Shown one piece after another: positions 1 to 64,000 of a stretch of DNA of 64,000 nt. Below the pieces are notes generated by a model, which was given only the letters and a program-made list of their open reading frames with translations, did not search any database and had not been told where the DNA came from. Positions within the stretch are counted from its first letter, which is position 1, and each line of letters begins with the position of its first letter. Source of the stretch: an uncultured bacterium (GTDB lineage: Bacteria > Krumholzibacteriota > Krumholzibacteriia > Krumholzibacteriales > Krumholzibacteriaceae); contig CAWFAD010000008.1 of NCBI GenBank assembly GCA_963813815.1, positions 1 through 64,000 of the forward strand, read 5' to 3'. The position numbers and the translations under genes were made by a program.

Positions 1-80
1 TTTCCAAATAGTTGAACAACGGGAAAACGAGTACAATCGGATTCGTCCGCACGGCGACGCGAGGCGGGCGAGAGGTCAGC

Positions 81-1577
81 ATGAACGCAGGATCCATCCG
101 GCCCTACGCATGGAGCGCCGGGCTCATCATCGCCACGACGTTTCTCGGAGAGATCGTCAAGAAGCGTCTCGAGCCGACCAATCTCGTGATGCTCTATCTC
201 CTCGTCGTCGTCATTGCCGCCGTGCGCTGGGGAAAGGGCCCCGCCGTCATGACCTCGGTCGTCGGGGTGCTCGCGTTCGATTTCTTCCTCGTCCCGCCCT
301 ACTTGACCTTCAACGTCGCGAGCATTCACTACGTCTTCACTTTCATCGGATTTCTGATCGTCGGGCTCGTCATCAGCACGCTCGCCTCGCGGATGAGGGA
401 GCGAACCATTCAGGCCGGACAGCGGGAGGCCGAGGCCGCCGCGTTGTACCGCATGAGCAGCGATTTGGCGGCCGCGGATACCTCCGAAAAAGCCCTGCTC
501 GCCATTCGAAACAATGTCGGCGGCATTCTCGGCAGGGCCGTGGCCATCTATCTGCCGTCGGAAGGCGCCGTCCGCCCGGTCAGCGCGGACGCCGATTTTC
601 CGCTGAATGAGCGCGAGAGTCTTTGCGCGCAGCGCACGTTCGAGACCGGCGGATCCGCGCGGGGCGATGCGCGTCCGGCACAATGGCGGCACGTCCGCTA
701 CGCCCCGCTCAACACGCCCGAGGGGATTCTCGGCGTTCTCGGCATCAGCCTGCGGGAAAACGGCGAGAGCCTCAGCCGGGACGAAGAGCGCCTGTTCAAC
801 GCCCTCGTCAGCCAAGCCGCCATCGCGGTTCAGCGGGCGAAGCTGGCCGAGGAAGCCCGGCAGATCGACCTCATGCGGCAAACGGAGAAGCTGCACACGG
901 CCCTTCTGAGCTCCATGTCGCATGACCTGAGAACCCCCCTCGCCTCCATCACGGGAACGCTCACGACGCTGCTCGACCAGAGTCCCGAGCTCGATATATC
1001 CGGACAAAGAGAGCTCCTCAAAACGGCCCATGAGGAAGCCGGCCGGCTCAATCGCCTCGTGGGAAATCTGCTCGACATGACGAGAATGGAGGCGAAGGCG
1101 CTCCGCATTTCAAAGAAGCCGTGCGACCTCCGGGATGTCATTGGTGCCTCGCTCGAGCAGATCAGGGAAACGATCGGGACCCGGCCGATACGAATAGCGA
1201 TCCCCCCTGATTTTCCGGAGGTGCCGATGGCCCTCTCGTTCATGATGAAAGTCTTCGCCAACCTCATCGACAACGCGCTCAAGTTCTCGCCCGCCGACTC
1301 CGCGATCGACATCACGGCGAGCGCGTCGGACGGCAGCGCGACGGTCGAAATCACCGACCGGGGCATGGGCATCCCGGCGGGCGACCTCGAGCGTATCTTC
1401 GAAAAATTTTACCGCGCCGAGCAGTCCCGGCGGGTCGCGGGAATCGGGCTCGGGCTGTCCATCTGCAGGGGCATCGTCGAGGCGCACGGCGGCGCCATCA
1501 CGGCGAAGAACAACGACGGCGCGGGTGCGACGCTCACGATCACCCTGCCGCTCGACCGGGGCGAGAACGGATCATGA
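81..1577 (+). CDS. kdpD: KdpD-like sensor histidine kinase (4-TM DUF4118 region, GAF, HisKA, HATPase); lacks the N-terminal KdpD and USP domains
   Basis: TM block NLVMLYLLVVV...AFDFFLVPPY, H-box SMSHDLRTPLASI, N-box NLIDNALKFS, G-box GIGLGLSIC; ATG at 81 after GAGG; ATGA overlap with the next gene. Confidence 0.85.
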   Translation: MNAGSIRPYAWSAGLIIATTFLGEIVKKRLEPTNLVMLYLLVVVIAAVRWGKGPAVMTSVVGVLAFDFFLVPPYLTFNVASIHYVFTFIGFLIVGLVISTLASRMRERTIQAGQREAEAAALYRMSSDLAAADTSEKALLAIRNNVGGILGRAVAIYLPSEGAVRPVSADADFPLNERESLCAQRTFETGGSARGDARPAQWRHVRYAPLNTPEGILGVLGISLRENGESLSRDEERLFNALVSQAAIAVQRAKLAEEARQIDLMRQTEKLHTALLSSMSHDLRTPLASITGTLTTLLDQSPELDISGQRELLKTAHEEAGRLNRLVGNLLDMTRMEAKALRISKKPCDLRDVIGASLEQIRETIGTRPIRIAIPPDFPEVPMALSFMMKVFANLIDNALKFSPADSAIDITASASDGSATVEITDRGMGIPAGDLERIFEKFYRAEQSRRVAGIGLGLSICRGIVEAHGGAITAKNNDGAGATLTITLPLDRGENGS

Positions 1578-2284
1578 CGAAAGACCGGGGCGCGCGTGTG
1601 CTCGTCGTGGACGACGAAAATGGAATCAGGAGCTTTCTGCGCGTCTCCCTCGCCTCGAGAGGGTTCAGCGTGTTCGAGTCGGCGACGGGCGCCGACGCGC
1701 TCGAGAAATCCGTGTCCGTCCACCCGGACGTCATCATCCTCGATCTCGGACTTCCCGACATCGACGGCCTGGACGTGGTTCGGGAGATTCGCAAGCGGGC
1801 GAAGACGCCGATCATCATACTCTCCGTGCGGGAAGACATAGCGGACAAGGTCGAGGCGCTCGAAGCAGGAGCCGACGACTATTTGACAAAACCCTTCAAT
1901 GTCGCGGAGCTTCAGGCGAGGCTCAAGGCGGTTCTGCGGCGTTTCGCGCCTTCGGACACGGGAGACGTTCTCCGCGCCGGCGATCTCGCGATGGACATCG
2001 TCGCCCATCGGGTCACGGCGGGTGAAAAGGAGATCGATCTCACGCCCACGGAGTTCGACGTGCTGAAGCTTCTCATGCTGAACGCGGGCAGAGTCGTGAC
2101 GCATAAGCAGATCCTCCAGGCGATATGGAACAAGTCGGACGATCTCGAGGGCGTTCTCCACCTCCTCCGCGTCACCATCAGCAACCTGCGCGGCAAAGTG
2201 GAGCCGCGCCCTGATTGGCCGACTCGCATCGTGACGGAACCCGGCATCGGCTACCGCCTTCGATTCGAAGATTCGTCCGATTGA
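1574..2284 (+). CDS. kdpE: KdpE-like OmpR-family response regulator
   Basis: Receiver VLVVDDE..ILDLGLPD..YLTKPF; winged helix ending IVTEPGIGYRL; coupled to the kinase. Confidence 0.85.
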   Translation: MTKDRGARVLVVDDENGIRSFLRVSLASRGFSVFESATGADALEKSVSVHPDVIILDLGLPDIDGLDVVREIRKRAKTPIIILSVREDIADKVEALEAGADDYLTKPFNVAELQARLKAVLRRFAPSDTGDVLRAGDLAMDIVAHRVTAGEKEIDLTPTEFDVLKLLMLNAGRVVTHKQILQAIWNKSDDLEGVLHLLRVTISNLRGKVEPRPDWPTRIVTEPGIGYRLRFEDSSD

Positions 2285-2344
2285 TTTCATTTATTTATAA
2301 TGGGTTGCGCTTCGCCGCCGCCGGGCCGGAGGCTTCCCGCGATC

Positions 2345-2360
2345 TTGACCTTTTATTGAT
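2345..2360 (+). promoter_or_regulatory. Possible KdpE/OmpR-type tandem binding site
   Basis: TTGAC (2345) and TTGAT (2356) with 11-bp period in an AT-rich gap upstream of the K+ transporter. Confidence 0.35.
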
Positions 2361-2397
2361 TTGCGGGCCTTCGAGGGGCCTGACATCATGATTCATT

Positions 2398-3819
2398 ATG
2401 GCAACGAGAACGTTCGACTTGGCCGGCATTGGCGCTCTGCACGAGCAGGGGAGCAGCCGCCGGCGCCGATCCACGGGCATTCTCCTATCGCTCCGAAGAA
2501 GCGCCACGCCCTACCAGCTTCTCGTCCTCGGATACGCCATCATCGTCCTATCGGGGGCGCTTCTGCTCTCCCTGCCAGTCGCGACCGCGCAAGGGGGAGG
2601 GCAACCGTACATCGACGCCCTCTTCATGTCGATGTCGGGGGTGAGCACGACGGGGCTCGCGGTCGTCGACGTCGGCAGCTTCTACTCGCTCTTCGGACAG
2701 ATCGTGCTCATGTGCATCTTTCAGATCGGCGGCATCGGCTACATGACGATCATCATACTCATCATGTACTTTCTCGGGCTCAAGGGATCGGTCAGGACCA
2801 GCGTCGTCGCCCGGGAATCGCTCGTCGGCTCGAATTTCCATACGTTGAAGAAGTTCTTCGTTTCGGTCGTGGCATACTCGCTCCTCTTCGAGCTCGCGGG
2901 CGGCGTCATTCTGGCGCTCTTCTGGAGGCGGGAGTATCCCGCTTCCCACGCCCTCTACCTCGGTCTGTTTCACTCGGTATCCGCCTTCTGCACCGCGGGA
3001 TTCGGCCTCTTCTCGGATAGTCTCATGCGATACCGGCAGAGCGCCGCCGTCAACATCGTCATCATCGTGCTTTCGCTGGCGGGGGGAATCGGCTTCTTCG
3101 TATTGAAGGATCTCACCGAGCTCGGGCTCGCCCGTTTGCGGCGCGCTCGGCCGCGGCGGCTCGCGGCGCACACCAAGCTCGTGCTCGTGACCACCGCCGT
3201 CATGATCGGGCTCGGCACGGCGACGATCCTGATGTGCGAGAGCTGGCCGTCCTCCATGAGCGCGGGCGAGGGCGCGACTCTCGCCGTCTTTCAGGCGATA
3301 TCCGCGTCCACGACCGACGGATTCAACACGATGGACATCGGCGCCATGAGCGCCGCGAGCCTCACGGTGATCATGCTGCTCATGTTCGTCGGCGCGTCGC
3401 CGGGGAGCACCGGCGGCGGAATCAAGACGACGACGTTCGGCCTGCTTCTCGCCGTGATCTGGGCGAAGCTGCGGCGGAAAGAAGTCAATATGTTCGGCAG
3501 GGAGATGTCCGAGCAGTGCGTCTATAACGCCGTCATCGTCACGGTGGGCTTCCTGCTCGTCGTCTTTATCGACGTGGTCATTCTCACCGCCACGATGAAC
3601 GCGCCCTACAATCAGATTCTCTTCGAGATCTTCTCCGCCCTCGGCAACACCGGCCTCTCCATGGGCCTGACCTCGAGCCTGAACGCGATCGGAAAGATCA
3701 CCCTCGTCGTGACCATGTTCATCGGCAGGGTCGGCATTCTCATCATCGCATTCGCGCTGCTGGCCAAACAGCGGAAGGCGCTCTTCCGCTATCCCAAGGA
3801 AGACGTGTTCGTCGGCTGA
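2398..3819 (+). CDS. TrkH/KtrB-family potassium uptake membrane protein
   Basis: Pore-loop motifs STTGL, FCTAGF, TTDGFN, GNTGLS; MFVGASPGSTGGGIKTTTF; C-terminus YPKEDVFVG. Confidence 0.9.
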   Translation: MATRTFDLAGIGALHEQGSSRRRRSTGILLSLRRSATPYQLLVLGYAIIVLSGALLLSLPVATAQGGGQPYIDALFMSMSGVSTTGLAVVDVGSFYSLFGQIVLMCIFQIGGIGYMTIIILIMYFLGLKGSVRTSVVARESLVGSNFHTLKKFFVSVVAYSLLFELAGGVILALFWRREYPASHALYLGLFHSVSAFCTAGFGLFSDSLMRYRQSAAVNIVIIVLSLAGGIGFFVLKDLTELGLARLRRARPRRLAAHTKLVLVTTAVMIGLGTATILMCESWPSSMSAGEGATLAVFQAISASTTDGFNTMDIGAMSAASLTVIMLLMFVGASPGSTGGGIKTTTFGLLLAVIWAKLRRKEVNMFGREMSEQCVYNAVIVTVGFLLVVFIDVVILTATMNAPYNQILFEIFSALGNTGLSMGLTSSLNAIGKITLVVTMFIGRVGILIIAFALLAKQRKALFRYPKEDVFVG

Positions 3820-3840
3820 CCGATTCGCCGAAGCGCGCGT

Positions 3841-5040
3841 TCAAGCCCGGGCCTTTTCCGCCGCGAACCAGCGCCGCGTCCGCAGGCAGATCTTGACGAG
3901 CATGAGCATCACCGGCACCTCGATGAGCACGCCGACGACCGTGGCCAGGGCCGCGCCGGACGAGATGCCGAACAGCATCGTCGCGGTCGCTATGGCGACC
4001 TCGAAGTGATTCGACGCGCCGATCATCGCCGAGGGCGCGGCGTCCTCGTACGAGAGCCTCAGCGGCTTCGACAGCAGATACCCGATCCAGAAGATCAGGT
4101 TCGTCTGGATAAAGAGCGGAATGGCGATCCAGAGGATCGTGAGGGGGTTGGAGACGATGACCTCGCCCTTGAACGAGAAGAGAAGTATCAGCGTCGCGAG
4201 CAGGGCGACGATCGTGATCGGCGTGAGCACGTGGAGAAATTCCTCGTTGAACCAGGCCTCGCCCCGCGCCCGAATGATCCATTTCCGCGAAATGTATCCG
4301 GCCGCGAGAGGCAGCGCGACGTAGATGCCGATGGAGAGGACGAGCGCCTGCCAGGGAACGGGCAGCCTGCCGACGCCGAGCAGGAACCCGCCGAGCGGCC
4401 CGTAGAGAAAGAGCATCGTGAGCGAGTTGATGGCCACCATCACGAGCGTGTGCCCGTCGTTGCCCTTGGCGAGGTAGCCCCAGACGAGCACCATCGCCGT
4501 GCAGGGAGCGATGCCGAGGAGAATGCAGCCCGCGAGATAGCTCCGCCACAGCGGAACCTGGAGCATCTTCACGCCGTCGGCGAGAACGACGGTGCCGACC
4601 CCGTGCGTCGCCCCGACCGGGAGATCGAGGCCGAAGGGCATCTTCACGAGATCGACCGCCTCGGCGCCGATGAGCCCCCGAAACACGAACCCGAGAAAGA
4701 ACACCGCGATCGCGTACATCGTGAAGGGCTTGATCGCCCAGTTCACGAAGAGCGTGAGGCCCACCGGCTTCGCGCTCTTTCCGGCCTTCAGCACCTCGGC
4801 GAAGTCGATCTTGACCATGATGGGGTACATCATGAAGAAAAGACAGATCGCGATCGGAATGGAAACGACCGGCGCGCCGTTCACGAAAATTGACAGACCA
4901 TCAAGATATCTCGCGACGCCCGGCGCGAGCTTGCCGAGCGCGATGCCGGCGCCGATGCAGACGGCCACCCAGGCGGTGAGGTTGCGCTCGAAGAAGCTCA
5001 GGCCTTTCGGCCTCTTGGTGACGCACGCTTCGACGGCCAT
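3841..5040 (-). CDS. acr3: ACR3-family arsenite efflux transporter
   Basis: [45 protein letters not shown]. Confidence 0.93.
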
Positions 5041-5101
5041 CGATGCGGCTCCTTTCGGCGATCCATCGGGATCGAGCGGCGAGGCCGCCCATTCGATCCT
5101 C

Positions 5102-5804
5102 TCAGCGCACGCTCCATATGAGATAGATCCCGCCGAGTATGACGAGAGCGCCGCAGGCCTTCTTCAGAATGACGGCGCCCCTCGATCGCTCATTCCAGCT
5201 GAGATACCTCTGCACCATGCTCGTAAAGGTCCCCGCGAGCACGATCACGGCGCAGTGGCCGATCGCGTACGCGAGCACGAGGGCCCCGGCGAAGAGCGGC
5301 CTCGACGCGGCGACGCCGAACGTGATGCCGAGCATCGGCGCCATGTACGCGAACGTGCACGGACCGAGCGCGACACCGAACACGAGCCCGATTACGAGAG
5401 CCGCGAGAGCTCCCTTCTTCTTCATTTTCGGCTGATTCGCGGCGCCGAGGAACGGAATCGTGATGACCTCGAGCAGGTGGAGCCCGATGACGAAGAAGAT
5501 CGCGGCGACGAAATAGGTTCCCGCCTTTCCGACGTCGCCCATCATGCGGCCCATCGCCCCCGTGACGGCGCCGATCGCGGCGATCGTCACGAGGATCCCG
5601 AGCGAGAAGAGCCCCGAGAGCGGCGAACGCGCGTTTCTTCGTGACGACTCCCTGCCCGTCGATGAACCCCACGATGAGCGGGATGCTCGAGAGGTGGCAC
5701 GGGCTGAGGAGAATGCTCAAGACGCCCCACGCCATCGACGCGCCGAGCGCGATGAGAGGCGCGGCCTGCAGAGCTTCGGTCAGGCGGTCGAACAACGATA
5801 TCAT
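5102..5804 (-). CDS. ccdA: CcdA/DsbD-family disulfide transfer membrane protein; +1 frameshift near 5622, probably a sequencing error
   Basis: [16 protein letters not shown] in one frame and [12 protein letters not shown] in another; removing one base after KKRAFA joins them as [13 protein letters not shown]. Confidence 0.8.
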
Positions 5805-5806
5805 TG

Positions 5807-6208
5807 TCAAACGCCCTTCTGCTTGAGCACCTGAACGAGCTCGTCCTTCGGGAAATATCCCTCGTGCCGGAAGTACTCCTTGCCGTCCTTGTCGAGGAAC
5901 ACCTGCGTGGGGATGAGCCGAATCCCGTACTTTTTGGCGTAGGGCTTGCCCTCGGGCGTCCACACGTCGTAGAACACGACCTTGACCTTGCCCGCGTACT
6001 CCTCCTCTATCTCCTTCATGATGGGCTGCATCTTCTTGCAGGGAATGCAGCGAACGGATCCGAGCTCGACGAAAGTGACGAGCGGCGCCTCATCGCTCTT
6101 TTCGGCCGGCGCCGCTTTTCCCGTAGCCTTGCTTTCCTCCTGCGAGCACGCGATCCCGCTGAAAAGCGCGATTGCCGCTACCGCCGCGATCACGATCGTC
6201 CTTCTCAT
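5807..6208 (-). CDS. Thioredoxin-family lipoprotein
   Basis: Signal/lipobox MRRTIVIAAVAAIALFSGIAC; CIPC active site; IPTQVF cis-Pro loop. Confidence 0.85.
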   Translation of the reverse strand: MRRTIVIAAVAAIALFSGIACSQEESKATGKAAPAEKSDEAPLVTFVELGSVRCIPCKKMQPIMKEIEEEYAGKVKVVFYDVWTPEGKPYAKKYGIRLIPTQVFLDKDGKEYFRHEGYFPKDELVQVLKQKGV

Positions 6209-6234
6209 CGATGTCTCCCTTCCCGTGCCGGTTT

Positions 6235-6468
6235 TCACTTCAAGAGCGCCTCGATGTCGCCCGTCGATAGCGCCTTCCCCACGCTCTTCACCTGCCCGTC
6301 CACGACGAGAGCGGGCGTCATCATCACGCCGAATTTCATGATCTCTTGAATCTTGTCCACCTTTTCGATCTCGGCATCGATGCCCATCGCCTTGACCGCC
6401 GATTCGACGTTCGCCATGAGCTGCTTGCACTTCGGGCATCCGGTGCCCAGAATCTGTATCTTTTTCAT
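6235..6468 (-). CDS. Small redox-active disulfide protein (MTH895-like thioredoxin fold)
   Basis: MKKIQILGTGCPKC...GVMMTPALVVDG; own ATG in a TAATG overlap with the corrected permease stop. Confidence 0.88.
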   Translation of the reverse strand: MKKIQILGTGCPKCKQLMANVESAVKAMGIDAEIEKVDKIQEIMKFGVMMTPALVVDGQVKSVGKALSTGDIEALLK

Positions 6469-7851
6469 TATATCCCCCGTATGGCTCCGAATATCATGCC
6501 GCTCGACCGTCGCCATGACGACGACGAGCGCGATGTACGTGAGCGTCTTCCTCGGCCCGAGAATCGAGTTGATGACGAGCATGCTCGGCAGCGAGAGCGC
6601 GGGCCCCGCGAGCAGGAGCGCGAGAGCGGGCCCCTGCCCCATCCCGCTGTCGAGGAGTCCCCGCAGAATCGGCACTTCCGTCAGCGTGGCGAAATACATC
6701 AGAGCCCCGGTGATTGACGCAAAGAAGTTGGTCCAGAGGGGCCAGATCGCCTCCAACCATCCGATATGGAAGCCGTCCGGCTTTCCCATCACCTCGAGGA
6801 GGGAACTCGGCGAATCCCCCACGAGCGCCTGAACCCATTTGTTCGGAACAAATCCCGCGTCGACGCTCGATGGGCTGCCCAGGAAAAATCCGGCAGCGAG
6901 AACGCCGACGAGGAGAAGCGGTAGAATCATCTTCGCGAAGCCCCACGTTTGCCCCCGCCACTCCTCGAGCTCCGAGCCGCCGAAGAAGGTGAGCGCCGCG
7001 AGCCCCGCCGCGCCCGCGGCGAAGGCCGCGACCGGATACCGCGGGACCGCGAGACCGATCACGACCGCCGGAACGGCGGCGAGAGCGACGTAGAGGAGCC
7101 GGATCTTGAAAAACCGCCAGAGGCCGAATCCCAGAAGAGCCGCGAAGAACGCCGTTACCTTCCACTTGGCCGCGAAGACCGCGGACCAGAATCCGGCGTC
7201 CTGCCCCGGCCTCGCCCAGTTCGCGAACACGAGCACGCCCACCATCGCGAGAAAATAAACTCCGACGTGCCACAGCGGTCGCCCGCGCCCGTCATCCTCG
7301 CCGAGATGTACCTCCTCGGCCGAAGCGGCCTTGGCCCGCTCTTCCTTCAAGAAGATCGCGTGCATGAGGAGACCGATGACGACGCTGAACGCGACCGCGC
7401 CGATTGCGCGCGCCAAACCGAGCTGCCAGCCGAGCACGCGCGCCGTCAGCACGATGGCGAGGACATTGATCGCGGGCCCCGAATAGAGAAATGCGATCGC
7501 CGGCCCGAGCCCCGCCCCGCGCAGGTAAATGCTGCCGAAGAGCGGCAGCACCGTGCAGGAGCATACCGCGAGGATCGTCCCCGAGACCGAGGCGACGCCG
7601 TATGAGAGGGCCTTGTTCGCCTTGGGGCCGAAGTACTTCATCACGGCGCGCTGGCTGACGAAAACGCCGATGGCTCCCGCGATGAAAAACGCGGGCACGA
7701 GGCAGAGGAGAACGTGTTCCCGGGCGTACCAGCGCACGAGCCGGAAGGCCTCGATGACCGCGCCCTGGAATCGCGGGAGCTCCGCGGGCAGGTAGTAGGC
7801 GCCGAGAAAGGCTGCGACGAGCCACAACAGAATCTTAGCCTCTTTCTTCAC
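6468..7851 (-). CDS. ArsP/DUF318-family permease; an extra G near 6505 makes an apparent fusion to the next gene
   Basis: REHVLLCLVPAFFIAG, LAVCSCTVLP, YSGPAIN, MYFATLTEVP, GPALSLPSM; corrected end ATVSGMIFGAIRGI*. Confidence 0.85.
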
Positions 7852-8170
7852 GCCCGCTCCCTTCCACGACCTTGCGCCGCCGCTCGAGCTCCTCCCGCAG
7901 CACCCGCATGGAGCAGTCGACCGCCTGAAGAATGCAGGGATTCGCCAAATGATGGATGACCTTCGCCCCTTCCTTCCGCGCGCTCACGATGCCGACCTTC
8001 TTGAGCTGGGCGAGATGCCGCGAGAGCGTCGATTGATCGACGTTCGCCAGCTTGTTGAGCTCGTTCACGCAGAGGTCTCCCCGGCTCAACGCGTCCACAA
8101 GGAGAAAGCGGATGGGATGAGCGAGCGCCTTCAGGATTTCGGCCCGCGCCCGCGCTTCTTCGTAGTTCAT
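7835..8170 (-). CDS. arsR: ArsR/SmtB-family transcriptional repressor
   Basis: LKALAHPIR...LCVNEL...QSTLSRHLAQLK; heads the acr3 operon. Confidence 0.88.
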   Translation of the reverse strand: MNYEEARARAEILKALAHPIRFLLVDALSRGDLCVNELNKLANVDQSTLSRHLAQLKKVGIVSARKEGAKVIHHLANPCILQAVDCSMRVLREELERRRKVVEGSGREERG

Positions 8171-8177
8171 GTTTTCG

Positions 8178-8206
8178 AGTATATGCATATATGCGCATAT
8201 TGTCAA
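8178..8206 (-). promoter_or_regulatory. sigma70 promoter with operator in the spacer; probably leaderless arsR mRNA
   Basis: TTGACA-17bp-TATACT, then 7 nt to ATG; spacer made of overlapping palindromes ATATGCGCATAT and TATATGCATATA. Confidence 0.75.
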
Positions 8207-8442
8207 GTGCGATTCCGCGACAGGCGCCCGCGGCGACATTTAGCGCTTGCATTCATCCCGAAGAGTGCTATATTGACTTCGAGTCGAACAGATTTGGAAT
8301 CGAATTGTAGGGAAACCAGATAAAGACGATAAACAGAACCTGCCTTGTTGATCTTCTCTATTCGGGTCTTGCGAAATTCCTTTCCAACAACATCTGCGAC
8401 GGGAATTTTTTCTCATTCATGTGAGACCAATAGGAGGTCACA

Positions 8443-8733
8443 ATGAAGATTTATGTAGGGAACATGTCTTTCGATTCGAACGAAGCTGAAGTGCGGAAAG
8501 CGTTCGAGGCTCACGGCAAAGTTGAAACCGTGACGATCATCAACGACCGGGACACCGGTCGTCCGAAAGGGTTCGGTTTCGTCGAGATGTCGAACGACAC
8601 CGAAGCCAAAGCGGCGATCGAAGCCCTGAACGGCAAGGATTTCATGGGCCGCACCCTCAACGTCAACGAGGCTCGTCCTCGCGCTGAGGGCCCCAGCCGC
8701 GGACCCAACAGCGGTTACCGGCGCAGCTTCTAG
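8443..8733 (+). CDS. RNA recognition motif (RRM) RNA-binding protein
   Basis: RNP2 IYVGNM, RNP1 KGFGFVEM, VNEARPR; strong RBS AGGAGG. Confidence 0.93.
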   Translation: MKIYVGNMSFDSNEAEVRKAFEAHGKVETVTIINDRDTGRPKGFGFVEMSNDTEAKAAIEALNGKDFMGRTLNVNEARPRAEGPSRGPNSGYRRSF

Positions 8734-8785
8734 CACGCGATCAGGCGGAACACCGAGTGGCAGGCTCGCGTGCCAGCTGTAGAAA

Positions 8786-8814
8786 CGAGGGAAGCCGACC
8801 GTCGGCTTCCCTCG
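8786..8814. terminator. Perfect inverted repeat, terminator-like hairpin after the RRM gene
   Basis: CGAGGGAAGCCGAC-C-GTCGGCTTCCCTCG; no U-tract on the + strand. Confidence 0.5.
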
Positions 8815-8875
8815 AAAAATCCCCATAGGAGGATCCGATACACAAGAACCGTTTTCCGACGAAGGCGTGCCGCTT

Positions 8876-10252
8876 ATGCGATTGTATCTGGTCAATCCGT
8901 CAAACCCGCTCATCAACATCGTCAAAGTCAAGGAAAGCCGCTGGAACCGCTACCGCGTGTGGAAGCCTCTGAGCCTCGTGGTTCTCGCCGGCCTCACCCC
9001 CCCCGAATGGGAAGTCTCGATCCTCGACGAAAACCTCGGCGTGCCGGATTACGGCGCCTTGCCCCGGCCGGACCTCGTGGGGATCACCGCCTTTACCTCG
9101 CAGGCGAATCGCGCCTACGAGATCGCGGGGTTTTTCCGGCGCCTCGGCGTGCCGGTCGTGCTCGGCGGGATCCACGCGACGATGTGCCAGCATGAAGCGC
9201 GGGAACACGCGGACTCGATCGTCACGGGAGAAGCCGAAGGCGTGTGGGCCCGCGTCCTCGAGGACGCGCGGCACGGACGCCTGCGCCCCCGTTACGAGGG
9301 CGGCAGGGCCGAGCTGCACAACATACCTATCGCGCGGCACGATCTGCTCGCCGAGGGGTACGCCCTCGGCGCCATCCAGACGACGCGAGGCTGCCCCTTG
9401 AACTGCAGCTTCTGCAGCGTGACGGCGTTCAACGGAGCCCATTACCGCCAGCGGCCCATCGAGGATGTGATCCGCGAGTTTCGGATGATTCGCGAGAAGC
9501 GCGTTCTCGTGGTGGACGACAACCTCATCGGCACGCGCCCCGAGCACATCGCCCGGGCCAAGGAGCTCTTTCGCGCCATGATAGAGGCGGATCTCGGGAA
9601 GGAATGGGTGGCCCAGGCCACGATCAACTTCGCCGACGACGAGGAGCTCATGACGCTCGCCGCGAAGGCGGGGTGCGGCGGCGTATTCATAGGATTCGAA
9701 TCGCTCGACCCCGGAAAGCTCCTCGGGCTCGGCAAGAAATTCAACCTCATGAAGAACCGCGATTTTCGCGCCTCCGTGCGGCGCATTCAGCGGCATAACA
9801 TAATGGTCGTCGGATCCTTTATCATCGGCCTCGACGTCGACACCCCGGGCATAGGCAAGCGCATCGCCGAGGTGGCCAACCGGTACGGCATCGACAACCT
9901 CAATGCGTTGTTCCTGACGCCGCTGCCCGGCACGCGTCTCTGGGACGAGATGAAATCCGAGGATCGAATCCCCCTCGGCGCGTTCCCCGAAGACTGGAAG
10001 TACTACACGCTGACCTTCCCCGTCGCCCGGTACAAGCATCTGTCTCTGGATACCATCATCCGGGAAATGCACTCCTGCAACAACGCCTTCTATTCGATAC
10101 CGAGCATCCTGAGAAGGGTGTGGAGCAGCTTGTGGCGGCGCCACAAACCGTTCCTCAGCTTCGTGGGCAATCTCTCGTACCGGAACAACGTCCGGATGGG
10201 TCAGGTTGCGCACGCGAACTTCCGGCGTCAAGTCGGCGACAGGCTCGGCTGA
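8876..10252 (+). CDS. B12-binding domain radical SAM protein
   Basis: VVLGGIHAT..GEAE cobalamin-domain motifs; TRGCPLNCSFC (CxxxCxxC). Confidence 0.9.
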   Translation: MRLYLVNPSNPLINIVKVKESRWNRYRVWKPLSLVVLAGLTPPEWEVSILDENLGVPDYGALPRPDLVGITAFTSQANRAYEIAGFFRRLGVPVVLGGIHATMCQHEAREHADSIVTGEAEGVWARVLEDARHGRLRPRYEGGRAELHNIPIARHDLLAEGYALGAIQTTRGCPLNCSFCSVTAFNGAHYRQRPIEDVIREFRMIREKRVLVVDDNLIGTRPEHIARAKELFRAMIEADLGKEWVAQATINFADDEELMTLAAKAGCGGVFIGFESLDPGKLLGLGKKFNLMKNRDFRASVRRIQRHNIMVVGSFIIGLDVDTPGIGKRIAEVANRYGIDNLNALFLTPLPGTRLWDEMKSEDRIPLGAFPEDWKYYTLTFPVARYKHLSLDTIIREMHSCNNAFYSIPSILRRVWSSLWRRHKPFLSFVGNLSYRNNVRMGQVAHANFRRQVGDRLG

Positions 10253-10279
10253 GCGCTCGGGACAGGGAGGGGCACGACA

Positions 10280-10840
10280 ATGCAGGGAATTCTGGCCTTT
10301 TTCGTCGGGGTCGGACTCGCCGCGACGTGCGGATTCAGGGTCTTTGTCCCCCTCCTCGGACTCAGCATCGCGCATCACCTGGGACACGTGCCGCTGTCGC
10401 ACGGATTCGAATGGATCGGGTCCTGGCCGGCCATGATCGCGTTCGGAGCCGCGACGATCTTCGAGGTCGGCGCCTACTACATTCCGTGGCTCGACCATCT
10501 CCTCGACGTCATCGCGACGCCCGCCGCGGTCGTGGCGGGCACGATCGTCACGGCGTCGATGCTCGGCGAGATGTCGCCGTTCCTTCGCTGGCCGCTCGGC
10601 ATCATTGCGGGCGGCGGCGTGGCCGGCGTGGTGCAGGGCTCGAGCATCCTCGTGCGAGGCGCGTCCACGGCGACGACCGGCGGCATCGGCAACCCCCTCG
10701 TGTCGACGGGAGAGCTCGCGGCCTCCGTCGTCGGAACGATCGTTTCGATCGTGCTGCCCATAGTCGCGATCGTCCTCGTGGGCCTCATTCTGTTCTTCAT
10801 ATTTCGGCGGATCTTCCGCCGACGCGCGCACGCGGCATAA
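10280..10840 (+). CDS. DUF4126-family membrane protein
   Basis: GLAATCGFRVFVP, EVGAYYIPWLDHLLD, TTGGIGNPLVSTGE. Confidence 0.85.
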   Translation: MQGILAFFVGVGLAATCGFRVFVPLLGLSIAHHLGHVPLSHGFEWIGSWPAMIAFGAATIFEVGAYYIPWLDHLLDVIATPAAVVAGTIVTASMLGEMSPFLRWPLGIIAGGGVAGVVQGSSILVRGASTATTGGIGNPLVSTGELAASVVGTIVSIVLPIVAIVLVGLILFFIFRRIFRRRAHAA

Positions 10841-10851
10841 AGAGCGGCTAC

Positions 10852-13282
10852 ATGGGCAGTGGCGAGCAAGAAAAGCGGCCTGCACGGTCTTCCTCGCGGC
10901 CTGCCTGGCGTTCGCGTTCGGCCTGCCGCCCGGCGCATCCGGCGGCGAGTCGACGAAGCGCGAAGAGAGCGGTGCCGCCGCCGCGGGCAAATTTCCCGCC
11001 GACTACGTGAATCCCTTCATCGGCACAAAGGAGATGGGGCACACCTTCCCGGGCGCCGCGGCGCCCTTCGGCCTCGTGCAGCTGAGCCCCGAGACCGATA
11101 CCGTCCGCTACAGCTACGACGGAACGTACAATCCCGGCGTCTACCGCTACTGCGCGGGATACCAGTACGGCGACTCCACGATCGTGGGCTTCAGCCACAC
11201 GCATATGAGCGGAACGGGGCACTCCGATCTCGGCGACGTGCTCCTCATGCCGACCGTGGGCCCCGTGCGGCTCAATCCCGGCACGGCGGACGATCCCGCC
11301 GACGGCGGCTATCGCTCGCGCTTCTCGCACGAGCGCGAGGAGGCGAGCCCCGGATACTACGCGGTGACGCTCGACGACTACGGCATTAGGGTCGAGCTCA
11401 CGGCGACGGAGCGCGTAGGCTTTCACCGGTACACCTTCCCCGAAACGAAAGATGCGCACATCATCCTCGACCTCGTCTCCGGCATTTATAGCTACGACGG
11501 CAAGATCGTATGGTCCTCCGTGAGGGTCGAGAACGACACGCTCGTCACGGGACACCGGCAGACGACCGGCTGGGCGAGAGAGCGGCACGTATACTTCGCC
11601 ATGTGCTTCTCGAAGCCAATCGCCTCCTACGGGCTCCGGAACGAGGAGAAGCTCTGGTACCGCGGCTTCTGGCGGAGATGGAACGAAAACAACGGCTTCC
11701 CCGAGCGCGCGGGCCGCGCCGTCAAAGGCCACTTCGACTTCGAGACGCGCTCGGGCGAGCCGCTACTCGTCAAGGTCGCCCTCTCGGGCGTGAGCGCGGC
11801 GAACGCGCTCGAAAACCTGCGCGCAGAGATCCCGGATGGGATTTCGACGCGGTGAGGAGCGCGACCCGCGCGAAGTGGAACGCTGAGCTCTCGCGGATCG
11901 AGGTCGAGGCGGACGACGACCGCCTCGCCAATTTCTACACGTCGCTCTACCACTGCTTTCTCTCGCCGTCCGTATTCTCCGACGTGAACGGCGAGTATCG
12001 CGGGCTCGACCAGAACATTCATCGCGCCTCGGGCTTTACGGACTACACGGTCTTCTCACTCTGGGACACCTACCGCGCGCTCCATCCGCTTTTCACGATC
12101 GTGCAGCGGAAGCGGACGAACGACATCGTCTCGTCGATGCTCGCCCACTACGACGAGAGCGTTCACCGCATTCTCCCCATCTGGTCCCACTGGGCGAACG
12201 AGAACTGGTGCATGATCGGGTACCACGCGGCCCCCGTGATCGCCGACGCCTATCTCAAGGGGATCCGCGGCTACGACGCCGACAAGGCGTTCGAAGCGGT
12301 GGTGGCGAGCGCGACGTTCGACGCCTACGACGGGATCGGCGCCTACCGGCGCCTCGGATACGTGCCCGAGGACGTGAGCGGCAACTCGGTCTCGAAGACG
12401 CTCGAGTACGCTTACGACGACTGGACGATACACCGCTTCGCGAAGGCGCGGGGCGACAAGGCGGCGGCGGACGAGTTCGCCCGGCGCGCCATGAGCTATC
12501 GCAACCTCTTCGACGCCGAGAAGGGGTTCATGCGCGCGAGGCTCTCGGACGGCTCGTGGAAATCCCCCTTCGACCCGCTCGCCACCTCGGGGCAAGGCTT
12601 CATCGAGGGGAACGCGTGGAACTACTCCCTCTACGTGCCGCACGACGTCGAGGGGTTCATGGCGCTCCTCGGCGGCCCCGCGCGCCTCGTCGCGTGGCTC
12701 GACACGCTCTTCGAAATGCGGACCCCCGACGAGAGCTTCGCCCACACCGAGGACATCACGAGGGCCGGCATCATCGGCGGCTACGTCCACGGGAACGAGC
12801 CGAGTCATCACGCGCCCTACCTCTACTGCTGGGCCGGCCAGCCGTGGCAAACGCAGAAGCGCATCCGTGAAATCGTCGACGCGATGTACCGGAACGCCCC
12901 CGATGGCCTCGGCGGGAACGACGACTGCGGCCAGATGTCGGCGTGGTACGTCTTCTCGTGCCTCGGGTTCTACCCCGTCTGCCCGGGGAGCAACGAGTAT
13001 GTCGTCGGGAGCCCCTGCGTGGATCGCGCCTCGATTCGTCTCGAGAATGGAAAGACGTTTTCGATCGAGGCGAGAAATCTGAGCGCCGAGAATGTCTACG
13101 TGCAATCCGCCTCGCTGAACGGGCGGCCGCACAACGCGTGCTTCATCGCGCACGAAGCCATCATGAAGGGCGGAAGGCTCGTCTTCGAGATGGGCCCGGA
13201 GCCGAACCCGTCATGGGGAACCGGGCCCGGCGCCGCGCCGAGGAGCCGGAACGTCAGCGGCGGGCGACGATCAGGGCGATGA
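10852..13282 (+). CDS. GH92 alpha-mannosidase, secreted; frameshifts near 10860 and 11833
   Basis: VNPFIGT..GHTFPGA, GFSHTHMSGTG, FSLWDTYRA, EGNAWNY, HGNEPSHH, GNDDCGQMSAWY; signal peptide CTVFLAACLAFAFG has no in-frame start; IP[G]WDFDAV is split by one missing base. Confidence 0.88.
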
Positions 13283-14480
13283 GCGCGTCGAGGCGATCGG
13301 GGTAGGTCTCCATCGATATGTTTCGCTCGGCCCACGCGCGCGCGCCGCGGCCGAGCCTCGCGGCCTCCGCCGGATCGGCGAGAAGCCGCGCGATCGCCTC
13401 CGCCATCTCCCGCTGGTTCGCCGCCTCGAGATACTCGCGGCCGGTCTCGAGCCCCATCCCCGCCACCCCGATCGGCGTGCTCACGACGGGGGTCGCCATC
13501 GCGGCCGCCTCCATCATGCGGATGCGAACGCCCCCTCCGAAGCGGAGCGGCAGCACCAGCACGGAGCACTTCCCGAGGTGCGGCCGTATGTCGTCCACGC
13601 CGCCGGCGAACTCGACTCCAGCTCCGGCCGAAGCCCGCGACGCCCCATCGACTCCCAGCCCCACGACCTCGAGAGTCGCGCGGGGATTTCGCTCGCGCAC
13701 GAGCGGCCACACGTCAGCGAGAAGATATCGCAGCGCGTCGCGGTTGAAATCGGCGGCGAAGGACCCGGGAAACACGACGCGGCCGTGCTCGCGTTCGTAC
13801 GCCCCCGGGGAGAATGCCGAGAGATCGAGGGCGAGCGGAAGAGCGTGGACGGCCTTCCCCGAGGCCGCCGGATGCGCGCGAAGCACGGCGGCGTCGGCGC
13901 CGGTGACGGTGAGAATCGTGTCGAATCTCGCGTAGGCCTCGAGCTCGACGCGCTCGAGAAGCCGCGTGCGCGCCGACTCTTTCGCGCGCGCCGCGCCGCG
14001 CCGCGCCCGCTCGATCCGCCCCGGATGCACGAGAAAATCGAGATCCATCGTGACGAGGGCGAGGCGCGCCTCGGGAAGCATCTCGGGCAAGCGGTAGAGA
14101 TGCCAGTAGGCGGCGAGCACGAGATCCGCCCGCTCGCTCCGCGCGGTCGCGGCGATGAGACGCAGAAGCTCCAGCGGGGCCGCGTAGCTCACCTGCATCG
14201 GCGTCCGCGCGAGGATCATCGCGGCGGCGTTTCTCGCCTTGTAGGCGGCGCGGTGGAGGGCGCTTCGCCTGTTCGGAGCGACAATCGCCCGCACCGCAAT
14301 GCGAGGGGTCTCGATCTCGGCGAGACGCGCGAGCTGTCCGCGGTCGTAGGCCATCGTGACGAGCACGACCTCGTGGCGCGCCGAGAGGCCCACGAGGAGA
14401 TTCATGACGAGGCGATCGAGCCCCATCCTCACGGGCCACGGAGCGTACGGCAGCGCGACGACGATCTTCACCGCGGGCAT
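13254..14480 (-). CDS. GT4-family glycosyltransferase
   Basis: PLRFGGGVRIRMMEAAAMATPVVSTPIG (GT-B C-terminal motif). Confidence 0.85.
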   Translation of the reverse strand: MPAVKIVVALPYAPWPVRMGLDRLVMNLLVGLSARHEVVLVTMAYDRGQLARLAEIETPRIAVRAIVAPNRRSALHRAAYKARNAAAMILARTPMQVSYAAPLELLRLIAATARSERADLVLAAYWHLYRLPEMLPEARLALVTMDLDFLVHPGRIERARRGAARAKESARTRLLERVELEAYARFDTILTVTGADAAVLRAHPAASGKAVHALPLALDLSAFSPGAYEREHGRVVFPGSFAADFNRDALRYLLADVWPLVRERNPRATLEVVGLGVDGASRASAGAGVEFAGGVDDIRPHLGKCSVLVLPLRFGGGVRIRMMEAAAMATPVVSTPIGVAGMGLETGREYLEAANQREMAEAIARLLADPAEAARLGRGARAWAERNISMETYPDRLDALIALIVARR

Positions 14481-14531
14481 CCTCCCACCGCCGGCCGCGC
14501 CGGGCGGCTCCGGCCGCCGGCGACGCGCGGG

Positions 14532-14633
14532 CTATCGGTCCTGTCCCTTCGAGAAATGCCGGTAGAGAAGGTACGTAATGACGTACGAGACGGCGAACAC
14601 GGAGGCCGGAACGACGATTCCGATGACGCTCAT
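14532..14633 (-). CDS. 33-aa single-TM peptide (not in the ORF track)
   Basis: MSVIGIVVPASVFAVSYVITYLLYRHFSKGQDR*; RBS GGAGG; ATGA overlap with the upstream peptide. Confidence 0.65.
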   Translation of the reverse strand: MSVIGIVVPASVFAVSYVITYLLYRHFSKGQDR

Positions 14634-14764
14634 GATCCGCCCTCCGATTCCTTTTTCTTCTTCGGGTGATGCTTGCGGTACGAATGGTAAGCGAGCACGA
14701 GCCCCGCGAAGGACGTCACGTACGCGAGCGACATCCCGATGACCATCTTGAGCTCGTTTCCCAT
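14630..14764 (-). CDS. 44-aa single-TM peptide (not in the ORF track)
   Basis: MGNELKMVIGMSLAYVTSFAGLVLAYHSYRKHHPKKKKESEGGS*; starts 1 nt after the upstream stop. Confidence 0.65.
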   Translation of the reverse strand: MGNELKMVIGMSLAYVTSFAGLVLAYHSYRKHHPKKKKESEGGS

Positions 14765-14765
14765 G

Positions 14766-15050
14766 CTATTCCTCCCACTTGACGGAGCGCTCGAGCTTCT
14801 CGATGTATTCCTTCTGCTTGAGCTCGTACCCCTTCGAAACGGCGGAGAGCTTCGGATCGATGACGCGCACGAGAACGACGGTGAGCACGACGCCGGCGGC
14901 GAACATGACGTAGCCCGGCCACATAAGGAGAAGGCTCATGCCGAGGCCGAGCATGAGCAGGATGTAGATGAGCGGCGAGATGATGACCGCGATCGTATCC
15001 TCCCGCGTCCATTCCTCCGCTTCCTTCGGCGACCATTGTTTTGCGCTCAT
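14766..15050 (-). CDS. 94-aa two-TM membrane protein
   Basis: Two hydrophobic segments; RBS AAGGA; directly downstream of the symporter. Confidence 0.7.
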   Translation of the reverse strand: MSAKQWSPKEAEEWTREDTIAVIISPLIYILLMLGLGMSLLLMWPGYVMFAAGVVLTVVLVRVIDPKLSAVSKGYELKQKEYIEKLERSVKWEE

Positions 15051-15077
15051 TGCCCTGCGTTCCTTTCGCCGCGCCGA

Positions 15078-16643
15078 TCAGAGGAGCCCGCGACGCTCCG
15101 CCTCCCGCCGCACCGGCCCCCACCAGCCGACGGGGCGCGACATGACGTAGAATTTCACGAGCCGATCCATGTCTTCTGGTTTCGTGGCGAACGTCACCGG
15201 TATGAACACGGCCGCGCCGAGGATCAGGAGCAGCCAGAACTGCTGGTAATCGCGCAGGTGCGGCAGCACGCCGAAGGCGGGAAGCACCCAGACGACGAGC
15301 CACGAGAACACGAGATTGAACACCCACGCCGAGAGGTAGCCCCAGCCGTTGAATCGCCACCAGACGACCTGCAGAATGCCGGGGAGCCACACCCCCGCCG
15401 CCATAATCCACAGGGCGAAGATGAGCCACTCGGTGATGTTCTCCATGATCGATCCGAAGACGAACGATCCGATGAGGAGCACGAGCGTTCCCCAGCGCCC
15501 GACCCAGACGAGGCGGCGCTCGTCGGCCTTCGGATTGATGTAATGGTGGTAGAGGTCCCTCGTGATGTAGACGGCACCGAGGTTGAGATGCGTGGAGATC
15601 GTCGAGAGATGTATCGCGACGATCGCCGCGAAGAAAAACCCGATCATCCCCGCGGGAAGCGTTTCGAAACCGAGACGGAACCACGCCATCTCGTAGTCTT
15701 TGACATCGGTGAGATTCGGATAAAGCGTGAAGAACGCGAGCACCGCCGCGGCCCAGATCGCGTTGCGCGTGACGACCGCCGCCTGCCCCGCCCAGATGCA
15801 CCACGAGGCGTCCTTGACCGAGCGCGCCGACTGGATGCGCTGCGCCTCGGGGAACCAGTCGATCGCGGTCGCCATGCCGAAACCGCCCATGATGCCGATG
15901 ACGATCATCGTGATGAACCACGCGACCGGAAAATCCCCCGTCGTAAAGCCGGTGAAGGCGAACGGATTGAGCTTCCCCGTCTCCCCCATCGCGGCGAGCT
16001 TGTCAACGATCGCGTGAGGTCCGCCCGCGGCGTGGATGCCCCAGATCGAAACGAAGACGATCGCGAAGAACGCGATGACCCCCTGCTGGAAATCCGCCAT
16101 CACCACGCCCCAGTATCCGGCGGCGAGAACGTAGACGGCGCAGAGGGACGAAAAGAGCACGAGCCCGATCCATGTCGGCCAGCCGAAGAGAAAGAAGCAC
16201 ACCTTTCCCATCGCGATGCCGACCCAGCCGAGGATGAACATATTGAGGAAGACCTGCCAGCCGGCCACCCATCCGCGGAGCAGCTCGCCCGGCATGCCAC
16301 CGTAGCGGATCGACTGCCACTCCGCCTGCGTGTAGGCGAGCGAGCGTCTGAAGATCTTCGTCGAGACGAAGGCGCTCACCGCGCACCACGCCGCGAAGAA
16401 ACCGTACCAGAGGCCCGCGAGGCCGTGCCGGTACACGACCCCCGACACCCACATCGGCGTGTCGGTCGCCGTGTGCGTCGCGTACACGGACGAGGCGGGC
16501 AGCCACCACGGCAGCCCGCGTCCGGCGAGGAAGAAGTCCGACTCGGATCGCTTGCCGAGCCGGTAGAAGAGGGCTCCGCTTCCGATCATGAGCACGACGA
16601 AAGCGAAGAGCCAGAACCAGTCGAGAAACGTAAAGACGACCAT
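15078..16643 (-). CDS. Sodium:solute symporter family protein
   Basis: DFFLAGRGLPWW, QRIQSARS, LSTISTHLNLGA..RDLY; many TM helices. Confidence 0.9.
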   Translation of the reverse strand: MVVFTFLDWFWLFAFVVLMIGSGALFYRLGKRSESDFFLAGRGLPWWLPASSVYATHTATDTPMWVSGVVYRHGLAGLWYGFFAAWCAVSAFVSTKIFRRSLAYTQAEWQSIRYGGMPGELLRGWVAGWQVFLNMFILGWVGIAMGKVCFFLFGWPTWIGLVLFSSLCAVYVLAAGYWGVVMADFQQGVIAFFAIVFVSIWGIHAAGGPHAIVDKLAAMGETGKLNPFAFTGFTTGDFPVAWFITMIVIGIMGGFGMATAIDWFPEAQRIQSARSVKDASWCIWAGQAAVVTRNAIWAAAVLAFFTLYPNLTDVKDYEMAWFRLGFETLPAGMIGFFFAAIVAIHLSTISTHLNLGAVYITRDLYHHYINPKADERRLVWVGRWGTLVLLIGSFVFGSIMENITEWLIFALWIMAAGVWLPGILQVVWWRFNGWGYLSAWVFNLVFSWLVVWVLPAFGVLPHLRDYQQFWLLLILGAAVFIPVTFATKPEDMDRLVKFYVMSRPVGWWGPVRREAERRGLL

Positions 16644-16656
16644 CGCACCGTCCCCG

Positions 16657-19620
16657 CTATTCGACGACGATCTCGTCGACGAAGATCCACGCCTTTTCCC
16701 CGGCGCCCTCGTGCCACGCCGGACACACGCCTACGTTTTTCGCCCGCACGCGGACGTACCGGGCGTTGCGAGCGACGCGGTCGGAGGCGAACTCCTTGAC
16801 GGCGATCTCGTCGTCCGGCGCCGTCGCGCCCCGGTTCCACTCGGCGACGGTGACGAAATCCGCTCCGTCGTCCGAGAGGGAGTATTCTATCCACTCGGGC
16901 GGAATATCCAACTTTTTTGGCTCTGGAGAAAGGTCGCGGCGATCCGTCGCACGCGCCGGCATCGATCCGAGATCGACCACGGCGTCGAGATCGACTCCGT
17001 GGTAGCCCTGCCATCCGCCCGCGTGAAAATCGCTCCCGCCGCGTATCTCGTCGACGAGGCCGAGCGGGCCGCCCGCCGTGTAGAGCGGGCTCGGGGCGGT
17101 GTTGAGCTTCACGCGCATCCCTCCCGGCACCTTCTTGAACTCCGCCGAGAGGAGGCGGCTCGGCGCAAGGCCCTCTTTTCTCGCAACGGCCCGGAGAGGG
17201 GTCGTCGCGCGGAGCGTGACCGGCTCCGCGAAAATCGCGGACACCGCGTCCGGAGGCGTCTCGGAGAGCGTGTAGGCGATCTCGGCGCCCGGCACGATCG
17301 AGGCGAGCGCCACGACGGTCGAATCCGAAAAGATGCGGCTCCCCGAGGCGACGTAGGGCACGGGCGCGATGAGGTGCTCGTCGATGGAGCTTCGCGGCCT
17401 GTCGGCGGCGCTCGTTCCCCACGCCGTGTTCGGGCTCGCCCCCATCGTGAAGACGAGCTCTCCCCCGGCCATGATGTCCTTGTGGTCGATGAACCCCTTC
17501 GTGTAGGGCTTCCCCCGGAGCGTCGCCTTTTGAATGTGCTTGTTCCCGGCGGACGCGCGCTTGGCCTTGATGACGAAGCGGCGCCCGCCGCCGACGTCGA
17601 TCGAAGCCTCGCGGAAGATCGGCGAACCTATGACGTAGGCGTCCTGCCCCGGCGTCACCGGATAGAAGCCGAGAGCGCTCAGGACGTACCACGCGGACAT
17701 CTGCCCGCAGTCCTCGTTGCCGCAGAGCCCGCCGGGGCCCGTGCCGTAGAGCTTGTCCATGATCTCGCGGACGCGCTCCTCGGTCTTCCACCGGCGGCCG
17801 GCGTAGGCGTAGAGATAGGCCATGTGGTGGCTCGGCTCGTTCCCGTGCGCGTACTGCCCGATGAGCCCCGTGATGTCGGGCTGCTCGCGACCCGTCGTCT
17901 CGCGTGCTCGCCGCGAAGAGCGAATCGAGCCTGCGCGGCGAAGGCCTCGGGGCCGCCCATGAGGCGCGATGAGCCCCTCGACGTCCTGCGGCACGTAGAA
18001 GCTGTACTGCCACGAGTTCGCCTCGGTGTAGTGGCTGCTGACCTCGCTCGGATCGAACGGCTCGACGAAGGCCCCGTTCACGCGGGCCCGCATGAAGCCG
18101 GTCGCGGGGTCGAAGAGGTTCCGGTACTGCTGGGCCCGCTCGAGGTAGCGCGCGTAGTCATCGCTTCGTTGCCCGAGAGCCTTCGCCATCCGGGCGATGC
18201 ACCAGTCGTCGTAGGCGTACTCGAGCGTCTTCGAGACCGACTCCCCCTCGCGATCTCCCGGAATGTACCCGAGCTCCCGGTACCAGCGGAGCCCGAGGTG
18301 ATCGAGCTCGGCGCTGTGCTTCATCGCCTCGAGGGCCCGCTCGGCGTCGAAGCCGCGGATTCCCTTGAGGTACGCGTCGGCGATGACCGGCACCGCGTGG
18401 TAGCCGATCATGCACATCGTCTCGTTCGCGGCGAGCTCCCAGACGGGAAGGGCGCCGCCCTGCTCGTACTGGGCGAGAAACGTCCGTATGAAGTCCGTCG
18501 TGCGCTCCGGCTCGAGAATGGTGAAGAGCGGATGCGCCGCGCGGTAGGTGTCCCAGAGGGAAAAGACGGTGTAGTTCGTGAAATCGCGCGCCTCGTGCAC
18601 CTCGAGATCGCGCCCGCGGTACCGGCCGTCGACGTCCATGAAGAGGTTCGGCGCGAGCATCGCGTGATAGAGCGCCGAGTAAAAGGCGATGCGCTCGGCG
18701 GCGGTGCCTCCCTTTACCATGATCCTGCCGAGCGACTCGTTCCACGCGTCGGAGGCCGCGCGCCGGGCCGCGTCGAAGTCCCAGAGCGGCGCCTCGGCGT
18801 CGATGTTCTTCCGCGCTCCGTCGACGTCGACCGCCGAAATGCCGACCTTGACGAGCACCGCCTCCCCCGCCCCCGTCGCGAAACGGACGAAGCATTTCAC
18901 GTCGCGTCCGTACGCCTCGTTGAGATCCGGGCGCAGCGTGTCGTCGACGGCGATGCCGTGCGAGAGAAACGGCTTGGAGAATCTCGCGACGAAGTAGACG
19001 TGCTGGTCCGCCGCCCACGCCCTCGAACGGCGGTATCCTTCGATCTCGGCGTTGCCCGCGATCTTGACGTGCGATTCGATCACCTCGTCGCGGTGCGCGA
19101 GATCGACGATCACGTTCGCGCTGTCGCTCGCCGGGAACCGGTAGCGATGGAGCGCCGTCCGCTTCGTCGCCGTGAGCTCGACCCTGACGCCGTAGTCGTC
19201 CAGCGTCACGGCGTAGTATCCGGCCCTCGCCTCCTCCCGCTCGTGCGAGAATCGCGAGCGGTAGCCGCCGCCGGGATCGTCGGCCGCGCCGGGGTTCAAG
19301 CGCACGGCGCCCACGGTCGGCATGAGGAGCACGTCGCCGTAGTCCGAGCAGCCCGTGCCGCTCAGGTGCGTGTGGCTGAAGCCGTAGACGACGCTGTCCG
19401 AGTGATGGTAACCCGAGCAGCCGTCCCAGCCGGAAAGCCTCGTGTCGGGGCTCGCCTGCACCATACCGAAGGGCGCCTGCGCGCCGGGAAAGGTGTGTCC
19501 GTGCCCTCCCGTGCCGATGAAGGGATCGACGTAGGAGACGACGTCCGATCTCCGTTCGATGGAGCACGAGCCGAGAACGGCGGCCGCCGCGAGCGGCGCA
19601 ATCAACGTTACGAAACGCAT
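16657..19620 (-). CDS. GH92 alpha-mannosidase lipoprotein with C-terminal beta-sandwich/discoidin-like extension; internal compensating indels
   Basis: Lipobox VLGSC; VDPFIGTGGHGHTFPGA, FSLWDTYRA, HGNEPSHH, GNEDCGQMSAWY; ends WIFVDEIVVE. Confidence 0.9.
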   Translation of the reverse strand: MRFVTLIAPLAAAAVLGSCSIERRSDVVSYVDPFIGTGGHGHTFPGAQAPFGMVQASPDTRLSGWDGCSGYHHSDSVVYGFSHTHLSGTGCSDYGDVLLMPTVGAVRLNPGAADDPGGGYRSRFSHEREEARAGYYAVTLDDYGVRVELTATKRTALHRYRFPASDSANVIVDLAHRDEVIESHVKIAGNAEIEGYRRSRAWAADQHVYFVARFSKPFLSHGIAVDDTLRPDLNEAYGRDVKCFVRFATGAGEAVLVKVGISAVDVDGARKNIDAEAPLWDFDAARRAASDAWNESLGRIMVKGGTAAERIAFYSALYHAMLAPNLFMDVDGRYRGRDLEVHEARDFTNYTVFSLWDTYRAAHPLFTILEPERTTDFIRTFLAQYEQGGALPVWELAANETMCMIGYHAVPVIADAYLKGIRGFDAERALEAMKHSAELDHLGLRWYRELGYIPGDREGESVSKTLEYAYDDWCIARMAKALGQRSDDYARYLERAQQYRNLFDPATGFMRARVNGAFVEPFDPSEVSSHYTEANSWQYSFYVPQDVEGLIAPHGRPRGLRRAGSIRSSRRARETTGREQPDITGLIGQYAHGNEPSHHMAYLYAYAGRRWKTEERVREIMDKLYGTGPGGLCGNEDCGQMSAWYVLSALGFYPVTPGQDAYVIGSPIFREASIDVGGGRRFVIKAKRASAGNKHIQKATLRGKPYTKGFIDHKDIMAGGELVFTMGASPNTAWGTSAADRPRSSIDEHLIAPVPYVASGSRIFSDSTVVALASIVPGAEIAYTLSETPPDAVSAIFAEPVTLRATTPLRAVARKEGLAPSRLLSAEFKKVPGGMRVKLNTAPSPLYTAGGPLGLVDEIRGGSDFHAGGWQGYHGVDLDAVVDLGSMPARATDRRDLSPEPKKLDIPPEWIEYSLSDDGADFVTVAEWNRGATAPDDEIAVKEFASDRVARNARYVRVRAKNVGVCPAWHEGAGEKAWIFVDEIVVE

Positions 19621-19624
19621 GCGA

Positions 19625-22267
19625 TCACTCCTCCGCGCGGTACGTATCGACGAGCGAGGTGAGCCGGAGGTACGGAAAGACGTCCGCCATTCTCTCGCCG
19701 GTCTCGAACACGACCGTCACCCGTTCCCCCGGAGCGATATCGAAATAGTTGTTCGAAAAATACCCGCGTCCGTCTCCGGCGTCGAGCCAGAGGTTCTTGA
19801 CGAGGACGTCCGACTCGATCTCGATGACGTGCGTGTTTCCCCGCCGCGAGCTGCAGTAGCGGACCTCAGCCGCGGCGCGAACGCCGGATGGATCGGTGCC
19901 GGGGCCGGCCGGCGCCATGGACCGGCGTCCGGTAATAATGACGGTCGGCCGGCAAGAGACGTACTCGACCGGCGGGAGGTCGAGATCCTTCGGAGGCACA
20001 AAGTAGAAAAGCTTTCTCGCCGCGAGGCCTTCGCCGCCCTCGAGCTTCACGTCGAGGAACACCTCTCCTCCGTCTCGGCCGCGGAGGACGCGCTCGACCG
20101 TTTCCTCGAAATAGAGCGCGCTCGAGAGCCCCGGCGCCTCGACCTCGAGCCATCGCTCCCACACGAGACCCCCGTCGAAATCCCTGATCTCGAGATCGAG
20201 CCCGCCGCGGAACGTTTCGCGGAGATCGGATACGATCCACACGCCGATCTTCCCGTCCTCGACGACCGGCGACACGAGGAGCGGCGCATAGGCCTCACGC
20301 GCGAAGTGATAGAGCGCCTTCGGAACGCCGTCGTAATCGACGCACGACCAGGAAACGGCCGGCCAGCAATCGTTCATCTGCCAGAAGAGGCTCCCCATGC
20401 AGCGCGGCATCGCCCGGCGTTCGGCCTCGATGCCGAACCGCACGCCCTCGGCCTGCACGAGCTGGCTCACGTACGCGAGATGCCGGAAATCCTCCGGCAC
20501 GCGGTACGAGCGCTCCATGTATTCGCGGATGATCGCGTTCCCGCGCGGGTGCTTCTGATGCGTCAGCATCACGTCCGAATCGGCGCTGAGCCCGCCGCCC
20601 CCCGTGAATCGTTCGATCGTTCCGAACGAGGGGAACGATTGAAAACCGAACTCGCTCATGAATCGCGGCACGCGCTCCGCGTATCGTTCGAAAGGCTCGC
20701 CATCGTGCCACACTCCCCAGTCGTGGCAATCCCCCTCCCGAAAACACCGCTCATCGGCGCGGCCGAAGCGTGGAGAGGTTGACACGTACGGGCGGCCGGG
20801 ATCGTGCTCCTCGACGACCGCGGGCAGCAGCTCGTGAAAGAGCTTCTCGTAGTCGCGCCATATCCGCGCCGAATCGGCGGGCGCCATGCCACGCTCGCGC
20901 TGCCAGCCCCAGTTGCGCCATCCCTCCTCGATTTCGTTGTTACCGCACCAGAGGGCGAGGCACGGATGATGGCGAAGGCGCTTCACGTTGTCGGCGGCCT
21001 CCCGCTCGACGTTGCGCAGAAACGCCAAATCGCCCGGATACATCGCGCAGGCGAACATGAAATCCTGCCAGACGAGGATGCCGTGCTCGTCGCAGAGATC
21101 GTAGAACGCGTCGTCCTCGTACACCCCCCCGCCCCAGACGCGGAGCATGTTCATGCCGGCTTCCGCCGCGAGCGCGACGAAATACTCGTACCGCTCGCGA
21201 GAGACCCGGCCGAGGAAGCTGTCGAGCGGGACCCAGTTGGCCCCCTTCATGTACACGGGCACACCGTTGAGCTCGAAATGAAAACCGCATCCGTCCGAGT
21301 CCGGCTCCTCGACGAGGGAGATCGTGCGGATGCCGACACGGCGCTCGGCGCCGTCGATCGAAACCCCGCCGGCGCGAATTTCCCCGCGGATCCGGTACAA
21401 ACGCGCCTCGCCGAGGCCGTTCGTCCACCAGAGCTCGGGATCGTCGATCGAGAGCTCGACCCGGCGCCTGTTGAGGCCCGGCGCGAGCGTCGTCTCGAAG
21501 CTCGCCGCCTTCGCTCCGTCCACGGACACCGCGATCGAGACGATCATCGTGTCGCCGGCCTCGATCTCGAAATCCGCGGCGAGCTCGGCGCGGTCCGGCG
21601 CCGCCATCCTCTGCGTCACGGCAAAATCCGATATACGGGCCTCGTCCCACAAGCGCAGGTACACGGGCCGCCAGATGCCGCACGTCACGAGCCGCGGGCT
21701 CCAGTCCCAGCCGTAGTGGTAGGCCGCCTTGCGGGTGAGAACGCGGGGGCCGCCGGGAAGCTCGCAGGGAAGCGCCTCCCACCGTTCCGCGACGGCCGCA
21801 ACGGGCGGGCGGAAGCGCACGAGAAGCTCGTTCCGCCCTTCCCGAAGAGCCTCTTCGCAGGGGATCGACCAGCGCCGGAACATGTTGTCCGCCTCGAGAA
21901 GAAGCGAATCGTTGAGGTACACCTCGGCGTACGTGTCGAGCCCCTCGAACACGAGATCGACGCGCCTCGCCGCGAGACGGTCCCTGCCGAGAAAGAACGT
22001 CGTGCGGTACTCCCAGCCGTCGTTTTCGAGGTCCTGAAGCCCCGCCTCGTTCGAGCGGAAGAACGGATCGCCGATGAGCCCGTTCGCGAGAAGGTCCGTA
22101 TGCGCGCATCCCGGAACCCGCGCTCCGCGCCACTCCGAGGTCCCGGCGCGGCGAAACTCCCAGCGGTCGTCGAGATCGATCCTCGAGCCGCCGTCGAACA
22201 CATAGCAGGAGAGCGAGAGGATCAAGGATGCGAGCGCTGGCGCAAATGCAAAGCGCTTCACTGCCAC
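19625..22267 (-). CDS. GH2 beta-mannosidase (probable lipoprotein)
   Basis: RKAAYHYGWDWSP, MKGANWVP, NMLRVWGGG, WCGNNE, FMSEFGFQS, WQMNDCWP; lipobox LSLSC. Confidence 0.92.
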   Translation of the reverse strand: MAVKRFAFAPALASLILSLSCYVFDGGSRIDLDDRWEFRRAGTSEWRGARVPGCAHTDLLANGLIGDPFFRSNEAGLQDLENDGWEYRTTFFLGRDRLAARRVDLVFEGLDTYAEVYLNDSLLLEADNMFRRWSIPCEEALREGRNELLVRFRPPVAAVAERWEALPCELPGGPRVLTRKAAYHYGWDWSPRLVTCGIWRPVYLRLWDEARISDFAVTQRMAAPDRAELAADFEIEAGDTMIVSIAVSVDGAKAASFETTLAPGLNRRRVELSIDDPELWWTNGLGEARLYRIRGEIRAGGVSIDGAERRVGIRTISLVEEPDSDGCGFHFELNGVPVYMKGANWVPLDSFLGRVSRERYEYFVALAAEAGMNMLRVWGGGVYEDDAFYDLCDEHGILVWQDFMFACAMYPGDLAFLRNVEREAADNVKRLRHHPCLALWCGNNEIEEGWRNWGWQRERGMAPADSARIWRDYEKLFHELLPAVVEEHDPGRPYVSTSPRFGRADERCFREGDCHDWGVWHDGEPFERYAERVPRFMSEFGFQSFPSFGTIERFTGGGGLSADSDVMLTHQKHPRGNAIIREYMERSYRVPEDFRHLAYVSQLVQAEGVRFGIEAERRAMPRCMGSLFWQMNDCWPAVSWSCVDYDGVPKALYHFAREAYAPLLVSPVVEDGKIGVWIVSDLRETFRGGLDLEIRDFDGGLVWERWLEVEAPGLSSALYFEETVERVLRGRDGGEVFLDVKLEGGEGLAARKLFYFVPPKDLDLPPVEYVSCRPTVIITGRRSMAPAGPGTDPSGVRAAAEVRYCSSRRGNTHVIEIESDVLVKNLWLDAGDGRGYFSNNYFDIAPGERVTVVFETGERMADVFPYLRLTSLVDTYRAEE

Positions 22268-22338
22268 CTCTTGGAAGCACGGGCCGAACGGGAGGATTCA
22301 ACCGCCGCAGTATACCACAGGATCGCGGCGAAAGTCGC

Positions 22339-22367
22339 TTGACGAAAAGAATCATGAGCGGTATAAG
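22339..22367 (+). promoter_or_regulatory. Probable sigma70 promoter of the Fe-S protein gene
   Basis: TTGACG-17bp-TATAAG in an AT-rich intergenic region. Confidence 0.45.
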
Positions 22368-22470
22368 GAAATCAGGGCACGTATATTGCTTATTAATTAA
22401 TAGATATTCTTGCTACTGCCCGACGCGGGACCCACGTAACGGCCCCGATACGCCGCGAGAAGGAGCATAA

Positions 22471-23328
22471 ATGGTAGATCGCAAGATCATTCGAATAGAC
22501 GAAGAGCGCTGCAACGGCTGCGGCCTTTGCCTGCCGAAATGCCCCGAGGGGGCGCTGAGAATCATCGACGGCAAGGCCCGGCTCATCGGGGATATTCTCT
22601 GCGACGGCCTCGGCGCCTGCATCGGATATTGCCCCGAGGGCGCCATCACGGTTGAGGCGCGCGAAGCGGAGCCCTACGACGAGAGAAAGGTCATAGCGGT
22701 CATGGCGAAGCTCGGCCCGGGCGTCATATACGCGCACCTCGACCATCTCCGAAGCCACCGGGAGCTCGCGTACCTCGCCGAGGCTCTGAAATACCTGTCG
22801 GAAAACGCCCTTCCCATTCCGCTCGAGTTCCTCGATTCGGGGGGCGCGGCGGAGGATTCTTCATTCAATGCGCCGCCTACCTGTCCGGGCGTCAGCATCA
22901 GGGATTTGACCGGCGAAACCGCCGACTCCCGTCTCGAGGAGGGAGAGAAGGGCCGCTCGCGTCTCGGCCACTGGCCCGTTCAGATAGCGCTCGTGCAGCC
23001 CGCGGCTCCATTCCTCAGGGGCGCGGAGCTACTGATCACGGCCGACTGCGTGCCGTTCGCGTACGCTGATTTTCACGAGCGAATTTTGAAGGGGAAGGTG
23101 TGTCTCGTCGGTTGCCCGAAGCTCGACGACGCGCAGCAATACCTCGACAGGCTCGCCGCGGTCTTTCAGGTGAACGACATACGCTCCGTCACGATCGCCC
23201 ACATGGAGGTGCCATGCTGTTTCGGCATGGTGAAGCTCGTCGAAGCGGCGATCGGGCGCTCGGGAAAATCGATCCCCCTCGAGACCCGCGTTCTGAGCGT
23301 GAAGGGCGAGCCGATGGGATGGTCCTGA
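22471..23328 (+). CDS. 4Fe-4S ferredoxin-domain protein
   Basis: CNGCGLCLPKCP and CDGLGACIGYCP; C-terminal HWPVQ, ADC, GCPKLD, MEVPCC motifs. Confidence 0.88.
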   Translation: MVDRKIIRIDEERCNGCGLCLPKCPEGALRIIDGKARLIGDILCDGLGACIGYCPEGAITVEAREAEPYDERKVIAVMAKLGPGVIYAHLDHLRSHRELAYLAEALKYLSENALPIPLEFLDSGGAAEDSSFNAPPTCPGVSIRDLTGETADSRLEEGEKGRSRLGHWPVQIALVQPAAPFLRGAELLITADCVPFAYADFHERILKGKVCLVGCPKLDDAQQYLDRLAAVFQVNDIRSVTIAHMEVPCCFGMVKLVEAAIGRSGKSIPLETRVLSVKGEPMGWS

Positions 23329-23347
23329 TCCTCCCGCCCGGCCCGGG

Positions 23348-23776
23348 CTATCGCTTGAGATCCCACCACCCGTACCAGCCGAGATAGATGGCGAGCTTGT
23401 TGTCGCTGCGGTCCGACTCGAAATAGCGGTCCCAGATGTACTCGACGCCCGCCGTCGCGGAGAGACCCTTCGTCGTGTAGAGATCGAGCGAGAGGCCGAG
23501 CGCCGGACCGACGGTGTTGTTCCAGTCGTACCCTTCCGTATCCACGCGGTAGCGAAGCGCGGCGTAGGTGTTGAGCGTCGCGTGGCGCCATTCGGCCCAG
23601 TCCACGCCCTGCTTCACCCAACCCTGGAGCACGAGGTTATCGGGCAGATCGTCGTGAAACTCCTGCCGGAGGTCGCCCCACGTCGCGCCGCGAAGTCCGA
23701 CGATCGCCTGCGCGCTCGCGGAGAGCAGCACGAGGAACGCCGCCGACACCGATACGAGAATGATCCGTCGAATCAT
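23348..23776 (-). CDS. Small secreted, putative outer-membrane beta-barrel protein
   Basis: Signal peptide MIRRIILVSVSAAFLVLLSASAQA; alternating aromatic beta-strands; ends YLGWYGWWDLKR; ATGA overlap with the upstream gene. Confidence 0.7.
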   Translation of the reverse strand: MIRRIILVSVSAAFLVLLSASAQAIVGLRGATWGDLRQEFHDDLPDNLVLQGWVKQGVDWAEWRHATLNTYAALRYRVDTEGYDWNNTVGPALGLSLDLYTTKGLSATAGVEYIWDRYFESDRSDNKLAIYLGWYGWWDLKR

Positions 23777-25188
23777 CGTTGTCTCCTTCCATAGATAACC
23801 GCGTCGGTAAAACCCCATGAATGCCGGATAGTATAGTTCCTGACGAGCCGGAAGTCCCGATCGATGTACGCGCTCCACGCCGCGCACGGGGTCAGCTTGC
23901 CGTAGTAGAGATCCTCGCACACGACGAAGTCGACGTGCTCGGTGAAGGCAGGCTCGTCGCCGTCCACCGCGTCGACGTCCCGCAGGTTGATCCACTTCGC
24001 GCGGGGAAAGCGGTCCTCGAGCGTGTACCGGTAGATGTCGCCGTCCCAGCCGTTCATCGCGACGATCATTCCGTCGAATCCGTTCTCGCCGAAGAACTCG
24101 ATGACCGGGCTCACGTCGGGATAGTCCCGCTCGAGCCACTTCAGGTTTCTCGCGCCGTACACTCCGAAGATCAGCACGATGGCCGCCGTGAAAAAGACCC
24201 GGACGGCGCGGCTCCGGGTCCCCGACGAGAAGAGCCTCGCCAGGTGGTCCACGCCGAGCGCGGCGGCCGGCGCGAAAAAGATGACGGCGAAGATCATGTT
24301 CTTGTTGACGCCTTGCTCGGCGCGGGTCACGAGGTGGAGCGCGATGATCGGAGCGCCGAGGGCCATGAGCATCGCCGCTTTCTTCCCGTGCCGCTCGTGA
24401 AAGAGGCCGAACGCGGCGAGCACGAGCACGAGGTCGATCCACCGGAACGCCCTCTCGAAAATGGTTTTGAACGGCACCGTGATGACGCGGTACGTCTCGA
24501 TCTGCCCGCGAACGACCGTTCCCGGCGCGAACTGGTCGAACGCGACATAGAGAGCGCCGAGCGCGGCGATCGGCAGCGCGCAGTAGAGAATCGTCCGCCT
24601 CCAGCCGTGCGAGAAGAGCACGTAGAGCCCGAGCGCGGGCATGAAGATGGGAAGCAGGTATTTCGTGATTCCCGCGATAAAGAGCGCGATCGAACCGATG
24701 GCGATGGCGAAGGCGCGGTGCCGCCCGGAGGCGACGCGCGTGGAAAGAACGAGCATGCAGAACGACGCGCCGAGAAAGAACGCCGCCGTCATGTCGTAGG
24801 TCGCGAGCTTCGAGAGGTACAGGGTCTGCCCGGTGCATATGAAGAGGATCGCCGACAGGAGCCCGAGCGTTTCGCCGAGCAGGAGGGTCGAGGCGAGATA
24901 CACGGTCGCGGTGAGCCCGAGCCCGAAGGCGAGGCTCACGATCCGCGCTCCATGGATCCCCCCGAACGAGTCGCCGATCGCGGCGAGCACGGGATGAATG
25001 CGCGGGTTCCCCGTCGCGTACGGACAGCCGGGGCACGGATCGCCGGCGAGCAGCTCACGGCCCATCATGATGTGGTACGCCTCGTCGATGAAGACCGAGT
25101 TGTAATCGAGATCAAAGACGGTGACGAGAAGCCCGTACAGGAGCACGAGCAGCAGCAGGTAACGTGGCCGTATACTCAAGCGCTTCAT
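23773..25188 (-). CDS. ArnT/PMT-like (GT-C) membrane glycosyltransferase
   Basis: FIDEAYH acidic loop after TM1; LATYD; many TM helices; ITKY. Confidence 0.8.
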   Translation of the reverse strand: MKRLSIRPRYLLLLVLLYGLLVTVFDLDYNSVFIDEAYHIMMGRELLAGDPCPGCPYATGNPRIHPVLAAIGDSFGGIHGARIVSLAFGLGLTATVYLASTLLLGETLGLLSAILFICTGQTLYLSKLATYDMTAAFFLGASFCMLVLSTRVASGRHRAFAIAIGSIALFIAGITKYLLPIFMPALGLYVLFSHGWRRTILYCALPIAALGALYVAFDQFAPGTVVRGQIETYRVITVPFKTIFERAFRWIDLVLVLAAFGLFHERHGKKAAMLMALGAPIIALHLVTRAEQGVNKNMIFAVIFFAPAAALGVDHLARLFSSGTRSRAVRVFFTAAIVLIFGVYGARNLKWLERDYPDVSPVIEFFGENGFDGMIVAMNGWDGDIYRYTLEDRFPRAKWINLRDVDAVDGDEPAFTEHVDFVVCEDLYYGKLTPCAAWSAYIDRDFRLVRNYTIRHSWGFTDAVIYGRRQR

Positions 25189-25189
25189 A

Positions 25190-27403
25190 TTATCGGGAGG
25201 TTGCGAGCGCGGCCGCGATCGCGACGACCCGTCCGATCGCGTCGGCGCCGGTTTCCTCGAACCGGACTCCGGCGAGGCGCTCGGGATACTCGTCCGAGCC
25301 CCGATCGAGAACGCGCACCACGATCCCGCGCAGCGTCACCGCGTCCTCGCGGAAAGCCACTTCGACGACGACCCGATCCCCCTCGGCGAGCGCGTCGCGC
25401 GAGACGAGCAGCATTCCCGTATCCGACACGTCGCGGATCACGCCGACGGAGCACCGCTCCCCGCCCGCTCCGATCGACGCGGGCAGGTAGGCCGGGAGAC
25501 GTCTTGCGCGCTCCCGGCGCTCCGGCTCCTTGGCGAGACGCTTGTCGAGATAGGTCCGGTAGCGCGTCGAATATTCGGAGAGAAACTTCACGACGGACGA
25601 TTCGCGCAGGTAGCGCGAGAAGTTGTCGACCTCGCCCGTGACGCCGGTCACGGCGATGCCGAAGCGTCCGATGACGTCGCCGCCCGCGGCCGCGGTCTTC
25701 GCGTGCTTCACGTGCCCCGAGGCCCGCACCGTGGCGCGCGGCAGATCGAGCTCGAGCGCGAGGTCGCGGTTCTTCGGGATCTCTCCGAGCGAGACGATCG
25801 AGATCCCCGTTTCCGTCGCGTCCTCGGCGACGGCGAGCTGTCGCGCCGTCCGTTTCCCGTCGCCCCAGCTCACCCGCACCGGCACGGCGTCGAGCAGCCG
25901 GAACTCCCCGCGCCGCTGCTCGAGCTTCGAACGCGCGTAGAGAATGATCGCGAGCGCGAGCCCGCTGTTGAAGAGCGCCCAGAGGCTGTTGACCGCGATG
26001 ATGAACTCGTCCGAACGGCGCCCGGCGAGGAGCATCCAGAGGGCGAAGGCTATGCCGAGGACGCTCGCGCCGACGACGATCATCTGCGGCGCGAGGAGCG
26101 CGTTCGGGGCCGTGGGCAGCTCTCCCTTCGGCGTCACCTTGAACTGGCGCGCGCGCTTCGGCAGGAGAAGCGAAAAGAACGACTGCAGGTACGTGACGAA
26201 TTTCCCCATGCTGAACTGCTCGAGGAGGAGATACCCCGCGTACCCGCGCCCCATCTCGTTGTAGGCGAAGAGCGAGAGGGCGTAGTACGGAACGAAATGC
26301 ATGAGATAGGTGATGTCGAGCGCCTGCATCGGCAGCACGCCGGTAAAGAGCACGATGGGCGGCGTCGCGTAAAAAACGAGCTTCTGGAATCCCTCAATCG
26401 GATAAATGAGGCTCCCGAGGTAACACAGCCGCTGCGCGAAGGTGAGCCCGCGGACGAAGAGCGGGTTGACCGTGAAAAACACCTGCCATCCGCCGAGGCT
26501 CCACCGGCGCCTCTGAATGTGGAAGGGACGCAGCGTCTCCGCGGCGATGCCGTACGCGAGCGGCTCGAGATGGTACGCCGATTTCCAGCCCTTCGCGTGT
26601 ATCTTGACCGAGGTGAGCATATCCTCGGTGATCGATCCCGTCGCGAAACCGCCCACGTCGTCGAGCGCCGCGCGCCGCATGACGGCGCAGCTTCCGACGA
26701 AGTACGCCGCCTCCCATCGATCGCGGCCCGGCTGAATGAGATTGTAAAAAAGGCCCTGCTCCGTCCAGACGTACTTCTTATCGCGATCGACGCGGTGCTG
26801 AAAGGAATCGATGTTGTAGAACTCCTGCGGAGACTGCGCGAAAGCCATCTTCTCGTCGGCGAAGTAGCCGATGAGGCGGTCGATGAACCACGGAAGAGGC
26901 GCGTGGTCGGCGTCGAAGATGGCGACGAACTCGGCCGTCGAATGTTGGAGGCCGAAATTGACGTTGCCCGCCTTCGCGTGCTCGTGCGTCTCGCGCGCGA
27001 GGTACACGCACCCGAGCTCGGCGCAGAGATCTCTCACGGCGGGGCGGTTCTCGTCGTCGAGAACGAGCGTGCGGTGCGGGTAGCGCAAATCGTTGCAGGC
27101 GAGCAACGTCTTGCGGAGCACCGCGGTCGATTCGCTCTTCGTCGGAATGAGAACGTCGACGGAACGGCCGGCGAGCGGGGGCGGCCCGGTGCGCACGCGC
27201 GGTCTCCAGACGGTGAAGAAGAAGAGAAACGTCGTGAGGGCGCCGAAGCATTCGGCGATCCAGAGGGCCCACGAGAATACGAGCGCCTGCTGGTTGAACG
27301 TCGACGAGACGCGCCAGTAGAGATAGTACAGCGTCACGACCGCCGAAGCGACCGCGACGGCGCGGCGGAGATTTTCACCTCTCGAGCGTTCTGTCTGACT
27401 CAA
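25190..27403 (-). CDS. Cellulose synthase BcsA-like GT2 with two C-terminal PilZ domains
   Basis: HAKAGN, FDAD, TED, QRRRW; PilZ motifs QRRGEFR..DATETGI and RRERARR..DVSDTGM. Confidence 0.85.
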   Translation of the reverse strand: MSQTERSRGENLRRAVAVASAVVTLYYLYWRVSSTFNQQALVFSWALWIAECFGALTTFLFFFTVWRPRVRTGPPPLAGRSVDVLIPTKSESTAVLRKTLLACNDLRYPHRTLVLDDENRPAVRDLCAELGCVYLARETHEHAKAGNVNFGLQHSTAEFVAIFDADHAPLPWFIDRLIGYFADEKMAFAQSPQEFYNIDSFQHRVDRDKKYVWTEQGLFYNLIQPGRDRWEAAYFVGSCAVMRRAALDDVGGFATGSITEDMLTSVKIHAKGWKSAYHLEPLAYGIAAETLRPFHIQRRRWSLGGWQVFFTVNPLFVRGLTFAQRLCYLGSLIYPIEGFQKLVFYATPPIVLFTGVLPMQALDITYLMHFVPYYALSLFAYNEMGRGYAGYLLLEQFSMGKFVTYLQSFFSLLLPKRARQFKVTPKGELPTAPNALLAPQMIVVGASVLGIAFALWMLLAGRRSDEFIIAVNSLWALFNSGLALAIILYARSKLEQRRGEFRLLDAVPVRVSWGDGKRTARQLAVAEDATETGISIVSLGEIPKNRDLALELDLPRATVRASGHVKHAKTAAAGGDVIGRFGIAVTGVTGEVDNFSRYLRESSVVKFLSEYSTRYRTYLDKRLAKEPERRERARRLPAYLPASIGAGGERCSVGVIRDVSDTGMLLVSRDALAEGDRVVVEVAFREDAVTLRGIVVRVLDRGSDEYPERLAGVRFEETGADAIGRVVAIAAALATSR

Positions 27404-27469
27404 AATGATTCACCCTGCGGCGGGATTGTCTCGCTTTCCGCCGCTACCCTAGCATCAAACTTCTCGTAT

Positions 27470-27485
27470 ATCAAGTTCTATGCCA
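27470..27485 (-). promoter_or_regulatory. sigma54 (-24/-12) promoter of the synthase operon
   Basis: TGGCAT-AGAAC-TTGAT (GG-N10-GA variant), about 65 bp upstream of the start. Confidence 0.55.
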
Positions 27486-27797
27486 GCGGACGAGGCGCCG
27501 GGACGCCATCGAGGAGCCCCTGAGCGGCCGCATATCATTCAATTGTGCAATGGCCCATGCAAAAATGCGCGCCATCGCGGCCGGGCGGCCGCTCCCATGA
27601 TTGCCCATCGCTGCCTCCTCTTCCCGGATGACAAAATCGCAATTATTTCGAAATAGCTCATTCGAGGAGGGGAACCCGCACTCGGCGGCATGGGCTTACT
27701 TATTGCGCTGTATAATAATGAGTTGCCATTCGCCGTCCGGCGCCGCCCTCCCCCCGTCCGCCCTCCTCCCCGGGCGGAATCGTTCCACCCGCGCCGG

Positions 27798-27813
27798 TGG
27801 CCTATGATTTGCA
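27798..27813 (+). promoter_or_regulatory. sigma54 (-24/-12) promoter of the pilin cluster
   Basis: TGGCCT-ATGAT-TTGCA, exact GG-N10-GC spacing, 42 bp before the ATG. Confidence 0.7.
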
Positions 27814-27855
27814 TGAACCGGGCGGGTGATTCATTTGAAGCGCAAGGGGCAGAAT

Positions 27856-28314
27856 ATGAAAAAGGCCGGTTTCACGCTCGTCGAGCTCATGGTGACGGTA
27901 TGCATTATCGGGCTCATCGCCGTGCTCTCGATCCCGGGGTTCACGCGCTTCCGGCAGAGCTGGAAGCTCAACGGCGAAGCGGATCAGATCGCCTCCACGA
28001 TACGTGCGGCCCGCGCCGCGGCGGTGATGAAGAGCATCAACGCGATCTTCACGTTCGACATGGACAACTCGACGTTCTTCTATTTCGAGGACAACGATCG
28101 CGACGGAACGCGCGACAGCGACGAGTACCGGAGCGCGACCTACGACCTCGATCCCGCGATCGTGTTTTCGGCGAGCACGCTACCCGGCACCACCCTCACC
28201 TTCGGCTCGATGGGAAACACGCCGAACAGCGGCATCATAACGCTGCGCAACACGTACAACCGAACCCGGAATATCCGGGTCTACGGCGGGACCGGAAACA
28301 TCGCCGTCGACTGA
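27856..28314 (+). CDS. FimT/GspH-like minor (pseudo)pilin
   Basis: Class III signal MKKAG|FTLVELMV; IRAARAAAV; TFGSMG. Confidence 0.88.
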   Translation: MKKAGFTLVELMVTVCIIGLIAVLSIPGFTRFRQSWKLNGEADQIASTIRAARAAAVMKSINAIFTFDMDNSTFFYFEDNDRDGTRDSDEYRSATYDLDPAIVFSASTLPGTTLTFGSMGNTPNSGIITLRNTYNRTRNIRVYGGTGNIAVD

Positions 28315-28324
28315 CAGGAGAGCC

Positions 28325-28714
28325 ATGAACGCGATAAAATCACAGCGGGGCATGGGGCTCATCGAGATCGTTGTCGCGATGATCCTGCTTTCGATCGGGA
28401 TCGCCGCGGCGCTCCGCACTCTACCGGACAGCAACAAAGCCACCTCGCGCGCGCGCAACATCACGATTGCGACGAATCTCGCGCAGGAGCAGGTCGAACG
28501 CCTCCTCGGATCGGAATACTCCGACGCCACTCTCACGGCCGGTTCGCACACCGATCCCGGGAATCCGATCGATCGCCACTTCAGCAGGGGCTGGACCGTG
28601 GTTGACGACTCGCCGATTTCGGGAATGAAAACGGTTTCCGTCACGGTGAGCTTCAACTCCGGCAGCGCCGACAGCTCCGTGACCCTCAACACGCTACTTA
28701 CCTCGAGGCGGTGA
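28325..28714 (+). CDS. PilV-like minor pilin
   Basis: SQRG|MGLIEIVVAM; ATNLAQEQVE. Confidence 0.82.
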   Translation: MNAIKSQRGMGLIEIVVAMILLSIGIAAALRTLPDSNKATSRARNITIATNLAQEQVERLLGSEYSDATLTAGSHTDPGNPIDRHFSRGWTVVDDSPISGMKTVSVTVSFNSGSADSSVTLNTLLTSRR

Positions 28715-28722
28715 CCGATTAT

Positions 28723-31698
28723 ATGACGCGCACGAAACACATACGGGGAACGCCGGGATTCACGCTCGTCGAAATGGTGTTCAGCGTGCTCATCCTGGGC
28801 ATCATCTTCATAGCGCTGACCGCGGTCTTCATTCTCTTCCAGAGAAGCTCGTCGGCGACGACCAGCTACGCCGAGGCGCAGCAAAACGCGCGAATCGCCG
28901 TCGATTTCATCTCCGACATCCTCCGCCAGGCCGGATCGCAGACGGACTACTTCCGCGGCCAGCCCGCGATCGCTCACGCCGGGCCCTATCAGATCGTCAT
29001 CAACGCGGACATCGACAACGGGCAGACCATCGACGGGCTGAGCCCGCTCATCGCCGTCAACCCGACGTACAGTCCGAACACGATTCCCGCGGCGGGCACC
29101 GTGCTCTACACCCCTCTCGTATACGAATCGAACGCCGAAACGGTGGTTCTCACGATCGATTCGAGCGACGACGGCGTCGTCGACAGCTCCGACCGGGGCG
29201 ACGATCCCGAGGAATCCGGGGTCAACGTCAACCTCTTCATGCTGCGGCGAGTGATCTACGGCTACGACGGCGCGGGGCAGAATGAAGTGCGCCCGTCGAA
29301 CCTCGCCCTCGTGCGCGGCCCCAATCTCGCGACGGCGATGACCACGCCGGATCCGCTCTTCCAGTACTGGTACGACAACGACGACGATCCCGCGACCGCC
29401 GACATTCTCTGGGGCGACGCGAACGGCAACGGAGCCATCGACGCCGCCGAAGCCGGCTCGGTGGCGCCGGTATCCTCCGCGAATCTGCCCCGCATTCGAA
29501 AGGTTCGGACGACGGCCATCGCCGAATCCAACCGGTTCGACAAGCGCTACGAGGCGAATGACGGCTTTCTCGCGGTTTCCATGAACTCGGAGGTCTTCGT
29601 GCGCAACGCCACGCGCACGAGCTCGAACGTCTACGGACGGGTGTACCACGACGCCAACAGCAACGGCCAGCTCGACGACGGAGAAACCGGTCTCAACAAC
29701 GTCGAGATCACCGTCCTCGGAACGAGCCGCGAGACGTTCACCGACGCTTTCGGCAATTTCTATCTGTCCCTTCCGCCGAGCGATTACTCGATTCAGGAGA
29801 CCGATCCGGCTGGATACATTTCGACGACCTCGAATCTCGTCTCCGTGTCGCTCTCGGCCGGGCAGACCCAGGTGCTCTACTTCGGCGACCGGGCGAGCGT
29901 GCCGATCGGCGTGATTCAGGGCACCGTGTTCGATGATCTGGATCAGAACGGCTCGCAGAGCGTGGATGAGCCCGGCATCCCGGGCGTTCTCATCTCTCTC
30001 GACAACGGCACGGAAGCCTTTTCGAACACCAACGGCTACTACTCGTTCATCGCGCAGCAGGGAATCTATACGGTCATCGAAACGGATCCCACCGGCTACA
30101 GCTCGACGACGCCCAACTCGGCGCCGGCGAGGATCGATAACGAGGGAGATACCGTCACCGTCAACTTCGGAGATTGCGCGGGCCTCATCTCGGGAACGCT
30201 CCAGGGGTACGTCTTCGACGACGCAAACAACAACGGGATATTCGAATCCGGCGAGGATGGTCTCGGGAGCGTCACGGTCCGCGTCTCGACCGGCGACAGC
30301 ACGGTGACGAACGACCAGGGCTATTTCAGATTCAACCTGTCCCCGGGAGTGTACTCCCTCACGGAGACGGATCCCCTCGGGTACACCTCGACGACGCCGA
30401 ACACGTGCCTCGACATTCCGATCACCGTCGACACCACCGTCACCCGCATCTTCGGCGACAAGCTCGAAGTGAGCACCAACTTCGTCGAGATTCACATCTC
30501 GAACACCGACCGTGTGCTGTCCGTGTCCATAGCGGATCTCAAAGAGGATTCGTACGGCGACAACGATATCATCCTTGGAACGGCGCTCGTGCCCGGCATC
30601 GGAAACCTGCTCGTCTTCTTCAACAAATGGACGAAAATAACGACGCCGCTCACGAAGCTCTTCATGCCCAATCCGGACTACCGCCGCAACGCGGGAAAGA
30701 ACATCAACGCTTCGAACACGGGAGACCTCAACGGCAACAATGTGCCCGATGTGTTCACGGGACTCGAAAGCGTCACGACCCCCAATATCCAGGCATGGCT
30801 CACGGCAAGCGGCGGATTGCTGGGCAACTCTCCCTTCGCAACATACTTTTCGTCCGGCTCGAGCGTCATCATGGATAGCAAGCTCGTGAGACTCGACGGC
30901 GACAGCAACCTCGACCTCATCGTCGGTCTGAAATCGTCCCTCGGCACCTTCAGCGGCGGCTTTCAGATCTTTATGGGAGTCGGAACCGGCGCGTTCACGT
31001 CGTACCAGTACGTCACGACGGCGGGCGCCGACGACGATATCAGCCTCGGCGAGATATGGGCCATCGAGTCGGCGGACTTCGACGGCGACGGCGATCAGGA
31101 TATCGTGATCGGATCGCACACAAACACATACCTGGGATACCTCGACGTCTACCTCAACGACGGCTCCGGCACCTTCGCATGGCACTCGCGGTACAGCGTT
31201 CCGTACGCGGTGAACGACATCAAGGCCGTCGACATGATGGAGGACGACGCGGGAGACGTGGACATCGTCGCGGCCGTATCCTCCGGAGCGCTAACCGGGC
31301 AGGTCATGCTGTGGCTCAACGACTCTTGTCTTTTCGGGCAGGCCGACACGACGGGATACAGTTTCGGCCACGACGAAACGCCCCACTTGCCGAGCGATTA
31401 CGTCGACGCGCAGGGGGCGGCTCTCTGTCTGGCGATTCTGAATTTCAACAACGACGGCTTTCCGGACATCGCTTTCGGAACGAGAGCCACGCTCCTCTAT
31501 CAAGGCAACCTCTACGTGCTGCCTTCGTACGGCCTCCTGCCGAACAACGGCGAGAAGATCAATGCGGCCCTTATGGGCGAAATCATCACGATGGCCGTGA
31601 CCGATCTGAACAAGGACAACAGCATCGACATCGTTCTCGGAACGCGCAACTCGGCCACGGAGGGAAAGCTCATCGCCTATTTCACGGGGACCCTCTAG
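28723..31698 (+). CDS. Giant PilW-like pilin fused to three SdrD-B-like repeats and an FG-GAP repeat domain
   Basis: PG|FTLVEMV, AQQNARIAVDFISDILRQAG; three G-x-V-F/Y-x-D-x-N/D-x-N-G..ETDP.GY.STT repeats; ADFDGDGDQDIVIG-type repeats. Confidence 0.85.
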   Translation: MTRTKHIRGTPGFTLVEMVFSVLILGIIFIALTAVFILFQRSSSATTSYAEAQQNARIAVDFISDILRQAGSQTDYFRGQPAIAHAGPYQIVINADIDNGQTIDGLSPLIAVNPTYSPNTIPAAGTVLYTPLVYESNAETVVLTIDSSDDGVVDSSDRGDDPEESGVNVNLFMLRRVIYGYDGAGQNEVRPSNLALVRGPNLATAMTTPDPLFQYWYDNDDDPATADILWGDANGNGAIDAAEAGSVAPVSSANLPRIRKVRTTAIAESNRFDKRYEANDGFLAVSMNSEVFVRNATRTSSNVYGRVYHDANSNGQLDDGETGLNNVEITVLGTSRETFTDAFGNFYLSLPPSDYSIQETDPAGYISTTSNLVSVSLSAGQTQVLYFGDRASVPIGVIQGTVFDDLDQNGSQSVDEPGIPGVLISLDNGTEAFSNTNGYYSFIAQQGIYTVIETDPTGYSSTTPNSAPARIDNEGDTVTVNFGDCAGLISGTLQGYVFDDANNNGIFESGEDGLGSVTVRVSTGDSTVTNDQGYFRFNLSPGVYSLTETDPLGYTSTTPNTCLDIPITVDTTVTRIFGDKLEVSTNFVEIHISNTDRVLSVSIADLKEDSYGDNDIILGTALVPGIGNLLVFFNKWTKITTPLTKLFMPNPDYRRNAGKNINASNTGDLNGNNVPDVFTGLESVTTPNIQAWLTASGGLLGNSPFATYFSSGSSVIMDSKLVRLDGDSNLDLIVGLKSSLGTFSGGFQIFMGVGTGAFTSYQYVTTAGADDDISLGEIWAIESADFDGDGDQDIVIGSHTNTYLGYLDVYLNDGSGTFAWHSRYSVPYAVNDIKAVDMMEDDAGDVDIVAAVSSGALTGQVMLWLNDSCLFGQADTTGYSFGHDETPHLPSDYVDAQGAALCLAILNFNNDGFPDIAFGTRATLLYQGNLYVLPSYGLLPNNGEKINAALMGEIITMAVTDLNKDNSIDIVLGTRNSATEGKLIAYFTGTL

Positions 31699-31733
31699 GC
31701 CGGCGGCGGAATCCGGAAGGGACGGTATATACA

Positions 31734-32999
31734 ATGAGAACGTTGGATATCAGAGCGATTCGCGGCGAAAGCGGCAACGCGCTCGTCGTCACGCTCATCA
31801 TCCTCTTTTCGATATCGGTGATTGCCGGGACGCTGGCCATGATATCCTCCCTCGATCTCAAGATCGCGGGAAACCAGAGGGCCACGACCCGGGCTCTCCC
31901 CGTGGCCGAGGCGGGGCTCAACGAGGCGATTCACCGCTTGTCGCTTCCGAACCCGACGGTCTCGACGGTAAGCGGTTGGACGGGAAACGTCGCCGTCAGC
32001 GACAGCCTTCCTTACAATCCGCTCTGGACGGCCCGCATCTATCTGACTGCTCCCGGCTCCGCTCCCTCTTCGGGCGACCCGAACGTCTGCGAGACGGGAA
32101 CGCTGCAGGATCCGAATCAGCCGTATCTCGAGTACAGCGCGGCGGACGGCACGGATGGCGTGCTCACCGTTATGCATAAATGGCGCGACGTCGACGGCGA
32201 CAACGTCAGGGACGCGAACGAGGTCGTCCGATGGGATCCGCTGCAGATGCCGCCGGAAAACCTGACCTGGGGATTCCCCGTCGAGGTCGTCACGGTGAGG
32301 GGATACCTCGGAGACGCCCAGCGGACCATCGAAGCGGAGGTCACGAAGCGCACGATCATAGCCCGCACCCTTGGCGCGGTCTTCTGCAACAATCCGCTCT
32401 GGCTCACGGGAAACGTCGACTTCTGCGGCTACAACCACAGCATCACGACGCCGGCCGGCCTCGTCCCGCCGGCGTGCTACCCATACCACCTCGCCTCGGG
32501 CCACTTGCCCGGCGGGGCGACGACGGGCGACGACATTCACATACAGGGAGGCGTGAACGTGGTCGGCAGCCCAGCCCCCACCAACACCTCCGCGTCGAAT
32601 CCGTGGTACTCGCTCGCCGAGGTGCTCGGCCTCGACCAGAGCGAGGTCGACGCCATACTCGCGGACGCGGATAACACCTCGCTCGTGAACCCGCTGAACG
32701 GCATCACCTATATCAACGGCGATCTGAACGTCACCTCCAACCTGACCGGAGAGGGCCTGCTCTATGTGACGGGAGCCCTCAAGGGAGCGGGCGCCTTCGC
32801 GTACAGAGGATTGGTTTACGTCGAGGGCGATTTCATGTTGAGCGGAGATCCGTGGATACTCGGCAGCCTGGTCGTGAACGGCACGGCCAACTTCGATTTC
32901 AACTCCGGAAACGCGGCCGTGCTCTACAGCAAGGACGCGCTCTCGACCTATCTCTCCCGGCCCATGCCGTGCATCGTTCTCTCGTGGAGCGAAAAGTAG
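31734..32999 (+). CDS. PilX-like minor pilin
   Basis: GESG|NALVVTL (no Glu5), ALPVAEAGLNEAI, ends VLSWSEK. Confidence 0.82.
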   Translation: MRTLDIRAIRGESGNALVVTLIILFSISVIAGTLAMISSLDLKIAGNQRATTRALPVAEAGLNEAIHRLSLPNPTVSTVSGWTGNVAVSDSLPYNPLWTARIYLTAPGSAPSSGDPNVCETGTLQDPNQPYLEYSAADGTDGVLTVMHKWRDVDGDNVRDANEVVRWDPLQMPPENLTWGFPVEVVTVRGYLGDAQRTIEAEVTKRTIIARTLGAVFCNNPLWLTGNVDFCGYNHSITTPAGLVPPACYPYHLASGHLPGGATTGDDIHIQGGVNVVGSPAPTNTSASNPWYSLAEVLGLDQSEVDAILADADNTSLVNPLNGITYINGDLNVTSNLTGEGLLYVTGALKGAGAFAYRGLVYVEGDFMLSGDPWILGSLVVNGTANFDFNSGNAAVLYSKDALSTYLSRPMPCIVLSWSEK

Positions 33000-33036
33000 C
33001 GGCGAGCAACCCCGCGGCGATAGACGAATGCGAGCG

Positions 33037-33070
33037 CGAGCCCGGCCCCGCGAGGGGCCGGGCTCGTTTT
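33037..33070 (+). terminator. Rho-independent terminator
   Basis: CGAGCCCGGCCCC-GCGA-GGGGCCGGGCTCG followed by TTTT, between convergent genes. Confidence 0.8.
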
Positions 33071-33077
33071 CCATCTA

Positions 33078-35804
33078 CTACTTCATTCCGACGAGCTCCA
33101 TCTTCGCCGTGCCGCCTCCGGAGGAGGCCGGCAGGACGTAATCCGCGCGAACCATCACGCGGGGCTCTTTCGCGCTCATGAACGCGGTCGTCGCGCCTTC
33201 GTCGCCGACCGACACGAGCTCGACCCTGAAGCATTCGAACGTTCCGGCCGGCACGGTGACGCTTTCGATCCCGGGCACCGAGAGCTTCATCGCGCGCGAG
33301 CTCGCCATCTGAAAATCGAACACGCGGATCGCCGCCGCGTACCCGGGCGCGAGCGGGAGCGCCCCGAGAAGCGTCTCGAGCGACGATCCGTCGCCGAAAA
33401 CGGGCGCCGCGAGCTCGGCGTTGATGGGCATCTCGTTCCCGCCGAATTTCAGGGCTCCCTTGACGGACGACTCGGCGAAGTCGAGCCGCACCGACGCGGG
33501 TCCCTGCACGCCGACCCAGCTGATCGGCGCGAGCGTTCGGAGATCCAGGTCGAAGGTGTCGACCGCGGAGCCCTGGGACGATTTCTGCTCGGAGGTGACG
33601 CGCCAGATCTCGACGCCGCCGGAAACGGCCTTCGCGAGGCCGCGGGCGAGCTCGAACGCGATGCCGTTTCCTCCGACCTTCGCCTCGCCCCGGTACGAGA
33701 GCGACACGGGCCGGAGAAGCGAGCCGTCGCAGCGGGGCAGCGGCGCGGTCGTCGCGTCATCGGCGCCGGCGGGAGAGGCGACGAGCTTCACCGTCGCGAC
33801 GTCGACCGTGATGCCGTCGAGCTTTTGCCTGATATTATCGGGCATATCCTCCTGAAGGCGTCCGCCGATGTGCTTCGCGAGGAAGCGCTCCGCCGCGGCG
33901 TAAAAGGCGATGCGGTTCTCGGCGCCACGGAAGCCGTGTCCCTCGTCGGGCGCCACGATGTACTCGACGTGCCGCCCGAGGTCGCGGAGCTTCACGACGA
34001 TCTGGTCGGATTCCGCCTTCTTCACGCGCGGGTCGTTCGCGCCCTGCACGACGAGAAGCGGCGCCACGATCCTGTCGGCCGAGTAGAGGGGCGACTGGCG
34101 CTTGAGCCGCTCGGCGTCCTCCGGCTTATTGGGATCGCCGACGTGCTCGTTGAAGAGGTTGCGCATCACTTCCCAGTACGGAGGAATGGAGCTGAGGAGC
34201 GTGAGCAGACTCGAGGGGCCGACGTACGATATGCCGGCCGCGTAGAGATCCGGCGTGAAGGCGAGTCCCGCGAGCGTCGCGTAGCCGCCGTAGGATCCGC
34301 CGTAGATCACGACCTGCTTCGGATCGGCGATGCCCTCCTCGATGAGGTAGGCCCTGCCGTCGGTGAGGTCGTTCTGCATCGCGTCTCCCCACTGCTTCTT
34401 CCCCGCGTTGAGAAACGCCTTGCCGTAGCCCGTGGAGGCCCGGAAGTTCGGCTGGAACACGGCGTAGCCGCGGTTCGCGAAGAACTGCGCCTCGGAATCG
34501 TACCCCCACTGATCGCGGAACCAGGGGCCGCCGTGGGGCAGGATGATGACGGGAAGGTTCTTCGCCTTCACGCCCTTGGGGACGGTGAGATAGGCGTGAA
34601 TCTTGAGACCGTCGCGGGCCGTGTAGACGACCGGCTTCATGGGAGCGAGATCCTTCACCGGCAGCTTCGGGCGGGGACGGTAGAGAAAGGTGACGGCGCC
34701 CGACTCGACGTCCCAGAGATACGTCGCGCCCGGATCGACGTCGCTCGTCACGCCCACGATCCAGTACCGCTCGTCCGCCGTCCGGGAGCCGACGTAGAGA
34801 TCCCCGCCGGGGACTTTCTTCCGCAGGTTCCGGTAGCGTTTCTCCCAGACCTTGTCCTTGAAATAGATCCTGAGACGATCTCCGAGATAGGAGGTCGCGA
34901 CGATCTCGTCGGTGACCTCGGAAAACACCACGCCGCCGAGATCGACCTCGTTCTCGGGATCCGACTCAACGGGCTCCAACGCGCCCGTCGAGGGATCGAA
35001 CAGCAGGAGCCGGGAGAGATCCACGTCGGGACCCATGTTGGAGTCGAGGTAGATGCGCCTTCCGTCCTTGTGAAACTCGAGCGGCCCGATGTTCTCTTCT
35101 CCGGTGCAGGCGAGCACGCTCATCATCGTGTCGGCGTCGACGCGGAATATCTCCGTGCCGCCGTCTTTCGTCTCCTTCGTCGCGAGGCGGAGAGCTCCGT
35201 CCCGGTCGAATACCCATCCCGACATTCCCTGCTCGTTCACGCGGACGAGCTCCCGCTCGCCGGTCGCGATATCGAGCCGGTAGACGTCATGGTAGCGTTC
35301 GTCGCGGTCGTTGAGCCCGACGTACATGACGCCGGGGCTCTTCCGCGGGAGCGAGTAGATCTGCGCGGCGACCTTCGGAACGGGCGTGAGATCCCGGGCC
35401 GGCGGAACTCCGAGATCGCCCTCGGGCTTCGCCGCGGGATCGACCGCGTACACGTGCCAGTTCTCGTCGCCGCCCTTGTCCTGAACGTAGAGGATGAACT
35501 TCGAGTCCCTGCTCCAGAAATACCCGGTGACCGGCCGGGTCGTATCGGCGGTCACCGGACGCGCCGCTTCGAAGGGCTCTCCGATCCCCTTGACCCATAT
35601 GTTGAGAATGTCGCGGTACGGTTTGAGGAACGAGATGCGCGCTCCGTCGGGGGAGATTTGCGCCCCCGCGAACTCGGGATTCCCGAAGATCACCTCGCGG
35701 TCGATGATCGGGGGAAGCTTCGAGAGATACGCCTTGTCGATGGCCGACGACGCGCCGGTCGCGAGAAACGCGACGAGCGCGAGCGTCGAAAGAATGCGCC
35801 TCAT
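33078..35804 (-). CDS. S9-family secreted peptidase with an extra C-terminal beta-rich (DUF3108-like) domain
   Basis: PHGGPW, GGSYGG nucleophile, [14 protein letters not shown]; tail [10 protein letters not shown]. Confidence 0.9.
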
Positions 35805-35966
35805 GGGGACCTCCTCCTTTTGAATAACGCGAATTTTGATTCTAGTACCGCGCCGAATTCGAGGCAAGCCAAAGAATAACGAGCGGCGTCGGGCCTCCCC
35901 CGGGAGAGCGGCGAGGCGGATAATTGAAGGTTGCGCCCGGCGCGTAACCTGTTATATCGTCGGAGC

Positions 35967-37493
35967 ATGAAACATAAATACCTCTACCTCGCAATCTCGG
36001 TGAGCGGGGCCTCCGTACTCGCCATCGAGATTCTCGGCACGAGAATTCTCGGTCCCTTTTACGGAGTGAGTCTCTTCCTCTGGTCGGCGCTCATCACGGT
36101 GACGCTCGCGGCGCTCGCGGCCGGATACGCCCTCGGAGGCCGATGGGCGGACCGCGGAGCGACGATGGCGAGGCTGTGCATCTTGCTCGCCGTCGCCGGC
36201 GTCTGGCTCATCGCCGTCCCGTGGATCAGGGATCCCCTGCTTCACGCAACGGAGCGGGCGGGTCTTCGCTCGGCCGTTCTTCTCTCGGCGCTCGTTCTCT
36301 TTTTTCCGCCGCTCTTGCTGCTCGGAATGGTGACCCCATACGCCGTGAAGCTCCGCACGGCGAGCCTGAGCGAGGTCGGCCGCTCGGCAGGCAACCTCTA
36401 CGCGATCTCGACCCTGGCGAGCGTCGCGGCCGCGCTCGCGACGGGGTTCTTTCTCATCCCGCATTTCGGCGTCCGGCGTCTCACGCTCGCCGTCGGGGCG
36501 ATTCTCGTGGCGACGGCGCTTCCCGGGCTCGTCGGCCGCCGCTCCTCGGCGGCGGCGCGTTCCGCCGCCGCTCTCGTGCTCGTCGCGGCGGCGCTCTTCG
36601 CAGCTCGACTCGACGAAAACGCGGCCGCCCCCGAGGAGGGCCTCGTCTTCAAGACCCAAAGCGTCTACGGCGAGATCCGCGTCGTCGACGATCAGGAGAT
36701 CCGCTACCTCCTCATCGACGGCGGCATTCACACGGCGGTCGACACGTCGTTCTATTTCAACACGATCATGCAATACGCGAACGTCGTCGACCTCGCGAGA
36801 CTCTACTTCGACCGGCCGGGAAAGCTCCTCCTCGTGGGGCTCGGCGGAGGCTCGATCGCGAGGAGCTACACGCGCTCGGGATGGACGGTCGACGCGGTCG
36901 AGATCGATCCGGTCGTCGTCCGGACCGCGACGGACTATTTCGACCTTCGCCCGTCGCACGCGCGCATCTTTACGATGGACGGCCGGCGCTTTCTTTCGTC
37001 CCGCGCCGAGACCTATGAAGTGATCGTGATGGACGCATACGGATCGAGCTCCATCCCCTTTCACCTCGTGACGAAGGAGGCCTTCGCCGTCGCCGCCGGG
37101 CGGCTCGCCGACGACGGCGTGATGGTTCTCAACGTCCAGTCGGTGGGATGGAAGAGCGGGCTCGTCCGCTCCCTCGCGGCGACCCTCGAGACGGCGTTTC
37201 CGAACGTCGTCGTTATGCCCGTCATAGAGCCGCCGAACAAGGTCGGGAACGTGCTGCTATTCGCCTCGCGTCGATCCCTCGATCTCGCCGAGGCTCCTCC
37301 CGTGCCGATCGATCGCTTCGACGCCGATTACGACCGCCGGCACGCCTGGGACAACCGCTTCACACCCGTGACGACGGGGGTCCCCATTCTCACCGACGAC
37401 CGCAACCACGTCGACATCTGGAGCGAGGCCGTCAACATCGCCGAGCGCGACGAGCTGCACTCTCGTTTTGTGAAGCGGGATGTGAGCTGGTAG
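35967..37493 (+). CDS. Fused membrane/spermidine synthase-like SAM-dependent protein
   Basis: EILGTRILGPFYGVS TM region; LVGLGGG, VEIDP, DGRRF, MDAY, ILTDD. Confidence 0.88.
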   Translation: MKHKYLYLAISVSGASVLAIEILGTRILGPFYGVSLFLWSALITVTLAALAAGYALGGRWADRGATMARLCILLAVAGVWLIAVPWIRDPLLHATERAGLRSAVLLSALVLFFPPLLLLGMVTPYAVKLRTASLSEVGRSAGNLYAISTLASVAAALATGFFLIPHFGVRRLTLAVGAILVATALPGLVGRRSSAAARSAAALVLVAAALFAARLDENAAAPEEGLVFKTQSVYGEIRVVDDQEIRYLLIDGGIHTAVDTSFYFNTIMQYANVVDLARLYFDRPGKLLLVGLGGGSIARSYTRSGWTVDAVEIDPVVVRTATDYFDLRPSHARIFTMDGRRFLSSRAETYEVIVMDAYGSSSIPFHLVTKEAFAVAAGRLADDGVMVLNVQSVGWKSGLVRSLAATLETAFPNVVVMPVIEPPNKVGNVLLFASRRSLDLAEAPPVPIDRFDADYDRRHAWDNRFTPVTTGVPILTDDRNHVDIWSEAVNIAERDELHSRFVKRDVSW

Positions 37494-37497
37494 GCGG

Positions 37498-37722
37498 TCA
37501 GTCCCGGTCCAACGCGCGGACTTCCCCTATTTCCTCAATCCGTACGCGATGCCCTTCGAGCTCGCCGGGCACGAGCTTCTCGTGCTGGCCGGTTTTCTTC
37601 TCGACGAAAACGAGGATGCAGGGCGTGCCGTTCTCGAGCGCGCCGACGCCGACGCCGACGACGCCGGGGATCGCCATGAGGCGATCGACGTGATCGTTCA
37701 TGACGGCCGAAATATCCCTCAT
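37498..37722 (-). CDS. 74-aa protein homologous to the N-terminal domain of the adjacent protease
   Basis: HVDRLMAIPGVVGVGVG..GTPCILVFV..VPGELEG aligns with HTPALMEDPEVVGTGTG..GKPAVMVFL..VPKTLDG; RBS GGAGG. Confidence 0.75.
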   Translation of the reverse strand: MRDISAVMNDHVDRLMAIPGVVGVGVGALENGTPCILVFVEKKTGQHEKLVPGELEGHRVRIEEIGEVRALDRD

Positions 37723-37744
37723 CGATTCGCCTCCCGAAGAAGAC

Positions 37745-37776
37745 GACGCCCGCCCCGGAGAACCGGGGCGGGCGTC
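37745..37776. terminator. Strong hairpin between the protease and the small ORF
   Basis: GACGCCCGCCCCGG-AGAA-CCGGGGCGGGCGTC, 14-bp stem, weak U-tract. Confidence 0.5.
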
Positions 37777-37822
37777 TTACGCTGGCATCGAGCCTTGGAA
37801 TCCGTGAGATTCCAGCTCTCGA

Positions 37823-38923
37823 TTAGATACCGACCATCGTCGCCCCGTGATAGCTGAGCACGGGAGCGATCGGATTGGCGATGGCGCTCGAAGTGCTGCC
37901 CGCGAAGAGGAGTCCCACCGCGCGGGGATTCGTCGCGACATCCTCGACCAGCAGCGAGCCCGAGTCGCCGCCAGCGAGGAACGCGCTGCGTTTCTGGTAC
38001 ACCATAACCTGGCCGGTGTAGCTCCGGGTGAACGCGACGCCGTTGCACTCGTCCTCGTAGCCTACGTTGACCGCCACGTTGATCGCGCTCACGTAGCTCC
38101 GGGTGAGACCCGACGTGCGTCCGCTCTTCTTGACGAGGAGCCCGACGTAAGCCTCGAGCGTCGCCGACGAGAGCACGCCGATCTCATAGATCGAGCCGTC
38201 GGTCCGCACCATGCCGGGGATGACCTGGGCAATGGCGCAGTCGACGTTGTGGCTCGTCGGATAGTAGCTCGAAAGGCTCGAGAGATTCGCCACGAAATCG
38301 GCCGAGAGCTTCTGGCAGCTCACATCGATGAGACCCGGCTGGTTGATGGGGTCGCCGAGGACCGCCACGTCCGGATCCCCCGAGCTCGCCGCGACGTCGC
38401 CGCAGAACACGTGCGAGTTGCTGAGGATGTACTGGACTCCGCCCTTCTGAACGAGGGCGCCGAGCGTGCCGCTGCAGCAGTAGTTGTTCGCGAGGTCGTT
38501 GGCGTTGCCGCCGGAGACCCCGAGCTCGATCGGACGCGGCATGCGGGCGGTGTGCGGCGTGGTCGTCGTCTTGAACGCTTTGATCTCGCCCGTGACGAAG
38601 GGCACGACCGGCACGCCGTCGAGCGTCTTGGGAACTCTCACTTTTCCGGCTTCGGATTTGAGGAACACCATGACGGCCGGCTTTCCATCAGCCGTGAGAC
38701 CGGTGCCCGTCCCAACGACTTCAGGATCCTCCATAAGGGCCGGCGTATGCTTGTTCTGGACCGCCATGACCGCGAGGGCCTCGGGACTCGCCGCCGAGAG
38801 AGTGACTCCCGTCTGATCCGACACTGGAGAAGCTGGTGTCTCCTCCTTGTCGGAGCAGCCGACTAGGCCCACGAAGGCCACGACAGCGATGGCGAGAATC
38901 GCAAGCCGTGAATAACGCTTCAT
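37823..38923 (-). CDS. Trypsin-like (Nal1-like) serine protease lipoprotein
   Basis: Lipobox LVGC; SGTLGALV, LSNSHV (His), VDCA (Asp), KSGRTSG, GDSGS (Ser). Confidence 0.85.
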   Translation of the reverse strand: MKRYSRLAILAIAVVAFVGLVGCSDKEETPASPVSDQTGVTLSAASPEALAVMAVQNKHTPALMEDPEVVGTGTGLTADGKPAVMVFLKSEAGKVRVPKTLDGVPVVPFVTGEIKAFKTTTTPHTARMPRPIELGVSGGNANDLANNYCCSGTLGALVQKGGVQYILSNSHVFCGDVAASSGDPDVAVLGDPINQPGLIDVSCQKLSADFVANLSSLSSYYPTSHNVDCAIAQVIPGMVRTDGSIYEIGVLSSATLEAYVGLLVKKSGRTSGLTRSYVSAINVAVNVGYEDECNGVAFTRSYTGQVMVYQKRSAFLAGGDSGSLLVEDVATNPRAVGLLFAGSTSSAIANPIAPVLSYHGATMVGI

Positions 38924-39097
38924 GGAAACCTCCTGTGCTGAAGGGGATGAAATGGATTTATAAAGTAGATTGTCCTCCCCGCGGTTTGCGGAGTCAATAG
39001 CATTTTTTGGCCGTTCCGCCGGGGCCCGCCGGCGCGATAACCTTTGCAAAACGCCGAAATCGGGGTATATTATCTATGGTCTCACCGAGGCCTCTGT

Positions 39098-39455
39098 GGG
39101 GGCGAATGGATTCGACGGGGATGGAAGAGGCAAGGGGAGCGTGCCGAGGCGCCATCAACCTCGTAAATCAGGTGGCACAACACAACTGCCGACAACCAGT
39201 TGGCACTGGCTGCCTAGTACATAGGCAACCCGTCCGCTCCGTCTGCGCAGGCAGGGGCGGAACCCGGGCGTCGATTACTGCCGGCTAGCGTGAATCTTTG
39301 CTCAGGAGATTCACGCGAAACAAACATGAGCTAGTCTCTCGGATCTTCTGCCTGTCGAGGCTCCCCGGGACGAAACAAACTCGATAGGACACGCACGTAG
39401 CAGCCCCTCGCGGAAACATCTTCGGACGCGGGTTCGATTCCCGCCGCCTCCACCA
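39098..39455 (+). ncRNA. ssrA: tmRNA; tag peptide (A)ADNQLALAA* at 39188-39217
   Basis: 5' GGGGGCG..GGATTCGAC pairs with 3' CGCCTCC-ACCA including the G3.U pair; T-arm GGACGCGGGTTCGATTCCCGC; tag ends LAA-stop. Confidence 0.97.
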
Positions 39456-39493
39456 TTATCAAGTTGGCACGCCACGCGCGGCGCCTCGGAAAT

Positions 39494-40672
39494 CTAGTGA
39501 AGTGTCCCCTCCAGCAGAAGATCGTCGACGTTTGTTGATTCGAGAAGTCTGAGCCCCTTCTCGCGGTCGACGACGAGCGGCATACAGCCGGGATAGCGCA
39601 GCTTGAATTGTTCCAACCCCCGAAGAGTTCTCGAAGCGCTCGACTTTGCCTCGATCGCGTATATCTTCCCTCTCAGCTCAACGACAAAGTCGACCTCGAA
39701 CTTCCCTTCTCGCCAGTAATGAACCCTTCCGCTGGAACGCAACAACGCCGCGCCGACGGCCGCCTCGAAAATCCGGCCATACCACTGAGGATTTGCGTCG
39801 ACCTCTTCGGGCGATCGGAAGGCATGTACCAGAGCGTTGTTCAGCGGCAAGAGTTTCGGGCTGGAAGCCCGCGTCCTCACTTCCGAGCCGCTGTATTTGT
39901 GAAGTGTGCGAATGAGGAATGCCCCCTGCAACAGATCCAGGTAGTGCTTGATCGTGTTCACATTCCCGGTTTCCTGAAGTTGGCCCAGGAGTTTCTGGAG
40001 TGACACCTCCTGGGCTGGATATGCCATCGCAAGCTCGAACATCTGGCGGAAGAGCGCCGGCTTCTGGACTGAACTGAGGCCCAGTATGTCTTTGATGAGC
40101 ACGGGTTCAATAATCGAGTCCCGCAGATACTTCTGCCATCTCGGAACGTCGTGACACAACGATGCGGCTGCCGGATATCCGCCGAACTTCAGGAACTCGT
40201 CGAGTCCCCATCCAAAAGCCTCCCTGCACTCGCCGAGATTCCAATGATCGGCAGTGATGACCTCGTATCTCCCGGCCAAGCTTTCACCGAGTCCCCGCTG
40301 AAGGGACAGGCTGGCTGATCCCAACAAGACGACTTTGAGTCTCTTGGACTCGCGGTCCTGATCGAACATGTGCTTGATAACCGAGCTCCAGTGGGGAATC
40401 TTCTGAACTTCATCGATCACGAGAAGGACGCCATCGCCCATTCGCCTGGCCCTTTCCCAATGCGCCGTGAGCCACTCCCTGTCGGGAGTAACGATCTCAT
40501 CCGCCGTGACCATAAGCGAGGGGCCCTCCCAACGTGCGATAATTTGCTGGAGCCCCGTGGTTTTACCGACTTGCCTCGGGCCGATGACCACCTGGATGAA
40601 ATTGAGCTGCTCGCGCAGCCGGGATGCCAATAGTCGAGTGAAATGCCGTTCAATTTCCTTCATAGTGGCCAT
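39494..40672 (-). CDS. AAA+ ATPase with DUF4143 and a C-terminal PD-(D/E)xK-like domain
   Basis: GPRQVGKTT, IDEVQ, LGSA, ESLAGR, GGYP, EVDFVV..AIEAK. Confidence 0.9.
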   Translation of the reverse strand: MATMKEIERHFTRLLASRLREQLNFIQVVIGPRQVGKTTGLQQIIARWEGPSLMVTADEIVTPDREWLTAHWERARRMGDGVLLVIDEVQKIPHWSSVIKHMFDQDRESKRLKVVLLGSASLSLQRGLGESLAGRYEVITADHWNLGECREAFGWGLDEFLKFGGYPAAASLCHDVPRWQKYLRDSIIEPVLIKDILGLSSVQKPALFRQMFELAMAYPAQEVSLQKLLGQLQETGNVNTIKHYLDLLQGAFLIRTLHKYSGSEVRTRASSPKLLPLNNALVHAFRSPEEVDANPQWYGRIFEAAVGAALLRSSGRVHYWREGKFEVDFVVELRGKIYAIEAKSSASRTLRGLEQFKLRYPGCMPLVVDREKGLRLLESTNVDDLLLEGTLH

Positions 40673-40819
40673 AGCATATTCATTTTTGGTAGATTTGTCT
40701 AGTATATTTAGGAGAATAATCTACTAAACTTTGAATTATGCCGCAACAAATTGTTATTATATGAGTTATATAATTAGCACTTCTACGGAAAGCGGGCAAA
40801 AACAGGGGTGTCCCTCCGC

Positions 40820-40841
40820 TTCTTTGCAACAGTGTCCACCA
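40820..40841 (+). repeat. att-like repeat R1
   Basis: TTCTTTGCAACAGTGTCCACCA, 19/22 identical to R2. Confidence 0.7.
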
Positions 40842-40908
40842 TTTTCGAGCATAAGCTTCGATTTCCATGCAACAATGTACACTGTATATCGCATGGCTGG
40901 ACGACAAC

Positions 40909-41235
40909 TCACGAGACGAACCGGAAGGCCCCGAACCAGACGACAAACATGAATCCGAGCACGCAGAGAAATCCGAAGGCTATCAAAGCCGCGATTATCA
41001 CGGTGCGCCGGAACATGAGTCGCTTTGCTTCCATGTAGGTTTCCATTGCATCCTCCTTGTTGAGCGGTACAGGCGCATCTCCCGTCGTTTCCATCTTTGC
41101 GAACTCCTTGGCAAGGTCGGCGGTTTCGGGGTCACTCGCCAGGTACGATTCGACAAGCGCGCGCGTATCCGCGCTCGCCTCGTTGGCCACATAGATGGGT
41201 AGAAGATCGAGAATCACGTTTCGAGTGATCTTCAT
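40909..41235 (-). CDS. Anti-sigma factor-like membrane protein
   Basis: NVILDLLPIYVANEASADTRALVESYL (zf-HC2-like, metal ligands absent); C-terminal TM; follows the ECF sigma. Confidence 0.8.
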   Translation of the reverse strand: MKITRNVILDLLPIYVANEASADTRALVESYLASDPETADLAKEFAKMETTGDAPVPLNKEDAMETYMEAKRLMFRRTVIIAALIAFGFLCVLGFMFVVWFGAFRFVS

Positions 41236-41236
41236 T

Positions 41237-41722
41237 TCAATACACCTTCCTTTCGATACAGGCCGCAAGGATCATCTTGCGAACGCGATGCACTTTCACT
41301 TTGGCTGATGCGAGTGTGATTTCCAAGACGCGGGCGATCTCCTCGTAAGGCATATCATGCCGCACGCGCAGGACAAAGGCCGCACGATCGATCTCCGGAA
41401 GCGTTCGCAGGAGCCTCTCAACTCTTACCAGCTCGAGCCGGGATTCGGCTCGATCTTCCGGTCCGGCCGCGGGATCCGGCAGCGTCTCATCGAGAGCGAT
41501 CTCGCGCCGGCTCTTGCGCCGCCGTTCAAGAAACGTGTTGCGAGCGATCGTCATGAGATATGCCTTGAGGGTTTCCGTGCGAATGGCGCTTCTCTTCACC
41601 CATGCGCGAACGAACGTTTCGGAAGTGATGTCCTCCGCTTCGGCGCGCTCGCCCGCAAGCGAGAAAGCGAAGCGGTAAACCTCCGGGGCGTAGGACTCGT
41701 ATAGTTCTTGAAAGCGCAGCAT
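41237..41722 (-). CDS. ECF sigma factor
   Basis: AEDITSETFVRAW, YLMTIARN, YEEIARVL..AKVKVHR; RBS GGAGG. Confidence 0.9.
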   Translation of the reverse strand: MLRFQELYESYAPEVYRFAFSLAGERAEAEDITSETFVRAWVKRSAIRTETLKAYLMTIARNTFLERRRKSRREIALDETLPDPAAGPEDRAESRLELVRVERLLRTLPEIDRAAFVLRVRHDMPYEEIARVLEITLASAKVKVHRVRKMILAACIERKVY

Positions 41723-41856
41723 TTTTCTCCTCCGGTGATAATAGACATTTGGAGATGGAAAGTTACAAACAAATGGATGTGACATGAGGAGGGATGCGCT
41801 CACTCCGGAGCCGAGCGACAGAGATGGGGTACGGTACGATAGCGTGCAGGTGGCGT

Positions 41857-41878
41857 TTCTTTGCGAGCGTGTCCACCA
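41857..41878 (+). repeat. att-like repeat R2
   Basis: TTCTTTGCGAGCGTGTCCACCA, 21/22 identical to R3. Confidence 0.8.
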
Positions 41879-41904
41879 ATTCAAATCAGACGACAACGTC
41901 AGGC

Positions 41905-42756
41905 CTACGGCCGAATCCCGGCTGATTCTCGAAAGATCGTTCGCGATACCAGCTCGGTTGCACAAGCAGTCAGCGCGAATATCGCGAGAATGATCAGGTA
42001 GATCTGCAGGGCGCTCAGGTCTCCAAAATCCCACCAGTTGTCGCGCATAAGATTCACCGCCGATGTATTCAGCACGGCATGAAAAAACATCGCTATGAAC
42101 AAACTGCCATTGCTCCATCGCCAGAGGTGACCCATGATAAATGCGATGAGAATCGTAGATATCGGATATAGCACGACAAATTGCGACCAGCTCAATCCAT
42201 TGCGGAAATCCGCAAACCTGAATGCGGGGAAATGCCAACACGCCCAAACGAGGCCGACTATGATTGCCCTGGTCACTGATCTCAAGCGGTCCTGCAAACG
42301 AGATTGGAGAAAACCGCGCCAACCCATCTCCTCTCCCAACGGGCCTACTCCGAAAATAATCCCGCCCAGAAATGCATTCACCGGCACGAGTGCGATCATG
42401 GTAGCGGCGATTTTCCATAGGGCGATTTTGGCCGAAATCCCCAGAACGAGATAGAATACCAGTCCGATGGCGGGCAGCAGAAAGAAGGCAGCAATATAAA
42501 CACGCCAGTTTACCTTTACGAGAATCAAGCGCTTCAGCAGACCGAGGACAGCCGCGCGCCCGCCGGTTAGGCCAGTCATAATAAGCGCAGCTGCGGTCGG
42601 GCCAAAGCTGCCTGCCAGAAGAAATCCCGCAAATCTCCCGTCGTTGATACCGACCATTCCATTAATCGATGCTATGCCCATCAACCAGATCGCCCACGAA
42701 ATAGCGTAGGCAACAGCCACAAAAGCCAAGATGGACTTGATCCCTCGATCCTTCAT
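41905..42756 (-). CDS. CPBP (Abi/CAAX) intramembrane metalloprotease
   Basis: EEMGWRG, WACWH, HAVLN. Confidence 0.9.
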   Translation of the reverse strand: MKDRGIKSILAFVAVAYAISWAIWLMGIASINGMVGINDGRFAGFLLAGSFGPTAAALIMTGLTGGRAAVLGLLKRLILVKVNWRVYIAAFFLLPAIGLVFYLVLGISAKIALWKIAATMIALVPVNAFLGGIIFGVGPLGEEMGWRGFLQSRLQDRLRSVTRAIIVGLVWACWHFPAFRFADFRNGLSWSQFVVLYPISTILIAFIMGHLWRWSNGSLFIAMFFHAVLNTSAVNLMRDNWWDFGDLSALQIYLIILAIFALTACATELVSRTIFRESAGIRP

Positions 42757-42927
42757 TGAGGGCCTCCTCAATCAAGGCGGCATCCGGCCCGTAGGAGAGT
42801 ATCATCGCCGAGTGAAGTAAGGCATACCTGGACTGCGTGCATCAATACGGCACAGCGGCGCAGTTGTTTCCAGAAAAGAGCCCGCCTGGATTCGGTCTTG
42901 CATTCCAGCAGTACGTGCGGCGGTCAC

Positions 42928-43149
42928 TCAGTATCTGTCGAGTGCCCAGTTCAGCGCCTTCGCGACAGTCTTTCCCTTAACACCGATATGCCGGGCAATA
43001 GCCTCGTTACTGAGCGCCAACCGTTTCAAATGCAACGCCTTTCCCGCGATCTGCTGATATTTTGGAGGGATCTCGACCTCCAGAAGTTCCGCTTCGAATG
43101 TCATCTCCGCAAAGGTTCGAATTCTTTGCGGGCGTGTCCACCATTTCAA
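42928..43149 (-). pseudogene. HTH-containing ORF fragment that starts inside repeat R3
   Basis: KWWTRPQRIRTFAE..PPKYQQIA..LSNEAIARHIGVKGKTVAKAL; no clear RBS. Confidence 0.6.
43109..43143 (+). repeat. att-like repeat R3 (most complete copy)
   Basis: GCAAAGGTTCGAATTCTTTGCGGGCGTGTCCACCA. Confidence 0.85.
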
Positions 43150-43164
43150 CTCAATTGTGTCGGA

Positions 43165-43653
43165 TCATTCTTCGCAGACCGATTTCGAGCGTTTGCGACC
43201 CTTAATGGTCTTCAGCGCATCGGTGAGGACCTTCAGGACGAGCCTGTCTTTCTCCCTTGCCGCCGCTTCCTTGCTGGCAATGATCCGCTCCAGCTTCAGA
43301 ACGAGCACTTTTGTCCGACCGAGAGGCACCTTGATCGCATGTTTCCTTTCCTCGTCGAATTCGCCCAGTCCGTCCATAGTGAGAACGATATCGAAGAGCT
43401 CGATGCCATTGCCGGCGAACATTGGCCCATTCCTCGCCGTCGGAGGAACGTAAACGCCACGAACCTCTTTCAGGGCTTTTTCAAGGCCGGGATCCGGCAG
43501 CGTGCGAAACCACAGGTCGATACCCTGAGTCACAACGGGCGCTCCCTGAAGGGCGGCGGCGGAAAGCCCCACGATCATGAACTCGACTTTCTGGCGAACG
43601 AGCTCCTTCAGAAACTCCGCTTCCCGATCACCGAATATCAACGAATCGGCCAC
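43165..43653 (-). CDS. Nucleotidyltransferase-fold protein (DUF6036-like)
   Basis: MIVGLSAAALQG..TQGIDLWF..IIASKEAAAREKD. Confidence 0.75.
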   Translation of the reverse strand: MADSLIFGDREAEFLKELVRQKVEFMIVGLSAAALQGAPVVTQGIDLWFRTLPDPGLEKALKEVRGVYVPPTARNGPMFAGNGIELFDIVLTMDGLGEFDEERKHAIKVPLGRTKVLVLKLERIIASKEAAAREKDRLVLKVLTDALKTIKGRKRSKSVCEE

Positions 43654-43996
43654 GACGCAACGCCCTCCTCAAACGCTCGACAGGCTTCTCACTCAAGAGA
43701 AGCAGTGTATGCCTGATATTGTCTCGATCGATCCCTGGATGCAGCCTCGAGATGCGTTCCGATTCGGTGGCCAGGGATTTCATCCGTTCGGCCGGCGTAT
43801 CCGTTTCTTCGAGCAGGGCCGATACGGATATATGCAGGCGCTCCGCAATAAGGATCAGGGATAACGGGACGACGTAATCCTTGCGAGCCAGCGAATAGAA
43901 CGCATTTCGACTGACCCCCGCTTCACGCAGCATCTCTCCGATGTTCAGGCCCCTCCGGCGGCATTCGTATTCGACCTTATCCATGGAAAGCTTCAT
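43628..43996 (-). CDS. XRE-like HTH protein, partner of the nucleotidyltransferase
   Basis: EMLREAGVSRNAFYSL..IAERLHISVSALL; overlaps the downstream gene. Confidence 0.7.
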   Translation of the reverse strand: MKLSMDKVEYECRRRGLNIGEMLREAGVSRNAFYSLARKDYVVPLSLILIAERLHISVSALLEETDTPAERMKSLATESERISRLHPGIDRDNIRHTLLLLSEKPVERLRRALRRGRFVDIR

Positions 43997-44002
43997 ATAC
44001 AT

Positions 44003-44031
44003 AATGTACCACTATTTGGTACACTTGTCAA
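44003..44031 (-). promoter_or_regulatory. sigma70 promoter with palindromic operator; probably leaderless
   Basis: TTGACA-17bp-TACATT, 6 nt before the ATG at 43996; TGTACCA-N5-TGGTACA at 44005-44023. Confidence 0.75.
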
Positions 44032-44060
44032 CCGAGAATAGGCCCTTGTGTGACGTTATT

Positions 44061-44162
44061 CTAACCGTTGGGTCGATGCTCGACACGCCGGAGCCAGGCA
44101 GCAGCTTTAGTCGCCGTCTTGTCTGTGATTCCGAGCCTCCTGGCGATCGCCGAGTCGGGCAT
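44061..44162 (-). pseudogene. Second, truncated copy of the HTH fragment
   Basis: MPDSAIARRLGITDKTATKAAAW is similar to LSNEAIARHIGVKGKTVAKALNW. Confidence 0.6.
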
Positions 44163-44167
44163 AGTCT

Positions 44168-44944
44168 CTATTCGCCAAAAAGAGTTTCCGGCCGCTGCTC
44201 CATCAATTCTCTCATTGCCGCCAAGAAACGCCCGGCATACGCACCGTCCAGCGGACGATGATCGAAGATCAGGGTGGCAGAAATGAATTGCCTGAAAACA
44301 CACTGCCCCGCCGCATTCCGAACAGCCTTCTCCTGCAGGGCCCCCAGGCACAGCACGGCGATCATCGGCATCGACATTGCCGGAACACCGTTGGTGACGC
44401 CGAAGCTGCCGAGATTCGTGATGACAAAATTGCCATAACGCTTTTGAAGAAAATCTATCGATCGTGACGGGAACCTCATGGCGAGCTTCCGAATAAAGGC
44501 CGGGATGCGCATAAAGCGTTTCAGATAGAGATAGAATTCCCCTTCATCCCGCTGAATTCTTTCGACCTGCCCTCTGCTTTCCTTGACAATCTCATCCAGC
44601 CTTTTCTTGTCGGGGTTGTGCAGTACGACGTACTCCACATGGTTCTCGCTGTCGACCGGAATATTGAAGACCATCTCTTTGGCATCGACGATTTTCTTCC
44701 CATCGAACGAGGCGTAGAGAAACGGAAAATGCAGCAAGGTCTTCGCGGATGCTTTCATGAAAAGATGGGTAAGCGATATTCTGAGGGAAGCCTCACGTTT
44801 GGCATTTGCTTCGCTCCGAAGCGCCAGAAGCCTGTCCATCTCGATATCGATCGCCATCGAAACCGCCGGAACGCGTCGATTCTTGTCGAATTTCATAATT
44901 TGAAATCTTCGAAAGAGCCGCTCTTTCTCTTCCCGTTGCACCAT
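44168..44944 (-). CDS. Stand-alone 2-oxoacid dehydrogenase E2-type acyltransferase catalytic domain
   Basis: GNFVITNLGSFG, FDHRPLDG; no lipoyl domain. Confidence 0.8.
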   Translation of the reverse strand: MVQREEKERLFRRFQIMKFDKNRRVPAVSMAIDIEMDRLLALRSEANAKREASLRISLTHLFMKASAKTLLHFPFLYASFDGKKIVDAKEMVFNIPVDSENHVEYVVLHNPDKKRLDEIVKESRGQVERIQRDEGEFYLYLKRFMRIPAFIRKLAMRFPSRSIDFLQKRYGNFVITNLGSFGVTNGVPAMSMPMIAVLCLGALQEKAVRNAAGQCVFRQFISATLIFDHRPLDGAYAGRFLAAMRELMEQRPETLFGE

Positions 44945-45042
44945 ACGTGTTTCTCTCTTTCGTGGAGCGATACTGATGAAAGTCAATCTTATGGGCAATT
45001 CGATTCCGTGTCAAGGTGCCGGCGGGTTGTGCACGCGCCCCC

Positions 45043-46837
45043 CTATTTCCCTTCCTCCAACCGCTTCAGGGCGGCTTGGCCGTTCTTGTTCCCCGGATTG
45101 AGCTCGAGAGATTTTCGGTACCCTTCGATCGCGCGCTCCTTCTGCCCCACCTTCGCGAGGACCTCCCCGAGGCTGTCGTAGGCATTCCAGGAATTTGGAT
45201 AGAGCTCGACGGTCTTTTCGAACACGTAGACGGCGGCCGCGATCTCGTTCTCCTGAAGCAGCCGGTACCCGAGGTTGTTGAAGTCGGCTTCTTCGAACAC
45301 CGGGCCGTCTTTCCCGCGCCGCGCGAGGAGCTCCCGCAGCTTTGCATCGGCGGCCGGGATTCCTCCCTCGGCGAGGGACTTTCCGAGAGTGTCCGCGGCG
45401 GACCCGAGCCTTTGCTTGCGAACCGCCGTTTTCGCCCGTTCGATCTGCGGCTGCTCCCAGGGGAACATCGCCTCGACCTTTTCGCTTTCCTTCAGGATTT
45501 TCTCCGCTGCGGCGACGTCGCCGACGCCGAGATACGCCTGGGCCAGCATGGAGTAAGTGCTGGCGAATTGTGGGAAATCCTCGCGGCATGCGCGCAGAAG
45601 ACCGATCGCTTCGGCGTACTGCTTGCTCCCCAAGTATTGAGTGGCCCGTTGCATTGCTTCGTCGACGCCGAAGAAGGACGCGTCGCCTCTCTTCGCGCGC
45701 GCTCCATTGAGACCGGCGACCGCCGCCTCGACGCCCTTCTCACCCGCGTCGCGCACGTACTCTTCCACAAGGGATGTCCTCAGGTTCAACAGGCTGGCGG
45801 ATTCGTCCTGCGGGACGGGATTCCCTTTCTCCAGAAGCTGCAGCGCGAATTCCAGAACGCGGTCGGTCCCTGAGGCGATGTCGGCCGGCGTGTTCAGCAT
45901 GCGCAGATCGGGAGGCACGCCGACTCCTTCCCAGGAAACGCCGTTGTAATCGCTCATCACCTTGAAGGCCACCCACAGGGTCCAGCCATTCGGCATCCGA
46001 TCCGGGTATTGCGCCGAGAAGGCGCCCTCGGTGAGATCCCCCACGACGGTGACGTGGGGAAGCACGCGCATGGCCAGCACGAAGACATCGGCGCCGCTCG
46101 CGCTGAGGCGATGCGCGAGAAGGACGCTGGGCCGCGTGAACTGGACTGGACCGCCGGGCTCGACGTTGCGGTACTCCACCGGGGCCAGATCGTCGTGCTT
46201 GGGACCGTAGCGGGTCTGCGTTCGCATATAGTGTCGCTTGCGGTCGGCGAACCGATTCGCCACGAGCTCCGCCACGTTCCCCGTTCCACCCGGGTTGCCG
46301 CGCACGTCGACGATCATCCCCCGAGCGCCGGCGAGCTCCGCGATCGCCATGTCGATCGCCTGACTCGTCGGCCCGGGTCCCGCTTTGAAGTCGCCGAAAT
46401 GCATGTACCCGATCCCGTCCGAGAGCCAGCCGTAGGTGAAGCGACCCTTCAAGGTATCGGTGGCGCCGCCCTTCAAGTATTTCGACTTCACGAGATCCAG
46501 GGAGAAGTCGTCGGGCTCGCGGGCCTCCATCAATCCGCCGCAGTCGCGCCGCGTCCCGTCGGACAGGCAAACGTGCGCGTCGTTCAGGTTCCGCAGCATG
46601 GAGAGCAGTATGCCCCACAGCTCCTCGTCGGTGGTCGCCGGGGTGACCTGCGGGCGGTATACCTTGTACAGGGCATCCCAGTCGACGTGCTTGACACCGA
46701 ACTGGGCGTAGTTTCTATCGAGGCTCTTCCATACGTACTCGAAATTCAATACGGGATCGCGGGGATTTGCGCTCCCCTCGATTCTCGGCAACGGCGGCCG
46801 ACGCCCAAAGGCAAGCGGCGGCAAAGACAATCCACAT
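45043..46837 (-). CDS. S41-family peptidase with C-terminal TPRs; signal peptide out of frame (indel near 46785)
   Basis: LNDAHV, IVDVRGNPGG, SASGADVF, EGVGVPPD; TPR NAYDSLGE..LELNP; MWIVFAAACLWASAAVA lies in another frame. Confidence 0.85.
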
Positions 46838-46932
46838 GACGTGCCATGATCGATAGCTCCTTTCCGTATGCTCCCCAATCTTGTCAACACTCGAATGATA
46901 CGAGAACGGAATGGAAGTTGTTGCCCGGAATA

Positions 46933-46967
46933 GCGAAGGTTCGAATTCCTCGCGAGCGTGTCCGCCA
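46933..46967 (+). repeat. att-like repeat R4, distal boundary of the array
   Basis: GCGAAGGTTCGAATTCCTCGCGAGCGTGTCCGCCA, 30/35 identical to R3. Confidence 0.85.
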
Positions 46968-47103
46968 TTTCCTCTTGGCCGACGAATGCCCGCCGCCGGA
47001 AGCGTCCCGGAGATAACATTTTCGCTCTACCCCCGTACGGACGGTTTTGGTATCGTGACGTCGCACGGGACCGCACACGGGCTTGCGGGCAAGGAGGTCA
47101 TCG

Positions 47104-47517
47104 ATGAGGCGGATCGTCATTCTCGCCGCAGCGGCGCTGATCCTCTCCGCCGGCTGCACGAAGATAGACTATGTGGGCAAGGAGTTCCCGCCCACGGCCG
47201 ACGTGGATATCTTTTTCGCGCTCGACGACGTCGACCGCGAGTACGAGGTGATGGGTCACCTGACAGCCACCGCCAACGATATAGTGAGCGCGGAGAAGAT
47301 GCAGGAGGAGATACTGAAAAAGGCCCGCGAGAAGGGCGCCGACGCTGTCGTCATCCTCGGGCTCAACCGATTCGAGACTCCCACGCCGGCGACCTGGTCC
47401 GAGACGACGGAAATAGAAGCGACCAAGGCAGGAACGAAGACCACAACGACGGGGACTTCGTCATCCGGCACGAGCGAGCAAAAGGAGATACGCGCGACCT
47501 TTCTCAAGTACCGCTGA
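47104..47517 (+). CDS. Lipoprotein of unknown function
   Basis: Lipobox LSAGC; KKAREKGADAVVI; RBS AAGGAGG. Confidence 0.8.
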   Translation: MRRIVILAAAALILSAGCTKIDYVGKEFPPTADVDIFFALDDVDREYEVMGHLTATANDIVSAEKMQEEILKKAREKGADAVVILGLNRFETPTPATWSETTEIEATKAGTKTTTTGTSSSGTSEQKEIRATFLKYR

Positions 47518-47638
47518 TCGCTCGGAGCACGGAGACCGATTACGGGCCGTCGTAGGCGATGCCGCAGGGGATCGACGAGCGATTCGCTGCCGAAGCTCAG
47601 GTTGCGGTAGAAAAAGTAGGGCTCATCGTCGGCGGCCC

Positions 47639-49645
47639 TCATGGCTTTTGACAATCACGCAGCAGCACCGCGAGCTCCGGGTCGTCCGGGACCGAGGAGA
47701 GGCCGACCGTTAGCAGCCTCAGCGCGTCGTCCTTTCTCTTGTCCCGTATCAGCAGGCGGACCACCTCCGCGAGCGCTTTGCCGTTCGATCGATCGAGCTC
47801 GAGCGCGCGAGCGTAGAGGGGAAGCGCTTCGGCTACCCGGTTGGCGCGTAGCATAAGCTTCCCGAGCGCGAGCTGATACTTCGCCTCGTTTGGATTCTGG
47901 AGAATGAGCCGATTCAGAATGTCGAATGCGTCGTCGACCTCGCCGAGCTGATCGAGGGTGACCGCGAGATACCACCGGGCCGTTTCGGCGTTGGGATCGG
48001 CTGCCGCCGCCTCCCTGAAGCACGGAAGCGCCCCGGAGTAATTCCGCTGCTGAAAGCGAACGTATCCGAGCGAGTACATGAAAGTCGAAAAGAACGGCCG
48101 CTTCGATTTCCCGGCGCGCTCCTTCGCCTCGGCGAGCATGCTCTCCGCCTCCGCGTACCGCCCCTGCTTGGCGAGGGCCATGCCCGCGTAGCCGTATCCC
48201 TGCACGTGCAGTCTGTCCACGTTGGGCGGCGTTTGCCAAACGAGCAGGACGCCGCAGACGAGGACCGCGGCGGCGAGCGCGAAGCGCCTGATGTGTCCGG
48301 CCCTCCATTGCCGGTAGAGCCACTCGGCCGCGTGGCTTCCGAGCACAATGAGCGCCATGACGGCGGCAATGCGAAAGCGAGCGTTCGTGAAAAACACGAC
48401 GCTGATCGCCATATAGACGCACACGGTGCCCCACAGGGGGAAGTGAGCGCCCGGTCGGCGGAAGCACAGCAGCATGCCGAGAAGTCCAAGGGGGCCGACG
48501 AGCCAGAACCCGATGGGCATGAAGCGAGTAACCGAGCCGTACCGCTCGGTGATGAATGCGATATCCTGATCATTCGGAATTTCGTCCCGGCCCCAAAAGA
48601 AAAGGAGCTTCCGCAGCATTCTGCCGAACGCCTCGCGGGGGTTTGCCTCGATATATCGAAACGTTTCGCGGACGTAGTAATCCGAAATCTCCGACGCCTT
48701 GAGGGAGCGGCCCTCGGCCCGCTCGGCCCTCTCGACCTGCGCCTCGTATCCGGCCACCAATTGGGTGGGATCGCCCGGAATAATCGCCGCCGTGCCGTCG
48801 GCGCGCGGATTGTTCCCGATGTAGAAATTCACTCCACCGTTCGCCGTGATCAGCACCGCATCGCGTCCCACCGCGTAGTTGCGGATGCTGACCGGAAGGA
48901 TGGACACCATGCATCCCGCGATGAAGCAGAGCGCATACAATCCGACGCTGCGCCATCGAGCGCGGTGCAGGAACGCGATCCATCCGAGGATCACTGGAGC
49001 AAAGATCAAAATATCCGGCCGCGTGACGGCCGACAGCCCGAGAAAGCCGCCGTTTACGAACCAGAGCGCGGCGCTCGGCCGGGATCGCGATCGGAGCAGC
49101 CCCCATACGAGGAGAAGCGTGAAGAAGATGATGAGAGTCGGGCTGAGCAGCTCCGCGTCGAAGTACGCGAGCGTCCCGTACAACGCGGCGGCGATTCCGG
49201 CAATGATGCCGGCCGTGCGGCCGAACGCGTTGCGGCCGATGACGAAGAGCAGGCCGCAGTTCGCCGCGCCGATTGCCGCCTGCGCAATCCGCGGGGCCCA
49301 AGGTCCCGTTCCGAAAAGCCGGTAGATCAAGCCCAGAAACATCGGATAGAGCGGCGGGCGGAAGTAGGGACCGGATACGAATGGCTCTCCCTTCGCCAAG
49401 GCCTCGCCCCATTGATGGTTATAGAGGGAATCCATCTCGGGACTCGCGAAATACGGGCTCCTGCGCAGCTGGTAGACGTAGACGAGCCTCAGCACGAAGG
49501 CGACGAACGCTATGGCGAGAATCCACTTGCCGTCCGGTCCCTGAATCGAGCGGAGGATTCTCGACGACGCGCTCGGCCGGGGCGGCGCAACGCGGCGCCC
49601 GGCTGTGTGCTTTGATGCCGTCTGCTTGGATACGCCTTCTCTCAT
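47639..49645 (-). CDS. GT-C/PMT-like membrane glycosyltransferase with C-terminal TPRs
   Basis: MDSLYN..FRPPLYP, GGVNFYIGNNP, ARFR; TPR tail. Confidence 0.82.
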   Translation of the reverse strand: MREGVSKQTASKHTAGRRVAPPRPSASSRILRSIQGPDGKWILAIAFVAFVLRLVYVYQLRRSPYFASPEMDSLYNHQWGEALAKGEPFVSGPYFRPPLYPMFLGLIYRLFGTGPWAPRIAQAAIGAANCGLLFVIGRNAFGRTAGIIAGIAAALYGTLAYFDAELLSPTLIIFFTLLLVWGLLRSRSRPSAALWFVNGGFLGLSAVTRPDILIFAPVILGWIAFLHRARWRSVGLYALCFIAGCMVSILPVSIRNYAVGRDAVLITANGGVNFYIGNNPRADGTAAIIPGDPTQLVAGYEAQVERAERAEGRSLKASEISDYYVRETFRYIEANPREAFGRMLRKLLFFWGRDEIPNDQDIAFITERYGSVTRFMPIGFWLVGPLGLLGMLLCFRRPGAHFPLWGTVCVYMAISVVFFTNARFRIAAVMALIVLGSHAAEWLYRQWRAGHIRRFALAAAVLVCGVLLVWQTPPNVDRLHVQGYGYAGMALAKQGRYAEAESMLAEAKERAGKSKRPFFSTFMYSLGYVRFQQRNYSGALPCFREAAAADPNAETARWYLAVTLDQLGEVDDAFDILNRLILQNPNEAKYQLALGKLMLRANRVAEALPLYARALELDRSNGKALAEVVRLLIRDKRKDDALRLLTVGLSSVPDDPELAVLLRDCQKP

Positions 49646-49981
49646 ACACCGGAGCTCCTGATGCGCGGCGAATCCCGCACGATCATCGAGGCGTCAGGGG
49701 TAAGCAGTATGCCCGCTCTGCTCGGCCGTGTCAAGGTGGGCACTGGTCGGGGTCGTGGGCGACTGCATCCAAAATCGCCGCCTCAATCGGGATTTCCGCT
49801 TGACCTTCCCCCACTACACTCCTCCACACAAAGGGTCAATTGCGGGACATCTCTCTAACCGCCGGTCGATGCCCGAGCCGCGAGGCGCTCCTCTAACCCG
49901 AACAAGCGGGGGTTGCACCCCGCCCGATTATGGATTAAACTGTTAGGTAATTGCTATCATTGAAAACTTCGGGAGGTTCCC

Positions 49982-51145
49982 ATGATTATCGCCAAACGCA
50001 AGCGGTTGGCGTTGATAACCGCGGCCGTATTCGTCGTCCTGATTGTGAGCGGCATCGTCGGGTTCCGCGTGGCCGTCAGGGCTCTGAAGGGTAAGGTCGT
50101 GGAGGCCCTGGGGCCGAACAGCGAGATCAGGGACATTCGGTTGGGCTGGTCCAGCGTGAACATCGAGGGGTTGAGGATCAAGGGACCGAGCTGGTGGCCT
50201 GATGCCGAAGTGTTGCAGGCGGAGCGCGTGGCCGTTGTCCCCAGCCTGCGCAGCCTTTTCTCCCGGCAATACCGGGTCCGCTCCATCACTATCGTCAAGC
50301 CCTATGTTTCGGCACTCCGAACCAAGGAAGGGAAATTGCTGATTCTCCCCGGTCTGCTGACAAAGGAGGCCGACGAAGGCCAAGCGGATACCCTCTCGCG
50401 CCCCGCCGCTGCCTACTCGACAGTATCCATCGGCCGTATCACTCTCAAGGATGGGATCGTGGAACTGTACGATGCCACGGTGACCCAGCCTCCGTTGAAG
50501 ATCCGGCTCGAGCAGATCAAGGCCACCATGCGGAACATGGCCGTACCGGGGCTCAAAGGGAAGAGCCGTTTCGAACTCGCGGGCGTCGTAAAGGGCGCCC
50601 AGCGGGACGGGCAGATCAAAATGGCGGGGTGGGTCGAGGTGGGCACCAGGAACTCCTCGGTGAAGACGGAGCTCCGGTCCGTGGACCTCGTGGTGCTCCA
50701 GCCCTATCTCATCAAGGCCGGCGAGAAGGGCGTTCAGAAGGGCACCTTCGACCTCGATCTGCAATCGGACGTGAGCAATAACCAGCTGAAAGCTCCCGGG
50801 AAGGCCACGATCTCGGATATGGAGCTCGTCCAGGCCGAGGGCGGCTTCGACACGTTCATGGGTCTTCCCCGTCGGGCCGTGTTGGCCTTCCTGTTGCGCA
50901 ATGAAAATAGGATCACGGTGGATTTTGTCCTGGAAGGGGACATCAATAGTCCCGAGTTCTCCCTCAACCAGACCTTCACCACGCGGTTGGCGTTCGCAAT
51001 GGCGAAGGTCCTTGGGCTCGACTTCAGCGGAATTGTGCAAGGCGTGGGTACGCTGGGACAAAAGGGCGGGGAAGCGGTGGGCCAGGCGGCGAAGAGCACG
51101 GGGGGCTGGCTGCAACGGCTTTTCGGGGGCAAGAAGAAGCCTTAG
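49982..51145 (+). CDS. DUF748/AsmA-like protein
   Basis: N-terminal anchor, beta-taco-like repeats, DFVLEGDINSPEFS. Confidence 0.75.
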   Translation: MIIAKRKRLALITAAVFVVLIVSGIVGFRVAVRALKGKVVEALGPNSEIRDIRLGWSSVNIEGLRIKGPSWWPDAEVLQAERVAVVPSLRSLFSRQYRVRSITIVKPYVSALRTKEGKLLILPGLLTKEADEGQADTLSRPAAAYSTVSIGRITLKDGIVELYDATVTQPPLKIRLEQIKATMRNMAVPGLKGKSRFELAGVVKGAQRDGQIKMAGWVEVGTRNSSVKTELRSVDLVVLQPYLIKAGEKGVQKGTFDLDLQSDVSNNQLKAPGKATISDMELVQAEGGFDTFMGLPRRAVLAFLLRNENRITVDFVLEGDINSPEFSLNQTFTTRLAFAMAKVLGLDFSGIVQGVGTLGQKGGEAVGQAAKSTGGWLQRLFGGKKKP

Positions 51146-51161
51146 GCTATTGAGGCCTGCA

Positions 51162-51818
51162 ATGGCAAAGATTCTAATCCTGCTGATTGAAGACAACCGC
51201 TTTCTGCGGGAAGGCATCGCCGCCATGCTCAATAGTGAGAACGATATCGAAGTCGTCGCGCGAGCCGAAGACGGCGATGCGGTGCGTGAGCTGAAGAGCA
51301 TGAAAAAGCCCCCTGACATCATCCTCTTGGATCTTGGGCTGGAAAAGGAAAACAGCCTGAGACTGATGAACATGTTGCAGGAAGAAGCGCCGTCGGCGCG
51401 GATCATCGCCATGGATATATTCCCTGAGCAGATCGACATCGTCGAGTTCGTGAAATCCGGCGGCAGCGGCTTCATCCTCAAGAATGCCCCGTCGAAAGAT
51501 TACATTAAGACCATCAGGACCGTCGCGGCAGGTTCAAAGGTGCTTCCGCCGGCTTTGACCAATTCGCTTTTCACACAGATCATCGAATCCGCGCTCAAAA
51601 CAGGCAACGGCATCCCCAACAGCTCAATAGTTTTGACCAATCGTGAACGAGAGGTTATCGCCCTGATTTCCGAAGGCATGAGCAACAAAGAAATCGCCGA
51701 GCGGCTTCATGTCGCTACATATACCGTAAAGAGCCATATACACAATGTTCTGGAAAAGCTGTCGCTTCACACCCGGCTGCAAATAGCGGCCTTCGTCCGC
51801 AGGGAAGAATCCGAATGA
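51162..51818 (+). CDS. NarL/LuxR-family response regulator
   Basis: IEDNRFLREG, ILLDLGL, LTNREREV..GMSNKEIA..TVKSHIHN. Confidence 0.92.
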   Translation: MAKILILLIEDNRFLREGIAAMLNSENDIEVVARAEDGDAVRELKSMKKPPDIILLDLGLEKENSLRLMNMLQEEAPSARIIAMDIFPEQIDIVEFVKSGGSGFILKNAPSKDYIKTIRTVAAGSKVLPPALTNSLFTQIIESALKTGNGIPNSSIVLTNREREVIALISEGMSNKEIAERLHVATYTVKSHIHNVLEKLSLHTRLQIAAFVRREESE

Positions 51819-51856
51819 CCGAATTCGGATCTTGATTTCCCATAAAGCGATACATT

Positions 51857-51881
51857 GGACTAGCTCCGGAGGACTAGCTCC
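51857..51881. promoter_or_regulatory. Direct repeat, candidate NarL-type binding site
   Basis: GGACTAGCTCC-GGA-GGACTAGCTCC, containing CTAG-N10-CTAG. Confidence 0.5.
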
Positions 51882-52036
51882 TTTTCCATCCCTTGGAGCG
51901 ATTCACTCGCTGAGGGTTCCCGAGTACACTTCCTTCAAAGAACACTACACCGGACAATATTCCGAAAGGAGCGTTGATGCATTGCTGCGGAGCGGGTAAC
52001 CATTCAGCTCGGTTTCACGCCACGAAAGGGGCAGAT

Positions 52037-52471
52037 ATGTTCAAGCGAACGTCATTACTAGTTGTCGTCATGATGTGTGCCCTTGCTCATGCCGGACTGG
52101 CGGCAGAACAGGACAATGTTCAGAAATACTTCAACGACGCTGCGTGCAAAGTGAAGGCGGCGACCGATCCGTCGCAGAAGCGCGAGATTCTCGAAAACAA
52201 GATCGAGGATATGTCCAAGGCGTTGGGCATGGTTCGGAACTCGCGACTCGTTTCGCAAGCCGATCGCGCGGGCCTTGATCGTCTCGGCGCCTCCCTTCAG
52301 GAGAAACGGGACGAGCTCGCGGGTACGAACGGCTACGCGCGCGTTGCCGATGATCAACTCAACGCGTTCTCCGAATACGTCGTGCAGGACATGGAGCAGG
52401 CAGACAGGACGATAACCCTCAGCGTCGTCACGGCGCTCTTGATCATAATCATCATAATCCTTGTCGCCTGA
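52037..52471 (+). CDS. Secreted protein with a hydrophobic C-terminal anchor
   Basis: Signal peptide; helical core; ends VVTALLIIIIIILVA. Confidence 0.75.
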   Translation: MFKRTSLLVVVMMCALAHAGLAAEQDNVQKYFNDAACKVKAATDPSQKREILENKIEDMSKALGMVRNSRLVSQADRAGLDRLGASLQEKRDELAGTNGYARVADDQLNAFSEYVVQDMEQADRTITLSVVTALLIIIIIILVA

Positions 52472-52505
52472 TCTCTCTCTTCCGCGAGGATTTCGTGTGT
52501 TTGGT

Positions 52506-53627
52506 ATGAATGGCTTGTCCAATGGATTTTCTGCGAGCGCCCCACAGGCACAATCGACGCCCGTGGCGCGTTTCGCCTGTGTGGCGCTCACTTTGTTTCT
52601 CTTTTCGTGCAGCTCCGTTCCTCCTGCCCGCCGCGCGGCTTCGCCGGCAGATTATGGCGGGCTCCCCCCGCGCTACTCGATCGTATGCATCATTCATGGC
52701 GATGGCAACTATCTCTATCATGATGCCCGTGGCGACGCGCTCAGCGCGGATGAGGTGACTCTCGCAAAAGCGATAACAGTCGCGGAACGCAACGCGCAGG
52801 CAGAGATGTTCATTTTTCATGAAAGACGCAGAAACAATCTCTTGCTGTTCTTTCCTCGTCGCGACGGAACGTTTTATTACTACCGGAACGGCTTCCTCCT
52901 CGCCGAGGAATCGTACTGGCGGGATCAGGGAGCATTGCGTTTCGATCCTGAAATGGAGCTTTATAACCGCTTCCGCGCGGAGGGCTCACCTGATCCGATG
53001 AGATTATTCCTGTATTTCGGTCATGAAATCCCCGAGCTCGGCGGAGCCGGTTACGATGCGTCGTACAAGAGCCGAACGTTCAGCGTGGACGACCTCGCGG
53101 ACGGATTGAAACGCGTCGCCCGCGATTCCACGAAGATCGATCTCGTCGTGCTTTCTGCATGTTTCAGCGGCACGCCGCGCACGCTGGCCGCGATTGCTCC
53201 CTACGCGCGATACGTCATCGCTTCTCCCGACAATCTTCACCTCTCATACTTCGATCTCCGCCCCTTGGAGCAATTGGATATCGGCCTGCGGGGGGAAGAC
53301 GTGTCCGAATTTGCCGATGCATTCGCTCGCCATGCGTTCGACAGGCTGACGGAGGATACACAGACAGCGGTCAGCGTTGTCGTATACGATGTGGATCGCG
53401 TTCGCGGATTCGTGCGCTCCGTGGACAGTGTCTACGATCATGCCATGGCCACATTGAAGGGGAAACCACCGGCATCCATCGAGCGCTGCGATTGCGCGGA
53501 TGATCCCGCATATATGATGCCGGGGCTCAATGAGGGAATAACTGTGCTCTATCGCGCGCCACGTTTTGGACGCTTGCAGCACAAACAAAGCCATTCGGGA
53601 TGGGAATGTTGGAGGCTTGTGAATTGA
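52506..53627 (+). CDS. Probable lipoprotein, clostripain/caspase-fold peptidase-like
   Basis: LFLFSC lipobox-like; LYFGHE and VVLSACF (His-Cys dyad pattern), YVIASP. Confidence 0.55.
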   Translation: MNGLSNGFSASAPQAQSTPVARFACVALTLFLFSCSSVPPARRAASPADYGGLPPRYSIVCIIHGDGNYLYHDARGDALSADEVTLAKAITVAERNAQAEMFIFHERRRNNLLLFFPRRDGTFYYYRNGFLLAEESYWRDQGALRFDPEMELYNRFRAEGSPDPMRLFLYFGHEIPELGGAGYDASYKSRTFSVDDLADGLKRVARDSTKIDLVVLSACFSGTPRTLAAIAPYARYVIASPDNLHLSYFDLRPLEQLDIGLRGEDVSEFADAFARHAFDRLTEDTQTAVSVVVYDVDRVRGFVRSVDSVYDHAMATLKGKPPASIERCDCADDPAYMMPGLNEGITVLYRAPRFGRLQHKQSHSGWECWRLVN

Positions 53628-53641
53628 TCGAGCGCGGAAGT

Positions 53642-54361
53642 ATGCGGAACGTGAAACTGACAACACACTATTATGTCCTTTCCCTGAGCGAGCACACCAG
53701 CAGGCTCTACGAAGCATTCCGGGACACGCTTATTGATATTCAAAACAAGGAGTTCCCGATTGAATCATCGGAGGTTCCGCGCGGGCCCATCGATACGGCG
53801 CCCAACAACGGTGGATTGCCGAAATTCATCCGCACGACGGACCAGCACTTTGACCACTATTTCGGACAGGATCCGCTTCGATTGGTTGTGGTCGGCGAAA
53901 GCAAATACCTGTCCATCTTCGGGTCCGTGACATCGCATCAAGACGCGTTGATTGGCGTGGTTGAAGGCGACCATACTGCAACTTCTCCGCACGATTTGGG
54001 CAAAATCGTATGGCCAATCGTCAAGGAGGTTATAGCGGGCACACGTAAAAACGCGATGCACGACTTGGAAGCGGCAGAAAACTCGCGGAACGTCGTTTCC
54101 GGAATCGATGCGGTGGCACATTCGGCGGGCTCGGGGAAAGGCGACACCTTGTATGTCGAGGAAGATTATCATATAAAGGGCGGCATTCGCGAAACGGATC
54201 ATTCGCTTATTCGGCCAAAGGATTTAGATATACAAGAGGCAATCGATGACGCCGTGGATGCCATTATCGCAAAGGTGCTGGAAGAGGGTGGAAATGTAAT
54301 ATTTCTGACAAGCGGTTCGCTGGCAAGGCTCCAGAGAATCGCTCTCGTTCTAGGTGGCTGA
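53642..54361 (+). CDS. baeRF3-like release factor family protein, apparently N-terminally short
   Basis: YYVLSLSEHTSRLYE, PLRLVVVG, TLYVEEDY, DDAVDAIIAKVLEEGGNV, RIALVL. Confidence 0.65.
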   Translation: MRNVKLTTHYYVLSLSEHTSRLYEAFRDTLIDIQNKEFPIESSEVPRGPIDTAPNNGGLPKFIRTTDQHFDHYFGQDPLRLVVVGESKYLSIFGSVTSHQDALIGVVEGDHTATSPHDLGKIVWPIVKEVIAGTRKNAMHDLEAAENSRNVVSGIDAVAHSAGSGKGDTLYVEEDYHIKGGIRETDHSLIRPKDLDIQEAIDDAVDAIIAKVLEEGGNVIFLTSGSLARLQRIALVLGG

Positions 54362-54405
54362 TTGCCCATTCGCAACGAGGATATCGATAGGGAGGTGACG
54401 CAGAA

Positions 54406-54552
54406 ATGCTTTGGACTATAGGAATCATTCTATTAATTCTCTGGCTACTCGGGTTGATCACCGCGCACACGTTCGGCGGGGTCATTCACGCTCTCCTGGT
54501 CATCGCGCTCGTGGTGATTATCATCCGTGTCCTTCAAGGTCGGCGCCTGTAG
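54406..54552 (+). CDS. lmo0937-family small membrane protein (not in the ORF track)
   Basis: MLWTIGIILLILWLLGLITAHTFGGVIHALLVIALVVIIIRVLQGRRL*; RBS GGAGG. Confidence 0.85.
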   Translation: MLWTIGIILLILWLLGLITAHTFGGVIHALLVIALVVIIIRVLQGRRL

Positions 54553-54599
54553 CGCATCCGAGATACTCTTGGAGAGGAGATAATATCTTGTGCAAGAAC

Positions 54600-55139
54600 A
54601 TGAAGAAAGTGTCGCTGATGCTGGGGCTGGCCGCATTGATGGCCACCCAGGTGCACGCACAGAGCATAGGCATCGGCCCGCAGGTCGGCTATTTTCGAGC
54701 CAAGGATGCCGATGAGGGCAATTTTACGGGTGGAGCGGCCCTTCGGCTGAAAATGACTCCGTTTCTCGGCGTCGAGGCGTCCATCGGCTATCGTCAGGAA
54801 CAATATGCGGATGACCTCTTGACGGTTCGCAGCTGGCCGGTGATGATAACTGGTTTGATTTATCCGCTCCCCATAATCTACGGGGCCATGGGCTTCGGCT
54901 GGTACAACACAACGTTCGATTATGACCAGGTCAGCCTGCCGCTTCTCAAAGATGATACGGTGCAGAAAGTCGGCTGGCATTTCGGCGGCGGCATGGAACT
55001 GCCCATCGGAACAAAGATCAAGCTGACGACCGACATTCGCTATGTCTTCCTGGATTACGATTTTGAGGAAGTCCCGGGCAGCGGTGACATGAGCAGCAAT
55101 TTCTATGTTATCACCGCCGGAATACTATTCGCTTTATAA
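54600..55139 (+). CDS. OmpA-like outer-membrane beta-barrel protein
   Basis: Signal peptide; GWHFGGGME; terminal strand ITAGILFAL. Confidence 0.82.
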   Translation: MKKVSLMLGLAALMATQVHAQSIGIGPQVGYFRAKDADEGNFTGGAALRLKMTPFLGVEASIGYRQEQYADDLLTVRSWPVMITGLIYPLPIIYGAMGFGWYNTTFDYDQVSLPLLKDDTVQKVGWHFGGGMELPIGTKIKLTTDIRYVFLDYDFEEVPGSGDMSSNFYVITAGILFAL

Positions 55140-55161
55140 TATCTATTCAGGAGGACATGAT

Positions 55162-55280
55162 ATGAGGACTTCTCGGATCGCTCTTGCGACACATTCGACC
55201 TGGTCGCCGAGGTCGGTATCGGGATCAACGACGACTCGTTTACCTCTGTGGGCGCTGGCATCACGTATTACGTCCATTGA
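55162..55280 (+). pseudogene. Internally deleted outer-membrane protein remnant
   Basis: RBS plus MRTSRIALAT, joined out of frame to FDLVAEVGIGINDDSFTSVGAGITYYVH*. Confidence 0.45.
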
Positions 55281-55300
55281 TAGCGAGAGGAGATGATTCA

Positions 55301-55522
55301 ATGAGTGGAGCAAAGATCCTGGCACTCGTGTTGATCGTGGCCGGCATCATCGGTCTCATGTATGGCAAGTTCGGCTGCGCCAAGGAGACCCACAAAGCCG
55401 ACCTGGGCTCGATTCAGCTTTCGGTTAAGGAAGAGCGCTCCGTCAACATCCCCCTCTGGGCTGGCGTTGGGATGATAGCGGTCGGGGGTGTTCTTCTGAT
55501 TGTGCCGCGCAAGAAGAGCTAG
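55301..55522 (+). CDS. Small two-TM protein
   Basis: LIVAGIIGLMYG..KETHKADLG..VNIPLWAG. Confidence 0.75.
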   Translation: MSGAKILALVLIVAGIIGLMYGKFGCAKETHKADLGSIQLSVKEERSVNIPLWAGVGMIAVGGVLLIVPRKKS

Positions 55523-55687
55523 TTCTTGCTGTTAGTGCCAAATGGGGGAACTCTCTTGCATATTAGGCGCGATCGTTGACGCGATTTCAATCAGCTGCTA
55601 CCACGCAGGGAACCAGCCGCAGTGGCCGACCCAGGACGCGTGGAGCCCGGTTCGGGCATCGCCCGTAACACGTAGGAGGTAAGACGA

Positions 55688-56047
55688 ATGAGATGGAACG
55701 CACTGCTCTTGGCTATCATCGCGGGTGTTTTCGCTTTCACGGTCCAATCTTGTGCCGTTGGATACCAAGGCCCGCCGCGTGCGGCAGCGCACGGTTACGT
55801 CGTGGTCCACCAGGAAAGGGAACTCGTTTTCGACTCGACGCTCGGATTGTATATCGTCACTGGCTACCCCAGCTTGTACTACTATGGGGGGTACTACTAC
55901 CGCGTGTACAGCGGAGGTCGTTTTGCGAGGTGCAGGACGATCAGCGGGGCCTGGAAATCGATCAGCCCTTCGAGATTGCCGCCGGGTCTCGCGAAGAAGT
56001 ACGGCGCGCACCCGGGCAAGCATCGCGGCAAGAGGCACAACAACTAA
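55688..56047 (+). CDS. Small lipoprotein with a PPGLAKK motif
   Basis: VQSC lipobox; LPPGLAKK; RBS AGGAGG. Confidence 0.75.
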   Translation: MRWNALLLAIIAGVFAFTVQSCAVGYQGPPRAAAHGYVVVHQERELVFDSTLGLYIVTGYPSLYYYGGYYYRVYSGGRFARCRTISGAWKSISPSRLPPGLAKKYGAHPGKHRGKRHNN

Positions 56048-56208
56048 CCCACCGCGCAGGCAACTTCGCCGTGCCGGCCTGCGTTCGTCGTGCGTGAAGA
56101 CGCCCGTCGCGCTGGGACGATCTGTGATCCGCTAATCGCCCAGTGTGACGGGCTCTTCGATTGTTGGAAGAGAAACGTAAGCTTCCCCGTCAAGTAGACA
56201 ACGCCAAA

Positions 56209-58153
56209 GTGGACACTCGGCGAGAACCGCGAGTCCTCCCAGATGCACGTCGTGACCCGATGGGACGATGAAATTCAGACCCTGATCGCTCGAAATAGAT
56301 ACCACCCGGAGTATGGAAACCGGGTCGCCTTCGCGGCCATCAGCCCGCCGGCGGATTCGTACAACGGCGACCGCACCTCCTTCCTGGGGCGCAATCGCTC
56401 GATGCGCAATCCTGCGGCAATGGAGCGAGTGAAGCTTTCCCGACGGACGGGAGCGGGATTCGACCCATGCGCCGCGCTGCAGGTCAAGATTGAACTGGCG
56501 CCCGGCGGGCGAGCCGATGTCACGTGCATGCTGGGCCAAGCCGAGTCGATTGATGAGGTGCACGAGCTGGTTCGAACCTACCGGGAAAGCTCGGCTCTCG
56601 AAGACGCTCTCAACAAAACGAAAAGCTGGTGGGACGATCTGCTGGGCGCGATCGAGGTGCATACCCCCGAGCTCGCGGCGGATTTCCTCGTGAACCGCTG
56701 GCTGCTGTACCGGGACCTCAGCTGCCGGATCTGGGGGCGCACGGCTTTCTACCAATCGGGCGGCGCGTTCGGATTCCGCGACCAATTGCAGGACATCACG
56801 GCCTTCGTCTATGCGTATCCCGAGCCGGCGCGGGAGCACATCCTGCTCGCGGCGAGCCGCCAGTTCAAGGAAGGCGATGTCCAGCACTGGTGGCATCCGC
56901 CGAACGGCGCGGGAATCCGTTCGCGGATCTCCGATGATCTCCTGTGGCTTCCATACGCTGTCGCGCACTACGTCAGGATCACCGGCGATGTGGACATCCT
57001 GCACGCGACGGTTCCGTTCCTCAATGCTCCCGTGCTCGAAGACGGTCAACGCGAATTCCTCTCCACGCCTGAGATCGCGCGGGAACGCGCCACGCTGTTT
57101 GAGCACTGCCAGCGCGCGGTCGCGCGCGGCCTGACTTTCGGGCCCACAGGGCTGCCCCTGATGGGAACGGGCGACTGGAACGACGGGATGAACCTCGTGG
57201 GTGCCGGGGGCAAAGGGCAGAGCATTTGGCTGGCGTGGTTCCTGGCGGATGTGCTTCAGGGCATGGCCGAGATGTCCGACTTGCTCAATCGACCGATTCT
57301 GAGCCTTACCTTCCGGCAAGACAGGAAGGCGTTGATTCAGCGTGTCGAAGAGGTTGCGTGGGACGGGCAATGGTATCTTCGGGCGATTTTCGACGACGGC
57401 ACGCCGCTCGGTTTCTCGGCGAACAAGGAAGCGAGCATCGATTCTCTGCCACAATCCTGGGCCTGGCTGAGCGGCGCCGCCGACGCAGATCGCGCCGGCA
57501 AAGCCCTGGAATCGGCGTGGACGCATCTCGTTCGCGAGGATGAAGGTTTGGTGCTGCTCCTCGAGCCTCCTTTCGACATTTCAGAGCCCTCCCCCGGCTA
57601 CATCAAGGGATACCCACCCGGGGTGCGTGAGAATGGAGGCCAATACACTCACGCCGCCCTGTGGCTCGCCATGGCGATGGCGCGTCGCGGAGACGGCGAG
57701 CGGGCGGCCAAGATTCTGCGCCTGCTCAATCCTATCGAGCAGGCACGCGATCCCGAATCGGTCTGGCGCTATGGAATCGAGCCCTATGTGATCGCCGCCG
57801 ACGTGTACCGGTTGCCCGGGCGAATCGGCCACGGAGGCTGGTCGTGGTATACCGGTGCGGCCGCGTGGATGTACCGGGCCTGGATTGAGGAAGTCCTGGG
57901 TTTGCAGGTGCGGGGGGATCGCATGCAGTTGAACCCGGTCATTCCCGGATGGTGGGACGGCTTCAGCCTGCGCTATCGTCACGGCGAAGCGATATACGAG
58001 ATCAAGGTCGAGAACCCGGAAGGGCGCCAGGGAGGCGTGTCATGGGTGGAGATGGATGGTCAGCGCTTGCCGGGCGGAGTGATTCCTCTGGACAAGGCCC
58101 TCGTGAAGCATCGTATACTCATACGTATGGGGGAGCCGCAGCAGGCGGTCTAG
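56209..58153 (+). pseudogene. 5'-truncated GH94 glucan phosphorylase domain (C-terminal part of an NdvB/Cgs-like cyclic beta-1,2-glucan synthase)
   Basis: YQSGGAFGFRDQLQD, GDVQHWWHP, GDWNDGMN, GVRENGGQYTH, WYTGAAAW; homology starts abruptly at WTLGENRE, upstream of the first ATG (56243). Confidence 0.75.
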
Positions 58154-58177
58154 GATCCGCTGCCTGCGGCTGGATAA

Positions 58178-58723
58178 ATGAAAAAGGCTGTTTTTCTGGC
58201 TGCGCTGCTGACGCTCGCCGCGGGAGCCGCGCAGGGGGCGAGCTATATCGGGCTCTATGCCGATCCCGCTCATCTCGTGTGTCAGATGCGAACCCTTCAG
58301 TACGTGCCCTTCGACTGCTACGTGTTCATGATCAATTCGGACGGCACCGGCATCAAGGGGGCCGAGTACAAGGTCGTCTTTCCGTCCGGATATATCATAG
58401 CCTTTACGGTGGCCAATCCGGACATAACCGTTATTCTCCGCGATCCCTTTTGCGGCACTATTCTTACCTTCGAGACCTGCTGGATGGACTGGGTCTGGTC
58501 TCACAAGTTCACCTGTATTAGCCTGATCGAACCGGCTCCCGCGGTCATCACGGTCGAAGGCAATCCGGACGACTACTACCTCCTCCAGATCGTGAGCTGC
58601 GAGCCGGGGCTGCCGGCGTACCCGCTCACGATACTGAATCCGCTGTTTCTGAATAGTTTCGGGTCAGGATGCGAGATCGCGGTCGAGGAATCGAGCTGGG
58701 GAGCTATCAAGAGCCTCTTCTAG
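58178..58723 (+). CDS. Secreted Cys-containing protein with a C-terminal SWGxxK motif
   Basis: Signal peptide; YIGLYAD; ends AVEESSWGAIKSLF. Confidence 0.8.
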   Translation: MKKAVFLAALLTLAAGAAQGASYIGLYADPAHLVCQMRTLQYVPFDCYVFMINSDGTGIKGAEYKVVFPSGYIIAFTVANPDITVILRDPFCGTILTFETCWMDWVWSHKFTCISLIEPAPAVITVEGNPDDYYLLQIVSCEPGLPAYPLTILNPLFLNSFGSGCEIAVEESSWGAIKSLF

Positions 58724-59130
58724 GAGCGCCAGTCCCGCATCGCGCTGCAAACGGCCCTCTCGAGACCGGAGATGTCGAGCGGTTTCGGGAGAAAATCCCT
58801 CGCGCCGAGCGAGACCGCTCGTGAGCGCATCTCCACCGTGTTTTCCCGCGTGACGACGATCACAGGGACGTCGGAGCCGACGCGACTCTTTATATAAGAA
58901 AGGATCGCGAGCCCTTCCGCGTCGTCGTCGTCGGCCAGGTAATGCGGCAGGTTGAGGTCGAGAAGGACGAGCGAGGGCACGCCCGTCCGGAGATACTCGA
59001 ATGCCTCCTCCCCCGACGAGACGCGGGCGACCGGAAGGGGAGGGCTCCACATGGCGAATAGATCCTCGACAAAGTCACGATCGTCTTCGACGATCAAGAG
59101 CTCGCCGTTCGCTTTTCCGGCAGCATTCAT
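58720..59130 (-). CDS. Single-domain response regulator
   Basis: LLIVEDD, VLLDLNLP, IVVT, FLPKP. Confidence 0.88.
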   Translation of the reverse strand: MNAAGKANGELLIVEDDRDFVEDLFAMWSPPLPVARVSSGEEAFEYLRTGVPSLVLLDLNLPHYLADDDDAEGLAILSYIKSRVGSDVPVIVVTRENTVEMRSRAVSLGARDFLPKPLDISGLERAVCSAMRDWRS

Positions 59131-59279
59131 AGCTCCGCCTTTCAATAGGCGACCGCTCTCCATCTCTTCCCCTAGGTGCCGGCGCCGGCATGAGCCGATA
59201 TCCCCCTCCGGTGCCCAAACGAGACCAATCCGTTGTGCGATTCTCGAACCGGATATTCTCGTTTGTCAACAAGGCCAAG

Positions 59280-59295
59280 AGCAATCGGCGTTCCA
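59280..59295 (-). promoter_or_regulatory. sigma54 promoter
   Basis: TGGAAC-GCCGA-TTGCT with exact GG-N10-GC spacing. Confidence 0.65.
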
Positions 59296-59404
59296 CTATG
59301 CCGCGGCGCGGAACAAGCCGGAACGGCCGCCCCTATCTACATCGATTGCAACGAATCACGCGGGGCGACGCCGTCGCGCCGCATCGAAGGGAGTCGAGTC
59401 GCGC

Positions 59405-59512
59405 GCAACCGCGGTTGCCGCGCCGGGCCGCGGAGAGTAACGGGTAACGAGTTGCTCCATAGTCTGTTGCGGAGGGAAAACCGGTCGAAGGCCAGCGGCA
59501 ACTCGCGTTGCC
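59405..59512. promoter_or_regulatory. Candidate enhancer (UAS) palindromes
   Basis: GCAAC-N4-GTTGC at 59405-59418 and GGCAAC-N4-GTTGCC at 59497-59512, with GTTGC half-sites between. Confidence 0.55.
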
Positions 59513-59532
59513 GTTTCCAGAGGGAATGAACC

Positions 59533-60882
59533 TCATTTATTGATTTCGTTCAGCATCTTCTGGAGCCCGAACCGCGTGAGCCCCATGCGCCGCGCGGCCT
59601 CGCAGAGATCCCCGCCGCACGCCGCGATAACCGCTCCGGTGTATTTCCTCTGAAACTCCTTGAGGACGGCGTTCTTCGCGTCGCGATACCCCATTCGGAA
59701 CAGAGCTTCGCCCGACAGGGCTCCTTCCGCGTTCTCCTCGAACACATTCCGGCCCCCGAAGGCGCCGCGCACGACGTACGCCTCGACCATGTTCTCGAGC
59801 TCGCGCACGTTGCCCGGCCAATCCCTGCGGCAGAGATCGATCATCATCGCCTCGTCGATTTCGCGCTTCGGCTTTTTGAGCTCGATCGACTTGCGCTCCA
59901 GAAAATAGCGGGCGAGAGCCGGAATGTCCTCCCTGCGCTCCCTGAGAGCCGGCACGTCGACCACGTTCGCGCCGAACCGGAAGTACAGGTCCTGCCGAAG
60001 CGATCCGGTCTCGAGGCTCTCCTTGAGCGGCCGATTCGTCGAGGCGAGGAGCTTTCCGCGGAAGGGGATCTTCCTCGAGCTCCCGTTCCGCTCGAACTCC
60101 CTTTCCTGGACGACGCGGAGGAGCTTGGCCTGCAGCGAGGAATCGATCTCCGTTATCTCGTCGAGAAAGAGAACGCCTTCTTGAACGAGCTCGAAAATCC
60201 CCGGAATGTCCTCGGCTCCGGTAAAAGCTCCCCGGACGCTTCCGAAGAGCTTCAGGCTGAAGGTCTCGCGGGGCACCGCGGCGCAGTTGAGCGGCAGAAA
60301 CGCCCGGCCGGGACAGAATCGCTTGTGAATCTCCCTCGCCACGAGCTCCTTGCCGGTTCCCGTCTCCCCGGTGATGAGCACCGGCCCCGGACTCCCGGCT
60401 GCGAACGCGATCTCGCGGCGCAGATCGCGCATCTTCGCGCCGTCGCCGACCATTGCGCCGTATATCTCGTCGATTTCCATCCGGAGCGCGTCGTTGAGCC
60501 GGCTGATTCTCTGCTCCTCGATCGCCCGCGATATCCTCCGCTCGAGGTCGCCGAGATCGGGCCTCTTGTCGATGTAATCGGCGGCCCCTTTCTTGAGAGC
60601 GGCGGTCGCCGAAGCCGACGACGAATCGCGCGTCACCATGATGACGGGCAAGCTCGCATCGGATGCGCGCAGCGCTTCGAGGATCTCGAACCCGTCGAGT
60701 CCCCTCCCGAGATCGATGTCGAGCAAAACGGCGTCGAAGCCGAGCCGTTCGTGCGCGGAAAGGGCCTCTTTCGCGTTGTGCGCCATCACGATCTCATAGC
60801 GATCGGTCATGAGCCTCCCGAGATCGCCCAGAAACGTCTCGTCGTCGTCCACGATGAGAATGCGCACCCGTTCGGCGTTCAC
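59533..60882 (-). CDS. NtrC-family sigma54-dependent response regulator
   Basis: Receiver; GETGTGKE, GAFTGA, LFLDEI, WPGNVRELEN; Fis-type HTH. Confidence 0.93.
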   Translation of the reverse strand: MNAERVRILIVDDDETFLGDLGRLMTDRYEIVMAHNAKEALSAHERLGFDAVLLDIDLGRGLDGFEILEALRASDASLPVIMVTRDSSSASATAALKKGAADYIDKRPDLGDLERRISRAIEEQRISRLNDALRMEIDEIYGAMVGDGAKMRDLRREIAFAAGSPGPVLITGETGTGKELVAREIHKRFCPGRAFLPLNCAAVPRETFSLKLFGSVRGAFTGAEDIPGIFELVQEGVLFLDEITEIDSSLQAKLLRVVQEREFERNGSSRKIPFRGKLLASTNRPLKESLETGSLRQDLYFRFGANVVDVPALRERREDIPALARYFLERKSIELKKPKREIDEAMMIDLCRRDWPGNVRELENMVEAYVVRGAFGGRNVFEENAEGALSGEALFRMGYRDAKNAVLKEFQRKYTGAVIAACGGDLCEAARRMGLTRFGLQKMLNEINK

Positions 60883-63299
60883 GAAGTCCCCGCTTTCTCG
60901 GATTTTCTGAGAATGGCCCGCATGGTCGTTCCCGAGCCCAGGACGCTGTCGACGACGTAGATCTTTCCCCCGAATCTCGCGAGCTCCTGGCGGGAGTAGT
61001 ACAACCCGAAGCCCCCCTCGGCCTTCGTGGTATAGTGCCTATCGAAGACTCGCTCCCAATCCTCGCGCGGAATCCCGCATCCGTTGTCGCGAACGTCGAT
61101 CCGGCAGTAGTTCCCCTCCCATTGCGCCGCGATCGCGATCTCCGCGTCCGGCTTCCCTTCGGTCGCCCGGACGGCGTTCGTGAGAAGCGTCTCGAATATC
61201 TTGTCGAACGAGACGGAGGAAATAAAAACGGCGGCGCCTCCGGACGCATCCGGCGCGAGCGCGAACGAGATCCCCCCGGTCCCATGATCGTACCGGAATT
61301 GCGCGATCAAGCGATCGAGATTCTCGGCGACGGGGACGCTGAAAACGGATCGCAGATGCGAGCGAATTCCCGCGATCGACTCATCGACGGCATCGAGGGC
61401 AGAGAGCGTTTTCGCGATCTTCTCCTCCCAGGGGGCGGCCTTTTCGGAGTCGAAAGCGAGGACCTCCCCGATTCCGTCACCGGCGAGCCGAGCCTGCGAG
61501 AGGAGCGTCTCCCAAACTCCTTCCGGAACATTCGCCCTGCGGGCGAGCATAACGAGATGCTCGAGCTCCGGCACGATTGTTTCCCGGTACGTCTGCTGCA
61601 GTCTCGCGAAAAGATCCTCCCTCGTCACCCCATCGGAACGTATCCGCTCCCAGTTCTTCAAATGGAGCCGGAGGCGGTCGAGGGTCTTGAGGGACGATCC
61701 CCCGTGGCCGAAAGCCGACATCGCGGTGAGGAGCTCATTTTGCGCTTCCTGGAAATCGATCTGCTGCTCATGCCGCCGCCTGAGCCGGCGGCGGACGGAT
61801 ATCACGGCCCAGCCGCCGAGAAGCACGGCCGCCGACGCGCCGATCGTCAGGCGCCGCGAATGCGCCCTGAGCCGATCCGCGATCGGCGTCCTCGACATGG
61901 CCATGACATGGATCGAATCGCCGACCGCATGCCTGCTGTGCTCCTTGCTCCTGACGCTGCTGCCAGTCCTGAAGACGAAGTAATCCCTTCCCCCATGGCT
62001 GGCGCGCTGTACATCGAGTATGTTCTTGATCGGATGATCAGCGATTATGTTCCCTCTCTGGTCGAGCGCTATGAACCTGCCGGCCATGTAGCCGAGCAGC
62101 CGTTCTTTCCCGTCGCCGGCGAAATCACTCGCTCCATAGAACCGAAAACCCGAACCCCCCACCTGCTTGAAAGAAACGAGTTCCCTTCTCGTTTTGAAAT
62201 CGTGACTGAACAAGGAAAGGCTTCTGCCGACTCCCTCAATGAGAATTTCCGGAATGGAGTCGCGGTCAAGATGCACCGCGTGAATTTCACACACCCGGGA
62301 AGACAATAGAAAGGTGGAGAGCATCTTGCCCTCATGGTTCAGGATCGCTACGTTCCACGGATTCGTCGAATTGATGAAGGTCGAGTCGCCCATCTCCGCA
62401 TACCGAGTGGCGAGAATCTCTTTCAAGCCGTCGTGGTCGATGTCCGCGATCGCAAAGTCGCACCGGCCCGCGTACCCGGACATTTCCATGCTCCAGAGAC
62501 AGCGCCCGTCGCGCCGATCGAGACAGAATAATTGGGATAAGCTGTCGACGTGCCCGTGGCACACAATCCCGGAGGTCAACCCGCCGGTCGCCAGCAAGAC
62601 GCGAGGAACGCCGGCGCCGAAATCTTCGCACTTCATATTCAGCAAATAAGCCCCACAATCGAAGCGCCACAGATCCCGGCCCGTCGCCCCATCGTAAGCG
62701 AGGAGGGAACGGCAAGGCGCTTCGTCCTTGGGCATATTGAGCTGGATAAGAATCGTCGCGCGCGGGTCCCCGTCCGCTTTGAGGCTTCTTACCGTGATGT
62801 TAGAGAAGCATAGCAGAGGATCCTGCAACGCCCCTTTTCTCGGAGGAAGCAAAGGACCGATCGTATAGATGGGCGCCGACGCCTCATTCGGCGAAAACCA
62901 TCTATAGCAGAAAAGATATGGAGCCTCCCGCACGTTCCTGAGGACGAGGAACTCCTGCCGCCCATCGCCGTCAACATCCGCCACGACACGGGTGCTTCCG
63001 ACGCCACCGTATACGCGCTCCCCCGCGAGAGTCAGCTCGTTCCCCTGTAACCGGTACCGGAGGAGCCGATCATCCTTGTTGACGAAAAAATCGTCATTGC
63101 CGTCGTGATCGATGTCGGAAGCGATCAAAGGCCGGAACGATACGATTGGTTGGGAAACGACCTTCTCGATTCTGAAAGGGGTCACCCCGGTGTTGGGTCC
63201 CGAGGCTGCGTCCCGCCGGGGCCCCGCGCTCAGCACGAGGAGCACGCCGCCCAGAACGGCGAATGCGATTATGTATCCTATTGGCTTCGTCAGACGCAT
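60879..63299 (-). CDS. Sensor histidine kinase with an FG-GAP/beta-propeller extracytoplasmic domain
   Basis: DIDHDG repeats; TM; TNAVRA, DNGCGI, TTK..GGFGL. Confidence 0.82.
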   Translation of the reverse strand: MRLTKPIGYIIAFAVLGGVLLVLSAGPRRDAASGPNTGVTPFRIEKVVSQPIVSFRPLIASDIDHDGNDDFFVNKDDRLLRYRLQGNELTLAGERVYGGVGSTRVVADVDGDGRQEFLVLRNVREAPYLFCYRWFSPNEASAPIYTIGPLLPPRKGALQDPLLCFSNITVRSLKADGDPRATILIQLNMPKDEAPCRSLLAYDGATGRDLWRFDCGAYLLNMKCEDFGAGVPRVLLATGGLTSGIVCHGHVDSLSQLFCLDRRDGRCLWSMEMSGYAGRCDFAIADIDHDGLKEILATRYAEMGDSTFINSTNPWNVAILNHEGKMLSTFLLSSRVCEIHAVHLDRDSIPEILIEGVGRSLSLFSHDFKTRRELVSFKQVGGSGFRFYGASDFAGDGKERLLGYMAGRFIALDQRGNIIADHPIKNILDVQRASHGGRDYFVFRTGSSVRSKEHSRHAVGDSIHVMAMSRTPIADRLRAHSRRLTIGASAAVLLGGWAVISVRRRLRRRHEQQIDFQEAQNELLTAMSAFGHGGSSLKTLDRLRLHLKNWERIRSDGVTREDLFARLQQTYRETIVPELEHLVMLARRANVPEGVWETLLSQARLAGDGIGEVLAFDSEKAAPWEEKIAKTLSALDAVDESIAGIRSHLRSVFSVPVAENLDRLIAQFRYDHGTGGISFALAPDASGGAAVFISSVSFDKIFETLLTNAVRATEGKPDAEIAIAAQWEGNYCRIDVRDNGCGIPREDWERVFDRHYTTKAEGGFGLYYSRQELARFGGKIYVVDSVLGSGTTMRAILRKSEKAGTS

Positions 63300-63420
63300 T
63301 CTCGAAATGTAGACCGGTTGGCGATCCGAACCGGATGGATGTGTCTTTATATTCTAAAGCACATCCACCATGCCTGTCAACGCGCGAGCGCGGTCGCCGA
63401 GCTTCGGCGCGGCCCGGCAC

Positions 63421-63452
63421 AAAAACGCCCCCCGGCGCATGCGCCGGGGGGC
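63421..63452 (-). terminator. Rho-independent terminator of the HU gene
   Basis: GCCCCCCGGCGC-AT-GCGCCGGGGGGC with a T-tract on the - strand. Confidence 0.8.
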
Positions 63453-63486
63453 TTCGCTTCACTCGGCAATGAATCCGCGAGCGCTC

Positions 63487-63810
63487 TTAGAGCATGTCCT
63501 TGATGGCCTTCAAGGGACGGACACGCACCGTGCGCGAGGCCGGACGCGCCTTCTGCTTGATCATCTCGCCGGTGAAAGGATTGCGGACGAGCTTGCCGCC
63601 AGCAACCGCGGGTTTCTTCACCAGCGTGAGCTTCATGAGGCCCAGCTGGTTGAAGATCCCGTACTTCTTGACCGACTTGATCATGACGTCGGTCAGCGCG
63701 TCACAGACGGCGACGACGTCCTTCCGGGCGAGGCCGGTCTTCGCGGCGATTTCGCGATAGACCTCGTTCTTGGTCGGCGGCTTGTTTCCGACGGGTTTCT
63801 TCTTCGCCAT
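63487..63810 (-). CDS. HU/IHF-family DNA-binding protein
   Basis: TKNEVYREIAAKTGL, RNPFTGE, KARPASRTVRVRPLK; RBS GGAGGAG. Confidence 0.9.
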   Translation of the reverse strand: MAKKKPVGNKPPTKNEVYREIAAKTGLARKDVVAVCDALTDVMIKSVKKYGIFNQLGLMKLTLVKKPAVAGGKLVRNPFTGEMIKQKARPASRTVRVRPLKAIKDML

Positions 63811-64000
63811 TTTCCTTGCTCCTCCTTCGCCGTAGGGGTGAACGGATACCAACCTCCATAAGCGCTGCGCATCATAGCGCACAATATGCCTGTATGCACA
63901 GATATTTTTGCGTTTTCAGCCAAAAACTCCAAAGAGGGAGCACGCGGACTATTCGGGGGGAGCGCCGGCGAGCCCCCGCTCCGTGGTCAGGTACACGGCG

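Follow-up and report, generated by a model that had tools for sequence, protein, structure and literature searches.

Four related repeats divide the DNA behind the tmRNA gene of an uncultured member of the Krumholzibacteriaceae into short gene-bearing units, which raises the question of whether this locus is an integron-like cassette array or was assembled in some other way. The window analysed here is a 64,000-nucleotide stretch of that genome (contig CAWFAD010000008.1). ARAGORN places the tmRNA gene (ssrA), the anchor of the array, at 39098-39455 on the + strand, with the tag ADNQLALAA. A preliminary description of the sequence had listed the repeats R1 (40820-40841), R2 (41857-41878), R3 (43109-43143) and R4 (46933-46967), all on the + strand, and a repeat finder returned them as its top family at the same coordinates. 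The pairwise identities given for them (R3/R4 30/35, R2/R3 21/22, R1/R2 19/22) were reproduced, as were the unit lengths of about 1.4, 1.0, 1.3 and 3.8 kb (1386, 1037, 1265 and 3824 bp) and the distances of 38, 67, 26 and 21 bp from the stop codon to the core in units 1-4. The further claim that the 3' core of ssrA recurs in each repeat holds for the last 7 bases; overall, the repeats agree with ssrA at 11-14 of 22 positions, and the idea that they are copies of the ssrA end was rejected past the 7 shared bp. The repeat sequence beyond this core is instead element DNA. The ssrA end itself is near-identical among the relatives examined.

When the 2.53-Mb genome was searched with the R3 35-mer, matches at 0, 5 and 9 mismatches all fell within the array locus and the next appeared at 12; a profile with R1-R4 among its seeds scored these four sites at 24-52 bits and the rest of the genome at most 17. 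A genome-wide scatter of the motif, for which the preliminary description had proposed a search, was rejected because both kinds of match are confined to the array locus. Across the phylum, 18 of 208 genomes carry the motif; for the other members of the family the figure is 14 of 42. The reversed control gave 0 matches.

The architecture of these sites points to a large serine recombinase (LSR). The element attP spans ~46 bp and reads as a palindrome about a central TC; at junctions between two elements 23 of 25 bases are symmetric in L042 and 20 of 25 in L025 and L031; around the TC of R1-R4 the symmetry is 8-10 of 25. A GTTCG motif starts 17 bp to the left of TC in ssrA as against 22 bp in the element arm, and such a 5-bp offset between attB and attP is described for serine integrases in excerpts of PMC3783163. 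Inverted half-sites and the 5-bp shift of the outer motif, both expected of LSR att sites, were found on the left arms only. The crossover, whose position we derived from the symmetry of attP, would be the TC at 39449-39450, within an ssrA target half-site (39430-39455, + strand) that comprises a B arm at 39430-39448 and the shared core ending at 39455. Judged by sequence, R1-R4 are left half-sites of the attP of an ssrA-targeting LSR, and the earlier suggestion of serine-recombinase-type att sites tied to ssrA is supported. R3 combines a full attP left arm (43114-43136) with the core and is attR-like, while R4, the last recognisable site, has the left arm without the tail and a variant core. 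Cores and left arms are kept at all four sites, with the arms complete in R3 and R4 and shortened in R1 and R2; the outer motif is gone from R1. The shortened end of the R1 type also occurs in G005 and, more decayed, in G003. The right arms in the window match the right attP arm at 3-6 of 12 outer bases, no better than chance; since, in addition, R1 and R2 lack the outer motif, circles of the units would not give a canonical attP.

The recombinase that fits these sites is a protein of ~570-620 aa with resolvase, recombinase and zinc-ribbon domains. All three domains exceed the Pfam cut-offs in the database homolog P0002, whose best NCBIfam match is CcrB at 113 bits against a cut-off of 900. 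P0002 is 94% identical to the LSR of L042, and its C-terminal peptide matches the ssrA antisense frame of the window at 49 of 56 positions. An LSR reading frame that runs across the core, as the preliminary description had proposed to look for, is present in L042, where it continues into a tail, and in database homologs. This LSR family is a large one: among 120 listed LSR homologs, the C-terminal end is tmRNA or tRNA antisense in 108, the tail in 2 and otherwise in 10. On the sequence evidence, attP is embedded in the LSR gene, at its 3' end. In the window, this 3' end survives within unit 3 as 71 codons on the - strand (42928-43143), severed at the att core, and the same tail extends an LSR reading frame in frame in L042, P0012 and P0126. 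It is predicted to form three helices (pLDDT >90 at residues 31-70), and HTH_23 is weakly matched in three homologs; a fold search gave nothing at E 0.001 or better, its top rows being mostly HTH DNA-binding domains. Searches for tail homologs of greater length returned 1 match at first and 28 with a profile, of which 10, including P0001 and P0012, are joined to an LSR C-terminus. With a median dN/dS of 0.23, the tail is a defined HTH under purifying selection. The earlier statement that no unit encodes a recombinase is therefore right for the LSR body, of which units 1-4 contain 0 aa (they also gave no Pfam matches for integration or transfer genes), and wrong for the gene tail in unit 3.

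A cognate LSR was not found in the host genome, which is 91% complete. Its sole LSR, at C16:313102-314614 beside a tRNA-Asn gene, was considered as a resident helper and rejected as the cognate enzyme: it is frameshifted, tied to other repeats and 23% identical to P0002 over 248 aa. At present, the host array is apparently without its enzyme. The 52 genomes of the order hold five copies of the LSR, four visibly broken and one cut by a contig end. Bounded units in the host and its relatives have a median length of 2.3 kb (range 1.0-7.5 kb, n = 27), and 26 of the 27 contain less than 100 aa of LSR, a count taken from loci of at most 20 kb in mostly fragmented assemblies and biased accordingly, as these hide long LSR islands.

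The cargo of units 1-4 lies entirely on the - strand. Pfam confirmed the labels proposed earlier for the AAA_14 and DUF4143 ATPase of unit 1 (39494-40672), which also matches the PADLOC candidate model PDC-S01, for the ECF sigma factor of unit 2 (41237-41722), for the CPBP (Rce1-like) membrane protease of unit 3 (41905-42756), and for two genes of unit 4, a stand-alone E2-like acyltransferase catalytic domain (44168-44944, family 2-oxoacid_dh, start at 44944 or 44998) and an S41 peptidase with Tricorn C1 and TPR domains (45043-46848). The nucleotidyltransferase-like gene (43165-43653) is assigned by its Atlas neighbours only, from the AbiEii, DUF6036 and NTP_transf families, and neither the probable membrane anti-sigma factor of unit 2 (40909-41235) nor the small putative HTH gene (43628-44002) has a Pfam or NCBIfam match. 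Unit 4 is a fusion and not a single unit. A second recombinase tail persists as a stub at about 44061-44162 on the - strand, matching an LSR tail in tblastn (67%, 33 aa) and longer in G005; the att site of this stub has been deleted, fusing the nucleotidyltransferase-like and HTH genes (unit 4a) with the next block, the E2-like gene (unit 4b) and the S41 peptidase (unit 4c). The E2-like gene was not found in the 42 other family genomes searched. Contigs of the sequencing runs X1 and X5 have one base fewer at 46781 and at 46839, and the S41 peptidase gene is possibly frameshifted at its 5' end. The orientation flip reported after R4 holds for one gene, a small lipoprotein-like gene on the + strand (47104-47517), and the gene after it is again on the - strand. 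G002 (L075) has an 85% copy of the lipoprotein-like gene with an att site on either side, and in G013 its upstream DNA comes after ssrA and the right attP arm; it is possibly one further unit whose far site has been lost.

Integrons carry an IntI tyrosine recombinase beside the array, their attC sites are imperfect inverted repeats with a GTTRRRY core, and a single promoter drives co-oriented, mostly promoterless cassettes. The locus shares with them small recombinase-less gene units that stand in an array and are reordered between genomes, and in the host genome these one- or two-gene units are indeed co-oriented, with stops 21-67 bp from a repeat. It differs in its serine rather than tyrosine chemistry, its double-strand-type att half-sites and the lack of a resident integrase. 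That the region is a bona fide attC array which has merely lost its integrase is largely refuted and in our view highly improbable: the repeat corresponds to one half of an LSR attP, relatives have the LSR gene attached to it, the junction, read from the sequence, has no GTTRRRY core, and the only tyrosine recombinase match in the genome (PF00589) is on another contig, C11, with none in the array. Co-orientation is no rule of the family either: the first gene is on the minus strand in only 17 of the 27 units, and so are 30 of the 48 cargo genes called in them. Promoter-like sequences precede three cargo blocks of the window; a promoter across the att sites like the integron Pc was unsupported, with one match at R3 and both boxes (at least 4/6) at only 13 of 42 sites. 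The attC analogy of the preliminary description is therefore not supported.

The same units recur in relatives. L042 (G003) carries unit 1 from the core to its distal end as a 93% copy, L038 (G005) has a 90% copy, and both ends of the unit agree between G000 and G003. An 89% copy of unit 2 in L040 (G013) terminates at an att site, the CPBP gene of unit 3 lies directly behind ssrA in L015 (G009, 90%) and among other neighbours in L006 (97%), and a 96% copy of unit 4a stands behind an att core in L038. Four window blocks thus occur in congeners at 89-96% identity in other positions, compared with 69-80% for core DNA: in the genomes holding units, the main matches to the DNA upstream of ssrA are 69-76% identical and the long ones to a conserved block of rpoA/ribosomal type 77-80%. 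Cargo order in relatives differs from that of the host genome, as the earlier comparison had been meant to reveal, and is inverted between G000 and G005 for unit 1 and the HTH-nucleotidyltransferase pair and between G067 and G021 for two other units. Because the units recur in congeners at higher identity than the core and in other positions, we conclude that they travel and reorder, and the same blocks in other orders in related species indicate a real gene-swapping array. Some att arrays of relatives do not adjoin ssrA in their assemblies. Certain copies are incompletely bounded, the CPBP gene having no far site in G009 and G007 and the ECF pair no near site in G013; several cargo genes also stand without flanking att sites, among them unit 4a, whose copies in G003 and G008 are 88-91% identical, and the recombinase route is hence not required for high identity.

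Taken together, the sequences make it probable that an ssrA-specific LSR built the region up as an accretion array, the units of which later became LSR-less and cis-mobilizable. Since the 3' part of the LSR gene contains attP, insertion at the final bases of ssrA leaves the LSR body beside ssrA and places the HTH tail and left attP arm distally; R1-R4 are such distal ends. Each newcomer would insert at ssrA whatever DNA comes after the core, pushing older units outward, and its LSR gene would then usually be deleted, giving cis-mobilizable units of 1-7 kb. A visiting LSR element that excised jointly with such units would carry them along before being lost itself, and excision of single units in trans may contribute.

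The preliminary description had left two alternatives, stacking of cassettes in trans and trimming of larger islands, and each finds some support, the first in movement between species as units, the second in cut tails and att-less cargo. It is unlikely, in our judgement, that the units are dead remnants of larger islands, trimmed to their outer cargo and now fixed, and shared by inheritance or by common homologous recombination between tails and ssrA ends that resemble one another. The tails are similar enough for such exchange (78-90% over ~220 bp), right arms have decayed, 23 of 42 sites are without a full tail, LSR pseudogenes predominate and cargo is present outside arrays too; yet descent and deletion alone cannot invert unit order, unit identity between species exceeds that of the conserved core block, and in the host genome units 1 and 2 lack a tail through which to recombine. 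The possibility of a true cassette system, in which the LSR needs one good half-site (ssrA or the left attP arm) plus the core, and like an integron integrase excises, reinserts and shuffles single units in trans in both directions, is one we regard as doubtful, if slightly more credible. It would account for right arms that are very diverse beyond a T-rich start across 72 sites, for the palindromic junctions inside arrays, which imply that an occupied ssrA site still takes a newcomer, for the ends of unit 1 being identical in kind in G000 and G003, and for the inversions of order. Contig joints also connect unit ends in other orders: a nearly identical unit 1 in X1 is preceded by a tail and an att arm rather than ssrA, and one contig of X5 joins the att core (41878) to the end of the E2-like gene (44161). 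These joints are, however, single contigs with short sides (22 letters in X5) and uncharacterised middle parts, the outer binding motif is missing from R1 and R2, the cognate LSR is absent from the host search and broken in most relatives, and several junctions are plain deletions off the core (the cut tail at 44162 and a microhomology join in G005). The contigs of 4 of 22 listed runs, which were covered here, showed no circles.

By analogy, the accretion array would be a compact variant of a system known from Dehalococcoides, where 15 of 31 ssrA islands have no integration module and were proposed to be cis-mobilizable (McMurdie et al., 2011, PMC3146451, in the excerpts consulted here). As in these DsiB islands, tandem units follow ssrA and are delimited by repeated sequence from its 3' end (7 bp here, 20 bp there), and a reverse-strand LSR overlaps attL with its stop outside the island, here in relatives and homologs rather than in the host. 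According to the same excerpts, the DsiB islands insert in the T-loop, as opposed to the acceptor-stem crossover inferred here, and carry a six-gene module (DsiA, RecF-like, ParB, Mom and others), none of which was seen beside the LSR in L042, a truncated copy and the sole LSR-bearing bounded unit. No within-strain duplicates are noted there, whereas here units of 1-7 kb recur between species in other positions. PMC3146451 suggests, in the same part, that the integrase may be complete only on the circle or beside the 3' fragment of another island; in our array, set against DsiB by description only, this fragment is the defined HTH.

Other composites resemble the array in part, as far as the excerpted sources go. 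CIMEs (PMC5704250) likewise keep att sites after losing integration genes, and newcomers at the target gene's end produce tandems able to move together, but the examples there are larger ICE/IME composites, the detailed example uses tyrosine integrases, and no transfer genes were seen here. SCC composites, formed by CcrAB or CcrC at rlmH (PMC13739063), share an LSR, degenerate inverted half-sites around a dinucleotide at a gene 3' end, internal att sites and att-bounded elements without ccr; they differ in target (rlmH, not ssrA) and dinucleotide (GA, not TC), the CcrB score here is far under the cut-off, and the passages seen mention no att site inside a recombinase gene. In Prochlorococcus tycheposons (bioRxiv 10.1101/2020.12.28.424599), successive tRNA or tmRNA insertions also push older elements outward and leave partial repeats or remnants, although 910 of 937 use tyrosine recombinases, many carry replication genes and the repeats are partial tRNA copies. 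A literature search conducted largely without subscription journals returned no description of the attP or tail of this LSR family or of arrays in the phylum.

The array illustrates how small accessory genes are exchanged among species of an uncultured lineage at a single safe location, and with P0002, attP, attB and the crossover it supplies concrete components for tests in E. coli. With the defined HTH tail, a question left open in the excerpts of PMC3146451 also becomes testable, namely whether an att site within the integrase gene regulates the enzyme. It is tempting to speculate, though we hold this rather improbable, that the locus is a serine-recombinase counterpart of the integron, in which a widespread ssrA-targeting LSR recognising one arm plus TC shuffles recombinase-less cassettes of 1-4 kb in trans across species and captures genes between element ends; the HTH tail, linked to its enzyme solely in the circular form or in a position behind another unit, would be a built-in switch for activity or direction. 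If one-arm recognition were true, it would break with the attP x attB directionality that model serine integrases strictly follow, and offer a tool for repeated insertion at the ssrA end.

A phage or plasmid vehicle gained no support: viral contigs contained no P0002 relative or motif match, and plasmids and phages gave matches of 27-30% only. In G003, unit 1 lies directly outward of the LSR-bearing unit, which is the arrangement that cis-mobilization needs.

The four related sites that the preliminary description placed behind the tmRNA gene ssrA (39098-39455), R1 (40820-40841), R2 (41857-41878), R3 (43109-43143) and R4 (46933-46967), were borne out by a repeat search of the window, in which they rank first among the repeat families of 38.5-48.5 kb. 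Recomputation reproduced the pairwise identities (30/35 for R3/R4, 21/22 for R2/R3 and 19/22 for R1/R2), and the distances of 38, 67, 26 and 21 bp from the last stop codon of each unit to a core hold on the sequence; such short gaps would also be expected from trimming to the gene end. R1-R4 and ssrA have just the final 7 bases in common. The R3-type motif is confined to the ssrA locus of the 2.53 Mb genome (G000), with matches to the R3 35-mer at 0, 5 and 9 mismatches, all at that locus, and the next-best elsewhere at 12, and is thus not scattered genome-wide, a pattern named beforehand as speaking against an array. The G+C content is 0.47-0.57 across 39.5-45 kb compared with ~0.65 in the genome. 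It is still lowered (mostly 0.50-0.61) at 49900-57000, well beyond R4, and the stretch 56208-57000 resembles an insertion sequence, having an 88% copy on contig C16 and copies in many relatives. The gene following R4 is flanked by att sites in the relative G002. The last unit, unit 4 (HTH-NTase pair, E2-like acyltransferase and S41 peptidase), is a fusion, probably of three blocks. Contigs from sequencing runs X1 and X5 are each one base shorter at 46781 and 46839; the signal-peptide part of the window's S41 gene may be frameshifted, or the assembly may be in error there.

Related loci were found by a pattern scan and by using the small ORF spanning R3 as a query. At locus L042 (genome G003), a minus-strand large serine recombinase (LSR) gene reads through such a core, and the site is palindromic around TC, with 23/25 bases symmetric (20/25 at L025 and L031). 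We read this palindromic site as a putative attP; R3 and R4 would correspond to its left arm in full together with the core, and in R1 and R2 the left arm would be shortened. The symmetry around TC suggests a crossover at 39449-39450. The outer motif is also present at the ssrA end, where it lies 5 bp closer to TC than in the attP arm; this is the shift described for serine integrase attB versus attP in PMC3783163. Three loci (L018 in G003, L043 in G015 and L047 in G013) carry a ~48-bp mini-unit ending in an ssrA-arm/att-core hybrid, behind cores that end in CAATT instead of CACCA.

Because attP lies inside the recombinase gene, integration would sever ~70 codons, leaving them at the element's distal end. 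The window contains one such HTH-coding tail of the ~70-codon type (42928-43143) and the stub of a second (~44064-44162), and an intact tail was present at 19/42 att sites under our own filter. The tail is naturally fused to an LSR body in the proteins P0012 and P0126. Its predicted structure comprises three helices, and its matches to HTH domains are weak in Pfam and fold search alike. Among the 19 intact tails most variation falls at third positions, and the median dN/dS is 0.23 for 113 usable pairs of 171, a figure biased downward by the selection of open frames and drawn from non-independent pairs. That an integrase may be completed by a 3' fragment of this kind was already raised as a possibility for DsiB by McMurdie et al. 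(PMC3146451). The same HTH tail is borne C-terminally by a tyrosine-integrase protein (P0141, PF00589), perhaps through chance read-through.

Using the G003 recombinase as query, 467 proteins were found among 7999 scored candidates. Of the 120 homologs listed, 108 end in a tmRNA/tRNA antisense peptide and 2 in the tail, the other 10 having different ends, as judged by a pattern match that does not tell tmRNA from tRNA. P0002 (615 aa, 94% identical to the G003 LSR) has resolvase, recombinase and zinc-ribbon domains, and its end is identical at 49/56 positions to the ssrA antisense frame of the window, which places P0002 at the ssrA gene of a near relative. No match to an LSR of the P0002 family was found in the window's genome, which is 91% complete. 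Its sole LSR, at tRNA-Asn, was ruled out as the cognate enzyme, being distant from the P0002 family and frameshifted. Matches to the LSR family occur in 5/52 genomes of the order, four copies being visibly broken and one cut by a contig end. The same att arm is present in L005, a record titled Desulfomonilaceae, so this family of elements is shared between phyla, and the protein P0118 possibly stems from that contig.

The motif was detected in 18/208 genomes of the phylum and 14/42 other family members, with 0 matches for the reversed control. Among the loci retrieved, units bounded by two sites number 27, four of them from the window (L004 excluded as a duplicate of L042, spacers <100 bp dropped, 20 further loci uncounted). 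Their median length is 2.3 kb in a sample skewed toward short units, and 26/27 lack a recombinase body. Among the genes they carry are various DUF4143 ATPases as well as peptidases, serine hydrolases and kinases. The all-minus cargo layout of the window is no rule for the array family, since the first gene is on the minus strand in 17/27 units and 30/48 genes are (rough gene caller). The commonest cargo consists of DUF4143/AAA_14 ATPases, which fall into several distinct types (L016, L031, L033, L038, L041, L042, L059 and the window at 39494-40672), and the window ATPase matches the PADLOC candidate defence model PDC-S01 with 461 bits. In four congeners (L039, L042, L043, L044) att arrays stand behind a prolyl oligopeptidase gene with tmRNA absent from the locus, which suggests either that att sites have rearranged with one another or that a second target exists.

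Comparison with relatives indicates that units move. Unit 1 (the DUF4143 ATPase) recurs in G003, where it follows an LSR unit and is 93% identical over its length from core to distal end, and in G005 at 90%. The CPBP block of unit 3 lies immediately behind ssrA in G009 (90%) and in L006 (97%) has different neighbours around it, the HTH-NTase block takes second position in G005 (96%), and in G013 the ECF sigma/anti-sigma pair of unit 2 (89%) has an att site at its end. In the same genomes, identity is 69-76% for the main matches upstream of ssrA and 77-80% for long matches in a conserved block, which we read as rpoA/ribosomal-type (G009 lacking a match there); accessory DNA past R4 is mostly 78-85% identical. 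Relatives do not share an identical gene order, as a static locus had been expected to show: the order of unit 1 and HTH-NTase is inverted between G000 and G005, and a comparison of G067 with G021 shows the same for two other units. The site between unit 1 and HTH-NTase was removed in G005 by a short-homology deletion. One contig of X1, which differs from unit 1 at 10 of 784 bases, starts behind a tail and att arm, and joints in X2, X3 and X5 suggest further unit orders, each on the basis of a single contig whose one side is short and whose middle is unread. Fixed remnants combined with ordinary homologous exchange would be a duller account of present mobility, one that we regard as improbable.

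A bolder account is that one-arm recognition lets units shuffle freely in trans. Some units of relatives keep the right attP arm (10-12/12 at 10/72 sites), but in the window the right arms match it at only 3-6/12 outer bases, inside the chance range; moreover, copies lacking att sites exist for the HTH-NTase pair (88-91%), the ECF pair and S41, and CPBP in G009 and G007 has no far site. The contigs of the sequencing runs yielded no circle. For these reasons the units look as if assembled by capture and by deletion between element ends, and free shuffling seems doubtful, the combination of single-unit shuffling with a regulatory tail slightly more so. An integron proper was rejected as a reading of the array. 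We consider it probable that LSR-family elements accreted at ssrA, that the LSR gene was then lost from units, and that the leftover units would travel together with a visiting element. These assessments overlap, this one concerning the building of the array and those of shuffling and fixed remnants its present mobility.

The array is real, and its kind of system is already known. Dehalococcoides has islands in tandem at ssrA, some of them module-free, with an LSR that overlaps attL (PMC3146451). SCC composites (PMC13739063) and tycheposon islands (bioRxiv 10.1101/2020.12.28.424599) offer parallels, and the CIME model is reviewed in PMC5704250. The ssrA array differs from these in its putative crossover position, small units, reuse between species and defined HTH tail, of which our literature search found no account.

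A second array (L059, G000:C16:313041-330767) stands behind tRNA-Asn. It carries a once-frameshifted LSR running into the tRNA-Asn end, along with a DUF4143 ATPase and a Rep-like gene (PF23343); downstream, the tRNA end is repeated four times (317029, 318443, 326515 and 330767). Contig C11 of the same genome may hold repeats of the tRNA-Pro(ggg) and tRNA-Gly(ccc) ends 3.5-3.6 kb behind these genes, although the tRNA-Pro match may simply be the adjoining tRNA-Pro gene.

Follow-up and report, generated by a model that had tools for sequence, protein, structure and literature searches.

The ssrA locus and its array

The window, that is, the whole stretch of 64,000 nucleotides analysed here (positions 1 to 64,000 of the forward strand of contig CAWFAD010000008.1, assembly GCA_963813815.1, from an uncultured member of the Krumholzibacteriaceae), contains one tmRNA gene (ssrA) according to ARAGORN. 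Downstream of it lies an array of accessory genes (39456-46967), among which a repeat search of the window grouped four copies of a direct repeat, R1 to R4. All cargo genes in the region from 39.4 to 47 kb are encoded on the minus strand, and no recombinase gene was found in this region among the open reading frames (ORFs) and Pfam matches. The features are as follows (LSR, large serine recombinase; HTH, helix-turn-helix):

39098-39455, plus strand: ssrA (tmRNA gene; ARAGORN; tag ADNQLALAA), the 3' end of which is the target of the island family
39431-39468, plus strand: predicted attB, currently empty; left half from GGTTCGA (at -18) to the centre TC at 39449-39450, right half formed by the flank CACCATTATCAAGTTGGC
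39494-40672, minus strand: module 1 cargo, AAA_14/DUF4143 ATPase gene (Pfam)
40807-40845, plus strand: R1; inner P half-site and core TCCACCA at 40820-40841, outer GGTTCGAA lost
40909-41800, minus strand: module 2 cargo, ECF-type sigma factor (41237-41800; Pfam) and a 119-aa membrane protein without Pfam match
41844-41882, plus strand: R2; inner P half-site and core at 41857-41878, outer motif lost; right flank is a former ssrA flank
41905-42771, minus strand: module 3 cargo, CPBP/Rce1-like membrane protease gene (Pfam)
42928-43149, minus strand: C-terminal HTH tail (WWTRPQRIRTFAE...) orphaned from a split LSR gene and conserved from the R3 core onward
43109-43147, plus strand: R3; complete P-type half-site (GGTTCGA at -23) and core TCCACCA at 43114-43143; attR-type scar
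43165-44002, minus strand: module 4 cargo, two small ORFs (162 aa and 124 aa) without Pfam match; block also in contig C318 of genome G031
44059-44157, minus strand: second LSR-tail relic, ending in SAIARRLGITDKTATKAAAWLRRVEHRPNG before the stop; R site deleted
44168-44998, minus strand: cargo, gene with 2-oxoacid dehydrogenase acyltransferase domain (Pfam)
From 45043, within 44168-46900, minus strand: cargo, S41 peptidase/TPR gene (Pfam; annotated start approximate)
46933-46971, plus strand: R4; complete P-type half-site at 46938-46967, core TCCGCCA; outermost and oldest scar, with chromosomal right flank

The T-loop motif at two distances from the core

In ssrA, the T-loop motif GGTTCGA (39431-39437) is separated by 11 nt from the terminal TCCACCA (39449-39455), whereas in R3 the same heptamer (43114-43120) precedes TCCACCA (43137-43143) by 16 nt and in R4 (46938-46944) it stands 16 nt before TCCGCCA (46961-46967), a core with one change that is in register. 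The bases separating motif and core in R3 and R4 are unlike those of ssrA. The pattern GGTTCGA-N(5-30)-TCCACCA matches twice in the 64 kb (ssrA and R3) where 0.01 matches are expected, and none of 100 shuffles reached two. The motif shift proposed in an earlier sequence-only reading, 11 nt in ssrA versus 16 nt in R3 and R4 with differing intervening bases, is thereby confirmed, with TCCGCCA as the core of R4. R1 and R2 have only the inner 22 nt in common (TTCTTTGC..GTGTCCACCA) and carry unrelated sequence at the position of GGTTCGA, so that the joint designation R1 to R4 is valid for the core and the shifted motif for R3 and R4 only. Within the 2.53-Mb genome there are four matches to the 22-nt R pattern, all of them on the plus strand and downstream of ssrA, and none to its reversed control.

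R3 can also be drawn as a local hairpin (CCGCAAAG...CTTTGCGG) with a DNA fold of -8.3 kcal/mol (z -2.9; 2 of 200 shuffles as good), and the modules of about 1-4 kb, all on one strand and with no integrase nearby, might accordingly be taken for an integron-like cassette array in which the hairpin would be a folded single-strand recombination site or a mimic of the RNA T-arm. We consider this extremely improbable: R4 folds no better than shuffles (z -0.5, 58 of 200), R1 and R2 are devoid of the 5' arm of the hairpin, and the feature conserved across genomes is instead a 48-bp palindrome about the core (z -6.2). The local R3 hairpin was rejected as a general feature on account of the R4 value.

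Attachment sites in related genomes

Of 52 genomes of the order, 12 carry the R pattern; outside the window it occurs at 15 sites in 11 other genomes, and the reversed control gave no match. At all 15 of these sites, GGTTCGAA directly precedes the pattern at the 16-nt spacing (12 exact, three with one change). On its minus strand, R opens a conserved ORF of about 76 residues, WWT(L/R)SQRIRTFA..., that ends in a helix-turn-helix. In G047, 2.5 kb from ssrA, this frame continues upstream into a serine recombinase, and in G039 an N-terminally truncated ORF of 544 residues spans GGTTCGAATTCTTTGCGA-TGGTGGACACCG-TCGCAAAGAATTCGAACC into the tail, with Pfam matches to Recombinase, Zn_ribbon_recom, HTH_23, and the end of Resolvase. 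These two frames through the palindrome identify R as the left arm plus core of a 48-bp palindrome that lies inside an LSR gene. The attP is thus the palindrome GGTTCGAATTCTTTGCGA-(12 nt including TCCACCA)-TCGCAAAGAATTCGAACC, situated in the LSR linker before the C-terminal HTH tail (in G039, ...GGTTCGAATTCTTTGCGACGGTGTCCACCATCGCAAAGAATTCGAACC...). Such 48-bp palindromes are present twice in G039 and also in G003 and G047 (DNA fold z -6.2), and the same 23-nt half recurs in an independent tRNA-Met-type site (L089).

In five genomes (G010, G016, G020, G041, and G044), attL consists of ssrA...CCTCCACCA, followed by TCGCAAAGAATTCGAACC and the 3' coding sequence of the LSR; the tmRNA end reads ...GGTTCGATTCCCGCCGCCTCCACCA there, directly before TCGCAAAGAATTCGAACC. 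In G039, attR comprises an R-type site followed by GTATCTGGTTGGCACACCACGCGCGG..., that is, a window-type ssrA flank with a DUF4143 gene, at 93% identity over 1390 nt. The sites attP, attB, attL, and attR have only TCCACCA(T) in common, and the centre of the palindrome is its TC; the centre of attB was placed by the same palindrome symmetry. Relative to this centre, the first base of GGTTCGA is at -18 in ssrA, as against -23 in attP, where it has a mirror image at +23. In the right half of attB, one of seven motif letters matches at +12..+18, so that the 5-bp rule appears to hold on one side only. The right flanks of the attR sites are very diverse, for which reason we read the right half-site as permissive.

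Several claims of the sequence-only reading can be judged from these sites. That ssrA is the attB is borne out, as attL, attR, and the empty ssrA share nothing beyond TCCACCA(T), and the assignment to a serine recombinase gains support from the R motif lying inside a Resolvase/Recombinase/Zn_ribbon_recom gene in relatives and from attL in at least five genomes of the class. The attP/attB geometry is seen in the left half (-18 versus -23), while the right half of attB shows no shifted motif. Similarly, the core is present in all four presumed P half-sites, but these are attR-type hybrids composed of a P half-site, the core, and a former ssrA flank, and in R1 and R2 the motif has been lost.

Tyrosine integrases or transposases, which that reading had named as counter-evidence, were not found on intact elements, the gene spanning the motif being a serine recombinase. 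Tandem tyrosine-integrase islands, with the repeats as displaced 3' ends of the tmRNA gene, would be an alternative that follows the pattern of most tRNA and tmRNA islands; ssrA is described as a classic tyrosine-integrase target (PMC4383910), and the array resembles tandem accretion. This explanation is nonetheless hardly credible, considering that identity to ssrA extends over just 7-8 nt, that there is no colinearity with ssrA to the left of the core, that the one PF00589 match of the genome is of Xer type, and that the gene running through the site encodes a serine recombinase.

The array as a probable stack of island remnants

Comparison of flanks across genomes bears on the history of the array under the LSR reading. 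In addition to the attR of G039, the CCA end of ssrA in G043 is joined directly to the sequence that follows R2 in the window, and in contig C359 of G033 the DNA after the ssrA region is homologous to the flank of R4 in the window, with a degraded R4 being present there. These comparisons imply that what now lies to the right of an R site once flanked ssrA, and that four island remnants are stacked in 39456-46967, with the newest closest to ssrA. Module 2 also follows an R site in contig C259 of G033. Each of the four remnants has lost the LSR body and the attL arm, and R1 and R2 the outer motif as well. What the window retains are dead scars, relics only, which account for the 7.5-kb patch of accessory genes.

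Of 30 ssrA loci read in the order, 27 have the same ssrA end over the last 22 nt of the searched pattern and the other three have one change. In the window, the CCA end of ssrA is not followed by an island arm, and it looks like an empty, usable attB. Joints in the read data at 38900-41100 were sought in Logan contigs of four runs (among 24 sequencing runs listed, the best contains 0.49 of the sampled words). These contigs yielded only short pieces and, where the conserved end of ssrA lies, numerous unrelated loose ends, but no usable joint.

The order of modules differs between close relatives: in contig C318 of G031 (L013), a module of two small ORFs and a tail relic lies between ssrA and the DUF4143 gene, joined to the window-type ssrA flank by a deletion, while in the window it is distal to R3.

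Several junctions are less regular. Palindromes that are complete yet lack an LSR body are seen in G039, G003, G010, and G047, as are breaks located precisely on the outer border of an arm. P-core-P' junctions in arrays run counter to the canonical selectivity for attP x attB. In seven relatives of the genus (G031, G033, G034, G036, G037, G039, and G040; L149, L150, L154-L157, and L169), ssrA ends in ...CTCCA with no encoded CCA. In three of them (G033, G034, and G039), a 25-nt spacer after ssrA is followed by a displaced ssrA-like end, GGGTTCGATT.CCCGCCGTGTCCACCA, that combines B-type spacing and outer part with a P-type GTG beside the core; such hybrid ends cannot be the product of a single crossover at TC. 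As a separate observation, an IS256-type transposase fragment in L023 (contig C96 of G047, 8234-8600) has its end precisely on the outer border of the palindrome's left arm.

A split recombinase gene and its tail

The window tail (42928-43149) matches residues 462-535 of the G039 LSR (E 1.6e-17). Full-length homologues of the LSR are numerous (461 at E <= 1e-20), typically about 570-620 aa long, and carry PF00239, PF07508, and PF13408; likewise, Pfam assigns Resolvase, Recombinase, and zinc-ribbon domains to P0001 of the relatives. Nine of 12 homologues whose C-termini were read end in ...GSNSLRWW followed by RRRESNPRPK..., the latter being the antisense tmRNA end. Of the same 12, P0012 has WWT and the HTH tail, and P0065 has the tail without the WW core. 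In the searches made here, fused LSR-tail proteins came up only in G039, P0012, and att-less forms (P0065, L114).

When the tail was used as a query against a library of 1.84 billion proteins, 577 representatives were obtained, the best 150 of which are all 59-288 aa long with the match at the C-terminus, which suggests that the tail is nearly always apart from the enzyme in assembled DNA. The tail alone matched nothing at E <= 1e-5 among proteins of 299-952 aa. An AlphaFold2 model (50-row alignment) places a 30-residue low-confidence linker at the attP position, followed by a three-helix bundle (pLDDT 98); Foldseek gave no match of the tail model in the PDB at E <= 0.001, the best rows being generic HTH DNA-binding domains. 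Over codons 13-70 of intact tails, the median dN/dS is 0.26 (43 pairs from ten rows, two of which duplicate G039 sites; intact copies only). From these sequences, we infer that the episomal enzyme would carry the HTH tail and the integrated enzyme would not.

A conserved, mostly free-standing tail could also be a gene in its own right, such that R1 to R4 would be the 5' coding region and operator of a small HTH regulator gene that was copied together with its neighbours, its likeness to ssrA being coincidental. The purifying selection on the tail fits such a gene, as does its occurrence as a short ORF nearly throughout the best 150 of the 577 representatives; the R3 ORF has a TTG start two codons upstream, and the palindrome could serve as an operator. 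This would leave unexplained, however, why several copies are preceded immediately by a stop and lack a start, why the frame runs into an LSR in G039 and G047, why R-site flanks equal the ssrA flanks of other genomes, and why all copies lie downstream of ssrA on the ssrA strand. We regard a copied regulator gene as very improbable and treat the tail as the severed end of an LSR.

Recombinases of the window's genome

Neither the window nor the remainder of the genome, which is 90.8% complete, yielded an LSR of the island family. The one LSR that the genome does encode is frameshifted, lies on another contig, and shares 23% identity with P0002 over 254 aa; the only PF00589 match is the Xer-type gene, which adjoins scpA/scpB-like ORFs away from the array. 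With the cognate LSR absent from this genome, R1 to R4 are tied to an enzyme through their homologous counterparts in other genomes. Across the class (208 genomes), every LSR body of the family is either truncated or broken off at a contig end.

The unrelated LSR is located on contig C16 at about 313.1-314.6 kb (L005), split over two frames (ORFs of 310 and 257 aa) beside a replication-protein-like ORF of 336 aa, and this locus probably represents a small integrated element whose integrase is broken.

Distribution across phyla

A wider set of LSR loci was gathered by protein similarity alone, that is, independently of the motif, with an LSR alignment against the genomes of 185,579 species, which resulted in 80 loci. 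Their hosts include Krumholzibacteriia, Latescibacterota, Acidobacteriota, Solirubrobacterales, and Gemmatimonadota as well as Myxococcota, Arenicellales, Methylomirabilota, Omnitrophota, and one cultured Geomesophilobacter. At 56 of the 80 loci, the 3' end of the LSR gene is abutted by the 3' end of an opposite-strand tmRNA gene (39) or tRNA gene (17; Ser, Ala, Met, and Glu). The other 24 comprise six at a contig edge, three in which the C-terminus of the LSR is not reached and no tDNA is seen, and 15 with no gene called, most of which have a tDNA-like 3' fragment, a full palindrome, or an att-less LSR-HTH fusion. The tRNA-Ser, -Ala, -Met, and -Glu loci (L069, L075, L082, L092, L103, L104, L106, L110, L123, L125, L127, L129-L132, L138, and L140) have identical geometry, and one genome of the Arenicellales has several copies of the family on different tRNA genes.

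An attL was scored if its arm motif had at most one change from TCGAACC (53 rows). The distance from the start of the T-loop motif to the arm motif is 36 nt in 51 of these 53 rows, corresponding to -18 and +23 about the centre; one row has 37 nt and one is a false tmRNA call. Spacing across homologous sites, on which the initial proposal had staked its validity, is thus conserved both here and in the 15 R-type sites. Three sites with the T-loop GGTGCGA or GGTGCAA have the arm TCGCACC, representing about two independent events (L080/L081 and L145), and eight further sites combine the arm TCGCACC (with G) with a normal T-loop (with T); given about two independent covarying cases alongside eight mismatched sites, covariation between T-loop and arm is only suggestive.

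Both ends of an island could be located on a single contig in three genomes. The island of G211 spans about 69.8 kb (attL at 3,087,399; attR at 3,157,182-3,157,211), that of Geomesophilobacter sediminis Red875 (G210) about 40.2 kb (attL at 139,935; attR at 99,741-99,770), and that of G010 about 3.5 kb. In Geomesophilobacter, the P arm GGTTCGA-ATTCT-TTCCCGCCGCG-TCCACCA equals the ssrA end GGTTCGA-TTCCCGCCACC-TCCACCA with 5 nt inserted, which gives the clearest view of the 5-nt shift. A single degenerate pattern for attR, applied to five genomes with full-length LSRs, found a plausible site, correctly placed as to strand and side, in two of the five and nothing in the other three; one further match is probably due to chance. 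A scan of IMG/VR with the LSR alignment returned 17 pattern matches, none of which was confirmed, and no free viral or circular form was found there.

Proposed mechanism

Taken together, we consider it highly probable that R1 to R4 are attR-type scars of islands that integrated at the 3' end of ssrA via an LSR according to the motif-shift model. The LSR itself, now gone from the window's genome, would be of the kind seen in related genomes. The site comparisons show that integration restores the tmRNA end without any change, with the LSR body then reading into antisense ssrA at attL and the orphan tail staying behind at attR. The zinc-ribbon domain would read GGTTCGA in both sites, 5 bp further out in attP, and by analogy with the Listeria innocua (LI) integrase such binding of the shifted motif is likely. 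Strand exchange would presumably occur at or near the central TC, with a crossover expected within TCCACCAT; the junction sequences bound it to the shared core. A permissive right half of attB would further allow repeated landings beside ssrA, whereby older islands, having lost their LSR, would be pushed outward and produce the four-module array.

The arm motif also encodes GSNSL or RIRTF and borders a possible ssrA-terminating hairpin, and such other constraints could likewise fix it. One may thus accept the LSR att scars while holding that the 5-bp offset has nothing to do with the zinc ribbon and that the arm is determined by linker coding (GSNSL/RIRTF), by its role at the base of a replacement ssrA terminator, or by binding of the recombinase domain or HTH tail. 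That the arms are translated, that the outer arm of attL pairs with downstream sequence to form a GC hairpin with a T run, that the right half of attB is without the motif, and that eight sites pair an arm G with a T-loop T are all in line with this. We nevertheless judge it unlikely, since the spacing of one and the same heptamer is constant across phyla, in ssrA as well as in either arm, the positions agree with the ZD motif as reported for the LI integrase (PMC3783163), the Geomesophilobacter arm is the ssrA end plus exactly 5 nt, and coding does not demand a palindrome at the DNA level.

A broader interpretation of the family is possible, even if we would at present stop short of favouring it. 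LSRs across many phyla would take as attB the nearly invariant T-loop and acceptor end of their tmRNA and tRNA target genes, with the zinc ribbon reading GGTTCGA, and carry attP in their own ORF, so that integration would swap the HTH tail for a junk tail and act as a switch between episomal and integrated states. Only the gene-side half of attB would matter, and islands would therefore stack beside ssrA in an integron-like manner.

Relation to known systems

For the LI integrase, Rutherford et al. (2013) place the ZD motif at bp 16-24 in attP and at bp 11-19 in attB (PMC3783163). As far as this A118-type system is described there, the family resembles it in its Resolvase, Recombinase, and zinc-ribbon domains, in a palindromic attP of about 48 bp and an attB of about 10 bp shorter extent with little identity between the two, and in an outer motif that, for the left half-site here, is 5 bp nearer to the centre in attB (12-18 versus 17-23 after TC; bp 11-19 versus 16-24 in LI). 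Unlike in the account of LI, the motif is here the universal T-loop of a tmRNA or tRNA gene, occurs in the left half of attB only, and has its attP counterpart inside the integrase ORF.

Matched by description, the closest known case are the ssrA islands of Dehalococcoides with the recombinase DsiB, for which McMurdie et al. (2011) report a 20-bp direct repeat and place the insertion point in the T-loop (PMC3146451). Their six-gene integration module includes DsiA, RecF-like, ParB-like, and Mom-like genes and an embedded tRNA-like gene, and the authors suggest that the DsiB gene is perhaps complete only on a circular form or beside a neighbouring island (PMC3146451). Common to both cases, according to this description, are the ssrA target, a reverse-strand LSR beside attL whose 3' end runs into attL/ssrA, and tandem stacks downstream of ssrA, many without an integration module (PMC3146451). 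The islands described here differ from that account in an identity to ssrA of only 7-8 nt (TCCACCA, then T) at the acceptor end with a different sequence left of the core, in an arm that carries the 5-bp-shifted motif, and in that the missing part of the gene is a conserved HTH tail. The description of the DsiB islands predates knowledge of the 5-bp rule and does not identify which part of the gene is missing.

With the tyrosine-integrase islands at tRNA and tmRNA genes, as outlined in the Islander paper (Hudson et al. 2015), the family shares the restoration of the gene by the island, a displaced gene end at the far border, and tandem arrays, while in those islands the duplicate of the gene end is colinear and tens of bases long (PMC4383910). 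The same paper states that integrases of the serine family are not known to target tRNA genes (PMC4383910). Our search of the openly accessible literature found the Dehalococcoides description as the only one of a tmRNA/tRNA-directed serine integrase family.

An integrase gene that is split by its own integration has a parallel in Archaea. The SSV1-type integrases of archaeal viruses, which are tyrosine recombinases, have their attP inside the int gene, and splitting presumably inactivates that gene. Here, too, the integrase gene is divided on integration; unlike in the SSV1 type, its catalytic and DNA-binding core is left intact and the exchange affects the tail alone.

Significance

The site logic is that of large serine integrases and the biology that of the Dehalococcoides ssrA islands, so that the locus joins the rule by which serine integrases discriminate attP from attB with the older observation of island pile-up at ssrA. 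The use of the T-loop as the shifted motif, an attP within the ORF before an HTH tail, and the wide spread over tmRNA and tRNA genes may be new. Serine integrases aimed at the ends of tmRNA and tRNA genes are common and widespread, set against the view of 2015, as worded in that paper, that none were known for tRNA genes (PMC4383910), and the family represents a natural case of an integrase whose C-terminus depends on the integration state. A target half-site that is identical in 27 of 30 loci, together with full-length enzymes with mapped sites in a cultured isolate, makes the family directly testable as a broad-host landing-pad tool; if the broader interpretation is true, it would supply ready-made landing-pad integrases for almost any bacterium.

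Features accompanying the recombinase gene

In L152, L160, L161, and many of L068-L145, the antisense LSR 3' coding sequence just past the P' arm, located 3' of the restored tmRNA, forms a GC-rich hairpin with a T run, which is probably an island-borne replacement terminator of ssrA.

A conserved protein of about 190 aa is encoded directly upstream of the LSR in the five loci that were read:

L071, 2231-2785: LSR neighbour of about 190 aa
L068, 2153-2734: the same
L105, 2172-2765: the same
L101, 2142-2744: the same
L082, 2049-2609: the same

This protein was not found in a search of the window's own genome. Its members are 40-58% identical across distant lineages, one of the five has a weak MerR-type HTH match in Pfam, and it is a candidate directionality factor or regulator.
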